A stretch of 64,000 bases of DNA from a virus (Duplodnaviria > Caudoviricetes). The translations under genes and the position numbers were made by a program. The stretch spans positions 19,529 through 83,528 of the IMG/VR virus record IMGVR_UViG_3300037484_000250; one strand, 5' to 3'. Below the pieces are notes generated by a model. It searched no databases. It saw nothing but the letters and a program-made list of their open reading frames with translations, and was not told the origin of the DNA. How positions within the stretch are numbered: the first letter of the stretch is position 1; each line of letters opens with the position of its first letter. This document shows positions 1 to 64,000 of the stretch, piece by piece.

Positions 1-8932: not shown

Positions 8933-9131
8933 ATGGGATCGAAAAACCGGATTTTCCTGTTCGACGTGTGCGTTTTATGCACCTAAAACAATCGAGATCG
9001 GGAGATGCCGGAGAAAAGCGCCGACGATGAATGGATATCCGGCAGTTTATCCAGAACATGATTGGTGTGGGGATCACAAGGTAGATACGAATCCAAGTAA
9101 AGAAAGATTCAAAGAGCAGAATAAAGTTTGA
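8925..9131 (+). CDS. Small Cys-rich hypothetical protein
   Basis: CSTCAFY...GRCRR...DWCGDH; translationally coupled on both sides. Confidence 0.6.
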   Translation: MDRWDRKTGFSCSTCAFYAPKTIEIGRCRRKAPTMNGYPAVYPEHDWCGDHKVDTNPSKERFKEQNKV

Positions 9132-9772
9132 GAGAAATGAAAACAAAATCATTTCCTTTTTTATTTTGGGGGGAAATGGCTATGTTAACGATGCAAAGGA
9201 AGATGACAGAGGAACAACAAAAAATGGTAGAAGATAATATAAATCTGGCTAGATATATGACTAATAAATGGCTCAAGGGTGGGGTCAGGAATTTTGATTA
9301 TGATGAAATATTTTCCATGTTTTCCTTTGCACTTTGTAAAGCAGCGCGGACGTTCGATCCGAACAAAGGGGCAAAGTTTGCGACATATGCTGGGCGATGT
9401 ATGGAAAATGAAATTAAGATGGCATTTAGAAAAATGGGCAGAATTGGTAGAGAAAATTCACGAATGAATTTTGAAGATCCGATTCATATTGATACTGAGG
9501 GAAATCCTTTGACATTGATGGATATTTACTCCAATGATGATCATCTAAAATATAATGAGATATTAGACATTATGTGTGCGAAAGACGCTTTAGGGATGTT
9601 GAAGGATCGGGAGATACAGATAATTATTTCGAGGTATTTCCATATGAAATCCCAAAAGATAATTGCAGATGAGTTGAAAATATCTCAATCATATATAAGT
9701 AGATTGGAAAAAAAGATAATTAAAAAATTAAAAGATTTTAGTGAAAAGCCTGACAGACAAGAGGTATCATAA
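9128..9772 (+). CDS. Sigma-70 family sigma factor, SigE/SigK-like (copy 1)
   Basis: VEDNINLARY, FDPNKGAKFATYAGRCMENEIKM, SQKIIADELKISQSYISRLEKKII. The true start may be 9176 or 9182. Confidence 0.85.
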   Translation: MREMKTKSFPFLFWGEMAMLTMQRKMTEEQQKMVEDNINLARYMTNKWLKGGVRNFDYDEIFSMFSFALCKAARTFDPNKGAKFATYAGRCMENEIKMAFRKMGRIGRENSRMNFEDPIHIDTEGNPLTLMDIYSNDDHLKYNEILDIMCAKDALGMLKDREIQIIISRYFHMKSQKIIADELKISQSYISRLEKKIIKKLKDFSEKPDRQEVS

Positions 9773-9810
9773 TTTTATCTCTTGACTTTATTTTGTCGGG
9801 AGGTAAAGCG

Positions 9811-10323
9811 ATGAAAAAGATGACGGAGGAGCAGAGGAAACTTGTTGAAGATAATATTTGCCTTGCCGGATATATAGCTAAAAGATATGCAGCTAAAAAC
9901 ATAGAGTATTCATATGATGAGGTTTTTTGTAATGCAGCATATGGATTATGTAAAGCGGGGTTGACTTTTAATCCTGACAAGGGAGCAAAGTTCACTACGT
10001 ATGCAGGACGATGTATCGAAAATGAAATAAAAATGTTAATGCGGAAAAGACCAGTATCGTATGAAACACTTGAAATTATGGATAACAGAATACCAGATGA
10101 ATCCTGTCCAGTAGAATATGGAAGAATTTTAGATCTGATAGTCCTTAAGGAAATATTTGCGACGCTTGAGGATTATGAAAAAACAATTTTTGAGATGCTA
10201 TTCTATTATGATCTACCACAAAAAGATGTGGCGGATGTTTTAAAGATATCCCGTGCATATGTGAGTAGGTTGGCTAAGAAAACTAGGGAAAAAATTGCGA
10301 AACTCAAATTGGGGGAAATTTGA
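9811..10323 (+). CDS. Sigma-70 family sigma factor, SigE/SigK-like (copy 2)
   Basis: VEDNICLAGY, FNPDKGAKFTTYAGRCIENEIKM, PQKDVADVLKISRAYVSRL. GGGAGGT RBS. Confidence 0.85.
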   Translation: MKKMTEEQRKLVEDNICLAGYIAKRYAAKNIEYSYDEVFCNAAYGLCKAGLTFNPDKGAKFTTYAGRCIENEIKMLMRKRPVSYETLEIMDNRIPDESCPVEYGRILDLIVLKEIFATLEDYEKTIFEMLFYYDLPQKDVADVLKISRAYVSRLAKKTREKIAKLKLGEI

Positions 10324-11399
10324 AGATGCAAATTAGAAGTGATCTTAAATCTTGTATCGAGATAGATAAAAATAAAATTGGCGATGGAAAGCCAGTTTTT
10401 ATTGTCGTTGAAACTGGTGTTACTGCTTGCGGTTCGTTAGAGGTGGCTAAGGAACTTATCTATGAAGCGAAGGAAGCGGGAGCGGATGCAGTAAAGTTTC
10501 AAACTATTGATTGTGAAGAGTTTATGTCAGACAGGACAGTTAATTATAGATATAAAACTAGTGAAGGTGCTAAAGAAGAAAATATGTTCGAGATGCTTAA
10601 AAAGCATCAATTTCAACCATTTGAACTTATTGAATTATCAAAGTATGCAAAGAAAATAGGGATCACTTTTTATTTATCTGTCGATTCTATTCGAAGTGTA
10701 GAGTGGGCAGAAGATGCAAACGTTTCTGCTTATAAAATAGGATCGTGGGATTTGAGGAATTATCCCCTTCTTGAGGCAGTTGCGAGGACAGGAAAACCAA
10801 TTCAGATAGATCTAGGCCCGGCAATCATGGGTGAGGTTGTCCAGATCATTGAGTTCCTAGAGAAGCATGGGGCTAGAGAGGTCATGCTCGTTTATTGTAG
10901 TCATGCAAGTTCGATCGAGAAAATAAATTTAAACGGCATCCCTTATCTCAAAGAGATGTTAAATATCCCGATTGGCTATGCTGCAGATACTAGGGATATT
11001 ATTGCAGATTCAATGGCGATCGCTTTAGGTGCTAATCTGATTGAAAAAAGATTGACGCTGGATAGAAATACTATTGGACATCATCATATAAAATCACTTG
11101 ATCCGGTAGAGTTTAGGCAATGGATTTTATTGATTAGACAAGCAGAAAAGGCGTTAGGGGGAAAGAATCTAAAACCGTCAATCGAAGATTTATCAATGAA
11201 AAGTTTATATTTCACTAGTATAGTTGCTAATCGTGACATAGTCGAAGGTGAAGTTATAGTTAAAAATATGTTAGGTGCGAAGAGGCCGGGGACTGGTGTT
11301 TCACCTTTATATGCAGATCAGATGATTGGAAAAAGAGTGAGTAGGGATATCAAGAAAGACGAAGTACTTACTTGGTCAGATTGGTGTAGTTTTATATGA
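10320..11399 (+). CDS. neuB: NeuB-family nonulosonate synthase homolog with SAF domain (degenerate metal-binding motifs)
   Basis: GADAVKFQT, YKIGSWD, IEKRLTLD, C-terminal KRPGTGVSP SAF domain. Confidence 0.8.
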   Translation: MKMQIRSDLKSCIEIDKNKIGDGKPVFIVVETGVTACGSLEVAKELIYEAKEAGADAVKFQTIDCEEFMSDRTVNYRYKTSEGAKEENMFEMLKKHQFQPFELIELSKYAKKIGITFYLSVDSIRSVEWAEDANVSAYKIGSWDLRNYPLLEAVARTGKPIQIDLGPAIMGEVVQIIEFLEKHGAREVMLVYCSHASSIEKINLNGIPYLKEMLNIPIGYAADTRDIIADSMAIALGANLIEKRLTLDRNTIGHHHIKSLDPVEFRQWILLIRQAEKALGGKNLKPSIEDLSMKSLYFTSIVANRDIVEGEVIVKNMLGAKRPGTGVSPLYADQMIGKRVSRDIKKDEVLTWSDWCSFI

Positions 11400-12436
11400 G
11401 AGAGATACAAATTAGAGGAAGAACAATAAGTAGGTATCATAGACCATACACGATTGCAGAGGCGGGAATTAATCATAATGGCAGCTTGAAAATGGCGCTG
11501 GAAATGGTGGGAACTGCTAAGAGATCGGGAGCGGATGCAATAAAATTCCAGACGTTTAAGGCAGATGAATTTTGTAACCCAAAAGCAGAATTGTATCAGA
11601 CATTTAAACAGTGTGAACTTAAAATTGAAGATTGGAAAACAATCAAGAGGGTATGCGATCAGTTAAATCTTACATTTCTTTCGACACCGCAGAATTATAG
11701 TGACCTAGAAATACTCTTAAAATTAGGAGTAAAAGCGATTAAGGTTGGTTCGGATGATCTTACCAATCTCCCTCTTTTGAAAAGATATGCGGAAACAAGA
11801 TTACCGATCATAGTCGGTTGCGGAATGTCTTATCAAGATGAAATCGATAAAGCGGTATTGACTATAAGGGGAGATGAGACGGACTATCCAATTATATTAT
11901 TACATTGTACGTCTCTGTATCCGACGATGCCTGACGAAGTAAATATGAAAAAAATGGATAAGATAAGGAAAGCTTATCCGAATATTATTTTGGGATATTC
12001 AGATCATACGATTGGAAATGTTGCTGCAGTTTTAGGTGTGGGATTTGGGGGAAGGGTATTCGAAACCCATTTTACTATGTCGAATACCATACCGGGGCCG
12101 GATCAGAAATTCAGTAAGAATCCTACTGCTTTAAAAAGTTGGATTGATGCGATCCAGAGGGCAGATAAAATGATGGGGCATGCTGGATTAAAGCCAACTA
12201 AGAACGAAGAAAATATGAGGAAAATTGCAAGGCGAAGTGTGACTGCAGTATCAGATATAAAGAAGGGTGATAAATTCACGAATGAGAATACAGGGATGAT
12301 GAGGCCGGGGGATGGGTTACAACCTGAGAAAATAGTTTTATTCTTGGGTCAAGAAGCTATAAGGGATATTTTGAGAGGTGAGAAACTTCAAAATGAAGAT
12401 ATCGATTATGGCAAAGGCGAAAAGAATATTACTTGA
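11396..12436 (+). CDS. neuB: NeuB-family nonulosonate synthase (PseI/LegI/SpsE-like) with SAF domain
   Basis: AEAGINHNG, GADAIKFQT, IKVGSDD, LLHCTSLYP, GYSDHT, FETHFT, RPGDG. Confidence 0.9.
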   Translation: MREIQIRGRTISRYHRPYTIAEAGINHNGSLKMALEMVGTAKRSGADAIKFQTFKADEFCNPKAELYQTFKQCELKIEDWKTIKRVCDQLNLTFLSTPQNYSDLEILLKLGVKAIKVGSDDLTNLPLLKRYAETRLPIIVGCGMSYQDEIDKAVLTIRGDETDYPIILLHCTSLYPTMPDEVNMKKMDKIRKAYPNIILGYSDHTIGNVAAVLGVGFGGRVFETHFTMSNTIPGPDQKFSKNPTALKSWIDAIQRADKMMGHAGLKPTKNEENMRKIARRSVTAVSDIKKGDKFTNENTGMMRPGDGLQPEKIVLFLGQEAIRDILRGEKLQNEDIDYGKGEKNIT

Positions 12437-12839
12437 TGTTCTCGGACTAGAGGTAAATGATTACCATCCATTTGTTATGATTACTGGTAGACCGATAATT
12501 GGTAAAAATGTTTATATTGGTGCATTTTCGGAAGTTAATGCTAAGAATACTAATGTGATTATCCAAAATGATTGTGATATTGCTTCGTTCGTTGCGATAA
12601 ATGCTGCGGACTCTCATAAGTTATGCCTCGGATTGGTTGGAAAGGTTGAAAGAAAAGGAATTTGGATCGGTAATAATGTCTTCATTGGATCACATTCAGT
12701 AATAAAAGGTGGCACTACTATAGGGCATCATTCGGTAATTGCTGCGGGTTCGATGGTCGGGCCGGGGAAAATCCCGCCTTATTCTTTGGTTTGGGGGAAT
12801 CCTATGAATATTAGAGCAGGATATTATGATAAGTCATAA
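12378..12839 (+). CDS. Hexapeptide-repeat (left-handed beta-helix) acyltransferase
   Basis: IGKNVYIG, IGNNVFIGSHSVI, IGHHSVIAAGS, VWGNP. Confidence 0.85.
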   Translation: MRNFKMKISIMAKAKRILLDVLGLEVNDYHPFVMITGRPIIGKNVYIGAFSEVNAKNTNVIIQNDCDIASFVAINAADSHKLCLGLVGKVERKGIWIGNNVFIGSHSVIKGGTTIGHHSVIAAGSMVGPGKIPPYSLVWGNPMNIRAGYYDKS

Positions 12840-13782
12840 TTGTCCAACATTAGGATCTGATGAACAAAGAGCAGCGAACCGAATCATTGGATCTGGATGG
12901 ATTGGGATGGGAAGGGAAGTCGAAAGATTCGAGAATGAATTATGTAATTATCTAGGACTTCCAGAAGGTCATGCGGTAGCAGTGAGCAGTGGAACGGCAG
13001 CTCTATTTATGGCGATTAAATATTCTCGTAAATTAAATATTTCATATCCGATATATACGTGTTCGGCAGTTAGAAATGCTGTAATAGCAGCAGGGTCTAT
13101 GCCGGAAGCGATGGATGTTGGAATAGATTCAGATATCGTTGTTCATATGTTTGGAATACCGGAAAGGATAAACCATAGACCTATTATTGAGGATGCGGCC
13201 CAAGCATTAGGGGCAAAAGTAAATAATCAATGTGTTGGTACATTTTGTGATTATGGGGTTTTCTCGTTCTCTGCTACGAAGATTATAACAAGTGGTGGGC
13301 AAGGTGGGGCAATAGTTTCTAGGGATAAGGCGAGGATTGATGAAGTTCGAGATTATAGGGAATTTGATATGCGAAACGATCTGTTACCAAGGTTTAATTT
13401 TCAAATGTCAGATTTACAGGCAGCGATTGGGAGAGTTCAACTATCTAAAATAAATAAGTTCATTCAGCGCCGGGAAGAGATATTCAATGAATATGTTCTT
13501 GCTGGTTTTCCAATGGTCAAGAGCACAGATAAATCTATAATAGATGTTCGGTATCGGGCGATCATGAAAATTGATAGAGCGAAAAAAATAATTGATACCT
13601 TGTACAATTATGGGATCAAGGCAATTGTACCGATCGAGGAGTTCGAGTTAATAGGCGATAGGGATCTTTATCCGAATGCCTTAGAGATGACTAGGACAAC
13701 AGTATCGTTACCAATTTATCCAAGTATGACTGATAAAGAAGTCGATTTAATTATTTTGGTGGTGAAAAAATGCCTGTATTAA
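12826..13782 (+). CDS. Second DegT/DnrJ-family aminotransferase
   Basis: VSSGTAAL, IIEDAAQALG, FSFSATKIITSGGQGG, FNFQMSDLQAAIG. Confidence 0.88.
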   Translation: MISHNCPTLGSDEQRAANRIIGSGWIGMGREVERFENELCNYLGLPEGHAVAVSSGTAALFMAIKYSRKLNISYPIYTCSAVRNAVIAAGSMPEAMDVGIDSDIVVHMFGIPERINHRPIIEDAAQALGAKVNNQCVGTFCDYGVFSFSATKIITSGGQGGAIVSRDKARIDEVRDYREFDMRNDLLPRFNFQMSDLQAAIGRVQLSKINKFIQRREEIFNEYVLAGFPMVKSTDKSIIDVRYRAIMKIDRAKKIIDTLYNYGIKAIVPIEEFELIGDRDLYPNALEMTRTTVSLPIYPSMTDKEVDLIILVVKKCLY

Positions 13783-14516
13783 GCCCGAGTAAAAAGATGA
13801 TTCTTACAGCACACCAGAGCAGTTTCCTACCTTGGTTGGGCCTGTTTCATAAAATAGCGATCGCAGATAAATTCGTGCATTTTGATCAAGTGCAGTATTG
13901 CAGTAAGGATTGGATGAATCGAAATAAGATCAAGACTGACCGAGGATATATATGGTTGAGTGTTCCGGTGTTGAATAAAGATCATCGAAGTAAAAAAATA
14001 TCTGATATTGAAATCAATAACCAAACTAGATGGAAAGAAAAACATTGGAAGTCAATTTATCTGGCATATAAAAAGGCCAGATATTTTAATGATTATACAG
14101 CATTCTTTGAAGATGTTTATAAAAGAGATTGGAAATATCTCATTGAACTAAATAATTTTATGTTTGATTGGTATTTAAAAACATTGGGAATAAAGACAGA
14201 AATTGATTATGCAGCCAACTATAAATTTGAAGGATCGAAGAATGATCTTGTCTTAGACATGTGTAAAAAGTTGGAAGCTGACATTTATATATTTGGTGGA
14301 CAGGGTCAAAATTATGCTAACAGATCGGCATTTAGGGAGTGTAATATAGTTCCTTATTTCCAAGAATATATTCACCCAAAGTATACCCAACTTCATGGTG
14401 AGTTTATCCCTTATATGGGAATCATCGATTTATTATTCAATGAAGGGCCGAGATCGTTAGACATAATCATGAGCAGTAATGTCAAGAAAATAACTTTGGA
14501 TGGAAGTGTAAGATGA
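13770..14516 (+). CDS. wbqC: WbqC-family protein
   Basis: HQSSFLPWLGLFHKI, DQVQY...WMNRNKI, WLSVPV, YIFGGQG, Y.QLHGEFIPYMGIIDLLFNEG. Confidence 0.88.
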   Translation: MPVLSPSKKMILTAHQSSFLPWLGLFHKIAIADKFVHFDQVQYCSKDWMNRNKIKTDRGYIWLSVPVLNKDHRSKKISDIEINNQTRWKEKHWKSIYLAYKKARYFNDYTAFFEDVYKRDWKYLIELNNFMFDWYLKTLGIKTEIDYAANYKFEGSKNDLVLDMCKKLEADIYIFGGQGQNYANRSAFRECNIVPYFQEYIHPKYTQLHGEFIPYMGIIDLLFNEGPRSLDIIMSSNVKKITLDGSVR

Positions 14517-15196
14517 TAAATTTATTTAAGGAATGCCCGATACCGGAGAAGGAGTTATTATCGAATCTAAATTTATTTATCAGAAGACAACCCTTGACGA
14601 GAGTTATTTTCCTTTATGAGTTATATAAAAAAATACTTGGAATTCATGGAAATATTTTAGAGTTTGGGGTTAGATGGGGTCAAGATATGGCAATCTTCGA
14701 ATGCTTTAGGGGAATGCTAGAACCATTTAACTACACTAGGAAAATTATTGGATTTGATACGTTCAAGGGATTTCCGAATGTGTCGGATCACGATCAAGAT
14801 GCTAAAGTCGGAGATATGGGAGTCACAGAAGGGTATCGTTATTATTTGGGGAAAGTATTGGCGGAACAAGAGAAAGAGAGTCCGATAACACAGATAACAA
14901 AGCATGAGTTAGTAAAAGGTGATGTTGTTGAGACTATGCCGGAATATCTTTTTAGACATCCAGAAACGATAATTTCCTTGGCGTATTTTGATTTTGATAT
15001 ATATGAACCGACGAAAGTTTGCTTAGATTTATGCAAGGATCGATTTAGTAAAGGCTCGATAATCGCATTTGATGAAGCGAACAATATGAACTGGCCGGGC
15101 GAGACGATCGCAATTCAGGAGATACTTGGAATTAGAAATATAAAACTAGAGAGATTTCCATGGTGTCCGACAATGAGTTATATGGTGGTGGAGTAA
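14513..15196 (+). CDS. TylF/MycF/NovP-related sugar O-methyltransferase
   Basis: GNILEFGVRWG, IIGFDTFKGF, LVKGDV, YFDFDIYEPT, GSIIAFDE. Confidence 0.85.
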   Translation: MINLFKECPIPEKELLSNLNLFIRRQPLTRVIFLYELYKKILGIHGNILEFGVRWGQDMAIFECFRGMLEPFNYTRKIIGFDTFKGFPNVSDHDQDAKVGDMGVTEGYRYYLGKVLAEQEKESPITQITKHELVKGDVVETMPEYLFRHPETIISLAYFDFDIYEPTKVCLDLCKDRFSKGSIIAFDEANNMNWPGETIAIQEILGIRNIKLERFPWCPTMSYMVVE

Positions 15197-15858
15197 TGTT
15201 CTCTAAAGAATGGGAAGAAAGGTATAGTCAGGGTATGAGTCATTCACTTTGGCCTTGGACGGATCTAATTAAATATGTAAATAGATATGGTAATTTAGTA
15301 GCTGGTGATAAGGTCTTAGAATTAGGGCCGGGTATTGGTGCGAATATCCCGTATTTCCTATCTATTGGTGTGGATTATTATGCTATCGAGGGAAGTCCTA
15401 CGGCAGTAAAAATGATCAGAGATAAATATCCAGAATTAGCGGGTAAGATTATCAATGGAGATTTTACAAAAAATATACCCTTTGATATAAAATTTAATCT
15501 AGTTATCGATAGAAGTTCATTGACACATAATGACACTGCGAGCATCATGGATTCGCTCACATTTATTTCTGATAAATTAATGCCGGAAGGGAAATTCATT
15601 GGAATTGATTGGTTTTCTTGGGAACATGGACAAAGAAGATTGGGAAGTCAAGGTCGAGATCCTTATACATTTACATTTGAACAAGGTAAATTTATCAAAT
15701 GTGGAAAGGTTCATTTTAGTACGGAGGCACATATATCTACAGTTTTCGGGGAGTCGGGATTTGAGATAGAAGTACTCGAACATAAAATAAATCAAAATAT
15801 AAAACCAAATGTGGGAAATACAGAGGCAGTATGGAATTTAGTGGCAATGTTAATATGA
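15196..15858 (+). CDS. Class I SAM-dependent methyltransferase
   Basis: VLELGPGIGAN motif I, YAIEGS, DLVIDRSSL. ATG overlaps the upstream stop. Confidence 0.85.
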   Translation: MFSKEWEERYSQGMSHSLWPWTDLIKYVNRYGNLVAGDKVLELGPGIGANIPYFLSIGVDYYAIEGSPTAVKMIRDKYPELAGKIINGDFTKNIPFDIKFNLVIDRSSLTHNDTASIMDSLTFISDKLMPEGKFIGIDWFSWEHGQRRLGSQGRDPYTFTFEQGKFIKCGKVHFSTEAHISTVFGESGFEIEVLEHKINQNIKPNVGNTEAVWNLVAMLI

Positions 15859-16572
15859 GTGATGGGAGAGAAACTTATGGGAGCGTTGGCAATTATTCCA
15901 GCAAGGGGTGGATCGAAACGTCTGATAAATAAAAATATCCAGACTATTAATGGAAAAACATTACTAGAGTATGCGATCCAGACATCGATTGATAGTGGGG
16001 TCTTCTCGGAGATTGTGGTCACTAGTGATGATCGAAGTTATCTGGAAATTGCTTCAAAATATAAAGTAGTTTTACATTTAAGACCACCTAGTTTAAGTGG
16101 TGATTTCTGTAAATTGAGGACATTGGTGAGATATCTACTAGAAATATATTATGCAGAAGGAAATGCATTCGAAAATATGGCGCTTGTTATTCCGACTTCA
16201 CCATTAAGAAATGCTAATGATTTAAGGACGGCATCAGCATTGTTGGATAAGCACCAAGACATAAATGGTGTAATGAGTGTGAGTAATTTGAGATATCCGC
16301 CAAGGCATTCACTTCGAATAAATAAAACAACGGGGTTAGTTGAACCTATGTTCCCAGAGGATATTGATACCCAGCATATGGAATTAGAGCAGGGATATAT
16401 CCATGATGGGTCTGTTATATTTGTGAGAACTAAAAAGTTCATGCAATATGAAGATTTTTATATGCCGAGTATGATGCCATATTATGTGAGTGAAGAAAGA
16501 GCGATGGATATTAATACTCAGAATGATCTAAGGATAGCAAGATTTCTGATGGGAGAGTATGGGAGGAAATAG
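15859..16572 (+). CDS. neuA: Acylneuraminate cytidylyltransferase (NeuA/PseF family)
   Basis: IIPARGGSKRLINKNI, VTSDD, LRPP, PTSPLR, DGSV, AMDINT. Confidence 0.9.
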   Translation: MMGEKLMGALAIIPARGGSKRLINKNIQTINGKTLLEYAIQTSIDSGVFSEIVVTSDDRSYLEIASKYKVVLHLRPPSLSGDFCKLRTLVRYLLEIYYAEGNAFENMALVIPTSPLRNANDLRTASALLDKHQDINGVMSVSNLRYPPRHSLRINKTTGLVEPMFPEDIDTQHMELEQGYIHDGSVIFVRTKKFMQYEDFYMPSMMPYYVSEERAMDINTQNDLRIARFLMGEYGRK

Positions 16573-16573
16573 C

Positions 16574-17278
16574 ATGGCGGATATTCTTATAATTTCAGCT
16601 CATCCGGACGATGAAGTGCTAGGTTGTGGCGGAGTAATAGCGAGATCGGTAAGAGTTGATAATCAAGATGTATACATCGCATATTTGAGTTATGGAGCAA
16701 TGGCAAGAAGACCGGGCGAAGATATGGATGATCTTGAAAAAGAAAAGATCAAAGATAGATCTAGGGCTGCGATATCGGTGTTAATGGGTGTATCGAAATC
16801 AGATATTAAAAAACATTTAAGGTTTGTAGATTTTCCAGACAATCAATTTGATACAGTACCATTCATAAATATTGTTCGTTTGATAGAAGAACTTATCGAT
16901 GAGTTACAACCGGATTGCATATTCACGCATTCCCAGAAAGATTTGAATATTGATCATGTTATAACACACAGGGCAGTATTGACGGCGACAAGACCGATGA
17001 AGGATAAGCATAGAGTATCAGCTATATATACATTTCCTATTCCGTCCAGTACGGAATGGGCATTTTCATCTTTTGGAAGTTTCTCGCCGAATGTATTCTT
17101 TGATATTGCGACATTTACTGAACTGAAAATTAGAGCATTAAAATGTTATGATACAGAGGTGAGAGCATTTCCTCATCCGAGATCGGTTGAACTTATTCAA
17201 GTGATGGCATGTTTTATGGGATCTAGTGTGGGAATGGGGTCGGCAGAGGGGTTTGAAGTTGTTAGGTGTTTGATATGA
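16574..17278 (+). CDS. PIG-L/LmbE-family deacetylase
   Basis: SAHPDDEVLGCGG, FTHS..DLNIDH, HPRS. Confidence 0.88.
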   Translation: MADILIISAHPDDEVLGCGGVIARSVRVDNQDVYIAYLSYGAMARRPGEDMDDLEKEKIKDRSRAAISVLMGVSKSDIKKHLRFVDFPDNQFDTVPFINIVRLIEELIDELQPDCIFTHSQKDLNIDHVITHRAVLTATRPMKDKHRVSAIYTFPIPSSTEWAFSSFGSFSPNVFFDIATFTELKIRALKCYDTEVRAFPHPRSVELIQVMACFMGSSVGMGSAEGFEVVRCLI

Positions 17279-17412
17279 TTTAGGTGTATTAATGGGGGCG
17301 GTTCTAAAGGAATCCCGATGCTGTTCCGCACGGATTTCTTGAGCGATGCTAGGGGGACTGCAGCGTGATAAGTTGGGCAAAGGTGCGCACACTATATGTA
17401 GGTGGTAAATGA

Positions 17413-18758
17413 ATGTTAAGAGCTAAATTATCAAAAAAAAATCTTCTTGGATTGGGTAAAGAAGGATTATGCAAATTCATAAATGAGCTTGAGGTAGATG
17501 AAATAAATTATTTAATTTATAGTTGGGAGGTGTGGGGAAGAAAAAATCAGCTCGAACCGTTGGGAAATTGGTTTTATTGGTTAATCCTTGCGGGTCGTGG
17601 CTGGGGTTAGGTAAGACTAGGACAGGTAGCGAATGGATAAGGAAAAGAGTAGATAATGGTGAGGCGAGGCAGATTGCTTTGGTTGCACCAAGAGCAGCAG
17701 ATGTAAGGGATATAATGGTCGAAGGTACAAGTGGGATATTAAACGTGTTTCCTCCCCATCAAAGACCTTTATATGAGCCATCGAAAAGAAGGATTACTTT
17801 TCATACCGGAGCGATGGCGATAACGTATTCGGGAGATGAACCGGATCAATTACGTGGCCCTAACATAGATACGGCGTGGGTTGACGAATTAGCGAGTGCT
17901 AGGAAACAAAAGGAAATTATGGATATGGTTTCCTTTTGTTTGAGAGTAGGGAAAAATCCACGGTGTATGATAACGACAACGCCAAGACCGACAAAGACTA
18001 TTAAGGAATTGGTGATAGCAAATAATGTTCATATAACAAGAGGATCTACTTTTGAAAACAGGGAGAATTTATCCCCTGTTTTTTTTGATGCCATAATCGA
18101 TAGGCTAGAAAATACCAGATTGGGAAGACAGGAAATTTATGCGGAAGTACTTGATGATAACCCGAAAGCATTATGGAAAAGCAAAAATATCGAAGAGACT
18201 CGGGTGAATAAACATCCGACTTTGGTTAGGGTTGTGGTCGGGGTTGACCCGGCGATCACGGCTAATAAGAATTCGGATGAGACTGGGATTATTGCGGTCG
18301 GTAAGGGAAATGATGGTCACTTTTATATTCTTGATGATAAGTCATGTATTGAGAGTCCGAATGGATGGGGCAATGCGGTAGTATCACTTTACAATAAATT
18401 AAAGGCAGATAGGATCGTCGCAGAAGTTAACCAAGGTGGGGACATGGTTCAGCACGTTATAAAGACGATTGATCCAAATGTGAGCTTCAAGGGAATTCAT
18501 GCAAGTAGGGGAAAGAAGATAAGGGCAGAGCCTATTGCAGCCTTATATGAGCAAAATCGTGTCCATCATCTTGGCACTTACCCAGATTTGGAAACTCAAA
18601 TGATTGAATGGGATGCAGAAAATGATCCTGATTCACCGGATCGGATCGATGCCCTTGTCATTTGCATAACCGAACTTATGGGTGGACTTAAAAAGATTGC
18701 GAGTTATAATCCTGCGGGGATCGAAGATTTTACCCGCGAAAGTCCTCATAAATTTTAA
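17413..18758 (+). pseudogene. terL: Terminase large subunit, split by a 5-nt insertion in Walker A (ORFs 17413-17610 and 17523-18758)
   Basis: ORF1 ends WLILAGRGWG* and ORF2 continues GKTRTGSEW. Downstream: LRGPNIDTAWVDE (Walker B), ITTTPRP, GRQEI, VGVDPA, SPDRIDA nuclease motifs. Confidence 0.8.
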
Positions 18759-18807
18759 AAAAAGGCTAATGAAGTTATTTTATTTTATTGGAGAGGGGTG
18801 ATAGTAA

Positions 18808-19026
18808 ATGGGTAGGCTTGCAGAACACTATAAAGCAATGGCATTAATAGTATGGGAAGAACAAAATATAGAGTTAGAGTGTCGGCAAAACGATCTAAAA
18901 TTTTGGGTCGTTAAGCGAATAGCTGAATCTACACCTTGGACTCTAAGAGAATCATTTAATTTCTGCCTTCGGAAGAAGGAGGCGAATAGTGGATGGCAGG
19001 AATGTCCGAAGATCCAAATGAAGTAA
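18808..19026 (+). CDS. Hypothetical protein
   Basis: 72 aa ORF with GAGGGGTG RBS between terL and portal. Confidence 0.5.
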   Translation: MGRLAEHYKAMALIVWEEQNIELECRQNDLKFWVVKRIAESTPWTLRESFNFCLRKKEANSGWQECPKIQMK

Positions 19027-20318
19027 ATCAGAAAAAAATAATTACTCCTCAAATTGCGACAAGAGAACTTGGAAGAACGGGATTGATCGAATATTCGGGG
19101 TATGTTTATGAGGAACAATTAAAACAACTTTCTAGTTTCGATACGAGAGTAAGAGTTTATAAAGAGATGTCCGAAAATGATAGCGTTATTGGCGCTATTT
19201 TGTTCGTTATCGACATGCTTATCAGACAAGTATCGTGGAGAGTTCAGGCCGGAGGTTCGGATCTAAAAGATGAAGAAGCAAAGGTTTTCCTTGAATCTTG
19301 TTTACTTGATATGTCGAGCACTTGGGAGGATACAATTTCGGAGATTATGTCTTTTTTAATTTATGGATTTTCTTATCATGAGATTGTATATAAAAGGAGA
19401 TTTGGAGATAACAGAGATCCGACTAAGAAAAGTAGATTCACGGACGGGCGAATTGGTTGGAGAAAGATGCCGATCAGAGCACAAGAAACTTTGTGGCGTT
19501 GGTTATTTGATGAAGGTGGAGGAATTCAAGGGATGATTCAACTTCCCCCGCCCGATTATCAGTACCGAACGATACCGATCGAAAAGGCATTATTATTCAG
19601 AACTGGCATTCATAAGAATAACCCAGAAGGAAGATCCATTCTAAGGGTTGCATACAGAACGTGGTATATCAAGAAACGTATCGAAACCTATGAGGCTATC
19701 GGAGTAGAAAGGGAGTTGGCGGGTTATCCGGTGGTTTATGTTCCGGTGGAGTGGACAGATGTAAATGCTACAGCAGGGGAGAAAGATGCATATGTAGCTA
19801 TGAAAAAACTCGTCACGAATATTCGGCGAGATGAACAAGAAGGTGCTGTGCTCCCTGCAATTTATGATGAGCAAAATAACCAGTTAGTGAGACTCGAATT
19901 ATTAACGAGTGGCGGACGGAGAAATTTTGATACTAATCAGATTATCACTCGTCTTGATCAGAGACTTGCTATGACGGTTATGGCAGACTTCATATTATTG
20001 GGTACAGCAACGCCTAATGGATCTTATGCACTCAGTTCTGATAAAACAAAATTATTTAGTACGGCTTTAGGTACATGGTTAGATTCTATTGCTGCAACAT
20101 TTAATCGATATGCGATTCCGAGGTTGTTTGCATTGAATAATTTCGGTGTGGAAAAATTACCCACTTTAGAGCATGGTGACGTGGAATCGCAAGATTTGAA
20201 GGAGTTAGGGGAATATATTTCGAAATTGGCAGGAGCAGGAGCGCCGTTATTTCCAAATGATGAACTTGAAGATTTCTTGAAAAAGACAGCAGGATTACCA
20301 GTATCGGCTAAGGACTGA
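18993..20318 (+). CDS. Portal protein (DUF935-like)
   Basis: 441 aa after terL; ELGRTGL, YGFSYHEIVYKRR, NNPEGRSILR, GSYAL motifs. Confidence 0.8.
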   Translation: MAGMSEDPNEVNQKKIITPQIATRELGRTGLIEYSGYVYEEQLKQLSSFDTRVRVYKEMSENDSVIGAILFVIDMLIRQVSWRVQAGGSDLKDEEAKVFLESCLLDMSSTWEDTISEIMSFLIYGFSYHEIVYKRRFGDNRDPTKKSRFTDGRIGWRKMPIRAQETLWRWLFDEGGGIQGMIQLPPPDYQYRTIPIEKALLFRTGIHKNNPEGRSILRVAYRTWYIKKRIETYEAIGVERELAGYPVVYVPVEWTDVNATAGEKDAYVAMKKLVTNIRRDEQEGAVLPAIYDEQNNQLVRLELLTSGGRRNFDTNQIITRLDQRLAMTVMADFILLGTATPNGSYALSSDKTKLFSTALGTWLDSIAATFNRYAIPRLFALNNFGVEKLPTLEHGDVESQDLKELGEYISKLAGAGAPLFPNDELEDFLKKTAGLPVSAKD

Positions 20319-20323
20319 TTGCG

Positions 20324-21244
20324 ATGTTTAGAGTCAGAGAACCAAGAATCATTGATCTTTACAAAGAGAAGTTACCTCATGAACTTGAATGGAGATCACT
20401 TCATGGTATAGCGGATCAAGCAAAGCCCGAAATGGTGGATGCATTTTTGAAAGCTGTAGCAAGAACGCAGGGGGATATAGTTCTAAAGAATGTGGAAAAA
20501 GCCATAGCTATGGGAAATATCAACGCAGCAGTCGAATTGATACCGTGGGATAATTTTTCGGTTGAACTCAATCAATTAGCAGTTGTATTTAAACAGATTT
20601 TTGACAGAGCTGGTAAGAAGTCGATTGAATTTCTCCCGAAAAAAATAGAACATCAAGCAAGTTTTAATACTTTGAATCCTAAATCATTAGATTATATCAA
20701 AGATCATACAGGTAAATTGATCGTGGAGATCACGGAGGAGTCAAGGAAAGCAGTTAGAGCGGTTATTAACCGGGCATTCGTTGAAGGTATGCACCCATAT
20801 GAATCAGCAAAATATATTAGACAGATAGTTGGGTTGACTGAACGCCAAGGTCTTGCGGTTGATAATTTAAGGAAGTTGCTTATTAAGCAAGGGGCATCAG
20901 CGAACGTAATTGAAAAGCAGTTAAAATTATATACCAAACGTTTATTGGTTTATCGGTCGAAGAATATATCTCGTACTGAGACGATAACTGCAGCTAATCA
21001 AGGGCAACAAAGTCTATGGATTCAATCGGCAGATAAGGGTTTGATTAGTAGGGTGACTGCTAAGAGAAGATGGATCACAACCCGTGATGATCGTCTCTGT
21101 CAATGGTGTAAAAGTCTTAATGGAAAGTTAGTTGGGTTAGAGGAAGAGTTTGGGACGGCATTAATAGCGGGTAGGAGTTATACGTCATTAACCCCAACTT
21201 TACATCCCATGTGTAGGTGTAGCGTGGGTCTAGTTTTCGATTAA
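20324..21244 (+). CDS. Minor head morphogenesis protein (Mu F / SPP1 gp7-like)
   Basis: ISRTET...KRRWIT..DDRLCQWC..LNG...HPMCRC motif. Confidence 0.85.
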   Translation: MFRVREPRIIDLYKEKLPHELEWRSLHGIADQAKPEMVDAFLKAVARTQGDIVLKNVEKAIAMGNINAAVELIPWDNFSVELNQLAVVFKQIFDRAGKKSIEFLPKKIEHQASFNTLNPKSLDYIKDHTGKLIVEITEESRKAVRAVINRAFVEGMHPYESAKYIRQIVGLTERQGLAVDNLRKLLIKQGASANVIEKQLKLYTKRLLVYRSKNISRTETITAANQGQQSLWIQSADKGLISRVTAKRRWITTRDDRLCQWCKSLNGKLVGLEEEFGTALIAGRSYTSLTPTLHPMCRCSVGLVFD

Positions 21245-21279
21245 AAATATTTAGAAATTAGGGGGGGAGCCAATTTCTA

Positions 21280-21570
21280 ATGAGTACGATATTACATGAT
21301 TTAATCCAGAGTAGGGCTGTGAACGAAGCGCGGTATATTATTGAAAATGCAGCAACGCTTAGGAAAGCAGCAGAGGAATTTGGTGTAAGTAAAAGTACGG
21401 TGCATCGTGATATCCATAAATATTTAAAGGATATCGATATGGAACTCTATGAGGAAGTTTATAAAGTAATTGATTTGAATCGTAATGAAAGACATATGCG
21501 TGGAGGAGAGGCAAATAGATTAAGGGCCAATGAGAGAAGGATAATGGAAGAGATAAAAATGCATGAGTGA
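21280..21570 (+). CDS. spoIIID: Sporulation transcriptional regulator SpoIIID homolog
   Basis: TLRKAAEEFGVSKSTVHRDI...LYEEV...ERHMRGGEA closely follows the SpoIIID pattern (EFGVSKSTVHKD...RHLRGGEAT). Confidence 0.85.
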   Translation: MSTILHDLIQSRAVNEARYIIENAATLRKAAEEFGVSKSTVHRDIHKYLKDIDMELYEEVYKVIDLNRNERHMRGGEANRLRANERRIMEEIKMHE

Positions 21571-21784
21571 CATGACAGAAAGCATAATATACAATTCGTC
21601 GTTTGAATTGTTAAGGAAACCAATACTTCATCCTAGTACCATTAATTTAGTGCCAGTTAGATGTCCGTTATGTAACCATCTTTTAGGGTTCATTGAGGGT
21701 AAGGCTCAGATAAAATGTAATAAGTGCAAGTATATCCATCTTGCGGAATTGAGAGTCGCGCCGACGACCAGTGCATTAATTTAA
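21563..21784 (+). CDS. Mu Com-like zinc-ribbon protein
   Basis: VRCPLCNHLL...QIKCNKCK. Confidence 0.65.
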   Translation: MSDMTESIIYNSSFELLRKPILHPSTINLVPVRCPLCNHLLGFIEGKAQIKCNKCKYIHLAELRVAPTTSALI

Positions 21785-21814
21785 AAAAATGTATTGGTCG
21801 TCGGCGCTTTTTTA
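21758..21814 (+). terminator. Long hairpin/terminator overlapping the Com-like stop codon
   Basis: GCGCCGACGACCAGTGCATT ... AATGTATTGGTCGTCGGCGC followed by TTTTTT. Confidence 0.7.
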
Positions 21815-21845
21815 TTGTTTTTGAGAGGAAGGAGAGATTTATGAA

Positions 21846-23303
21846 ATGCAAGTTCAGGAGTATTTGGATGTAGTTTTGGATACTCTCAAAAAATTCATAC
21901 CAAAAGAAACGTTTGATAAGATTCACGAAATAGCAGTTCCAGAAGAAATAATTAAGGGTGTAACACCGTTCAAGGATTTACCTCTTGCAGATAGGGAAAT
22001 GGAATGGGATGGATCGGAAGCTGAAAAAAATATTAGAGTGTGGGCAGGGGGAAGCGACAAGGAAGATATAAATTGGGGTAAATTTAGTCAAGGATTCTTA
22101 TGGGTTGATGATGAAAATAAGGAAGCATTTGGTGGATATAAATTCCCGATTGCAAATGTGATTGATGGAAAATTAATGGCAATACCGAGAGGAATATTTG
22201 CTGCAGCAGGAGTTCTCAGTGGAGCTAGGTTGACAGGTGGAGCATCACAAATAAATGTTCCAGAAGAAGATATACAGGGAATGAAGGATCATGTTGATAG
22301 ATATTATGCGAAGATGAGAGAAATGTGGGATGATGAAAAATTAATCAGTCCATTCAAAAAGGAAATTACATTATCGCAAAAAAGGGACGAATTTGTTCCA
22401 ATGGTCAAAAGTTCGGGGAAGGAAAATTCTCAAATAGCTTTCGTCGGAGCTTCACCGGGGAAAATAGAATATTTAAGGGGAGAAGCATTTGTCGGGCCGT
22501 GTGGAGAAACATTTAATGAATTATATATTAAACCATTAGGATTGGGCCGTGAGGATATATTTTTAACCAATGCTGTACCAATGTTATTAATTGATAAATC
22601 GGGAAATGTCAGAGAACCGACAGATATTGAGGTTAGTGATTGGGGTGAGTGGTTAGAAAAGGAATTGGAAATGGCTAATCCTAAAGTAATCGTAGCTCTA
22701 GGACATAAAGCTAAAAAAGCTCTTGGTGAAAATGTTGATTTTGTTTTGCCCCATCCTATGGCGATTCGAAGGTTTAATGATTCTGGTGAGGTTGGAAGAA
22801 AACTGAAACAGATAAAAGTTAAACTTGAGGAAATCAATAAGGGATTGCCTACCGTAGGGGATGTCCATATAGATTCAACTAATTGGGAGAGGCCAAAGAT
22901 TAAACCAAATACCCAAAATGATGAGGTAATCTATGCCGATATAATCAAAGCTGATGTCGAAAAGCAACTTGTATATGGCATAGTTTTAGAACCGGGAAGT
23001 GTCGATGCACAAAATGACACGATAGGTGCAGAAGAGATAGAGAAAGCTGCACACAATTATTTACAGAATTCTAGAGTTATAGGAGAGTCACATAAGGCCA
23101 AGGCCAAGGCCAATGTCGTTGAAAGTTATCTTGCTCCGTTAGATTTTACGTTTGGTGGTCAAAAGGTAACTAAAGGCACATGGGTAATGGTCGTTAAAAT
23201 CAATGACGAAAAAATGTGGGAGGATGTGAAAAGCAAAAAATTTAAAGGTTTCAGCATAGGGGGATTTTCAAGAAGAGTTCCAGTCACAGAACCAGTAATG
23301 TAA
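21846..23303 (+). CDS. Multidomain head protein: N-terminal domain, family-4-UDG-like domain and XkdF-like prohead protease
   Basis: IAFVGASPG...AFVGPCG...FLTNAV...PKVIVALG...PHP (UDG-like). QLVYGIVLEP...DAQND...AAH...TWV...KGFSIGG (XkdF-like). Confidence 0.75.
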   Translation: MQVQEYLDVVLDTLKKFIPKETFDKIHEIAVPEEIIKGVTPFKDLPLADREMEWDGSEAEKNIRVWAGGSDKEDINWGKFSQGFLWVDDENKEAFGGYKFPIANVIDGKLMAIPRGIFAAAGVLSGARLTGGASQINVPEEDIQGMKDHVDRYYAKMREMWDDEKLISPFKKEITLSQKRDEFVPMVKSSGKENSQIAFVGASPGKIEYLRGEAFVGPCGETFNELYIKPLGLGREDIFLTNAVPMLLIDKSGNVREPTDIEVSDWGEWLEKELEMANPKVIVALGHKAKKALGENVDFVLPHPMAIRRFNDSGEVGRKLKQIKVKLEEINKGLPTVGDVHIDSTNWERPKIKPNTQNDEVIYADIIKADVEKQLVYGIVLEPGSVDAQNDTIGAEEIEKAAHNYLQNSRVIGESHKAKAKANVVESYLAPLDFTFGGQKVTKGTWVMVVKINDEKMWEDVKSKKFKGFSIGGFSRRVPVTEPVM

Positions 23304-23363
23304 ATTTTTCTAGTATATAAATTTCTCCAATTATCGTAAAATGATAGTGGGAGGAGTTTAAGG

Positions 23364-24260
23364 ATGGCAAAAATACAGAGGTATTGTAAATATTGTGATG
23401 GAGAATTTATGATTGAGAAATCCCAATTGAAACATGAAGGGTATGGAGTATTTTGTTCAAGGAAATGTGCTTCTAGGTTTTTTGGTAATGAACAATTAAA
23501 GTCTAGGATTGAATGTAAATGTCAATATTGTGAGGAAATATTTTATTCAAAACCATCTAGAATGAAAATAGGTGGAAAATTTTGTTCAAATGTGTGTCAA
23601 GGTAAATATATAATAAGGAACAATCAGAAAGCATCAAATTACTTTGCACACAATCAAAAAATCCAAATTAAAGTAGCGATGCCATGTTCTTGGTGTGGGG
23701 AAATATTCGAAGTTATCCAATCAAGACAAGACAAAGCAAAATTTTGTTCAAGATCATGTCAAGTGTCTTTTAAAAACACGCAGAATACCAAGGAAAAATT
23801 AAAATCAGTTTGTAAATGGTGTAAGGAAGAATTCGAACATTACCCATGTACACCAAACAAAAAGTATTGTTCTCGAAGTTGCCATATATCATGGCAAAAT
23901 TCGTACAATTTACCTAAGGGTTCTACTCATGGAAAAGGTGCTTGGTTTATCAAACCAGATGGAGCAAGGAAATATATGAGGTCATCATGGGAAATTATGT
24001 TTGCAGAATTCTTGGTTGAGTTAAATTTAGATTGGGAATATGAACCAAGAGTTTTCAGGCTTAAAAATGGAAGGGGCTATACTCCAGATTTCTATATTCC
24101 AAGCATAAATAAGTGGGTCGAAATTAAGGGATATTGGCGAGATATCGAGAGTAGGGAAAAGTTTCAGATGTTCAAGGATGAATATCCAGATTGTGAGATT
24201 GAATTACTTTTAGGTCTTCAAGCAATCGAAAATTTCAAAATATTTCTAAAGAAATCGTAA
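23364..24260 (+). CDS. Zinc-finger-repeat protein with C-terminal PD-(D/E)XK nuclease (homing-endonuclease-like)
   Basis: Four CxxC...FCSxxC repeats; MRSSWE...YEP...YTPDFY...WVEIKG. Confidence 0.75.
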   Translation: MAKIQRYCKYCDGEFMIEKSQLKHEGYGVFCSRKCASRFFGNEQLKSRIECKCQYCEEIFYSKPSRMKIGGKFCSNVCQGKYIIRNNQKASNYFAHNQKIQIKVAMPCSWCGEIFEVIQSRQDKAKFCSRSCQVSFKNTQNTKEKLKSVCKWCKEEFEHYPCTPNKKYCSRSCHISWQNSYNLPKGSTHGKGAWFIKPDGARKYMRSSWEIMFAEFLVELNLDWEYEPRVFRLKNGRGYTPDFYIPSINKWVEIKGYWRDIESREKFQMFKDEYPDCEIELLLGLQAIENFKIFLKKS

Positions 24261-24327
24261 TTTTACGATTTCTTTTTTATTCAAACAAGTAAAGTAGGTG
24301 AGGTGTATCAAGGAAGATAAATTGATT

Positions 24328-25221
24328 ATGGAACTTACGGGTTTAAATGTCGAAGAAATATCTTTAGTAGGTAAGCCAGCTAATGAACGATTATTCTTAC
24401 TTTTAAAGCAAGAAGGAGGAAATACCTTGGGTGCGTTAAATGATGTTTTGAAATCACTCAATGAATTGGATATTGACCTAGATAATTCTGAGGGTATTGA
24501 AAATATCCTGAAAAAAATGAAGTTGAGTGAGAAAGCCTGTGATGCTGCAAAAGGAGCACTCAAATTAATGACGGCATATAAGGAAGAAATGCCGAAGGGA
24601 TTCATGGAGAAATTGATTGATATGGCTGGTTATGGTGATATGGAAGAAGAGGTAATGGAGAAACCAGCTACTCCAAAAGGAGGGAAAGAGATGCCTAAAC
24701 AACCATTCGTTTCGGAGAAAAAGAAGATGAAAAAGGAAGATGGATCATTAGACATTGATGCTATTCCAGAAGAATCCCGCGAACTTGTTCAGATGCTTTG
24801 GAAAGAACATGAATCTGCGATCAAGAAAGCTGATGAATTGGAAGCTATACTCAAGGCAGAGCGAGAAATCAGAATCACGAAAGAATATCAAGAACGCGGA
24901 GCAAATTTCCAGAATATTGGAACTGCCGAAGTAGTAGGTGGCATTTTGAAGAAAGCATATGAAGTTTCGGCTGAGTATGGTTTGCAATTGGAAAATTCAT
25001 TAAAAGATGCCAATGCTAAGATTGAAAAGTCGGATTTGTTTAAGGAAATTGGTTCTGATGCAACAAGCACAAATGACAGTTCTTGGGCTAAGATTGAAGA
25101 ATTAGCAAAGGGTCTTGTTATGAAAGGTGATGGACAAACAATGGCCCAAGCCATTGACAGAGTCCTTGCCGAAAATCCGAAGCTCTATGAAGAGTACACT
25201 AGAGAAAGGAGCGGAAAATAA
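24328..25221 (+). CDS. Capsid scaffolding-like protein
   Basis: EISLVGKPAN N-terminal motif, acidic coiled-coil, position between protease and capsid genes. Confidence 0.6.
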   Translation: MELTGLNVEEISLVGKPANERLFLLLKQEGGNTLGALNDVLKSLNELDIDLDNSEGIENILKKMKLSEKACDAAKGALKLMTAYKEEMPKGFMEKLIDMAGYGDMEEEVMEKPATPKGGKEMPKQPFVSEKKKMKKEDGSLDIDAIPEESRELVQMLWKEHESAIKKADELEAILKAEREIRITKEYQERGANFQNIGTAEVVGGILKKAYEVSAEYGLQLENSLKDANAKIEKSDLFKEIGSDATSTNDSSWAKIEELAKGLVMKGDGQTMAQAIDRVLAENPKLYEEYTRERSGK

Positions 25222-25610
25222 TGGCTTACGATATCAAAAATCTCAGTTTTTCTTTAATTGCATCTTCTAGCTATGGTTTAATGCAGTACCGTGGTGTAAG
25301 AGCATCGACGGTGGTAGATCATTTCTCAATTGGGGCAACAACTGGTACAATTCGCCCATTGGGTATCCTTCAAAATAATCCTGATGTTGGTGAATCAGGG
25401 GAAATTTGGGTTCCGGGATGTATTTCTAAGATTATGACAGGATCAGCCCTTGCCATAGGTAATAGATTCCATATTCTTAATAATGGTAGAGCATATAGCA
25501 CTGGAGCAATTGCAGCAGGATCAGCTATGTATGGGCCAGTTCTAACGGTTGCAGCAGGGTCTAGCGAACTTGTCACAGTCAGTTTCGCTTCATTTGGAGT
25601 CACCACCTAA
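25221..25610 (+). CDS. Capsid cement/decoration-like protein
   Basis: LGILQNNP..GE...KIMTGSALAIG pattern; immediately upstream of the capsid gene. Confidence 0.6.
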   Translation: MAYDIKNLSFSLIASSSYGLMQYRGVRASTVVDHFSIGATTGTIRPLGILQNNPDVGESGEIWVPGCISKIMTGSALAIGNRFHILNNGRAYSTGAIAAGSAMYGPVLTVAAGSSELVTVSFASFGVTT

Positions 25611-25634
25611 TTGAGTTTTAAAAATTTAAGATTT

Positions 25635-25719
25635 AGCACGGTCTAGGGCGTGAGCCTTAAAATTACTGAATCCCCCCCAGTAAAGACCGTGCTTTTTGCA
25701 TGCTAATTTCAGGGGGATT
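25635..25719 (+). ncRNA. Candidate structured RNA upstream of the major capsid gene
   Basis: 10-bp stem 25635-44/25684-93 encloses a GGC-GUGA-GCC hairpin and a TTACTG/CAGTAA hairpin. The loop AATCCCCC of the latter is complementary to GGGGGATT at 25712-19. Confidence 0.45.
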
Positions 25720-25809
25720 TTTCTATTTATCCACATGAACATCAATTATTGCATTTGGTAGCAAATGTGAGTAATCGGAAGTAATTAAAATGAAATAACT
25801 AAAAAAGGA

Positions 25810-26793
25810 GTGAGCGATTTGCCGAATCCAACGCTTAGTGACGTTCACGTAGACCGTGCATTAACCAACATTTCAATTGCGTATATCCAAGACACAGAGC
25901 GAAATTTTATCGCAAATAAAGTATTCCCGATCGTGCCTGTTACCAATAAGAGTGATAGGTATTTTATTTTTTCACAGGCTGATTTCTTCCGAAACGAAGC
26001 TAAAGTCAGAGCGCCGGGGGCTGAAACTGCGGGCGGAGGATATAGATTAAGTACAGACAATTATAATTGTGATGTACTTGGTTATCATGCAGATCTTGAC
26101 GATCAGACTCGGGCTAATGCTGATCAACCTCTTCAACTTGAAAGATCTCACACAGTTTATGTAACTCAGCAACTCCTTCTTAAACGTGAGGTTGAGTGGG
26201 TCAGTCATTTCTTCACAACTGGTTTATGGACTGGATCGACAACGGGTACAGATTTAGTCGGTGCTGTGGACTTTACCCAATGGGATAATATTGTTAGTAC
26301 TCCTATTGAGGATATCACTAATCAAGCTGATAGTATTTCTAGGAAAACTGGATATAGACCTAATTGTTTAGTTCTAGGGCCAGAAGTTTATACAACATTG
26401 AAAAATCATCCAGACATCCTTGACCGCGTTAAGTATACCCAAAAAGGAGTTATCACGGAAGATATCTTGGCAGTTCTGTTTGATGTTGAGCGTGTGCTTG
26501 TACCAAGAGCTGTACAGAATACGGCTGCAGAGACAGCTACTGCAACTTATGCATTCATCTATGGGAAGAATGCTTTCCTTGGATATTCAGCACCAGCGCC
26601 CGGTCTTTATCAACCTTCGGCTGGATATCTGTTCACTTGGCAGGGTCTATTCGGAGCAGGAGCAGAGGGTGTCAGGATCAAGAATTTCCGTGTAGAAGTA
26701 AATGCAGCTAATCGTATTGAGGGTGAATCTGCATGGTCGATGAAAGTTGTTGGTGCAGATCTTGGTTGTTTCTTCTCGGCAGCTATAGTTTAG
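25810..26793 (+). CDS. Major capsid protein
   Basis: 327 aa; DRALTNISIAY...FPIVPV..KSD.Y...RAPG, typical of phage capsid E-like proteins; operon position. Confidence 0.85.
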   Translation: MSDLPNPTLSDVHVDRALTNISIAYIQDTERNFIANKVFPIVPVTNKSDRYFIFSQADFFRNEAKVRAPGAETAGGGYRLSTDNYNCDVLGYHADLDDQTRANADQPLQLERSHTVYVTQQLLLKREVEWVSHFFTTGLWTGSTTGTDLVGAVDFTQWDNIVSTPIEDITNQADSISRKTGYRPNCLVLGPEVYTTLKNHPDILDRVKYTQKGVITEDILAVLFDVERVLVPRAVQNTAAETATATYAFIYGKNAFLGYSAPAPGLYQPSAGYLFTWQGLFGAGAEGVRIKNFRVEVNAANRIEGESAWSMKVVGADLGCFFSAAIV

Positions 26794-26813
26794 GCATATA
26801 TTAAAAGAAATGG

Positions 26814-26851
26814 AAATGACCCAAACCGTAATAAGTTTAGGGTCATTTTTG
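26814..26851 (+). terminator. Terminator after the major capsid gene
   Basis: AAATGACCCAAAC ... GTTTAGGGTCATTTTT. Confidence 0.65.
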
Positions 26852-26888
26852 TTTCGATATTCATTTTCATGGGAGGTGAAATCCGAAG

Positions 26889-27275
26889 ATGGGGTTTGAA
26901 AAAGAACAACGTCCAGCTATGAAAACATTCGATGAAAGATACAGAATTCAGGCGATAACCAGCACAGCGACAACTATTCTTGGATATGGTGTTACTACTT
27001 TGTCATCTACTAAACCGGGGACATTAACATTTAATATTGAACCACCACTCTTTGCGGGGGCAGATAAGACCATCATTGCATTAGTGCAGTCGGGTTCGTC
27101 GTCGATCTATAAAGTTATCCCGAATACTACAACAATTTTTTATGGTTCAACTTCATCTAGCACAGGAAGAGTCATAGCATTCAGTGCGCCGGGAGAGGTT
27201 GTTCAATTAATTGCTGTATCAGCGACTAAGTACCAAGTCGTTTCGAATTTATCAAGCACATTTGGTACGACTTAA
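26889..27275 (+). CDS. Ser/Thr-rich putative virion (head decoration) protein
   Basis: 128 aa, S/T-rich, paralogous to the C-terminus of 27320-28621. Confidence 0.55.
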   Translation: MGFEKEQRPAMKTFDERYRIQAITSTATTILGYGVTTLSSTKPGTLTFNIEPPLFAGADKTIIALVQSGSSSIYKVIPNTTTIFYGSTSSSTGRVIAFSAPGEVVQLIAVSATKYQVVSNLSSTFGTT

Positions 27276-27319
27276 AGAAATGAAATTATTAATATTGAGG
27301 AAAGGAGGAGAAATATAAA

Positions 27320-28621
27320 GTGGGCAATGAGTATATTAAAAGGCCAATCTATTCAAATATGCTTAGGAATCTTCCATCAACTGACAGCTATTTATTTTCA
27401 GATGGAGATATTAATTTGCAACTGCGTTCCACGGCTGGGGTTACAAAAGTAAGCATATTAAATGCTTCAACAGTCGAAGTTGCTAGTATTAATTCTCTAG
27501 GAGTTGCAAGTTTTACTGGTCTTGCTGCCACAAGTGATTTTGATGTAACTGGAAGTTTTACTGTTAACACGGATGATTTTGTAGTTTCTGCAACATCTGA
27601 TATATCGATGAAACCTACTGGTGGAGATGTAAAGATCACATTAGGGGATGCAGCAGGAGCAAGGAAATTCTTCATCAAAGATTCAGCGAATAGTACTGTG
27701 GCAACGATTGATTCAGATGGTACGGCTACAGTGATTAAGTTAACGGCAAGTAGCGACATTTCGGGTCAGTCGGTGAGTGCAACAAGTAATCTTTCCAGCG
27801 TTAATTTAACAATTAACACGGATGATTTTGTAGTATCTGGAACATCAGATATATCAATGCTCCCCACTGGTGGAAATGTGAAGATCACATTAGGGGATGC
27901 TCTAGGTGCTAAAAAATTCTTCATCAAAGATTCAGCTAATAGTACAGTGGCAACTATCGATTCAGACGGTACAGCTACAGTCGTTAAATTGACAGCAAGC
28001 AGTGACATTTCCGGTCAATCGGTCAGCGCATCGAGTAATCTTTCAGGTGTTCACCTTGCAGCAACATCCGATGCAGCGATCACTGGTGCATTAACAGCAC
28101 GGTCTGTTTCTTCATCGAGTAATCTTTCAGGTGCTCACCTTGCAGCAACATCCGATGCAGCGATCACTGGTGCATTAACAGCGAGGAGTGTTTCTTCATC
28201 GAGCAATCTTTCAGGTGCTCATGTGACAGCAAGTTCTAATTTCGTAGCTACTGGTTTTGTGCAAGGTGGAGGTTTTGTTGATTCTTATCTTGCTAAAACT
28301 ACGGCAACGGTAGGAACGGCTATTCCTAATAAAGGACTCACGTCGTTGGCACAAGTAAACACGACCCAAGTAACATGGACGTTGGAAGATCCTACGGCAG
28401 CAGGATTTCTTAAAACAATTTTCGTGCTTAGTCAAATTGGTACTACGGCAAGAACTTTCATATTACCAGCATCGACAAAGACAGTTTTCTCTTCATCTCA
28501 AGGATCTACAGGTAGAAAAATTACATTCGATGTTGCAAGAGAAGCGGTTTCCATGGTGAGTGCATCGACAACTACATGGCTAGTTTATAATAGCCAATTC
28601 GGTGCATTTGGATCATCATAA
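27320..28621 (+). CDS. Ser/Thr/Ala-rich putative capsid fibre/decoration protein with internal repeats
   Basis: Two 83-aa repeats (249-bp offset, 27566/27815) and ~2.3 copies of a 28-aa repeat (84 bp; 28031, 28115, 28199). Confidence 0.6.
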   Translation: MGNEYIKRPIYSNMLRNLPSTDSYLFSDGDINLQLRSTAGVTKVSILNASTVEVASINSLGVASFTGLAATSDFDVTGSFTVNTDDFVVSATSDISMKPTGGDVKITLGDAAGARKFFIKDSANSTVATIDSDGTATVIKLTASSDISGQSVSATSNLSSVNLTINTDDFVVSGTSDISMLPTGGNVKITLGDALGAKKFFIKDSANSTVATIDSDGTATVVKLTASSDISGQSVSASSNLSGVHLAATSDAAITGALTARSVSSSSNLSGAHLAATSDAAITGALTARSVSSSSNLSGAHVTASSNFVATGFVQGGGFVDSYLAKTTATVGTAIPNKGLTSLAQVNTTQVTWTLEDPTAAGFLKTIFVLSQIGTTARTFILPASTKTVFSSSQGSTGRKITFDVAREAVSMVSASTTTWLVYNSQFGAFGSS

Positions 28622-28706
28622 ATATTAGATCTATGATATAGGATCAGTCTAAAAGATATAAGGGAGGGATAAGGGCAATCCTTCGGGGGGAGATGCCCAT
28701 TTATTT

Positions 28707-29612
28707 ATGAGTGAAAACCAAGTTAAAGAACAAGTTGAAACGGTAGAAATTTCCAATGTAGCGGTTCAGCAACCATGTGATGTATCAAAATATGTGGCTG
28801 TTAAAGAAGAGATATTGGAATTTAAAAGGTATTCTGATAGTGTTATGATTTTAGGATTTGCACCGGATAGTTTAAAGTATGCCCCACTTGATGCGAATAA
28901 TATTGACATATGGGCTTTAAATGAGCTTTACATGGATAAGCCGAAAATTGCTATACGAGCGACAGCGTGGTTTCAACTTCATGGATATGAACCTCCAAAG
29001 ATTAGAGATGCACAACAAGTTAAGAATCTATCATTTTTAAAATGTCCAATAATTATGTGGCGGAAACATCCTAATATTCCAAATTCTATTGAATATCCGT
29101 TAAGGGAAATTCTCGAAGAATTTGATATTTATGGGGATGATATGGCCCTCGATCAACCGGACGTTAGGACTAGGGTATATTTTACGAATAGTATTTCTTG
29201 GATGATAGCTCTTGCAATAAAGATGGGTTATAAAGATATCCAGATCTATGGTGTAAACATGGCGCAAGACCAAGAATTTCAACATCAAAGACCAAGTTGT
29301 GAATTCTTTTTAGGCTGGGCAAGAGGAAAGGGAATCAAGATATATAAACCACCAGTTTCGGATTTGCTCTTGACTCCTTATTTATATGGCTATGATGATG
29401 CTACTGCATACATGCAAAAGCTAGAGGCCCGGCGGATTGAACTCATCGAAAGAGTTGAAGGGACGAGAAGACAAAGGATCTCATTCCAAGAACAATCGAA
29501 TCAGCAATTACAAGCAGAACAGAATTTACTTGGTGCGCTGCATGATGTCGAATATATTATGAGACTTGGAAATCCAGTTAAGTTAGATGAATTTTCTAAG
29601 CCAAAGGGGTGA
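28707..29612 (+). CDS. Putative sialyltransferase-like (CstII/GT42- or Maf-like) glycosyltransferase
   Basis: VMILGFAPDSL...DIWALNELY...WFQLH...TNSISWMIALAIKMGYKDIQIYGVNM parallels the CstII layout VIIAGNGPSL...DVFRCNQFY...TSGVYMCAVAIALGYKEIYLSGIDF. Confidence 0.55.
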   Translation: MSENQVKEQVETVEISNVAVQQPCDVSKYVAVKEEILEFKRYSDSVMILGFAPDSLKYAPLDANNIDIWALNELYMDKPKIAIRATAWFQLHGYEPPKIRDAQQVKNLSFLKCPIIMWRKHPNIPNSIEYPLREILEEFDIYGDDMALDQPDVRTRVYFTNSISWMIALAIKMGYKDIQIYGVNMAQDQEFQHQRPSCEFFLGWARGKGIKIYKPPVSDLLLTPYLYGYDDATAYMQKLEARRIELIERVEGTRRQRISFQEQSNQQLQAEQNLLGALHDVEYIMRLGNPVKLDEFSKPKG

Positions 29613-29872
29613 TCACCTTGAGTGATTTATATTATCTCGTATTAAGAAATGGATATAGATTCAATGATCTTATTTTGAAAGCGGGAGAAATTTATACGTC
29701 GGCTGATTTCGAAGAAGTTCATGAGCAAAGAAAAGTCGCCTTAGTTCTTGGCAGAATCATTTATCGAGGATCGTCAGAGGAGGTTAAAAATAAGAGGGAA
29801 AAACTGTTTGGGATAATAGAAATTCCAGAAGAAGAATCAAAGGGTGAATCAAAGAAGAAGACGGCTAAATAG
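29609..29872 (+). CDS. Hypothetical head-module protein
   Basis: 87 aa ORF coupled to the upstream stop (GTGA). Confidence 0.5.
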   Translation: MITLSDLYYLVLRNGYRFNDLILKAGEIYTSADFEEVHEQRKVALVLGRIIYRGSSEEVKNKREKLFGIIEIPEEESKGESKKKTAK

Positions 29873-29881
29873 CCGTCTTCC

Positions 29882-30337
29882 TTGCTTAGGGAGGTGTTTC
29901 ACATCACATGGAGTTACCAAGGCTATCCGGCTGATAATCTCAAGGACGAGGTCAGATTTCTTGTAAGGGATACAAATTCAAGTGACCAGTTATTAAGTGA
30001 TGAGGAAATCTATTATTTGCTTACTATTTTCCCAAACCCTTTGGCATCGGCTGCAATGGCGTGTGAAACTCTTGCTAGTAAATTTGCAAGGGATGCATCC
30101 GAAAAGTCGGTCGGTGATCTAAAGATAAATCTGGTTGAAAAAGGAAAAGCATTTAGTGATCAAGCATCAAGGTTATGGATTCTTTCAAAATTATATCGAG
30201 GAAGACCTCAAGTCTATGCGGGCGGAATTTCCGTAGCAGATAAACAGAGTCAGGAACAAAATAGTGACCGCGTTACACCGGATTTCTACCGTCATATGAA
30301 TGACTTCCCGGGTACTCAAACAGGTTCATCTAGCTAA
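29882..30337 (+). CDS. Head-tail adaptor/connector protein
   Basis: DEVRFLVRDT...LLSDEEIYYLL...AAMACE...SVGDLKI; operon position. Confidence 0.7.
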   Translation: MLREVFHITWSYQGYPADNLKDEVRFLVRDTNSSDQLLSDEEIYYLLTIFPNPLASAAMACETLASKFARDASEKSVGDLKINLVEKGKAFSDQASRLWILSKLYRGRPQVYAGGISVADKQSQEQNSDRVTPDFYRHMNDFPGTQTGSSS

Positions 30338-30353
30338 AAGGGGCTGTTAACAA

Positions 30354-30698
30354 ATGAGTTTTGAACCTGAATTTCTTGATTTCATGAAAGATACGTTGAT
30401 TAAAAATGTAAGGACAGGATATACGGCGTATGGTGCACCTACTTATTCAACAGGGACAACTAGTTATAGGTGCAGGATCGTTAAGATCCATGAGACGTTC
30501 ACGATGGATAATGGTGCAGAAAGTTTGCTTGAAAATCTTGTTTATTTAGCATCAACGGACACTTTTGATCCAGAAGATAGATTCACATTTCCAGATGGAT
30601 CAACCCCCATTTTAGAAGTTATCGCTGCATACCCAGATGAGGATGGCCCTTATCACCATTTGCAATTGAAATTCGGTAATAGGTCGGGGAGGGTGTAA
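30354..30698 (+). CDS. Head closure/stopper protein
   Basis: GYTAYGAPTY...YRCRI; size and position. Confidence 0.6.
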   Translation: MSFEPEFLDFMKDTLIKNVRTGYTAYGAPTYSTGTTSYRCRIVKIHETFTMDNGAESLLENLVYLASTDTFDPEDRFTFPDGSTPILEVIAAYPDEDGPYHHLQLKFGNRSGRV

Positions 30699-31100
30699 AT
30701 GGCTAGAGGAATAACTTTTACATTCACTGGAATCAATGAGACGATTCTTAATTTGAATAGAATGTCGGTTGAATTGATGCCAATTATAGCGGGTGCTTTA
30801 AATCAAGAGCATGAAACAATAATGACGATGGCGAAGGAAAGGACTCCCGTTCTTACAGGAGCATTAAGGTCTTCGGGTCATATTGTTCAACCTCGTATCA
30901 CGGGGAGAACAGTTAAAAGTCTTGGAGCATTCGGAGGGACAGCAGCACCTTATGCAGTAAGGGTTCATGAGAATCTATCTGCATTTCATTCGAATGGTCG
31001 TTCCAAGTTTTATGAGAGTGCTTCATTGGAACGGAAGAGTAAAGTTAAGATTACGATTAAAGGTGCTATCTCTAGATACTTAGCATCTAGGGCTATATAA
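30699..31100 (+). CDS. HK97 gp10-family neck protein
   Basis: AKERTPVLTGALRSS...APYAVRVHE. Confidence 0.8.
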   Translation: MARGITFTFTGINETILNLNRMSVELMPIIAGALNQEHETIMTMAKERTPVLTGALRSSGHIVQPRITGRTVKSLGAFGGTAAPYAVRVHENLSAFHSNGRSKFYESASLERKSKVKITIKGAISRYLASRAI

Positions 31101-31116
31101 GGAAGGTGAATGGACA

Positions 31117-31533
31117 ATGTTATTGGATGAGGTTGCTAAACACCTTCAACTAAATTCTATTGGAACGGTTGGTACGAATATTTTTAAATCGTATTCTCCT
31201 AATTTACCGGATACTCTTTTATGCGTTTATGAGACTGGTGGGTTTAGACCGCAGGATAGTTTCGGATCGACATGTGAAGCAGTGTGGGAAAATCCTAGAA
31301 TTCAAATAGTGTCAAGGTCTACTGATTATGAGGTAGCTAGAAACAAGGCGGAGGATGCTTATAGAGTTTTGATTAGGGTAACAAATGAAGTTTTAAAAGC
31401 TTCAAGTTCTGACGCTGGGACTTTTTATCTAAGAATAAATGCTATTCAATCCCCTTTCAGGATGGGAGTAGATGAAAATTCTAGGAATTTGGTAGCTTGT
31501 AACTTCGATGTCATGAAGTCATTCTCTACTTAA
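31117..31533 (+). CDS. Tail terminator (minor capsid-like) protein
   Basis: VYETGG...PRIQIVSRSTDYEVA...QSPF.MGVDEN.R..VACNF. Confidence 0.75.
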   Translation: MLLDEVAKHLQLNSIGTVGTNIFKSYSPNLPDTLLCVYETGGFRPQDSFGSTCEAVWENPRIQIVSRSTDYEVARNKAEDAYRVLIRVTNEVLKASSSDAGTFYLRINAIQSPFRMGVDENSRNLVACNFDVMKSFST

Positions 31534-31554
31534 AAAGGAAGGAGGGGGTAGGAT

Positions 31555-32262
31555 TTGGCAACTCATGGTAAGCATGCAAGGACATATATTAATGGATTTG
31601 ATTTGAGTGCTTATCTAAATAGTTTTGGAGTAGCACAAACGGCGGATACAGCAGAAACTAGTGTATTTAGTTCTAGCGACAAAACTTATGTAGTAGGACT
31701 TAGAGATGCGACAGTATCGGCAGAAGGATTTTTTGCGGGTAGTACATTCGAATCTGATTATGTCTTTGATCAAGTTTTAGGATCGACAAATATATGGTCA
31801 TATTATCCGGCTGGGCCAGCACTTAGTAATGCTGGATATGGTATTAAGTCAATCGAAAATTCTTATGAAATAATGAGTCCTATTGATGGTGTTGTTTCTG
31901 TTACTGTTGAAGGTCAAGCAATATTAGGAGCAGACAGAATTCTATCACACCATGACCTTATTGCAGAAAGTACTACTGGCAGTGAAACATCTATTGATGC
32001 AACTGCTTCGAGTACGAAAGGTGCAACTGGTTATTTACAAGTAACAGGATTTACGTTGGGACAAACTGCTCAAATTGTAATCGAAGAATCTTCAGCAGGA
32101 ACGTCATGGGCGACACTAATATCATTTTCATCCGGTGGAAGTATAGGTGCTCAAAGGGCTATTTCGTCAAGTGGGACAGTTAAACGTTTCACTAGGGCAG
32201 CATGGACTGTGTCATCTAGTAGCGGATCAGTGACATTTAATGTCGGCATGAAAAGAAGATAA
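31555..32262 (+). CDS. Tail tube-like protein 1 with S/T-rich C-terminal extension
   Basis: ADTAETSVFSSSDKTYVVGLRDATVSAEG; paralog of the next gene. Confidence 0.7.
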   Translation: MATHGKHARTYINGFDLSAYLNSFGVAQTADTAETSVFSSSDKTYVVGLRDATVSAEGFFAGSTFESDYVFDQVLGSTNIWSYYPAGPALSNAGYGIKSIENSYEIMSPIDGVVSVTVEGQAILGADRILSHHDLIAESTTGSETSIDATASSTKGATGYLQVTGFTLGQTAQIVIEESSAGTSWATLISFSSGGSIGAQRAISSSGTVKRFTRAAWTVSSSSGSVTFNVGMKRR

Positions 32263-32281
32263 TTGGAAGGAGTTGTTTTAA

Positions 32282-32695
32282 TTGGCTGTTCATGGTAAAA
32301 ATGCGGGATTTTCAATTACAGATACTGGCGGAACTCCTAGATTATTGAATTGTTGGATTACGAGTGTTTCGTTTCCGAGAACAAATGACACGGTTGAAAC
32401 TTCTGTTTTCTGTAGTTCGGCAAAAGAATATATTGCTGGGCTTAGAGATGCGACTATATCTATTGAAGGGATATGGTCAACAACGCCAGACCAATATTTA
32501 AGTGGAATACTTGGAACATCTGCAGCATTTGCATATTATCCCGGGACTACAGCGCCAGTCGCTGGTAAATATGCGAAGTATACAGGTAATTGTTTTGAGA
32601 CGAGCTATGAAGTGCCGACTGCGATCGATGCTGCAGCTACATTCACGGCTGAATTTCAAGTGACAGGGTTAGTTACGAGGTCAACGGTGGCATAA
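32282..32695 (+). CDS. Tail tube protein 2
   Basis: DTVETSVFCSSAKEYIAGLRDATISIEG...FTAEFQVTG. Confidence 0.75.
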   Translation: MAVHGKNAGFSITDTGGTPRLLNCWITSVSFPRTNDTVETSVFCSSAKEYIAGLRDATISIEGIWSTTPDQYLSGILGTSAAFAYYPGTTAPVAGKYAKYTGNCFETSYEVPTAIDAAATFTAEFQVTGLVTRSTVA

Positions 32696-32729
32696 GTTTT
32701 TTTAAAAAATTTGGTGGGGGGATATTTAT

Positions 32730-33080
32730 ATGGGAAAGAAAAGGTTATCGGCAGTAGAAATCTTGGCAGTTTCAAATTTGCAAGAAAAAGAAATCGAAAT
32801 ACCTCAGTGGGATGGGAATGTAATGATCCGGGAATTCAGCAAAGCGAAACAACAGCAAATTAGAAAAGAAGCGACGATGTCAGATGTTATTGATGTTGAT
32901 AAACTTGAATTATTAATGTTCATCCATGGAGTAATAGATCCAGTGTTTTCGGAACAAGATTATTATAGTTTGCGGGAAAAATCTGCGGTAGCAATTGATG
33001 CAGTTTTAAAAGAAATTATGGCTATATCGGGATTGAATGAGACAGCCATAAAAGAAGCGGAGAAACAGTTTCGCCCTTGA
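32730..33080 (+). CDS. Tail assembly chaperone (G)
   Basis: EIEIPQWDGNVMIREFS; between tube and tape measure genes. Confidence 0.75.
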   Translation: MGKKRLSAVEILAVSNLQEKEIEIPQWDGNVMIREFSKAKQQQIRKEATMSDVIDVDKLELLMFIHGVIDPVFSEQDYYSLREKSAVAIDAVLKEIMAISGLNETAIKEAEKQFRP

Positions 33081-33249
33081 TGCAGATTTTAGATTCGAAT
33101 TTATGTTAGCAAGAGATTTAGGTATGACTGTAGGCGAAATAAGAAGAACGATGAGTACGACTGAATTTTATCAATGGACAGCATTTTATTCTTATGAACA
33201 GAAGATGAGAAAAGCAGAAGAAGCAAAGGCAAAGGGTAGGAGAAGATAA
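33076..33249 (+). CDS. Tail assembly chaperone frameshift extension (GT)
   Basis: The +1 frame reads LDADFRFEFMLARDLGMTVGEIRRTMSTTEFYQWTAFY...* and is reachable via TTT_CGC at 33069-74. Confidence 0.65.
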   Translation, partial: LDADFRFEFMLARDLGMTVGEIRRTMSTTEFYQWTAFYSYEQKMRKAEEAKAKGRRR

Positions 33250-33336
33250 ATCTTTCAATCTTTAATTAGATTTGGAGGGTTTATCTTTTTTCGGAATTAA
33301 AGTTCTTTTGAAAGTGACGAAAGTTGGTGGTGATTC

Positions 33337-36108
33337 ATGGCACTGACTGTAGATGAAATAAATGTTGTATTAGGTGCGGATATTTCTGGATTTCAAAGAC
33401 AGATGGGGGCAGCTAGTTCAACCATACAGGGATTAGGTGGATTTGCAGCTAAGGCGGGAACGGCCCTAACTTTAGGGGTGACAGCTCCTATACTCGCGAT
33501 GGGTAAGGCATCGGTCGATGCTGCGAGTAATTTTAATCAAAGTATGGCAGATATTAGGGCATTGACTGGTGCGACAGGAACAACGATGGAAGAATTATCT
33601 GCACTTGCTTTAAAGATGGGCCAAGATACAATGTTTTCTGCTACGGAAGCATCGGCTGGAATGCTTGAATTGTTGAAATCTGGACTCAGTGTTGAAGAAG
33701 TTATGGGTGGAGGTTTAAAAGGTGCATTAGATTTGGCTCAGGCTGGTGGAATAGGGTTAGCGGATGCTGCAATAGTCGGTTCGACGGCATTAAATGCATT
33801 TAAAAATGACGGGCTTAGTATGTCAGACGCTGCAGATATATTAGCTGGGGCGGCTAATGCGTCGGCTGCAGATGTTGCAAGTTTATCTTTGGGATTATCT
33901 CAAGCGTCAGCAGTGGCAGCAGGGGTTGGGTTATCATTTGAAGATACTTCGGCAGCATTGGCTTTATTTGCAAATAATGGCTTAAAAGGCAGTGATGCAG
34001 GGACATCATTAAAAACTATGTTATTGAATTTACAACCAACTACTAAAGAACAAATTGCATTATTTGATAAATTAGGACTTACGACGGCAGAGGGAACGAG
34101 TGCATTTTTTGATCAACAGGGTAAATTAAAGAGTCTTTCTGAGATTGCTGGGTTGTTACAAGGATCATTAAGTGGAATGACAGATGCCCAAAAATTATCA
34201 ACATTGGAAACTATATTTGGATCTGATGCAATTAGAGCAGCTAATATTATTTTTAAAGAAGGTTCTGATGGAGTTAAGAAGTTAAAAGATCAAATGGCAA
34301 ATGTATCGGCAGAAGAAGTTGCTAAAGCTAGGATGGACAGCTTCAAGGGTTCAGTAGATGAAATGAAAGGTTCTTTAGAAACTGCAGGAATTATAATTGG
34401 TAATAAAATATTACCGGTTCTTGAAAAATTGGCTGGATTAGTAAAAGGTGTTGCAGATTGGTTTGTAAAGCTTAATCCAGATGTCCAAAATACCATTTTA
34501 ATATTTCTTGGAGTAGCTGCGGCAATAGGGCCAGTATTATTGATAATTGCTGGGGTATCAGCACTTATTTCCCTCTTGATACCAGTAGCAGCATTGCTTG
34601 GTACAACAATAGGGGTATTAATGGCTGCATTTTTAATAGTTCCTCTTGCGATCGCAGCAGTTATTGCTATAGGTGTTATCTTGTACAAACATTGGGATGA
34701 AATAAAAGCATTTGCTATAAAGACTTGGGGAGCAATTACTCAGTTTATAACAGGATTCCTTGTAAGCATTGGTACTTCTATTAGTGGTTTTATTGAACGG
34801 GCAAAAAATTACTTTCATGATTTTGTTGAAAGTATAAAGAATGGTTTTGCTCAAATACCAGTTGTTATTAATGATGCTAAAGATAAGATATGGGCGTTTA
34901 TTGTGAGCATTGGGGAATTCTTTAAATCGATACCGGGGTTAGTAAGTGAAACGGTTAAGAGTATTGGAAAGTTTTTCAGTGATGGTTGGGATAATATTAT
35001 TAAGGTTGTTTCTGAATTTATCCCGAAACTAGGCACTATGATATTAGATTTTTTGGTGAAACTTGCTTATAACTTCGGTTATGCATTAGGAACAATTGTA
35101 AAATTCTTTATAGAACTTCCCGGAAGAATTATAGGGGCAGTAACAGAGTTAATATCAATGATAGTAACATTTTTTAGTGAATTGCCCGGTAAAGTATCTA
35201 TTATATTACAAAATTTATGGCAAGCAATTTCAGATAAATGGGCAGCAGTTAGAGCTAATACAGTGGCTTGGCTTGCTATAGTTGTGAGTACTGTTGTTAA
35301 TTTTTTTCAGGAACTGCCCGGTAATGTATCGCGAATTCTTCAAAATTTATGGCAAGCAATTTCAGATAAATGGGCAGCAGTTAAAACTAATACAGTGGCT
35401 TGGTGGGGAATTATCGTTGAGCAAATTGCTAATTTTGTCAGGAATTTGCCCGCGACAATATCTGGCATATTACAGAATGTATGGCAGACAATATCTGATA
35501 AATGGGCTGCGGTTAAGACAAATACAGTTGCTTGGTGGGGGATAATTGTCGGTGCGATCAAAACTACAGCAGGAGGAATTTATGATGGAATTGTTAATGC
35601 GTTAAGAAGTGTTCCGGCTGCATTTTCTGATATAATCAATTCAATCTGGTCATATATAACTAGCCAATATCACAGATTATATAGTGCTGCTTCTAATATT
35701 GCATCTGGATTTTGGCAAGGATTCAAGGATGCTCTTGGATGGCATTCTCCTTCGTATATGGAAGAAATATTTATAGCAATGAGTGATAGGATCAAGGGAA
35801 CATTGTCTGACTTAAAAAGTTCTGTACCTGCATATAGTGCAGCTGCAAAAGGAATCTCTAATGCATTCACTAAAAATACTGGATTAATGACAGGTATTCC
35901 AATGACCTCTGCTACATCAATGACAGCACCAATACAAACTCCTATACCAACTTCATATGCAGAGGAAGGTACAGGGAACGGAAATTCAGGTGGCGTTCAA
36001 GTTAGTGTGGCTCAATTAGTAGTAAGAGAAGAAGCAGATATTTTAAAGATAGCACAACAGTTATACAGATTACAAAAAGATAGGACTAGGGGAAGGGGGA
36101 CACGATAA
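33337..36108 (+). CDS. Tape measure protein (TP901 family)
   Basis: 923 aa; FNQSMADIRALTG, MFSATEASAGM, GLKGSDAGTSLKTM; Trp-containing 44-aa repeats near 35179-35540. Confidence 0.92.
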   Translation: MALTVDEINVVLGADISGFQRQMGAASSTIQGLGGFAAKAGTALTLGVTAPILAMGKASVDAASNFNQSMADIRALTGATGTTMEELSALALKMGQDTMFSATEASAGMLELLKSGLSVEEVMGGGLKGALDLAQAGGIGLADAAIVGSTALNAFKNDGLSMSDAADILAGAANASAADVASLSLGLSQASAVAAGVGLSFEDTSAALALFANNGLKGSDAGTSLKTMLLNLQPTTKEQIALFDKLGLTTAEGTSAFFDQQGKLKSLSEIAGLLQGSLSGMTDAQKLSTLETIFGSDAIRAANIIFKEGSDGVKKLKDQMANVSAEEVAKARMDSFKGSVDEMKGSLETAGIIIGNKILPVLEKLAGLVKGVADWFVKLNPDVQNTILIFLGVAAAIGPVLLIIAGVSALISLLIPVAALLGTTIGVLMAAFLIVPLAIAAVIAIGVILYKHWDEIKAFAIKTWGAITQFITGFLVSIGTSISGFIERAKNYFHDFVESIKNGFAQIPVVINDAKDKIWAFIVSIGEFFKSIPGLVSETVKSIGKFFSDGWDNIIKVVSEFIPKLGTMILDFLVKLAYNFGYALGTIVKFFIELPGRIIGAVTELISMIVTFFSELPGKVSIILQNLWQAISDKWAAVRANTVAWLAIVVSTVVNFFQELPGNVSRILQNLWQAISDKWAAVKTNTVAWWGIIVEQIANFVRNLPATISGILQNVWQTISDKWAAVKTNTVAWWGIIVGAIKTTAGGIYDGIVNALRSVPAAFSDIINSIWSYITSQYHRLYSAASNIASGFWQGFKDALGWHSPSYMEEIFIAMSDRIKGTLSDLKSSVPAYSAAAKGISNAFTKNTGLMTGIPMTSATSMTAPIQTPIPTSYAEEGTGNGNSGGVQVSVAQLVVREEADILKIAQQLYRLQKDRTRGRGTR

Positions 36109-38070
36109 ATGTCGATCTGTTCATTTATATATGGTGGTGTTCGATCTGAATTTAAAGGAATCGTTGTTAATGATATTCGGCGAAGTGTTCTCCCCCCTAT
36201 TAATCCTAGAACTATCGATGTACCGGATAGGGATGGGATTTATTTTTTTAAGACAGATTTTAAGCAAAGAATTATCGAGGTTGATATTACTTTAATTGAA
36301 ACATCAAAAGAAGCGTTAAGGTCAAGGGTTGAAAATATTAGCATCTATTTAGATCCTAGGAATGGTGTTCAATCATTAGTATTTGATGATGAACTTGATA
36401 GAACTTATTATGCAGTTTTGTCAAATGACACTAATTTACCTCAACTCAAAGCATGGGGGAAAACGACTTTAGTTTTCCTTGTTCCAGATGGGTTCTCGTA
36501 TTCAACATTGCCAGTAATTCAAAATATTAATGCTGCACAGGATGCAATTTTTTCAAGAAGTTCAGATGCATATGAATCAGATGGTACTTTGGTTGGGCCA
36601 AATATTCCAAGATATGAAAATGGTGTTTTCGGTACAGCTATTCAGGTCGAAGAGGGAACGACAAATATGCTTACTGCAAACCAAAGTAGTGTTGAAACAA
36701 ATACTGTAGGATTTACGGCGACAACGGGGACGACGATCGGACAGGAATTCACATATGCCCATGTGGGCAAGGCGGGTCTTGTTATCGTTACGCAAGGACA
36801 AGTGGTAGAGGAAGGTGTAGAGCTTACGTTTGTTGCAGCAGCAGCAGCGACGACGTATACGTATAGTGTTTATCTAATCGGAAGTGGCAAGGTCAAATTG
36901 AATATTGAAGAACAGACGGGTGTCGGAGTTTTCATTACGGATACTGATTCTGCAGAAATAACCTTGTCATTCGATGAATTTGTTCGATATTCATTAACGA
37001 TTACTTCAAGTGGAACGACTGGAAGATTAGTTCCTAAGATAATAACGTCTGTTCAAAATTTTGCTCAAGTTTATGCAGATGCTTTCCAAGTTGAGGCTAA
37101 AGCATATGCTACGAGTTGGCATCTTGGTGGGGCATCAAGAGGAGATGAACTATTAAAGATTGCAACTGACACAAGATTGTTCGGTCAGCAAGGAACATTA
37201 GATTTCTTTTTTAAGAAGACTGGCCGGGCTGGGGATTTTGGAGGAATGTTTGATTGGGGAGCTTTTACGGCTGGATCTACTAAAGACAGGATCTGTATTT
37301 TGCATGGTGCATCGATTGGATCGGGTGAAGATGATATCCAATTTAATATCGTTAATTCATCTCAAACACAATCGAAGACAATTACAGTTAGCTTGACAAC
37401 TGATCTAGTTGTTGGCCGGGAATATTATTTAGCATGTCGATGGTATCTAGATGGGACAACTGGTGGACAGATGATCATGACATTAGCTGATCTGGTGACG
37501 AATGAAGAATTCAAAACGATTGCTAGTGCGACTATCAACCCACCAACTATGACAGCATTTAGTACTGCATTTCTGGGAAGTTTAACAGGAGGTAATTATT
37601 GGTCTAATTGCACCTATGATAGTTTTAGAATGTCAATTGTAATAAGGAGTTCGTCGGATATCACTGATTCTTGGGAATTCAGAAGACCATTGATTAAAGA
37701 TCCGAAAGCGTCTGTTAAATATTCATTTGCTGAAACGTTAGCTGGAACATTGGTAACTAATTTAGGTACAGCGCCAGCAGATCCGACAATAACACTCACC
37801 TTTATTTCAGCAACAACAGATCCTATTATTACCCAATTTAAAGCAGGATCGACAGAAGTTCAGGCATTGCAAGTAACTGGTTCATTTGTTTCAGGTGATC
37901 AAGTGCTTATAAATTCTGATACTAGAAAGGTTACGTATAATAGTGCAGTTATTAATGATCAAGTAACATTGGCAAGTGAATTCCCTGTATTGACGGGGGA
38001 TCATTTCTATACGTTTGCGCCCACGACTAGCACTGATATAACGGTCGCGTATACGCCGAGGTGGTTATAA
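36109..38070 (+). CDS. Distal tail protein (Dit) with inserted carbohydrate-binding/LamG-like domains
   Basis: DVPDRDG.YF...LVFDDELDRTYYAVL N-terminus; long beta-rich insert; C-terminal TITLTF...VLINSDTRKV...YTPRWL. Confidence 0.8.
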   Translation: MSICSFIYGGVRSEFKGIVVNDIRRSVLPPINPRTIDVPDRDGIYFFKTDFKQRIIEVDITLIETSKEALRSRVENISIYLDPRNGVQSLVFDDELDRTYYAVLSNDTNLPQLKAWGKTTLVFLVPDGFSYSTLPVIQNINAAQDAIFSRSSDAYESDGTLVGPNIPRYENGVFGTAIQVEEGTTNMLTANQSSVETNTVGFTATTGTTIGQEFTYAHVGKAGLVIVTQGQVVEEGVELTFVAAAAATTYTYSVYLIGSGKVKLNIEEQTGVGVFITDTDSAEITLSFDEFVRYSLTITSSGTTGRLVPKIITSVQNFAQVYADAFQVEAKAYATSWHLGGASRGDELLKIATDTRLFGQQGTLDFFFKKTGRAGDFGGMFDWGAFTAGSTKDRICILHGASIGSGEDDIQFNIVNSSQTQSKTITVSLTTDLVVGREYYLACRWYLDGTTGGQMIMTLADLVTNEEFKTIASATINPPTMTAFSTAFLGSLTGGNYWSNCTYDSFRMSIVIRSSSDITDSWEFRRPLIKDPKASVKYSFAETLAGTLVTNLGTAPADPTITLTFISATTDPIITQFKAGSTEVQALQVTGSFVSGDQVLINSDTRKVTYNSAVINDQVTLASEFPVLTGDHFYTFAPTTSTDITVAYTPRWL

Positions 38071-39921
38071 ATGCAAGTAAAAAAAGATTCGAATACGATC
38101 GGGATAGATTGTTCTTGTTTTAATAGTACGATTAGCTGGGGAACGGTTGCGACAGATCCGAGGAATATAAAATTTGCTTATTTAAGATGCAGTATGGGAA
38201 CAAGTAATTCGGATACGAAATTTGCTAAAAATGCTGCGGGAGCAAGAGCAAATAATATTCTGGTCGGGGCATATCATTTTCTTAGACCAATTAGGCCAGC
38301 TTATGCTTCGACTAGAGCAACGGATGAGGCAAATAATTTTGTAACTAAGATGCAAGTTGGATTAGGTGGAGGGGAATTTGGGGATATATATCCTGTTGTG
38401 GATGTTGAATTCCCAAGCACACCAGCAATTGCAAATGATCCTGTGGAGACAAGGGATCTATTAAATTATGTTCAAACATTTAGGAATAGAGTTGAACAAG
38501 TAACTGGAAGAACAATCATGGCTTATGTCGGTGTGGATTATATGCAGAGTCCTTGGAACAATTTTAATTACCCGACTTCGGCTGGGCCTATATCTGACAT
38601 GCCGTTGTGGGCAGCATATTGGTTAAGATTGCATGTGGGATCTAGTGCTCCGCCGGATGCGGGAGGGTGGACGCAGTGGAGGGTATGGCAGTATTCGGAT
38701 ACGGGTGTGGTTACTGGAATAACGACAGCGACGGATCTTAATTTTGGGCCGGATAATCTAAGATTTTTGCAGGATAATACTGCAGAATCAAAAGGACTTG
38801 CACCAGTTAAACAATTATATGTTTTGAATTCAAATAAAAGATTGCAAGTAGTATTGAGTAATGCTAGTGCTGCATGTCCTTTTTATAATCCGATCCATAC
38901 AGAACAGATCAACCAAGAGAATAAATTAACATTTAGTGTTCCGGCTAACCATGCGGACGCTGCAGAAGTCATAGAGGGAAATCTTGTATTTTTCAGGGAT
39001 TTTGATGATCCGACTCAGATTCAATTATTCGAAATTCTAAGAATTGAAGAAAGCCATCTAGGTAATTTATATAAAGATGTGGTATGCCAGCATAAGGTCT
39101 TTGAGTTGGTCGATGATTGGATCGATAGTTTGACGTTAACAGATGTGACATGTGGATCAGCTTTGAATTCCATTCTTACAGGAACTAGATGGATTGTAGG
39201 CGCAGTCGAACCCGTGGGTACTCATACATTTAGATTTTTCAGAGTGACGGTTATGGAGGCATTAAGAAGAATCGTAACAACGTGTGATGGCGAGTGGAAG
39301 TTTAGAGTTGAATTTGTAGGGTCAGATATTACAGCGCAATATATCGATATCGTAAATCAGCGTGGAGAAGATCGTGGAAGACGTTTCGAGTATAGCCGGG
39401 ATATAAAGAGTATTAGAAGAATGATTGATAATTCTCGGTTAGTTACTAAGGCATTTGGATATGGCGGATCAACGTTGATTACATTTTCTACAGTCTTGTG
39501 GACGACTGCAGGGGGAGATCCGGCGGATAAACCAGTGAGCCAATTATATGTCGAAGATAAACTTGCTACGAGTCAATATGGTAGGTATCGGGGATCTACT
39601 AATATATTACCAGTCGAGAATTCATTTACCTCAACGACCTCTAATAAGATAACATTGTTAGAACAGACGTGGGATTATATTCAAGATAATAATTTTCCAA
39701 GGACGACATATGAACTAGAGGTCGCAGATTTGGAAATTATTGCTGGGAGTGCACACCAGAAGGTTAGACTTGGCGATACTGTGAAGGTAATTGATACTTT
39801 ATTTCAACCAGTTTTAAGATCCTCGGCCCGCATATATGAAGTCGATCGTTATCTGAGCGAACCTGAAAAAAATCATGTGGTTATTAGTAGCCTTCCATTG
39901 ATCTTAATAGCTGATTCGTGA
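38071..39921 (+). CDS. GH25 muramidase fused N-terminally to a Tal/tail-spike structural domain
   Basis: GIDCS...FAYLRCSMG...VGAYHF...VVDVE...LWAAYW...WQYSDTG (GH25), then IHTEQINQENKLTFSVP...RGEDRGRRFEYSRDIKSIRR...LGDTVKVID (Tal). Confidence 0.8.
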   Translation: MQVKKDSNTIGIDCSCFNSTISWGTVATDPRNIKFAYLRCSMGTSNSDTKFAKNAAGARANNILVGAYHFLRPIRPAYASTRATDEANNFVTKMQVGLGGGEFGDIYPVVDVEFPSTPAIANDPVETRDLLNYVQTFRNRVEQVTGRTIMAYVGVDYMQSPWNNFNYPTSAGPISDMPLWAAYWLRLHVGSSAPPDAGGWTQWRVWQYSDTGVVTGITTATDLNFGPDNLRFLQDNTAESKGLAPVKQLYVLNSNKRLQVVLSNASAACPFYNPIHTEQINQENKLTFSVPANHADAAEVIEGNLVFFRDFDDPTQIQLFEILRIEESHLGNLYKDVVCQHKVFELVDDWIDSLTLTDVTCGSALNSILTGTRWIVGAVEPVGTHTFRFFRVTVMEALRRIVTTCDGEWKFRVEFVGSDITAQYIDIVNQRGEDRGRRFEYSRDIKSIRRMIDNSRLVTKAFGYGGSTLITFSTVLWTTAGGDPADKPVSQLYVEDKLATSQYGRYRGSTNILPVENSFTSTTSNKITLLEQTWDYIQDNNFPRTTYELEVADLEIIAGSAHQKVRLGDTVKVIDTLFQPVLRSSARIYEVDRYLSEPEKNHVVISSLPLILIADS

Positions 39922-40014
39922 GTTAAGAGGGTGTCTAGTAAATATTGATTCATAAATTCAGAATATTGATTTGTAGATTCATGATTTAAAATTTAAGAAA
40001 GGGGATGATTAGTA

Positions 40015-40500
40015 ATGGCATTTAGGGGACACAGACAAACTCCGTATGAAAACCAATATGCCCTTTCAAGTAGAATGTTTTATTGGAGTTTAAGCCAACC
40101 TTTTGCATCAAGCATTACGGATATTCAATTGCATACCGGAGGAACTAACTATATACATTTTATTGAACGTTCTTTTCAGACGGGAAGTTCTGGATATAAT
40201 GTAAAATTACTTGAAGATGTTGGATTAACAACTGGAACTTCTGAGCTTACATCGTATAATGTCAATCGTGCATCAACATTAGGATCTACCATGAAAATTT
40301 ATTCTATGCCCTCTGCTGCATCTAGTAGTGGTTCGACATTAGAAAATATTACCTTAATCAAGGATAATAGATGGGATCAGTTACCAACTGAATTAATTCT
40401 GAAACGTAGTGAAGACTATGTGTTTAGAATAAATAATACCGGATCAACGATACTTTCTCTAGATATAAATTTTGTTTGGTATGAATTAGCGAGTTGTTAA
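40015..40500 (+). CDS. Hypothetical tail-module protein
   Basis: 161 aa ORF, GGGG RBS, beta-rich and S/T-rich. Confidence 0.55.
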   Translation: MAFRGHRQTPYENQYALSSRMFYWSLSQPFASSITDIQLHTGGTNYIHFIERSFQTGSSGYNVKLLEDVGLTTGTSELTSYNVNRASTLGSTMKIYSMPSAASSSGSTLENITLIKDNRWDQLPTELILKRSEDYVFRINNTGSTILSLDINFVWYELASC

Positions 40501-40532
40501 TTTTTTTTAAAATTTGAAAGGGGTTTTAAGAA

Positions 40533-41030
40533 ATGGCAAATACAGTCTTTAACACCTATAAAAAGTTTTCTGTAGGTTCGTCTAGTGGTGCATTCAAACG
40601 GATTAGTTTGCTAGGAGATACAATCAAAGTTGCTTTAGTTACGACTGGTTATTCTGTTAACCCAGATGATAATCTTTTTTCAGATGGTACAACTTCTGAT
40701 GCAGCATCTTATGAATTAAATAATACGACCGGAGGATATGCTGGCGGTATTGGTGGATCAACTGGTAGAAAAACATTGGCTTCGAAAACTATTACTCAAG
40801 ATGATACCAATAATAGGGCAGTGTTTGATGCTTCGGATATAACTTGGTCAGGAATTAATGCTGGTACTGCTGGGGCAGCTATTTTAATTAGAGAGGGTGG
40901 GGCAGGAACTACTACGAGTGATACTGGAACTACGATGATTTGTTATATTGACAGTGGATTTCCTGTTATTACAAATTCGGGAGATGTTACTATTTCATGG
41001 AGTACGGCTGGTATCATAGATTTGACATAG
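40533..41030 (+). CDS. Putative tail/baseplate structural protein
   Basis: IKVALVT...RAVFDASDITW...GDVTISW pattern seen in siphophage tail genes. Confidence 0.55.
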   Translation: MANTVFNTYKKFSVGSSSGAFKRISLLGDTIKVALVTTGYSVNPDDNLFSDGTTSDAASYELNNTTGGYAGGIGGSTGRKTLASKTITQDDTNNRAVFDASDITWSGINAGTAGAAILIREGGAGTTTSDTGTTMICYIDSGFPVITNSGDVTISWSTAGIIDLT

Positions 41031-41073
41031 GAGTTTAATAAATCTAGGTATTTTTAAAAGAAATTTAATGCAT

Positions 41074-41113
41074 AAATAAGACCCGCGAATTTTTAAGTTC
41101 GTGGGTTTATTTT
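41074..41113 (+). terminator. Terminator hairpin
   Basis: AAATAAGACCCGCGAA ... TTCGTGGGTTTATTTT. Confidence 0.6.
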
Positions 41114-41138
41114 GTAATAGCGAGGTGATTTTCAAGAG

Positions 41139-41471
41139 ATGCAATGGGGAATCAGAAATAAAATGATATATGAAACTAGTGGGGATCTTAATTATGCAGT
41201 TAGTGTGCTGCCATCTAGCGTATTTATTTGGGGTGTGGAAGATGGGGCTATTAATTGTAAGGGTTGCCCATTTTGTATAAAAAATTCGACGTTTGATTTC
41301 AAAATGAAAAGATGGACTCTGTATGGGACTAAGTTTTTTGAAGATGAACTTGATGCGTTAAATTATGGTAATCTATTTTCTGGTGTAATTGAAATGGAAG
41401 TAGTTGAATTTTATTCTATTTGTGAGACTACTGGAATTCCACAATGTCCACATCGATGTCCCGGTTGTTGA
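41139..41471 (+). CDS. Hypothetical Cys-containing protein
   Basis: 110 aa ORF, GAGGTG RBS. Confidence 0.5.
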   Translation: MQWGIRNKMIYETSGDLNYAVSVLPSSVFIWGVEDGAINCKGCPFCIKNSTFDFKMKRWTLYGTKFFEDELDALNYGNLFSGVIEMEVVEFYSICETTGIPQCPHRCPGC

Positions 41472-41537
41472 TTTAGAAAAAATAAAAATGTCTTGTTAAT
41501 TTAATTTATTCTTAAAAGAAAGGAGGGAAAAGTAAAA

Positions 41538-42956
41538 TTGACAACGGTAGGACAAGGAACTTATCAAGGATATTCTTTCTTACCCGCTAGTAAAGGTAAG
41601 TGTTTAGTCCCAAACTCAAGTGATTATCAACCAGCAGCAATCACGATTGAGTTCAGGGTAAGGCTTGACCTTATATATTCTTCTCAAACATCTGCTACTC
41701 CTATTTGGATCTTTAATTTTGCGACTGGATCTGGGTTTGGTGTATTTTTCTCTAGGGCAACTGGTGGTTTGACTTTTAGGTTGGTAACTGCTGCTGGGAC
41801 AACAAATTTCTTAGTAAATGGAATAGTAAATACTTGGAATACTAGTGATGTACATCATATTGCAGTAACTTATGATGGCGCATTTATGAAAACATTTGAA
41901 GATGGTGTTGAGAAAGGTTCTCTTGCTAAAACAGGGGCAATTATTCACAATATAACTCAACCTTTATTATTTAATGGCCCAGATTCATCGACACCGAGTG
42001 CAGGATATGTCAATGGATTCTTAGATGAAATCAGAATTTGGGATTATGCAAGAACAGATGTTGAGATAACTGCTGATATGGCTTCGGAATTAGTTGGTAC
42101 TGAGAGTGGATTAGTTGGGTTATGGAAATTTGATGAAGATAGCGGAACGGTGGCACTGGATTCCACTGCTTTTGCTAATAATGGAACGTTAGTAGGACAT
42201 ACTAGTGTTATAATTAACTTCCTCCCAGATCCTAATGCAATAAATTTTAGTGTAAATCAACCGGATATTAATTTAATTGTTTATCCAGATCCGGCAGTAG
42301 CGACATTTACGGCTAAAAAACCGTTGATTATCTTGGTTGCTCCGACACCAATTGTAGCTAATTTTACAGCAAATCCAGTTAAAGTAAATAGAACTATACA
42401 TGCTGAACAAACTACTATTAGTTTTGTTGTGTCAACGCCGACAATTAGGTTGATATCATATGCAACACCAAGTGTAATAACTTTATCTAATCCACCGCCG
42501 ACAATTGTTATGACGATTAATCCAACGCCAGCAATCGCGAATTTTTCTGTTAACGATCCTCGTGTAAATTTGGTCATATATCCAGAAGAGGCAATCGCGA
42601 ATTTTTCTGTTAACGATCCTCGTGTAAATTTGGTCATATATCCAGAAGAGGCAATCGCGAATTTTTCTGTTAATGATCCTCGTGTAAATTTGGTCATATA
42701 TCCAGAAGAGGCAATCGCGAATTTTTCTGTTAACGATGTGGTTATAAATCAAACCATTTTACCAATTCCAGTGACGATAAGTTTCAGCGCAAATGGTGTG
42801 ATATTTTCGTATGTGCTTTATCCAGATCCAGAGATAATTATTTTTAGCGTTCCTGATCCGACAGTAACAAATACACCACCAGTAAATATTACAATCCATT
42901 TTACAGTTAAAATATTTAATGTTATTAATTATCAAGTGATTATAGAAAATAGTTGA
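41538..42956 (+). CDS. LamG/concanavalin-like domain protein with 20-aa repeats (putative receptor-binding or adhesin)
   Basis: HHIAVTYDG, GFLDEIRIWDYART, LVGLWKFDE; Pro/Val-rich repeats. Confidence 0.75.
   Translation: MTTVGQGTYQGYSFLPASKGKCLVPNSSDYQPAAITIEFRVRLDLIYSSQTSATPIWIFNFATGSGFGVFFSRATGGLTFRLVTAAGTTNFLVNGIVNTWNTSDVHHIAVTYDGAFMKTFEDGVEKGSLAKTGAIIHNITQPLLFNGPDSSTPSAGYVNGFLDEIRIWDYARTDVEITADMASELVGTESGLVGLWKFDEDSGTVALDSTAFANNGTLVGHTSVIINFLPDPNAINFSVNQPDINLIVYPDPAVATFTAKKPLIILVAPTPIVANFTANPVKVNRTIHAEQTTISFVVSTPTIRLISYATPSVITLSNPPPTIVMTINPTPAIANFSVNDPRVNLVIYPEEAIANFSVNDPRVNLVIYPEEAIANFSVNDPRVNLVIYPEEAIANFSVNDVVINQTILPIPVTISFSANGVIFSYVLYPDPEIIIFSVPDPTVTNTPPVNITIHFTVKIFNVINYQVIIENS
42531..42736 (+). 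repeat. 60-bp tandem repeat (~3.4 copies)
   Basis: GCAATCGCGAATTTTTCTGTTAA... at 42531, 42591, 42651 and 42711, encoding AIANFSVNDPRVNLVIYPEE. Confidence 0.95.
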
Positions 42957-42957
42957 G

Positions 42958-43272
42958 GTGAGGAAAGAATTGAAAGTTAATGATATTGGGACAAATTTAA
43001 TTTTTACGATCATTGACCCTACTGATTCTGTAGTTGATCTAACTACAGCTACCTCATCAACACTTTGCATACTCGATGGTGATAATACTTTAACAAGTCA
43101 TGGGATGACTATTTATAATGCAACTGCTGGTCAAGTATCGTACCAAATAGTGTCTGGTGATCTACCTAGCACTGGTGTATATAAATTTGAGGTACGTTTA
43201 AAATTTCCGGTAGGCACAGTTTATACTTCGAGTAGAACATTTGATGTTGTCGAACCTAATCTTTGCCCATAA
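42958..43272 (+). CDS. BppU N-terminal-like baseplate protein
   Basis: NDIGTNLIFTI...GQVSYQI..GDL...GVYKFEV. Confidence 0.65.
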   Translation: MRKELKVNDIGTNLIFTIIDPTDSVVDLTTATSSTLCILDGDNTLTSHGMTIYNATAGQVSYQIVSGDLPSTGVYKFEVRLKFPVGTVYTSSRTFDVVEPNLCP

Positions 43273-43285
43273 AGGAGTGAGTTTA

Positions 43286-43567
43286 TTGGATTTGATTCTA
43301 AATGCAACAGATTGGCAACTGATAATATTTTTCACTCCAATTATTATGTCTATTACAGAAGTGTTCAAAGCATTGGGATTAAATAAAAAATTCTTTCCCT
43401 TATCAAATATTTTCTTCGGGATATTTGCAGCATATTTCTTTATTCCGAGTGGTCGTGGGTGTATCCCGACAGCGATCTTGATCGGGATCATAACTGGTTT
43501 ATCGGCGAGTGGTTTATATTCGTCTGGTAAAAATACGATTGAACAAGTCAAAAATGGGAAAAATTAA
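43286..43567 (+). CDS. Holin
   Basis: Small multi-TM protein, ITEVFKALG.NKKFFP...GIITGLSASGLYS..KN, basic C-terminus. AAAGGAG RBS with TTG start. Confidence 0.75.
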   Translation: MDLILNATDWQLIIFFTPIIMSITEVFKALGLNKKFFPLSNIFFGIFAAYFFIPSGRGCIPTAILIGIITGLSASGLYSSGKNTIEQVKNGKN

Positions 43568-43568
43568 T

Positions 43569-43593
43569 GACGGCATGGGCCGTCTTTTCTTTT
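43569..43593 (+). terminator. Terminator ending the late operon
   Basis: GACGGC-atgg-GCCGTC followed by TTTTCTTTT. Confidence 0.75.
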
Positions 43594-43601
43594 GTTTAGG
43601 T

Positions 43602-43631
43602 GTGGACAATGTCGTCATAATATGAGATAAT
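43602..43631 (+). promoter_or_regulatory. SigA-type promoter with operator 1
   Basis: GTGGACAATGTCGTC over -35 (TGGACA), 17 bp, TGaGATAAT. Confidence 0.65.
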
Positions 43632-43816
43632 AAGGATGTTGAAGGGAAAGGGAATGAAAGATGTACCAACTAAAATGCAAGTAGCTCAGGAAGCGAAAGC
43701 GTGGGGTGGATGCCGAGAGGCCGATGCACACACACAACTACTCTAAAAGTTGTTAAGTTGGAGTCTTAGTTTTAAATATCCTTTCCCTTCATATCGATAC
43801 ATTAAAAAGGGGGAAG

Positions 43817-44020
43817 TTGAAAATGAATATACAACATGCGATAGATGAGATAAAATCTGGTAGATATAAAAGTTATACTAATCGGTTCGATATCAAGAGG
43901 ATCATGAATGCAATGGAGTCTGGTGAGTGGGATGAAGTTAAGAAAAGCAGATTGTACAAATTACATGGTGGGGAATATTGTGAGTTGTTGAGCATCTTGC
44001 ATCGATATGTGAAGGAATAG
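43817..44020 (+). CDS. Hypothetical protein
   Basis: 67 aa ORF, GGGGG RBS. Confidence 0.55.
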   Translation: MKMNIQHAIDEIKSGRYKSYTNRFDIKRIMNAMESGEWDEVKKSRLYKLHGGEYCELLSILHRYVKE

Positions 44021-44094
44021 GGTCTATACCATCACCAAATTTTCTAGTATAATAGAGTATGAAAGTAAGAATGTAGGAATTGGAGGCTAAATGA

Positions 44095-44379
44095 ATGATT
44101 ACAGCATTGAGGGAGAAATCCCAGATAACATTGCCAAAGGAGGTTGTAGATGAACTAAAAATAAAGAAAGGTGATAATTTAGAAATCATAGTTCAAGATG
44201 GAAAGATAATTATTACGCCTGTTTTAGTCATTGATAAGGATCAAGCATGGTTTTGGACAAAAGAATGGCAAGATGGGGAACGAGAGGCAGATGAAGATAT
44301 AAAGATGGGAAGAGTCAGCGAACCCATGGATCTAGAAAATTTCTTAGAACATTTGGAAAGGTTAAAGCTAGATGTTTAA
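44095..44379 (+). CDS. AbrB/MazE/SpoVT-family antitoxin
   Basis: REKSQITLPKEV...IKKGDNL...DQAWFWTKEWQDGEREADEDI. Confidence 0.85.
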   Translation: MITALREKSQITLPKEVVDELKIKKGDNLEIIVQDGKIIITPVLVIDKDQAWFWTKEWQDGEREADEDIKMGRVSEPMDLENFLEHLERLKLDV

Positions 44380-44641
44380 AAATTTGCAGAGAACCAATTA
44401 TTTCACAAAGCAATATATCAAATTTGATAGGGTAACACAAAAGATAATAGATAAGGCAATAGTTCAATTATTTTCTGAACCATTGCCAAATAGTTTGAGA
44501 TTTAAAAAGATTAAAGGATGCCAAGGGATCTATGAAATTAGTGGAAATATGGATATTAGAATAACATTTAGTATTGATGGAGAAAAGAATATAATTTTTA
44601 GAAATTGTGGACACCATGCTGAAGTTTTAAAAAACCCATAA
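44372..44641 (+). CDS. RelE/ParE-superfamily toxin
   Basis: RTNYFTKQY...SLRFKKIKG...IYEISGNMDIRITF...FRNCGHH; overlaps the antitoxin gene. Confidence 0.8.
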   Translation: MFKNLQRTNYFTKQYIKFDRVTQKIIDKAIVQLFSEPLPNSLRFKKIKGCQGIYEISGNMDIRITFSIDGEKNIIFRNCGHHAEVLKNP

Positions 44642-44851
44642 ATGGAGGAAATGAAAATGAAAAAAGGTGATTATATTAAAACTCCAAGATTTCTGACAGT
44701 TAAAATTGCAGATGTATTTGGAAATCTGGAAATAGCGAAGGAACAAGGATACAAAGAACCTACCCATTTCGAAGATGAAAACTATGAAATTCTAGGGAAA
44801 CATACCGGAACTAATACGATGATTTTTGCAGCTATTAAAATAAAAAATTAG
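44642..44851 (+). CDS. Hypothetical protein
   Basis: ORF with GGAGG RBS (start probably 44651 or 44657). Confidence 0.55.
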   Translation: MEEMKMKKGDYIKTPRFLTVKIADVFGNLEIAKEQGYKEPTHFEDENYEILGKHTGTNTMIFAAIKIKN

Positions 44852-44867
44852 AGAGAAAGGTGAAATT

Positions 44868-45038
44868 ATGAGATTTTTAATATTAGCAGAGTATGTAAAA
44901 AGTGGTAAAAAATTATGGTGGAATTCATCGGTGAATGATATTTGGAAAAAAGATACTACTGCATTCTTACCGGGATCACTTACGAAAGTTAAAATTATTG
45001 ATGTAATAGATTTGAGTATGATAACCAAGGAAATATAG
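44868..45038 (+). CDS. Small hypothetical protein (56 aa, below ORF-track cutoff)
   Basis: AAAGGTG RBS; MRFLILAEYVKSG...KEI*. Confidence 0.45.
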   Translation: MRFLILAEYVKSGKKLWWNSSVNDIWKKDTTAFLPGSLTKVKIIDVIDLSMITKEI

Positions 45039-45074
45039 TTTTCTAAAAGACATCAACTCGTCCCAGGATTATGG

Positions 45075-45221
45075 TATAATAATGAAAATAAATGAATAAA
45101 GCGAAAACCTCCGAGAATTGGTAGTTCTCGAAGGTTTTCATTCGTCCAAGCATCCTTACCCGATGCGAAGATTTCTTATATGATTATGTCCATTATACCA
45201 TGTAATAGTACAGGGTATCAA
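45075..45221. promoter_or_regulatory. Rep leader with divergent promoter and hairpin (candidate antisense-RNA control)
   Basis: Plus-strand TGgTATAAT at 45072-80. Minus-strand TTGATA-18-TATAAT at 45221-45192. Hairpin GAAAACCT...AGGTTTTC at 45103-45139. Confidence 0.5.
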
Positions 45222-45296
45222 TGACATTTTATGGATCTTCTGCTATCTGGTTAAGTGCCGGATAGCTTTTTTATATTGTGAGGGAGAGAAATAAAG

Positions 45297-45920
45297 ATGG
45301 ATGGAAAATTAAAAAGAGTTCCGATCAAGGAAGAACTTGTAAAATTATGTAATGGTAGTTTCGTGGATGCAATTATCTTGCAGCAAATGCTTTATTGGTC
45401 TGAAAGGGTTAAGGATTTTGATAAGTTTATTACTGAGGAAAAAATAAGATCTCAAAAACATGATATAGAAATAACCATGGAATTAACTAGAGGATGGATT
45501 TATAAAACCTCAGAGGAATTATCTGAGGAAACAATGTTAGGATTATCAAAAAGTTCCATGAGACGGCATTTGCAGAAATTAATAAAAATGGGGTATATGG
45601 AGGAAAGAAAAAACCCAATTTATAAATGGGATCAAACATTACAATATAGGATGAATATAAATAAGATTCGTGAAGATTTGGGTAATCTTGGATTCGTTTT
45701 AGATGGATACCCAATTTCTAAAATGAATAATGGAAGTTCTATTATAGAATCTCCATGTTCTAATATGAAAATTCAAGTAATCGATTTAGAAACTCAAGGA
45801 ATCAATTCAGAACTGCAATACCAGAGATTACAACCAGAGATTACAACAGATATAAATATAGGGGGAAATAAAAATAGAAAAGAGGATAAGAAGAATAAAT
45901 ACGAAAAGTTCTATTTGTAA
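45297..45920 (+). CDS. Replication initiator-like winged-HTH protein
   Basis: DAIILQQMLYWS, GWIYKTSEEL, SMRRHLQKLIKMGY, DQTLQYR; ACCAGAGATTACA direct repeat near the 3' end. Confidence 0.6.
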   Translation: MDGKLKRVPIKEELVKLCNGSFVDAIILQQMLYWSERVKDFDKFITEEKIRSQKHDIEITMELTRGWIYKTSEELSEETMLGLSKSSMRRHLQKLIKMGYMEERKNPIYKWDQTLQYRMNINKIREDLGNLGFVLDGYPISKMNNGSSIIESPCSNMKIQVIDLETQGINSELQYQRLQPEITTDINIGGNKNRKEDKKNKYEKFYL

Positions 45921-45941
45921 TAATATTGGGAGGGGTTCAAG

Positions 45942-46331
45942 TTGAGAAAGGATAATATAGACAATAAATTTTTATTCCGATGGAAAGCTAGGCATAGAAA
46001 AAATATTCAATTCATTGATATAACTCTCATCACAGTAACAAAGGATAATTATTTAGAATTGCCAGAAATTGATATTATAAAAACCATGAATAAGGATTTA
46101 CAGAAACATACTATTAAAAAACAAAAACCAATTATTATTAGTCTTATGGAAGATGGAAAGTATTCATTAATCATGGGATTTAAAAACTATTTAATTGCAA
46201 AAAGAATAGATTTTAAATCTATCCCAGCAATTGTTGTTGATTTTGATCGTCAAGGATTAATTAATGAAGCAAGAAAAATTAGATTACCAAAAGATGAGGA
46301 TGATGAAAATTGCCAAAGCAAGCAGATGTAA
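45942..46331 (+). CDS. ParB-like domain protein (short)
   Basis: KPIIISL...YSLIMGFKNYLIAK...IPAIV. Confidence 0.5.
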   Translation: MRKDNIDNKFLFRWKARHRKNIQFIDITLITVTKDNYLELPEIDIIKTMNKDLQKHTIKKQKPIIISLMEDGKYSLIMGFKNYLIAKRIDFKSIPAIVVDFDRQGLINEARKIRLPKDEDDENCQSKQM

Positions 46332-46735
46332 AAACAATGATCGAGGAGATGAGAGAAGATCAAATAACCTCAATGAATAACCCAGATTGCATTAATTGCA
46401 ATGAGTGCTGTTCTATGGGTTCTATGTTGACGGATGAAGAGTTCACAAAATTAAAGAGGTTTTTAAAAAAGGATAAACGTGGCAGGATGCTTCTTGACCG
46501 AGGACAAGAACTAATTAGAGACCATTTAAAAAAAGGTGTAATCTATTGGATGTGTCCTTTCTCGAAGGAATATCGTTGCATGATATATAATACTAGGCCG
46601 AGTATATGCAGGACGTTTCATTGTGATGAGCCGGAGATGAGCAAGGAATATAGGGATTCGTATAGAAAAGAATCTAAAACCATTGGCTCTTTGTTCTCGA
46701 TTATGGAAATTATAAAACAAGATCGAAAGGGATGA
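46310..46735 (+). CDS. YkgJ-family cysteine-cluster protein
   Basis: CINCNECC...CPF....CMIYNTRPSICRTFHC. Confidence 0.8.
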   Translation: MPKQADVKTMIEEMREDQITSMNNPDCINCNECCSMGSMLTDEEFTKLKRFLKKDKRGRMLLDRGQELIRDHLKKGVIYWMCPFSKEYRCMIYNTRPSICRTFHCDEPEMSKEYRDSYRKESKTIGSLFSIMEIIKQDRKG

Positions 46736-47118
46736 TTCCAATAGAACCCTATACAAAAGAATTAATTACATGGGCGAAACACTTAGATGTCGTTAATCTA
46801 CGGAAAAGAATTGGCTATCTCCCCGGCTATGTCGTTATGAGATTATTAAAGTATGCAGATGATGATCAAGAAGAGTTCAGGATAAATGTGGGATTTTCTC
46901 AGGATCGGAAAAGATTTTATGTAAAGTTAGCGGAAAGGGGCGTTAAACTTTCTGAGATTGGGGATGGGAGAAGTCGGATGGCAAGGACTTTCTGCCTACA
47001 AAAAATACGAGGGCAATTCGGAGATGAAATAATAGGTGAATATAAATTACTGGAAGATGTTGGGTTTGAAGATGATAAGATTTTAGGTTTTGAGAGGATA
47101 GATATTTGGGATGAATGA
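46732..47118 (+). CDS. Hypothetical protein
   Basis: 128 aa, ATGA-coupled. Confidence 0.55.
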   Translation: MIPIEPYTKELITWAKHLDVVNLRKRIGYLPGYVVMRLLKYADDDQEEFRINVGFSQDRKRFYVKLAERGVKLSEIGDGRSRMARTFCLQKIRGQFGDEIIGEYKLLEDVGFEDDKILGFERIDIWDE

Positions 47119-47135
47119 TGGAATAATGTGTTGTG

Positions 47136-47164
47136 TTGACATAGTAGACAATAGAGGTTATCAT
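47136..47164 (+). promoter_or_regulatory. SigA-type promoter
   Basis: TTGACA-17-TATCAT, ending at the ATG of 47163 (possible leaderless start). Weak resemblance to the operator. Confidence 0.5.
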
Positions 47165-47459
47165 GGAAGAGAGACATTATAATAATTTAAGGAGGTTGGT
47201 ATTTTTGTATGCAATAGCATTTGATATCCAACAAGACGAATTGGATATAATATATTGTGAAGTCGAACAAGTATTAAGATCGAATAATTTCGAACGTGTG
47301 CAAGATAATTTACATCTTTCGCGGGAAAATGATATTGCTAAAATATATAGGGCGATAAATGGACTTAGGGAAATTATTTTATTCAAGGAGAATCTTAAAG
47401 AAATTAGAGTTTTTAAGATATCAGATTGGAGCAATTTCACGGAGATTATAAAAAGTTAA
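47163..47459 (+). CDS. Hypothetical protein
   Basis: 98 aa ORF. Confidence 0.45.
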   Translation: MEERHYNNLRRLVFLYAIAFDIQQDELDIIYCEVEQVLRSNNFERVQDNLHLSRENDIAKIYRAINGLREIILFKENLKEIRVFKISDWSNFTEIIKS

Positions 47460-47485
47460 TAATAGTTAATGGGGAGATGGAAAAA

Positions 47486-47842
47486 ATGGATGAAATAAAA
47501 TTTCAAGAATTAGTTATGGCTCAGTTTGATAAGATGGATCAAAGGTTTGATAAGATAGATCAAAGATTCGAGAAGATAGATCAAAGATTCGAGAAGATGG
47601 ATCAAAGGTTTGATAAGATAGATCAAAGATTCGAGAAGATGGATGGTGAACTTGTTTCAATAAAAAATAAATTAGTTGAACATGATGGTAGATTTGATAG
47701 AATTGACGGAAATATAGATACTATTGCAATATGGGTTAAACATTTAGTTTGTAATGAAGACGAAGTAATTGATTTCTATTCGAAAAAAAAGCATAAGCCT
47801 CTTTTAGGTATACTGGGAGGACAGGGGGAAGATGGAAAATAA
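47486..47842 (+). CDS. Coiled-coil heptad-repeat protein
   Basis: FDKMDQR/FEKIDQR repeats; GGGGAG RBS. Confidence 0.7.
   Translation: MDEIKFQELVMAQFDKMDQRFDKIDQRFEKIDQRFEKMDQRFDKIDQRFEKMDGELVSIKNKLVEHDGRFDRIDGNIDTIAIWVKHLVCNEDEVIDFYSKKKHKPLLGILGGQGEDGK
47525..47644 (+). repeat. 21-bp tandem repeat (~6 copies)
   Basis: TT(T/C)GA(T/G)AAGAT(G/A)GATCAAAG(G/A) units. Confidence 0.95.
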
Positions 47843-48116
47843 TGAATTCCAAGATCTAGTATTAAATCTATTAACCCAGATTAATAAAAGATTCTTGGTT
47901 ATTGATAAACGATTTGACAGTTTAGAAAATCAAGTTAAAGAGAATAGAAGAATTCTAAAAGCATTGGAACATGTGGCAGAAGTAAATAAGTCAGAGCATG
48001 ACAGGATGTTTGGAGAAATTAGGGATATAAAAGGAAATATTGTGACATTGGTTGATGAGTCGTTTAAGGATTATTTAGGTAGAAAGACATTTAGATTAAT
48101 TGCAGTTAATGAATAG
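47832..48116 (+). CDS. Hypothetical coiled-coil protein
   Basis: N-terminus (EFQDLVL...IDKRFD) resembles the preceding ORF. Confidence 0.6.
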   Translation: MENNEFQDLVLNLLTQINKRFLVIDKRFDSLENQVKENRRILKALEHVAEVNKSEHDRMFGEIRDIKGNIVTLVDESFKDYLGRKTFRLIAVNE

Positions 48117-48128
48117 GAGGGAATTGAT

Positions 48129-48362
48129 ATGGCGGAATTGATGTTCGAAAAAATTGTACAGGAAGAGATAGATTGCATCCCTTCTTTACTTGGAGTGACA
48201 GAGGTTGGGAAACGGATAGGGGGATGGGATAGGAGAAAAGTTCATACTTACTGGAAGAGAGGAATCATGCCTGAGCCAGCAGCCTATATTGGAAAAAGAC
48301 CAGTGTGGACGGAAAAGCAAATTGATACGTGGATTGCTCAACGTGGTTCAGAATATAAATAA
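48129..48362 (+). CDS. Small HTH DNA-binding protein (AlpA/excisionase-like)
   Basis: LLGVTEVGKRIG.WDRRKV..Y..RG.MPEP......RPVW...QID.W. Confidence 0.7.
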   Translation: MAELMFEKIVQEEIDCIPSLLGVTEVGKRIGGWDRRKVHTYWKRGIMPEPAAYIGKRPVWTEKQIDTWIAQRGSEYK

Positions 48363-48376
48363 AAAGGAGCATTGAT

Positions 48377-48556
48377 ATGTTAAAAAGAATATTTGCATTG
48401 GTAATTGGTGGAGGAATTGCTTTAATTATTATAAATGTTCTGGATTTTATTACCAATGGAAATAAACTTATCAATAGCTTGATACTTTTCGGTGTTCCTT
48501 TTATTCTAGTTACTATAGGGGAAATGAAAAATAAAGATGAGAAGAGAGTGCAGTAA
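48377..48556 (+). CDS. Small membrane protein (59 aa)
   Basis: AAGGAG RBS; two hydrophobic stretches. Confidence 0.5.
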   Translation: MLKRIFALVIGGGIALIIINVLDFITNGNKLINSLILFGVPFILVTIGEMKNKDEKRVQ

Positions 48557-48603
48557 GGTAGTCAATATTAGGATCTCAAATAAGAGAACATCTTTTGTAT
48601 AAT

Positions 48604-48628
48604 ATCCCGGGACATCACCGGGATTTTC
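48604..48628 (+). terminator. Terminator hairpin
   Basis: ATCCCGG-gacatca-CCGGGAT-TTT. Confidence 0.55.
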
Positions 48629-48640
48629 TAAATTTTTCTA

Positions 48641-48669
48641 GTGTACAAAGTCTACTAAAATGATATAAT
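48641..48669 (+). promoter_or_regulatory. Promoter with operator 2
   Basis: GTGTACAAAGTCTAC followed by TGaTATAAT. Confidence 0.65.
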
Positions 48670-48711
48670 AAAGAAGTCGAGGGGGAAGAAAATAAAGTGA
48701 GGTAGATAAAA

Positions 48712-48939
48712 ATGCAAAGGTTTGAAGTTGGTAAAACTTATTCTTGCAGATCGGCATGCGATTATGAATGTGCATGGAATTATGAAGTTGTTAAAAGAAC
48801 TGATAAATCCATTACGATAAAGAGACTAGGCCAGAGTGTAACGAGTAGTAGAAGAATAACAAATTGGGATAACAAAGAATGTATATGGCCCATGGGTAAG
48901 GGATCTATGCAGCCTATATTAAGAGCAGGAGGAAATTAG
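48712..48939 (+). CDS. Hypothetical protein
   Basis: GAGGT RBS; 75 aa. Confidence 0.6.
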   Translation: MQRFEVGKTYSCRSACDYECAWNYEVVKRTDKSITIKRLGQSVTSSRRITNWDNKECIWPMGKGSMQPILRAGGN

Positions 48940-48940
48940 A

Positions 48941-49222
48941 ATGAAAAATAAAATGATGGTGCATGGTAATGTATTGAAGTTTACAAAGGATCTGGTTTTA
49001 TATAAGACTTATGACGGATATAAACTGTTTGTGGATCTGTTGAAGATTGATAGTAATGAAAAAGCAAATGATGTGTTAGATGAGGTACTTGGGTTCGTAC
49101 AGGAGATTGCGGACAATGGAAGTGAGGGAACATTTTTATCTGGGAGATTCCATGATTTTGTAGTTGACAATATCAAATGGAAAACAGGATTTTTCCCGGT
49201 CGTCATTAGCGAATTATATTAA
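48941..49222 (+). CDS. Hypothetical protein
   Basis: GGAGG RBS; 93 aa. Confidence 0.6.
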   Translation: MKNKMMVHGNVLKFTKDLVLYKTYDGYKLFVDLLKIDSNEKANDVLDEVLGFVQEIADNGSEGTFLSGRFHDFVVDNIKWKTGFFPVVISELY

Positions 49223-49238
49223 TTGTCATTATCTTCAT

Positions 49239-49268
49239 GTGGACAATGTATACTATAAATGATAAAAT
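49239..49268 (+). promoter_or_regulatory. Promoter with operator 3
   Basis: GTGGACAATGTATAC; TGGACA-17-TAAAAT with TG extension. Confidence 0.65.
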
Positions 49269-49302
49269 TAAGCCATGGTTGAGGGAGAGAAAAAATTAAG
49301 GA

Positions 49303-49569
49303 GTGATTGAAATGACAATATCAGAAATTAATTCAAAACTTAAAATAGTAAATATTAAGGGTAGAAAATTTAAGGTTGATGGAATTGGTTATATAGAAGT
49401 CTCAAAAGGGTTTGCTTTCTATGTGCCTGAACTTGGATATTTGAAATTTGAATGTGATGAGACGTATGTACCTTATAGTCCAGTTGGAGGAAGAAAGGCT
49501 TGTCAGGAAATCTTAGATGCTGGGGGAATGGTTAATTTTGATGGAATCGAATGGTTGAGGGAAATGTAA
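49303..49569 (+). CDS. Hypothetical protein
   Basis: AAGGAG RBS; 88 aa. Confidence 0.6.
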   Translation: MIEMTISEINSKLKIVNIKGRKFKVDGIGYIEVSKGFAFYVPELGYLKFECDETYVPYSPVGGRKACQEILDAGGMVNFDGIEWLREM

Positions 49570-49587
49570 GGATATACATTTAAATTA

Positions 49588-49621
49588 AAATAGAGAGAGG
49601 AGATCTACCCTCTCTCTATTT
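49588..49621. terminator. Bidirectional terminator between convergent genes
   Basis: AAATAGAGAGAGG ... CCTCTCTCTATTT. Confidence 0.75.
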
Positions 49622-49636
49622 CATTATTTGATTGTT

Positions 49637-49951
49637 TTAGTTATCTGGTGACAGAGCGCAAGCGATGAGACTTATTAAGTAAAATAATAGCCACATAGCA
49701 ATATACGCAGCCAGCGTGACCAAATAAGTATTGAATATTGTATGAGTTATTTCATATGAATAATAAGCCCAATAAAATTGTGAGGCAACCGGAGCGAAGA
49801 ATGTAATCAGTGCGGAAATAAATCCACTAGAACCAAAAGCAATTAAAATAGTCCATAAGTGGATCGCTGCACCAGCAATTCCGAGGATTAAATAAATAAT
49901 TGTTCCGATTGTATAAGCACCACTTGTTGCCATTTTTCTAATAAAAGACAT
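49637..49951 (-). CDS. Multi-pass membrane protein
   Basis: 104 aa, almost entirely hydrophobic; GAGGCAGG RBS on the minus strand. Confidence 0.6.
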   Translation of the reverse strand: MSFIRKMATSGAYTIGTIIYLILGIAGAAIHLWTILIAFGSSGFISALITFFAPVASQFYWAYYSYEITHTIFNTYLVTLAAYIAMWLLFYLISLIACALSPDN

Positions 49952-49980
49952 AATAATACCTGCCTCTCATCTATTTCTAC

Positions 49981-50532
49981 CTATAGGTCATTATAAGCTT
50001 TTAGTTGCGTATCATATTCAAATTTGACCATTCTGAAATTATCATTCCATTCTTTTAATGCATTTTTCATAATTGTTTCATGTACTTTTGATTTTATGGA
50101 AATATCTTTTAAATAATTATAGGATTCAGTTTGGGTATTTATTTCGAATTTAACCATTCTGTAATTAGTTCCCCATTCTGATTCAGCTCTATTCTTGATT
50201 GCTGATTTAACATCATCGCTATTTAAATCAGCAACACAATTAATTAATTTTGGGGCAGTAGGTTCAACTTTAACAACTGGATCTACAGCAGGAGTAGCGG
50301 AAGTAGTGGGAGTAGTAGCAGGAGATGTAGCAGTAATATTTGTTTGTGCTGTTCTTAGTGTAGTAGTCTTGGAGTTATCATTGATAGCGCATACTACAAA
50401 TATCACAAAGCATAACACACTGGATAATATCGCTTTTTGGATCTGTTTCGGTTTACCCTTCATCTTTATAAATACAATGATAGGCATAATAATTACTCCT
50501 AATAATGATAAGATACCGAGAAATTTCAACAA
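49981..50532 (-). CDS. Membrane-anchored exported protein with Thr/Pro-rich linker
   Basis: Two N-terminal TM segments, TTTLRTAQT...PTTSATP linker, duplicated W..N(Y/F)RMVKFE motif. Confidence 0.65.
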   Translation of the reverse strand: MLKFLGILSLLGVIIMPIIVFIKMKGKPKQIQKAILSSVLCFVIFVVCAINDNSKTTTLRTAQTNITATSPATTPTTSATPAVDPVVKVEPTAPKLINCVADLNSDDVKSAIKNRAESEWGTNYRMVKFEINTQTESYNYLKDISIKSKVHETIMKNALKEWNDNFRMVKFEYDTQLKAYNDL

Positions 50533-50636
50533 TGTATTTCCTCCTTATTTCACACAGATCGTATTAAATCAATTATACCATGATTTAGATATGTGTGAGA
50601 CAAGCAGTTTATCGATTATATGGTAAAAATTATAAT

Positions 50637-50666
50637 GTGGACATTGTCTTCAATGAGTAGTATAAT
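50637..50666 (+). promoter_or_regulatory. Promoter with operator 4
   Basis: GTGGACATTGTCTTC; TGGACA-17-TATAAT. Confidence 0.65.
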
Positions 50667-50712
50667 CATATTAAGAGGTTGAGGAAATTAAATATAAAAG
50701 GAGATTGATGAA

Positions 50713-51090
50713 ATGAAAAGTTTCAATGCTAAACATAAAAGAAATGGAAAATCATATGTGGTTAAATATATGGATAATAATGATATCGTTTCGGTTGATG
50801 TAGAAAATGGATCTGAAAAATTGGTGACTGAGTCTACGATCAAAAGATGGTATGAGTTAGGTAATGAGGTAGTGATACCAAAAAAGAAGAAGATCAAGAA
50901 GAATGCAAAGGTTGAAAATGTTGAACGTACAGATAAATTCCGACCTAAACTTGCACCAGAACAAGTATTGGAGATTCGTGAAAAACATAAAAAGGGATCT
51001 AGGAAATCACATCTCGCGAAGGAATATAATGTATCGTTTAGGACGATCACTTGTATAGTTGAATATTTAATGTGGAAAAAAGTAGTTTAA
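50713..51090 (+). CDS. Protein with C-terminal HTH
   Basis: KLAPEQVLEIR...SHLAKEYNVSFRTITCIV. Confidence 0.65.
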   Translation: MKSFNAKHKRNGKSYVVKYMDNNDIVSVDVENGSEKLVTESTIKRWYELGNEVVIPKKKKIKKNAKVENVERTDKFRPKLAPEQVLEIREKHKKGSRKSHLAKEYNVSFRTITCIVEYLMWKKVV

Positions 51091-51231
51091 ATATAAAAGC
51101 AGAAGGAGGAAAATGAAATGAAAAGGAAAAAATCAGAAGTCATTGAAATAATTTTCATTGATATCAAGTTCGCAGGATTAAAAGGAAAAAAATTCACTTT
51201 GAAAAATATTAAATATAAATATTGATTTAGT

Positions 51232-51261
51232 GTAGACAAAGTCTACTATTCATGGTATGAT
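51232..51261 (+). promoter_or_regulatory. Promoter with operator 5 (perfect palindrome)
   Basis: GTAGAC-AAA-GTCTAC; TAGACA-17-TATGAT with TG extension. Confidence 0.7.
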
Positions 51262-51313
51262 GCTACTATAAGGTTTGGTTGAAGAAAAAATAAAAATATT
51301 GGAGGAAAATAAA

Positions 51314-52303
51314 ATGACAACTATCAATGAATTGATCGAGAGATCCATGGAGAAGGATGCTAAGGCGGAGGACGTTTTTGTTAGTCCGAAATTATTAGGC
51401 TATAGCGTGAATAATCAATTGATAACTGGCAATGAATTTTATAATTTTACTGATTGGGGAAAGAGTCAGTTATGTAATAAGTTAGGTATCCCCACAACTT
51501 ATATGGAGAAATGCCCGGCTGAACTCCAAGGACAAAATATTAATTACTGGCTTAAAAATAGCAAGTATATAGAAAAAAATTGGATGCTTCGAACCGTCGA
51601 ACAAGATGGCGAAAAATATGTTAGATCGGTGCTCACGGATAAGTATTCTATTTTTGATAATACTGACGTTTTAAAAATGGTTGCAGACGTGGTTGGTAAT
51701 CAGAACTATGAGATCAAAAGATTCAGCTCAGATGAGGCATTCGGCGGATTCCATTTGAGATTAACATTGCCTGAAATTTCTTATAATGCTGGGACGACGA
51801 TGGATGGGAAAGTAGATGAATTGACATTTGGACTTCATATTATGAATAGTGAAGTTGGTAAAAGATCGATATCGATAACACCATATATTCACCGTCTAAT
51901 TTGCGAGAATGGTTTACAAGTCGTAGAGGCCAGAGGAGATAGGTTCACACAACGGCATATGGGAGTGCAGAAGGAAGATATGCCGTTAAAGGTAGCTCAG
52001 GCATTTGAGAGGGCAATAGCTCAAGGAGAGCAGCAAATGGCGAAGTTCGTAGACACTAAGAATATGAAGATTACAGATCCGATTAAATCAATAAATGATC
52101 TACTGAAAAGAGTTAAGGGACTAACACTGCCGAAAGATTTCAATGTTAAGATTCATGAATGTTTCGAGATAGAAAGAATTGAAAAAAATGTAGCCACAGT
52201 TTATGATCTAGTTAATAGCTTTACGAGAGCAGCGCAGTTACTGGATAATGATGACAAAAGAGTTGCACTAGAAAGATTCGCATATGTGGAATTGGTCGCG
52301 TAA
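51314..52303 (+). CDS. DUF932-family protein
   Basis: WGKSQLCNKLGIP..Y, VRSVLTDKYSIFDN, IMNSEVGKRSI.I.P..HRLICENG. Confidence 0.75.
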   Translation: MTTINELIERSMEKDAKAEDVFVSPKLLGYSVNNQLITGNEFYNFTDWGKSQLCNKLGIPTTYMEKCPAELQGQNINYWLKNSKYIEKNWMLRTVEQDGEKYVRSVLTDKYSIFDNTDVLKMVADVVGNQNYEIKRFSSDEAFGGFHLRLTLPEISYNAGTTMDGKVDELTFGLHIMNSEVGKRSISITPYIHRLICENGLQVVEARGDRFTQRHMGVQKEDMPLKVAQAFERAIAQGEQQMAKFVDTKNMKITDPIKSINDLLKRVKGLTLPKDFNVKIHECFEIERIEKNVATVYDLVNSFTRAAQLLDNDDKRVALERFAYVELVA

Positions 52304-52326
52304 GCGATCTTTTCCAATTTTCGGAA

Positions 52327-52758
52327 GTGAGGAAAATCGAGATGGCTACTATGTATCAAGTAATTAAAAAACAGAGAGACAAATATAAGGATCTGGAAAT
52401 AGAAGTTGATTCTATATATAAAATCAATGTGATAAATAGGGTTTATCCGAAGGAGTGTTATGCAAAAAGTTGGGATTATATGGTGTTTTCAGAATGCCCA
52501 GAACAACTCACATTGGTTCATGGAACATGTATGGTATTGGGGGGACTCCCAATAGGACATGGATGGATTGAGATAGGCGAAAATATTATTTTTGAAGGAG
52601 TTTACCAGAGATTTTATGACAAGGAAAAATATTATGAAGCAAGGGGATTAATAAAACTTTTCGAATATACGTTTGCGGAACTCAGAGAATTATCCTATGA
52701 GTATAAACATAAAGGCCCATGGAAAAGAGATATGGGAAAAGGATGTTTTAATTTCTAA
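52327..52758 (+). CDS. Hypothetical protein, papain/transglutaminase-like
   Basis: ECYAKS...LVHG...GHGWIEIG..IIFE pattern. Confidence 0.45.
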   Translation: MRKIEMATMYQVIKKQRDKYKDLEIEVDSIYKINVINRVYPKECYAKSWDYMVFSECPEQLTLVHGTCMVLGGLPIGHGWIEIGENIIFEGVYQRFYDKEKYYEARGLIKLFEYTFAELRELSYEYKHKGPWKRDMGKGCFNF

Positions 52759-52778
52759 TATTTGGAGTGTATTTAGGT

Positions 52779-52808
52779 GTGGACAATGTCTGCAATTTAT
52801 GCTAAAAT
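52779..52808 (+). promoter_or_regulatory. Promoter with operator 6
   Basis: GTGGACAATGTCTGC; TGGACA-17-TAAAAT with TG extension. Confidence 0.65.
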
Positions 52809-52856
52809 AGTATTATAGGGATGAGGGAACAATGGAAAAGAAAGAGGTTGAGGAAC

Positions 52857-53012
52857 ATGAGCAAATGGGAAAAACAGTTAGAAAAATTGATTAATGGTAA
52901 ACAAGTCAATGTTACGTTGGCAGAATATAGATGGTTAGAAACTCATGGTTATGAATTGAATGAATCTAATCAAGCTAGTAATAAGGGATATTATGTAACA
53001 CTAAAAAAGTAA
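52857..53012 (+). CDS. Small hypothetical protein
   Basis: GAGG RBS before ATG 52857. Confidence 0.5.
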   Translation: MSKWEKQLEKLINGKQVNVTLAEYRWLETHGYELNESNQASNKGYYVTLKK

Positions 53013-53028
53013 AGGAGAGTGCTTGAAA

Positions 53029-53190
53029 ATGATTAAAGCAACAGCTTATTATAAAAGTGGATCGGTTGTAACATATAAATATGAAGGTGATTCGGAGTAT
53101 AAGGGTGAGATGGAAACAGAGAAAGAAAGAGCGATCCGCCAGTTAACATGTAAGGCAATAGGAAAATTTGAGATAGTGGAGGTAGGTTAA
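53029..53190 (+). CDS. Small hypothetical protein (53 aa)
   Basis: AAAGGAG RBS; MIKATAYYKSGS...EIVEVG*. Confidence 0.5.
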   Translation: MIKATAYYKSGSVVTYKYEGDSEYKGEMETEKERAIRQLTCKAIGKFEIVEVG

Positions 53191-53191
53191 A

Positions 53192-53458
53192 ATGAAAAAA
53201 AGTAAAAAACAAGAATTCATAGATCTAGTTTATGAAACTTCTTATAATAGGGAATGGGAAAATGAAATGAATAATTTGTGTGAAACGAGACCAGACAGTG
53301 TATCCTTCATGCAGTGGGTAAAGGATACGGAATGGACATTGGGGGCTATAATAGCTTTTTTCCAGTATCAGTGCATATGTCTCAATGGAGATATGGATTG
53401 GGTTGAATTTGAAGACGATTACTTTGTATTCAAATCTAAAATATATGGAGTAATTTAG
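53192..53458 (+). CDS. Hypothetical protein
   Basis: GGAGGT RBS; 88 aa. Confidence 0.55.
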   Translation: MKKSKKQEFIDLVYETSYNREWENEMNNLCETRPDSVSFMQWVKDTEWTLGAIIAFFQYQCICLNGDMDWVEFEDDYFVFKSKIYGVI

Positions 53459-53487
53459 TTATGATGAACTGATGGGAGGAATTAAAA

Positions 53488-53766
53488 ATGACTAATATTG
53501 AATTTACAGATCTAGTGTGTGAGATGAATCCGGAATATAAGACATTCACGCAGGAAGAATTCGAGATAATCCAAACAGTATATAATTATTATCCTAGCAT
53601 CAATGAGAAAAGGCAGATAGCTGAATTATATGTAAAGCATGGCATGATTTTAATAAAGGATATGCATGCTAGATCGAAAACAATAGCGGAATTGGAAGAT
53701 GAGATAAGAGGAAAGAGATTTGAATTGGATAAATTAAAAGAAAAAATGAAAGAATTGGAAGTGTAA
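53488..53766 (+). CDS. Hypothetical protein
   Basis: GGGAGG RBS; YNYYP motif; coiled-coil C-terminus. Confidence 0.6.
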   Translation: MTNIEFTDLVCEMNPEYKTFTQEEFEIIQTVYNYYPSINEKRQIAELYVKHGMILIKDMHARSKTIAELEDEIRGKRFELDKLKEKMKELEV

Positions 53767-53780
53767 TTGCATAAATAAAT

Positions 53781-53810
53781 GTGGACAATGTAAACAAATT
53801 AAAGTATAAT
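53781..53810 (+). promoter_or_regulatory. Promoter with operator 7
   Basis: GTGGACAATGTAAAC; TGGACA-17-TATAAT. Confidence 0.65.
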
Positions 53811-53906
53811 AATGCTATAGAGATGAGGAAGCGATGGACGTTCCACAATGCGTTGGGCATGGGATCGCTTCTGATTCTAATAAAAATAAAAAAGGATGGT
53901 AATGAA

Positions 53907-54071
53907 ATGAAATATATAGTTACTAGAGAATTTACGAATGGAACATTAAAAGGGATGAGATATACAGGAACAACTAAAATAAAGTTTGAAGTTGGATTCA
54001 TTTATGCAAAGCCGTGTGCCGGAGATTCATATAAAATAATATCATGTAATGAAGTAAAGGAGGAAAATTAA
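53907..54071 (+). CDS. Small hypothetical protein
   Basis: Likely start ATG 53907; the upstream part of the track ORF is promoter and hairpin. Confidence 0.5.
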   Translation: MKYIVTREFTNGTLKGMRYTGTTKIKFEVGFIYAKPCAGDSYKIISCNEVKEEN

Positions 54072-54072
54072 G

Positions 54073-54279
54073 ATGACTAAATACACATTGTTTGTTCGGA
54101 TGTTTGACAATGTTTATGATGATGGCAGATTTATATTTGAAGCAAAAGATTTGAAAGATGCCCAGAATAAAGGATCTGGATGGGCAAGATATCAAGGATT
54201 CAGTAAAAATGATGTAATGGTTAAGGAGTCAAAGGGAACGGAATTAAATTGGTTAATAGATAATGATTGTGTTCATTGA
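54073..54279 (+). CDS. Hypothetical protein
   Basis: GGAGG RBS; 68 aa. Confidence 0.55.
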   Translation: MTKYTLFVRMFDNVYDDGRFIFEAKDLKDAQNKGSGWARYQGFSKNDVMVKESKGTELNWLIDNDCVH

Positions 54280-54295
54280 ATGGAAATATTTTATA

Positions 54296-54326
54296 GTAGA
54301 CAAAGTATACAGAGGAATGGTACTAT
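54296..54326 (+). promoter_or_regulatory. Promoter with operator 8
   Basis: GTAGACAAAGTATAC; TAGACA-18-TACTAT with TG extension. Confidence 0.6.
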
Positions 54327-54507
54327 TAGGATATGGATGAGGAAATAAAAAATTTGGGGGTAAATTATAATGAATAGAATTGAAAAATTAATGAAATTAT
54401 ATCTCGAACTTGAAAGAGTGGAACGTATGGTTAAGGTGAATGCTACTGATCAATGTGATATGTGAATCCGTCGGAAGTAATGATGAATAATAAGGAGGAA
54501 AAATAAG

Positions 54508-54708
54508 ATGAAAGAAATTAAAATTAGTAAAAATTCTCCATACGGTGAACATCAAGATTTGCTTTTAACTAATGTTACAGTGAGATATTCCCCTAAAAAT
54601 GAGATAAGAATATTTTTTGGAAATGGAATACCACCAGTTTTCGTTCCTAAGGATTCAGCAATGTATAAACAATTAATGAAACAATTCAAATTGAAGGAGG
54701 AAAAATAA
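54508..54708 (+). CDS. Hypothetical protein
   Basis: AAGGAGG RBS. Confidence 0.6.
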   Translation: MKEIKISKNSPYGEHQDLLLTNVTVRYSPKNEIRIFFGNGIPPVFVPKDSAMYKQLMKQFKLKEEK

Positions 54709-54709
54709 G

Positions 54710-63345: not shown

Positions 63346-63750
63346 ATGAGATATAAAATAGATATAAAAGTAGTTGCAAAACATTGGAGATTGATCCCTA
63401 ATATGGTTGGCGTATATGCTCTTTATAATTTTGAGGATGATCTTGTTTATATCGGAAAAGCAAATAATTTACATGAAAGGGTCAGACAGCACATTGAAGG
63501 AGAGACTAACACAAAAGATGTAAAACATAATTTCTATGGGGTTGCATGTATATTTACTAGTGATGCAGAGAAATTAGAAAAATTCTTAATTAAAAGACAT
63601 CATCCTATATATAATATCAAAAATAATGAATTGTATACTGAAAGATATAATGATGAACATCTTCTGCCGGAAATCGTTGAAATGAGAACGGAGAAGGAGA
63701 AATCATTTCAAAGGAGATATGACAAGAGCATGGAAAATTTTATCCTATGA
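63346..63750 (+). CDS. GIY-YIG nuclease (UvrC N-terminal-like), second copy
   Basis: GVYAL...LVYIGKANNLHERV..H...LEKFLIKRHHPIYN. Confidence 0.82.
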   Translation: MRYKIDIKVVAKHWRLIPNMVGVYALYNFEDDLVYIGKANNLHERVRQHIEGETNTKDVKHNFYGVACIFTSDAEKLEKFLIKRHHPIYNIKNNELYTERYNDEHLLPEIVEMRTEKEKSFQRRYDKSMENFIL

Positions 63751-63792
63751 TATGGTAATATTCTAAGCAAGATACTAATGGAGGGTTTTAAA

Positions 63793-64000
63793 GTGGAAGA
63801 ATTATTGAAACAAATTTTAGAACAGAATAAAACCATTGCTAGTAATGTGGAGAAGATGGCAGGAAGTATTACCAGACTCAATGAAGGTCAAGAGAAGATG
63901 GCAGGAGATATTACTAGACTCAATGAAGGTCAAGAGAAGATGGCAGGAGATATTACTAGACTCAATGAAGGTCAAGAGAAGATGGCAGGAGATATTACTA
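63793..64000 (+). CDS. Coiled-coil repeat protein (partial, runs off the window)
   Basis: GGAGG RBS, GTG start; EKMAGDITRLNEGQ 14-aa repeats. Confidence 0.7.
   Translation, partial: MEELLKQILEQNKTIASNVEKMAGSITRLNEGQEKMAGDITRLNEGQEKMAGDITRLNEGQEKMAGDIT
63850..64000 (+). repeat. 42-bp tandem repeat (at least 3.6 copies)
   Basis: GAGAAGATGGCAGGA... at 63850, 63892, 63934 and 63976. Confidence 0.95.

Follow-up and report, generated by a model that had tools for sequence, protein, structure and literature searches.

A putative GT42-fold nonulosonate transferase encoded beside knob-ended fibre genes in the head module of a tailed phage

The head module and its accessory genes

The examined window, a stretch of 64,000 nucleotides, belongs to a tailed phage whose genome record is complete (83,528 bp). 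Positions are those of the window, and genes and their products are referred to here by their start positions. Downstream of the major capsid protein gene, three ORFs were recovered on the plus strand, at the coordinates that the earlier note had given for them: 26889 and 27320, which encode proteins with a common knob domain, and 28707, which encodes a putative transferase (Table 1). The capsid gene forms the upstream border of this accessory cassette and the first conserved neck-side gene, 29882, its downstream border; in sister phages, the 29882 homologue often comes directly after the capsid gene. The transferase gene is located between the capsid and cement-like genes on one side and the neck genes on the other, which is the position that had been described for it. 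The small ORF overlapping its end is kept only in close relatives (loci L001, L002, L004 and L006). Further along, the tail genes include an SPP1-type Dit and a Tal with a GH25 lysozyme, which suggests that the host is Gram-positive.

Table 1. Genes of the nonulosonate pathway and of the head module, with the matches on which their annotation rests
Feature	Position	Strand	Length	Match or remark
PseB-type UDP-GlcNAc 4,6-dehydratase	4323..5285	+		TIGR03589, 405.6 bits (cut-off 407.75); Polysacc_synt_2, 7e-93
PseC-type aminotransferase	7856..8932	+		TIGR03588, 3.6e-107, below cut-off; DegT, 2.6e-109
NeuB/PseI-type nonulosonate synthase, first of tandem	10320-11399	+		PF03102, 1.2e-56
NeuB/PseI-type nonulosonate synthase, second of tandem	11396-12436	+		PF03102, 1.5e-63
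Tailoring genes	12378..15858	+		Hexapeptide acetyltransferase, second DegT-like, WbqC, TylF-like methyltransferase, class I methyltransferase
PseF-like CMP-sugar synthetase	15859-16572	+		TIGR03584 best match, 1.6e-42, below cut-off; PF02348
PIG-L deacetylase	16559-17278	+		PF02585
Scaffold-like gene	starts 24298			Head module
Cement-like gene	starts 25221			Head module, between 24298 and 25810
Major capsid protein	25810..26793	+		phrog_1005, E 4.7e-91
Short knob protein	26889..27275	+	128 aa	
Long fibre-like knob protein	27320..28621	+	433 aa	
GT42-fold putative CMP-nonulosonate transferase	28707..29612	+	301 aa	
Small ORF	29609..29872	+	87 aa	4-nt overlap with the transferase stop
First conserved neck-side gene	29882..30337	+		phrog_1732 (no function given)
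Neck proteins	30699 and 31117			After 29882; followed by two major tail proteins

The proteins 25221, 26889 and 27320 and the tail proteins 31555, 40015 and 40533 had been singled out as conspicuously rich in serine and threonine. Among 78 ORFs (mean Ser+Thr fraction 0.117, sd 0.056), the six richest were 27320 (0.293), 26889 (0.281), 40533 (0.267), 31555 (0.264), 40015 (0.242) and 32282 (0.241), so that five of the six proteins named hold their place, while 25221 reaches only 0.20. Richness in these residues is weak evidence when taken alone, because such a composition is usual in beta-rich virion proteins.

Sequence and fold of the transferase

Motif matching with the single sequence of 28707 gave only weak signals. 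Its match to the Pfam family CST-I (PF06002) covers residues 162-190 only (E 0.0054, 16.7 bits, below the 25-bit cut-off) and is the sole CST-I match genome-wide; 8 of 44 relatives matched the same family, all weakly (best E 4.9e-4). No family was found for 28707 or for 26889 in PHROGs or NCBIfam, and 28707 as a single sequence matched none of the PDB sequences. The relationship becomes convincing with profiles and with the fold. A profile of the 28707 family reached CstII in an hmmsearch against PDB (E 2.5e-4, CstII residues 3-163), and when the 44-sequence family profile was aligned by hhalign with GT42, represented by 10 genuine Campylobacterales PF06002 proteins, the probability was 93.7% (E 2e-7, 132 columns). 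That alignment takes in G50-x-x-P53-x-S55, the Asn of 'LNELY', the invariant N161/S164 and G182-V-D/N184 of the 28707 family. The CMP-binding loops of CstII, which we take to be the N-terminal G-N-G-P-S, Asn31, the Thr131/Ser132 loop and the G-I-D strand, all find aligned counterparts in the family.

The catalytic base of CstII, presumably His188, has no such counterpart. Local alignments of the family with GT42 end before the His188 region, and in a forced global alignment this residue falls in a gap beside the conserved QRPSCE motif of the 28707 family. The family has its own invariant residues (H92, N161, S164, E190 and Q194, with a near-invariant PSCE at 196-199), of which H92 lies near the position of CstII Asn51.

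The AF2 model of 28707 (pLDDT 84.7) shows a predicted catalytic domain at about residues 40-225 and, after it, a long C-terminal helix (234-287). Foldseek against PDB gave 16 matches with E<=0.001, all of them GT42 sialyltransferases (E 2.4e-6 to 1e-4, TM 0.34-0.51). The VIA all-against-all structure search placed Cst-I (2p56) first (Z 11.7, rmsd 3.2, 166 aa), followed by Maf (5mu5; Z 9.4, rmsd 3.6, 159 aa), with the GT29 sialyltransferases at Z 6-7.4; MptE HPPK equalled Maf (Z 9.4), SteA reached Z 8.6 and thiamine pyrophosphokinase Z ~6. The lack of a GT-A-like sialyltransferase fold had been set in advance as an outcome that would refute the idea of virion glycosylation, and the model passes this check. 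Judged by the model and the profile comparisons together, 28707 carries the GT42 (CstII/Cst-I) sialyltransferase fold and is a GT42 homologue.

The motif layout of 28707 had originally been described as either CstII/GT42-like or Maf-like, and only the first of these is upheld at the sequence level. With 20 Maf proteins as reference (the recovered ORFs mostly ~630-660 aa, with four cut loci of 470-565 aa), hhalign gave 3.6%, the similarity being limited to an 18-column motif. This is no better than the 2% of the GT42-versus-Maf control, and a sequence-level kinship with Maf was dropped. PF01973, the central domain of Maf, was absent from the genome at E<=1, 28707 included, and matched weakly in 3 of the 44 relatives. 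As a separate lead only, the look-alikes of 28707 in the ESM Atlas are viral hypothetical proteins, with one cluster in which 16% of the members carry PF01973.

The same single-domain modified GT-A/Rossmann fold and a similar size thus join 28707 to CstII and Cst-I of Campylobacter jejuni (PF06002; 1ro7, 2p56). A CMP-nonulosonate donor is inferred as a further common trait. The homology runs over the nucleotide-binding two-thirds, whereas the acceptor/lid part does not align, as is the case for the catalytic His. The 28707 family further differs in its own invariant residues, in its long C-terminal helix and in being viral, and its acceptor is likely a protein, that of CstII/Cst-I being a lipooligosaccharide glycan.

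Perhaps 28707 is not a glycosyltransferase at all and either performs another reaction on a fold of the MptE/thiamine-pyrophosphokinase type or acts as a structural or assembly factor that docks via its long C-terminal helix. The Z scores of MptE HPPK and SteA, the GT42 catalytic His that cannot be placed and the weak PF01973 matches among the relatives would all be compatible with this. Against it, the best match is GT42 by sequence and by structure alike, and a pyrophosphokinase would offer no rationale for the strict link to NeuB and a CMP-sugar synthetase that is described below. The sugar pathway of the phage would also be left without any transferase. We consider this explanation quite improbable, and treat 28707 as a putative glycosyltransferase in what follows.

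The sugar pathway and its co-occurrence with the transferase

A sugar cluster (4323-17278) is located between the small and large terminase genes. Its products are predicted to form a pseudaminic-acid-type CMP-sugar pathway, a type that is assigned from matches; those of the two tandem synthases to the NCBIfam NeuB and PseI models were both below cut-off. The cluster had been said to contain no recognisable glycosyltransferase, which agrees with the absence of any match to the GT2, GT4, GT28, GT52 and MptE-like families in the complete 83,528-bp record. The gene 28707 is the only transferase-like gene found in this complete genome, which carries a CMP-sugar pathway. A search of the genome for a thymidylate-synthase-type hydroxymethylase found none, and the ORFs that were scanned showed neither a membrane anchor nor a flippase-type gene.

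Glycosylation of DNA is the best-known role of phage glycosyltransferases (PMC12619734), and the sugar cluster does lie between terminase genes, which could point to a sugar placed on the phage DNA as a base hypermodification blocking host nucleases. This explanation, to which we give hardly any credence, was considered and dropped, as the hydroxymethylase that would make the acceptor base is absent from the genome. The transferase gene lies in the head module and not in the replication module. Moreover, we know of no DNA transferase with a GT42-type fold or with a donor of the nonulosonate class.

The 28707 family is represented by >535 IMG/VR loci and >3,000 clusters at 50% identity, and is almost purely viral. 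A cellular origin was dropped, as a search of 185,579 species genomes yielded only 16 loci, every one of them on a short MAG contig. One relative from a cultured phage, Microcystis phage Mvi-Yong1342-1 (31% identity), is annotated as a methyltransferase; its gene precedes terS, outside any head module, and no NeuB match was found in that record.

NeuB was present in 20 of 41 IMG/VR records with the transferase, and CTP_transf_3, the CMP-sugar synthetase, in the same 20. Both genes occur in all seven transferase records that are at least 90% complete. Sister phages, with capsid proteins 47-57% identical, had neither NeuB, nor the transferase, nor the knob gene (0/25, including 0/4 near-complete records). 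Fisher's p was 0.003 for the complete records and 1.2e-5 overall, with counts uncorrected for shared ancestry. In GenBank, only 3 of 50,697 phage records carry NeuB. Since NeuB and the CMP-sugar synthetase strictly co-occur with the transferase in related phages and are jointly absent in sister phages, a CMP-nonulosonate donor is inferred for 28707, in line with what the earlier note had supposed.

Knob proteins and the proposed virion glycosylation

The 26889 protein (AF2 model pLDDT 83.8) is predicted to consist of an all-beta knob domain at residues ~24-120 and a Ser/Thr-rich C-terminal tail. In 27320, a shaft of tandem repeats (83 aa x1.9, 28 aa x2.3) leads to a C-terminal knob at residues ~328-425 with its own tail (domain HMM E 3e-25), and its last 115 aa share 30% identity with 26889 (E 1e-12). 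The knob domain, which is beta and ~95 aa long with a short Ser/Thr-rich tail after it, belongs to no Pfam family. Structural matches to its fold at Z 10.6-7.5 are XD domains of phage tailspikes and, in the Pa223 capsid spike, the distal knob; the next match is at 5.8. Knob proteins adjoining the transferase contain 26-38% Ser/Thr and have Ser/Thr-rich C-terminal tails; their last 12 residues are 41% Ser/Thr vs 15% background.

Neighbourhoods were counted over 80 IMG/VR loci of the transferase family. In 45 of these, the knob gene immediately precedes the transferase gene on the same strand, and the adjacency persists at transferase identities down to 34-40%; in ~28 of the 80 another gene, often Ser/Thr-rich, takes its place. 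At loci with homologues of the capsid gene, the knob gene was found in all three that have the transferase and in none without it. The sugar genes themselves sometimes join the head module: PseB and PseC lie between the knob gene and the transferase in L050, L057 and L058, PseB alone does so in L059, and in L020 the transferase and sugar genes are found together between portal and MuF. Because 26889 and 27320 share the knob domain and a knob gene directly precedes the enzyme at so many loci, we link the enzyme to virion proteins, a link that had already been suspected and now has stronger grounds. Here 26889 is a candidate for both the acceptor and a capsid spike; that the knob proteins sit on the capsid is inferred from gene position and fold. 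Adjacency cannot tell an acceptor from another kind of partner, such as a lectin knob that binds the sugar. Complex prediction of the transferase with the 26889 protein scored 0.00 and was counted neither for nor against binding.

We propose that 28707 would be a cytoplasmic, late-expressed transferase of GT42 fold that takes a CMP-activated pseudaminic-acid-type sugar from the phage's own pathway and transfers it to the knob-ended head-fibre proteins 26889 and 27320 encoded directly upstream. The likely sites would be Ser/Thr residues, including those of the short tail after the knob, and on the virion the outer ends of the capsid spikes or fibres would then bear a sialic-acid-like sugar. That this three-part cassette serves to O-glycosylate the capsid fibres of the phage itself, with a nonulosonic acid, is, in our estimate, an even bet, with neither the transfer nor the acceptor shown. 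We put it only slightly lower that a widespread phage cassette, in which a nonulosonic pathway is joined by a protein transferase of GT42 fold and a head fibre ending in a knob, displays such sugars on capsid-fibre tips. The donor, the acceptor, the Ser/Thr linkage, the transfer from a CMP-sugar and any benefit (shielding, mimicry or adhesion) are all inferred; the support is limited to fold, homology and gene association, and no glycan or chemistry was observed, so that the sugar coat first suggested for this virion has gained computational support only. The Pfam score below cut-off, the unplaced catalytic His, a fold that is common to pyrophosphokinases, the loci with another gene in place of the knob gene and the different setting of the Microcystis phage homologue count against the proposal, as does a capsid location that is only inferred for proteins with mostly tail-spike domains as their closest folds.

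The enzyme may instead modify other virion proteins, such as the capsid protein, 31555 (the long major tail protein) or 40015 and 40533 of the distal tail, with the knob genes linked to it for another reason. Several tail proteins equal the knob proteins in Ser/Thr richness, and the knob gene is missing upstream in about a third of the loci. Mycobacteriophages are reported to glycosylate both capsid and tail-tube subunits (cited in PMC12619734). Conserved linkage of any tail gene with the transferase was, on the other hand, not seen, and 40015 and 40533 have no homologues in the 80 loci. The capsid protein is as similar to that of the window in phages with the transferase (45-57%) as in those without it (47-57%). 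The tie that had been drawn between the enzyme and the Ser/Thr-rich tail proteins found no specific support, and we regard this explanation as rather unlikely.

A nonulosonate transferase could also act on a surface glycoconjugate of the host (wall polymer, S-layer protein, lipid-linked oligosaccharide or flagellin). Late capping of receptors would then prevent the adsorption of progeny phages, or of competitors, to infected cells and debris, and the knob proteins encoded next to the enzyme would serve as lectin-like fibres recognising that glycan. The GT42 enzymes characterised so far sialylate lipooligosaccharide glycans and not proteins, knob and TNF-like domains of phage fibres often bind carbohydrate, and the Microcystis phage homologue stands outside any head module. 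A host-recognition role was suggested for the capsid spike by the authors who described Pa223 (10.1101/2025.06.11.659172). Yet the transferase lies within the head module in many diverged phages, in some of them together with sugar genes (L020, L050 and L057-L059), and this placement would entail late co-expression with structural proteins and leave little time for remodelling of the cell surface. The gene also comes and goes with the knob gene, and the scanned ORFs include no membrane anchor or flippase-type gene. We hold action on the host surface to be unlikely, if still worth keeping in mind.

For modification of the phage's own fibres, the closest precedents, by analogy, would be the glycosylation of flagellin by Maf and that of mycobacteriophage virions. 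Mycobacteriophage virion glycosylation relies on ordinary nucleotide-sugar transferases and host sugar precursors. Maf enzymes O-link nonulosonic acids to flagellin Ser/Thr (10.1101/2020.06.03.131540). Their association with pseudaminic/legionaminic pathways and their direct, cytoplasmic O-linkage to Ser/Thr of a structural protein exposed at the surface, before assembly, correspond to the working mode proposed for 28707, with which they have the core fold in common. They are, on the other hand, proteins of 600-700 aa in three domains, with extra N- and C-terminal ones, whereas 28707 has one predicted catalytic domain and a helix. In mycobacteriophages, glycans are reported at the C-termini of capsid and tail-tube subunits (Freeman et al. 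2023, as cited in PMC12619734); in Che8, Corndog and Myrna, transferases encoded by the phage act on its own structural proteins and alter recognition of the particle. The earlier note knew of no such chemistry from characterised phages; virion glycosylation does have this precedent, only not with the nonulosonic class of sugars. Unlike the mycobacteriophage systems, the present cassette would combine a complete pathway for a nonulosonic acid with an enzyme of sialyltransferase fold and a knob-fibre gene dedicated to the purpose.

A literature search found no report of nonulosonic acids on phage particles. If the proposal is true, these would be the first phage particles known to us with nonulosonic (sialic-like) acids, made and attached wholly by phage genes, and the post-translational modification of the virion would be of a new class. 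A function would be gained for a large family of viral proteins that has no Pfam, PHROG or NCBIfam name, and the costly 10-13 kb sugar pathways within phage late operons would be accounted for. The enzyme would open a new branch of protein-directed sialyltransferases, as a compact 300-aa addition to the very few known protein O-sialyltransferases that is useful for glyco-engineering. The modification would be present across many phage lineages and environments, would probably affect adsorption, host mimicry or particle recognition, and would bear on the sticking of particles to hosts, mucus and debris and on immune recognition.

A capsid spike with a distal knob of matching fold is known from Pseudomonas phage Pa223, in which gp52 forms a trimeric spike on the 3-fold axes of the capsid (10.1101/2025.06.11.659172). 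Its distal beta knob (9ny6) aligns with the knob model of the window over 98 aa (Z 7.5), in the absence of sequence similarity; gp52 has no transferase alongside and differs in attachment and shaft. As for the remaining structural neighbours, the closest folds of the knob proteins are mostly tail-spike domains.

Fold and family of the putative transferase

The product of ORF 28707, the coordinates of which the earlier note had given correctly, was described there as sialyltransferase-like with a CstII- or Maf-like layout. The motif is present, but the Pfam match is weak: residues 162-190 matched CST-I at 16.7 bits, the only such match in the genome, and the protein fails the membership threshold (25 bits). 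The structure model, for which a 44-sequence alignment of the family (A1) was the input, had a pLDDT of 84.7, with strands and helices alternating over residues 45-213, followed by a 54-residue helix. Here the suggested sialyltransferase fold was borne out, as all 16 PDB matches of the model in Foldseek at E<=0.001 were GT42 sialyltransferases. In a structure search independent of Foldseek, the best match was Cst-I (Z 11.7 over 166 aa, rmsd 3.2), followed by Maf and the MptE pyrophosphokinase (both Z 9.4), SteA (Z 8.6) and animal GT29 sialyltransferases (Z 6-7.4). The family profile matched CstII among PDB sequences at E 2.5e-4. When it was compared by hhalign with genuine GT42 and Maf genes taken from Campylobacterales genomes, the GT42 half of the earlier comparison stood (93.7% probability, E 2e-7, 132 columns, target residues 43-184) but the Maf half did not (3.6%; GT42-versus-Maf control, 2%).

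These profile and fold matches indicate a divergent relative of GT42 in the nucleotide-binding region; neither the acceptor side nor the catalytic His could be aligned with GT42. That the protein is not a transferase seems to us very improbable, and a nonulosonate transferase of some kind is what we consider likely, with no chemistry observed. It was placed in neither family: by fold and homology it is GT42-like, and its working mode is taken to resemble that of Maf. Invariant positions in A1 are G50, H92, P131, N161, S164, G182, M185, E190, Q194 and Y227, with 196-PSCE-199 nearly so. S164 lies in the loop aligned to the CstII Thr131/Ser132 loop, and the acidic residues E190, E199 and D219 are invariant or near-invariant in the family. 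Maf activity requires a conserved central-domain Ser and acidic residues (10.1101/2020.06.03.131540), and we infer, by analogy only, that S164 and E190/E199/D219 may correspond to them.

With clustering at 50% identity, the family has 3,153 cluster representatives at E<=0.001 (1,675 at E<=1e-10), and it occurs at more than 535 IMG/VR loci. Only 16 loci were found in 185,579 species genomes, every one on a short MAG contig, and GenBank phages gave one distant match. None of the 120 relatives listed had a glycosyltransferase-type Pfam domain. The sole cultured-phage relative is in Microcystis phage Mvi-Yong1342-1 (31% identity, 63% of the query covered; L137 6917-7720, equal to PP496355.1 34781-35584), just 5′ of the small terminase gene, where its annotation as "type 11 methyltransferase" is probably wrong. 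NeuB had no match in that record. Experimentally, this phage might offer a way in.

Knob proteins and the accessory cassette

The two genes just before the transferase encode 26889 and 27320. The last 115 residues of 27320 are a homologue of 26889 (30% identity, E 1e-12), and 27320 has in addition a shaft made up of 83-aa and 28-aa tandem repeats. An HMM of their common knob domain (~95 aa) was iterated over all ORFs of 80 fetched transferase loci, and in 45 of them a protein ending in this domain is encoded directly upstream of the transferase gene, always on the same strand and mostly with gaps of <160 bp. Seven of the other loci had too little upstream sequence, and most of the rest had a different, often Ser/Thr-rich ORF. 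In a second clade (L060, L063, L069, L077 and L078), the transferase is preceded by a Ser/Thr-rich (0.26-0.28) protein of ~260 aa, for which the HMM showed no relation to the knob proteins, and this in turn by a 420-630-aa capsid-like ORF ending in SPFVVL, with the order preserved.

The knob domain model (pLDDT 83.8) is all-beta and, above noise, matched only phage fibre or spike modules: Solidus gp83 tailspike (Z 10.6), CBA120 TSP4 residues 79-180 (Z 10.3), a KP1 baseplate protein (Z 9.9) and, at Z 7.5, the distal knob of the Pa223 capsid spike. Subsequent matches fell to Z 5.8 and 4.0. Pa223 gp52 forms a trimeric spike, anchored through its N-terminal part, at the 3-fold axes of the capsid (10.1101/2025.06.11.659172). 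From the modelled fold and the position between capsid and neck genes, we infer that 26889 and 27320 may be capsid spikes or fibres, the former short and the latter long, with an exposed C-terminal knob. A rival reading, in which the enzyme would cap the host surface and the knob would act as a lectin, we find unlikely.

Beyond the domain, the knob proteins carry a tail of 6-24 residues, and their last 12 residues are 41% Ser/Thr versus 15% in other ORFs. By S+T fraction, 27320 (0.293) and 26889 (0.281) head the 78 ORFs, for which the mean is 0.117 (sd 0.056). Next come the tail proteins that the earlier note had called Ser/Thr-rich (0.24-0.27), and its description is borne out; 25221 reaches only 0.20. 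That virion proteins other than the knob proteins are the acceptors is a reading to which we give little weight.

The order capsid, knob, transferase, neck-side gene recurs in many phages, the capsid proteins of which are only 45-57% identical to that of the window. In three loci (L050, L057 and L058) the knob gene is separated from the transferase by PseB and PseC, and in L059 by PseB; L020 has transferase, NeuB, PIG-L, PseB and PseC between portal and MuF. NeuB was found in 20 of the 41 records with the transferase, and CTP_transf_3 in the same 20; those without NeuB are fragments (15-67% complete), and all 7 records at least 90% complete had both genes. Sister phages, which have a homologous capsid protein without the transferase, had NeuB in 0 of 25 records and 0 of the 4 at least 90% complete (Fisher p 1.2e-5 for all and 0.003 for complete records, with no correction for shared ancestry). 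In the NeuB control, 3 of 50,697 GenBank phage records matched. Among 78 further IMG/VR loci that encode a capsid homologue (47-57% identity, with a single close relative at 90%), only 3 had the transferase and those same 3 the knob gene; the remainder had neither, often with the neck-side gene directly after the capsid gene. Given this co-occurrence and joint absence, knob gene, transferase and sugar pathway behave as one accessory cassette, which is widespread and easy to test.

Sugar pathway and proposed glycosylation

Judging from Pfam and NCBIfam matches, the sugar cluster is a predicted pseudaminic-acid-type pathway, with PseB (at about its NCBIfam cut-off), a PseC-like aminotransferase, two NeuB/PseI-like synthases and a PseF-like CMP-sugar synthetase, in addition to an acetyltransferase, a second DegT-like protein, WbqC, two methyltransferases and a PIG-L deacetylase. 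The earlier remark that the cluster has no recognisable glycosyltransferase was upheld genome-wide, with zero matches to GT2, GT4, GT28, GT52 and MptE-like families; with none of these families matched, 28707 would be the sole transferase of the pathway. DNA modification as its role is hardly tenable, as the genome is without a hydroxymethylase.

Two sigma-70-family factor genes lie mid-cluster and may drive late or sugar-gene transcription. In the records of two relatives, a lone TGA stands in frame within one copy of the NeuB pair (G004:C1:39470-40177 in L007 and G005:C1:30709-31350 in L010), which could reflect a decaying paralogue, sequencing error or recoding.

We propose that, late in infection, the phage would produce a CMP-activated pseudaminic-type sugar, which the GT42-fold enzyme would move, in the cytoplasm, onto Ser/Thr of the knob-ended fibre proteins; the glycosylated fibres would then mount on the capsid, placing the sugar at the outermost points of the particle. 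Maf, which has the core fold in common and acts on flagellin before export, is our working analogy. It attaches pseudaminic, legionaminic or sialic acids through O-linkages to Ser/Thr of flagellin (10.1101/2020.06.03.131540; PMC4065374, PMC3426422). With no chemistry observed, we hold knob-fibre O-glycosylation by 28707 with phage-made sugar to be evenly poised between right and wrong. Nonulosonic acid O-glycosylation of proteins is known in Maf and FlmG systems; in the literature searched, neither phage particles bearing nonulosonic acids nor this enzyme family had been described. Virion glycosylation is already known in mycobacteriophages (Freeman et al. 2023, cited in PMC12619734).

Genome layout

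The phage record is complete (83,528 bp, direct terminal repeats), with the window at record positions 19529-83528, and every gene of interest lies on the + strand.

Features of the window in their order
Feature	Position	Strand	Remarks
terS-like gene, ParB-like gene			first, before sugar cluster
HNH endonuclease gene	3453-4238	-	just upstream of pseB; rest of operon all +
Sugar cluster	4323-17278	+	13 kb; after ParB-like gene
Two sigma-70-family factor genes	9128-10323	+	214 and 176 aa; between PseC-like gene and first NeuB
Large terminase, Mu-type portal, MuF			after sugar cluster
UDG-domain/XkdF-protease fusion	21846-23303	+	after MuF
Endonuclease-like gene	23364-24260	+	298 aa; between protease and scaffold genes
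Scaffold-like gene	24298		after endonuclease-like gene
Weakly cement-like gene	25221		after endonuclease-like gene
Major capsid protein	25810		phrog_1005, E 4.7e-91
Knob protein	26889	+	128 aa; after capsid gene
Knob protein	27320	+	433 aa; after capsid gene
Putative transferase	28707-29612	+	301 aa; after capsid gene
Small ORF	29609	+	4-nt overlap with 28707
Hairpin	29855-29882		after 29609 stop, at 29882 start
Gene 29882	29882		phrog_1732; after 29609
Neck proteins, two major tail proteins, chaperone, tape measure, SPP1-type Dit, Tal with GH25 lysozyme			after 29882
Major-tail-protein paralogues	31555-32695	+	235 and 137 aa; adjacent; phrog_9522, phrog_10528
Tal	38071-39921	+	Prophage_tail family; tail-tip

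A simple scan of the + strand found no convincing terminator from the capsid gene to 28707. The hairpin (perfect 12-bp stem, 6 GC pairs, 4-nt loop) is possibly an attenuator or RNA processing site closing the fibre-transferase unit.

The XkdF-type prohead protease makes up residues 366-477 (E 2.6e-32) of a fusion protein that has a uracil-DNA-glycosylase-superfamily domain at residues 191-311 (E 4e-19), and the fusion is kept in close relatives (L001-L005 and L013); such a domain on a head-maturation protease is unusual. In the endonuclease-like protein, Cys-rich zinc-ribbon units are repeated, and the C-terminal domain is endonuclease I/Holliday-junction-resolvase-like; as none of 80 related loci had a homologue, the gene resembles a mobile nuclease inserted into the head module. 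The longer major-tail-protein paralogue has a Ser/Thr-rich C-terminal extension of ~100 aa. In Tal, the GH25 muramidase is at the N-terminus, which, with the SPP1-type Dit, points to a Gram-positive-type host.
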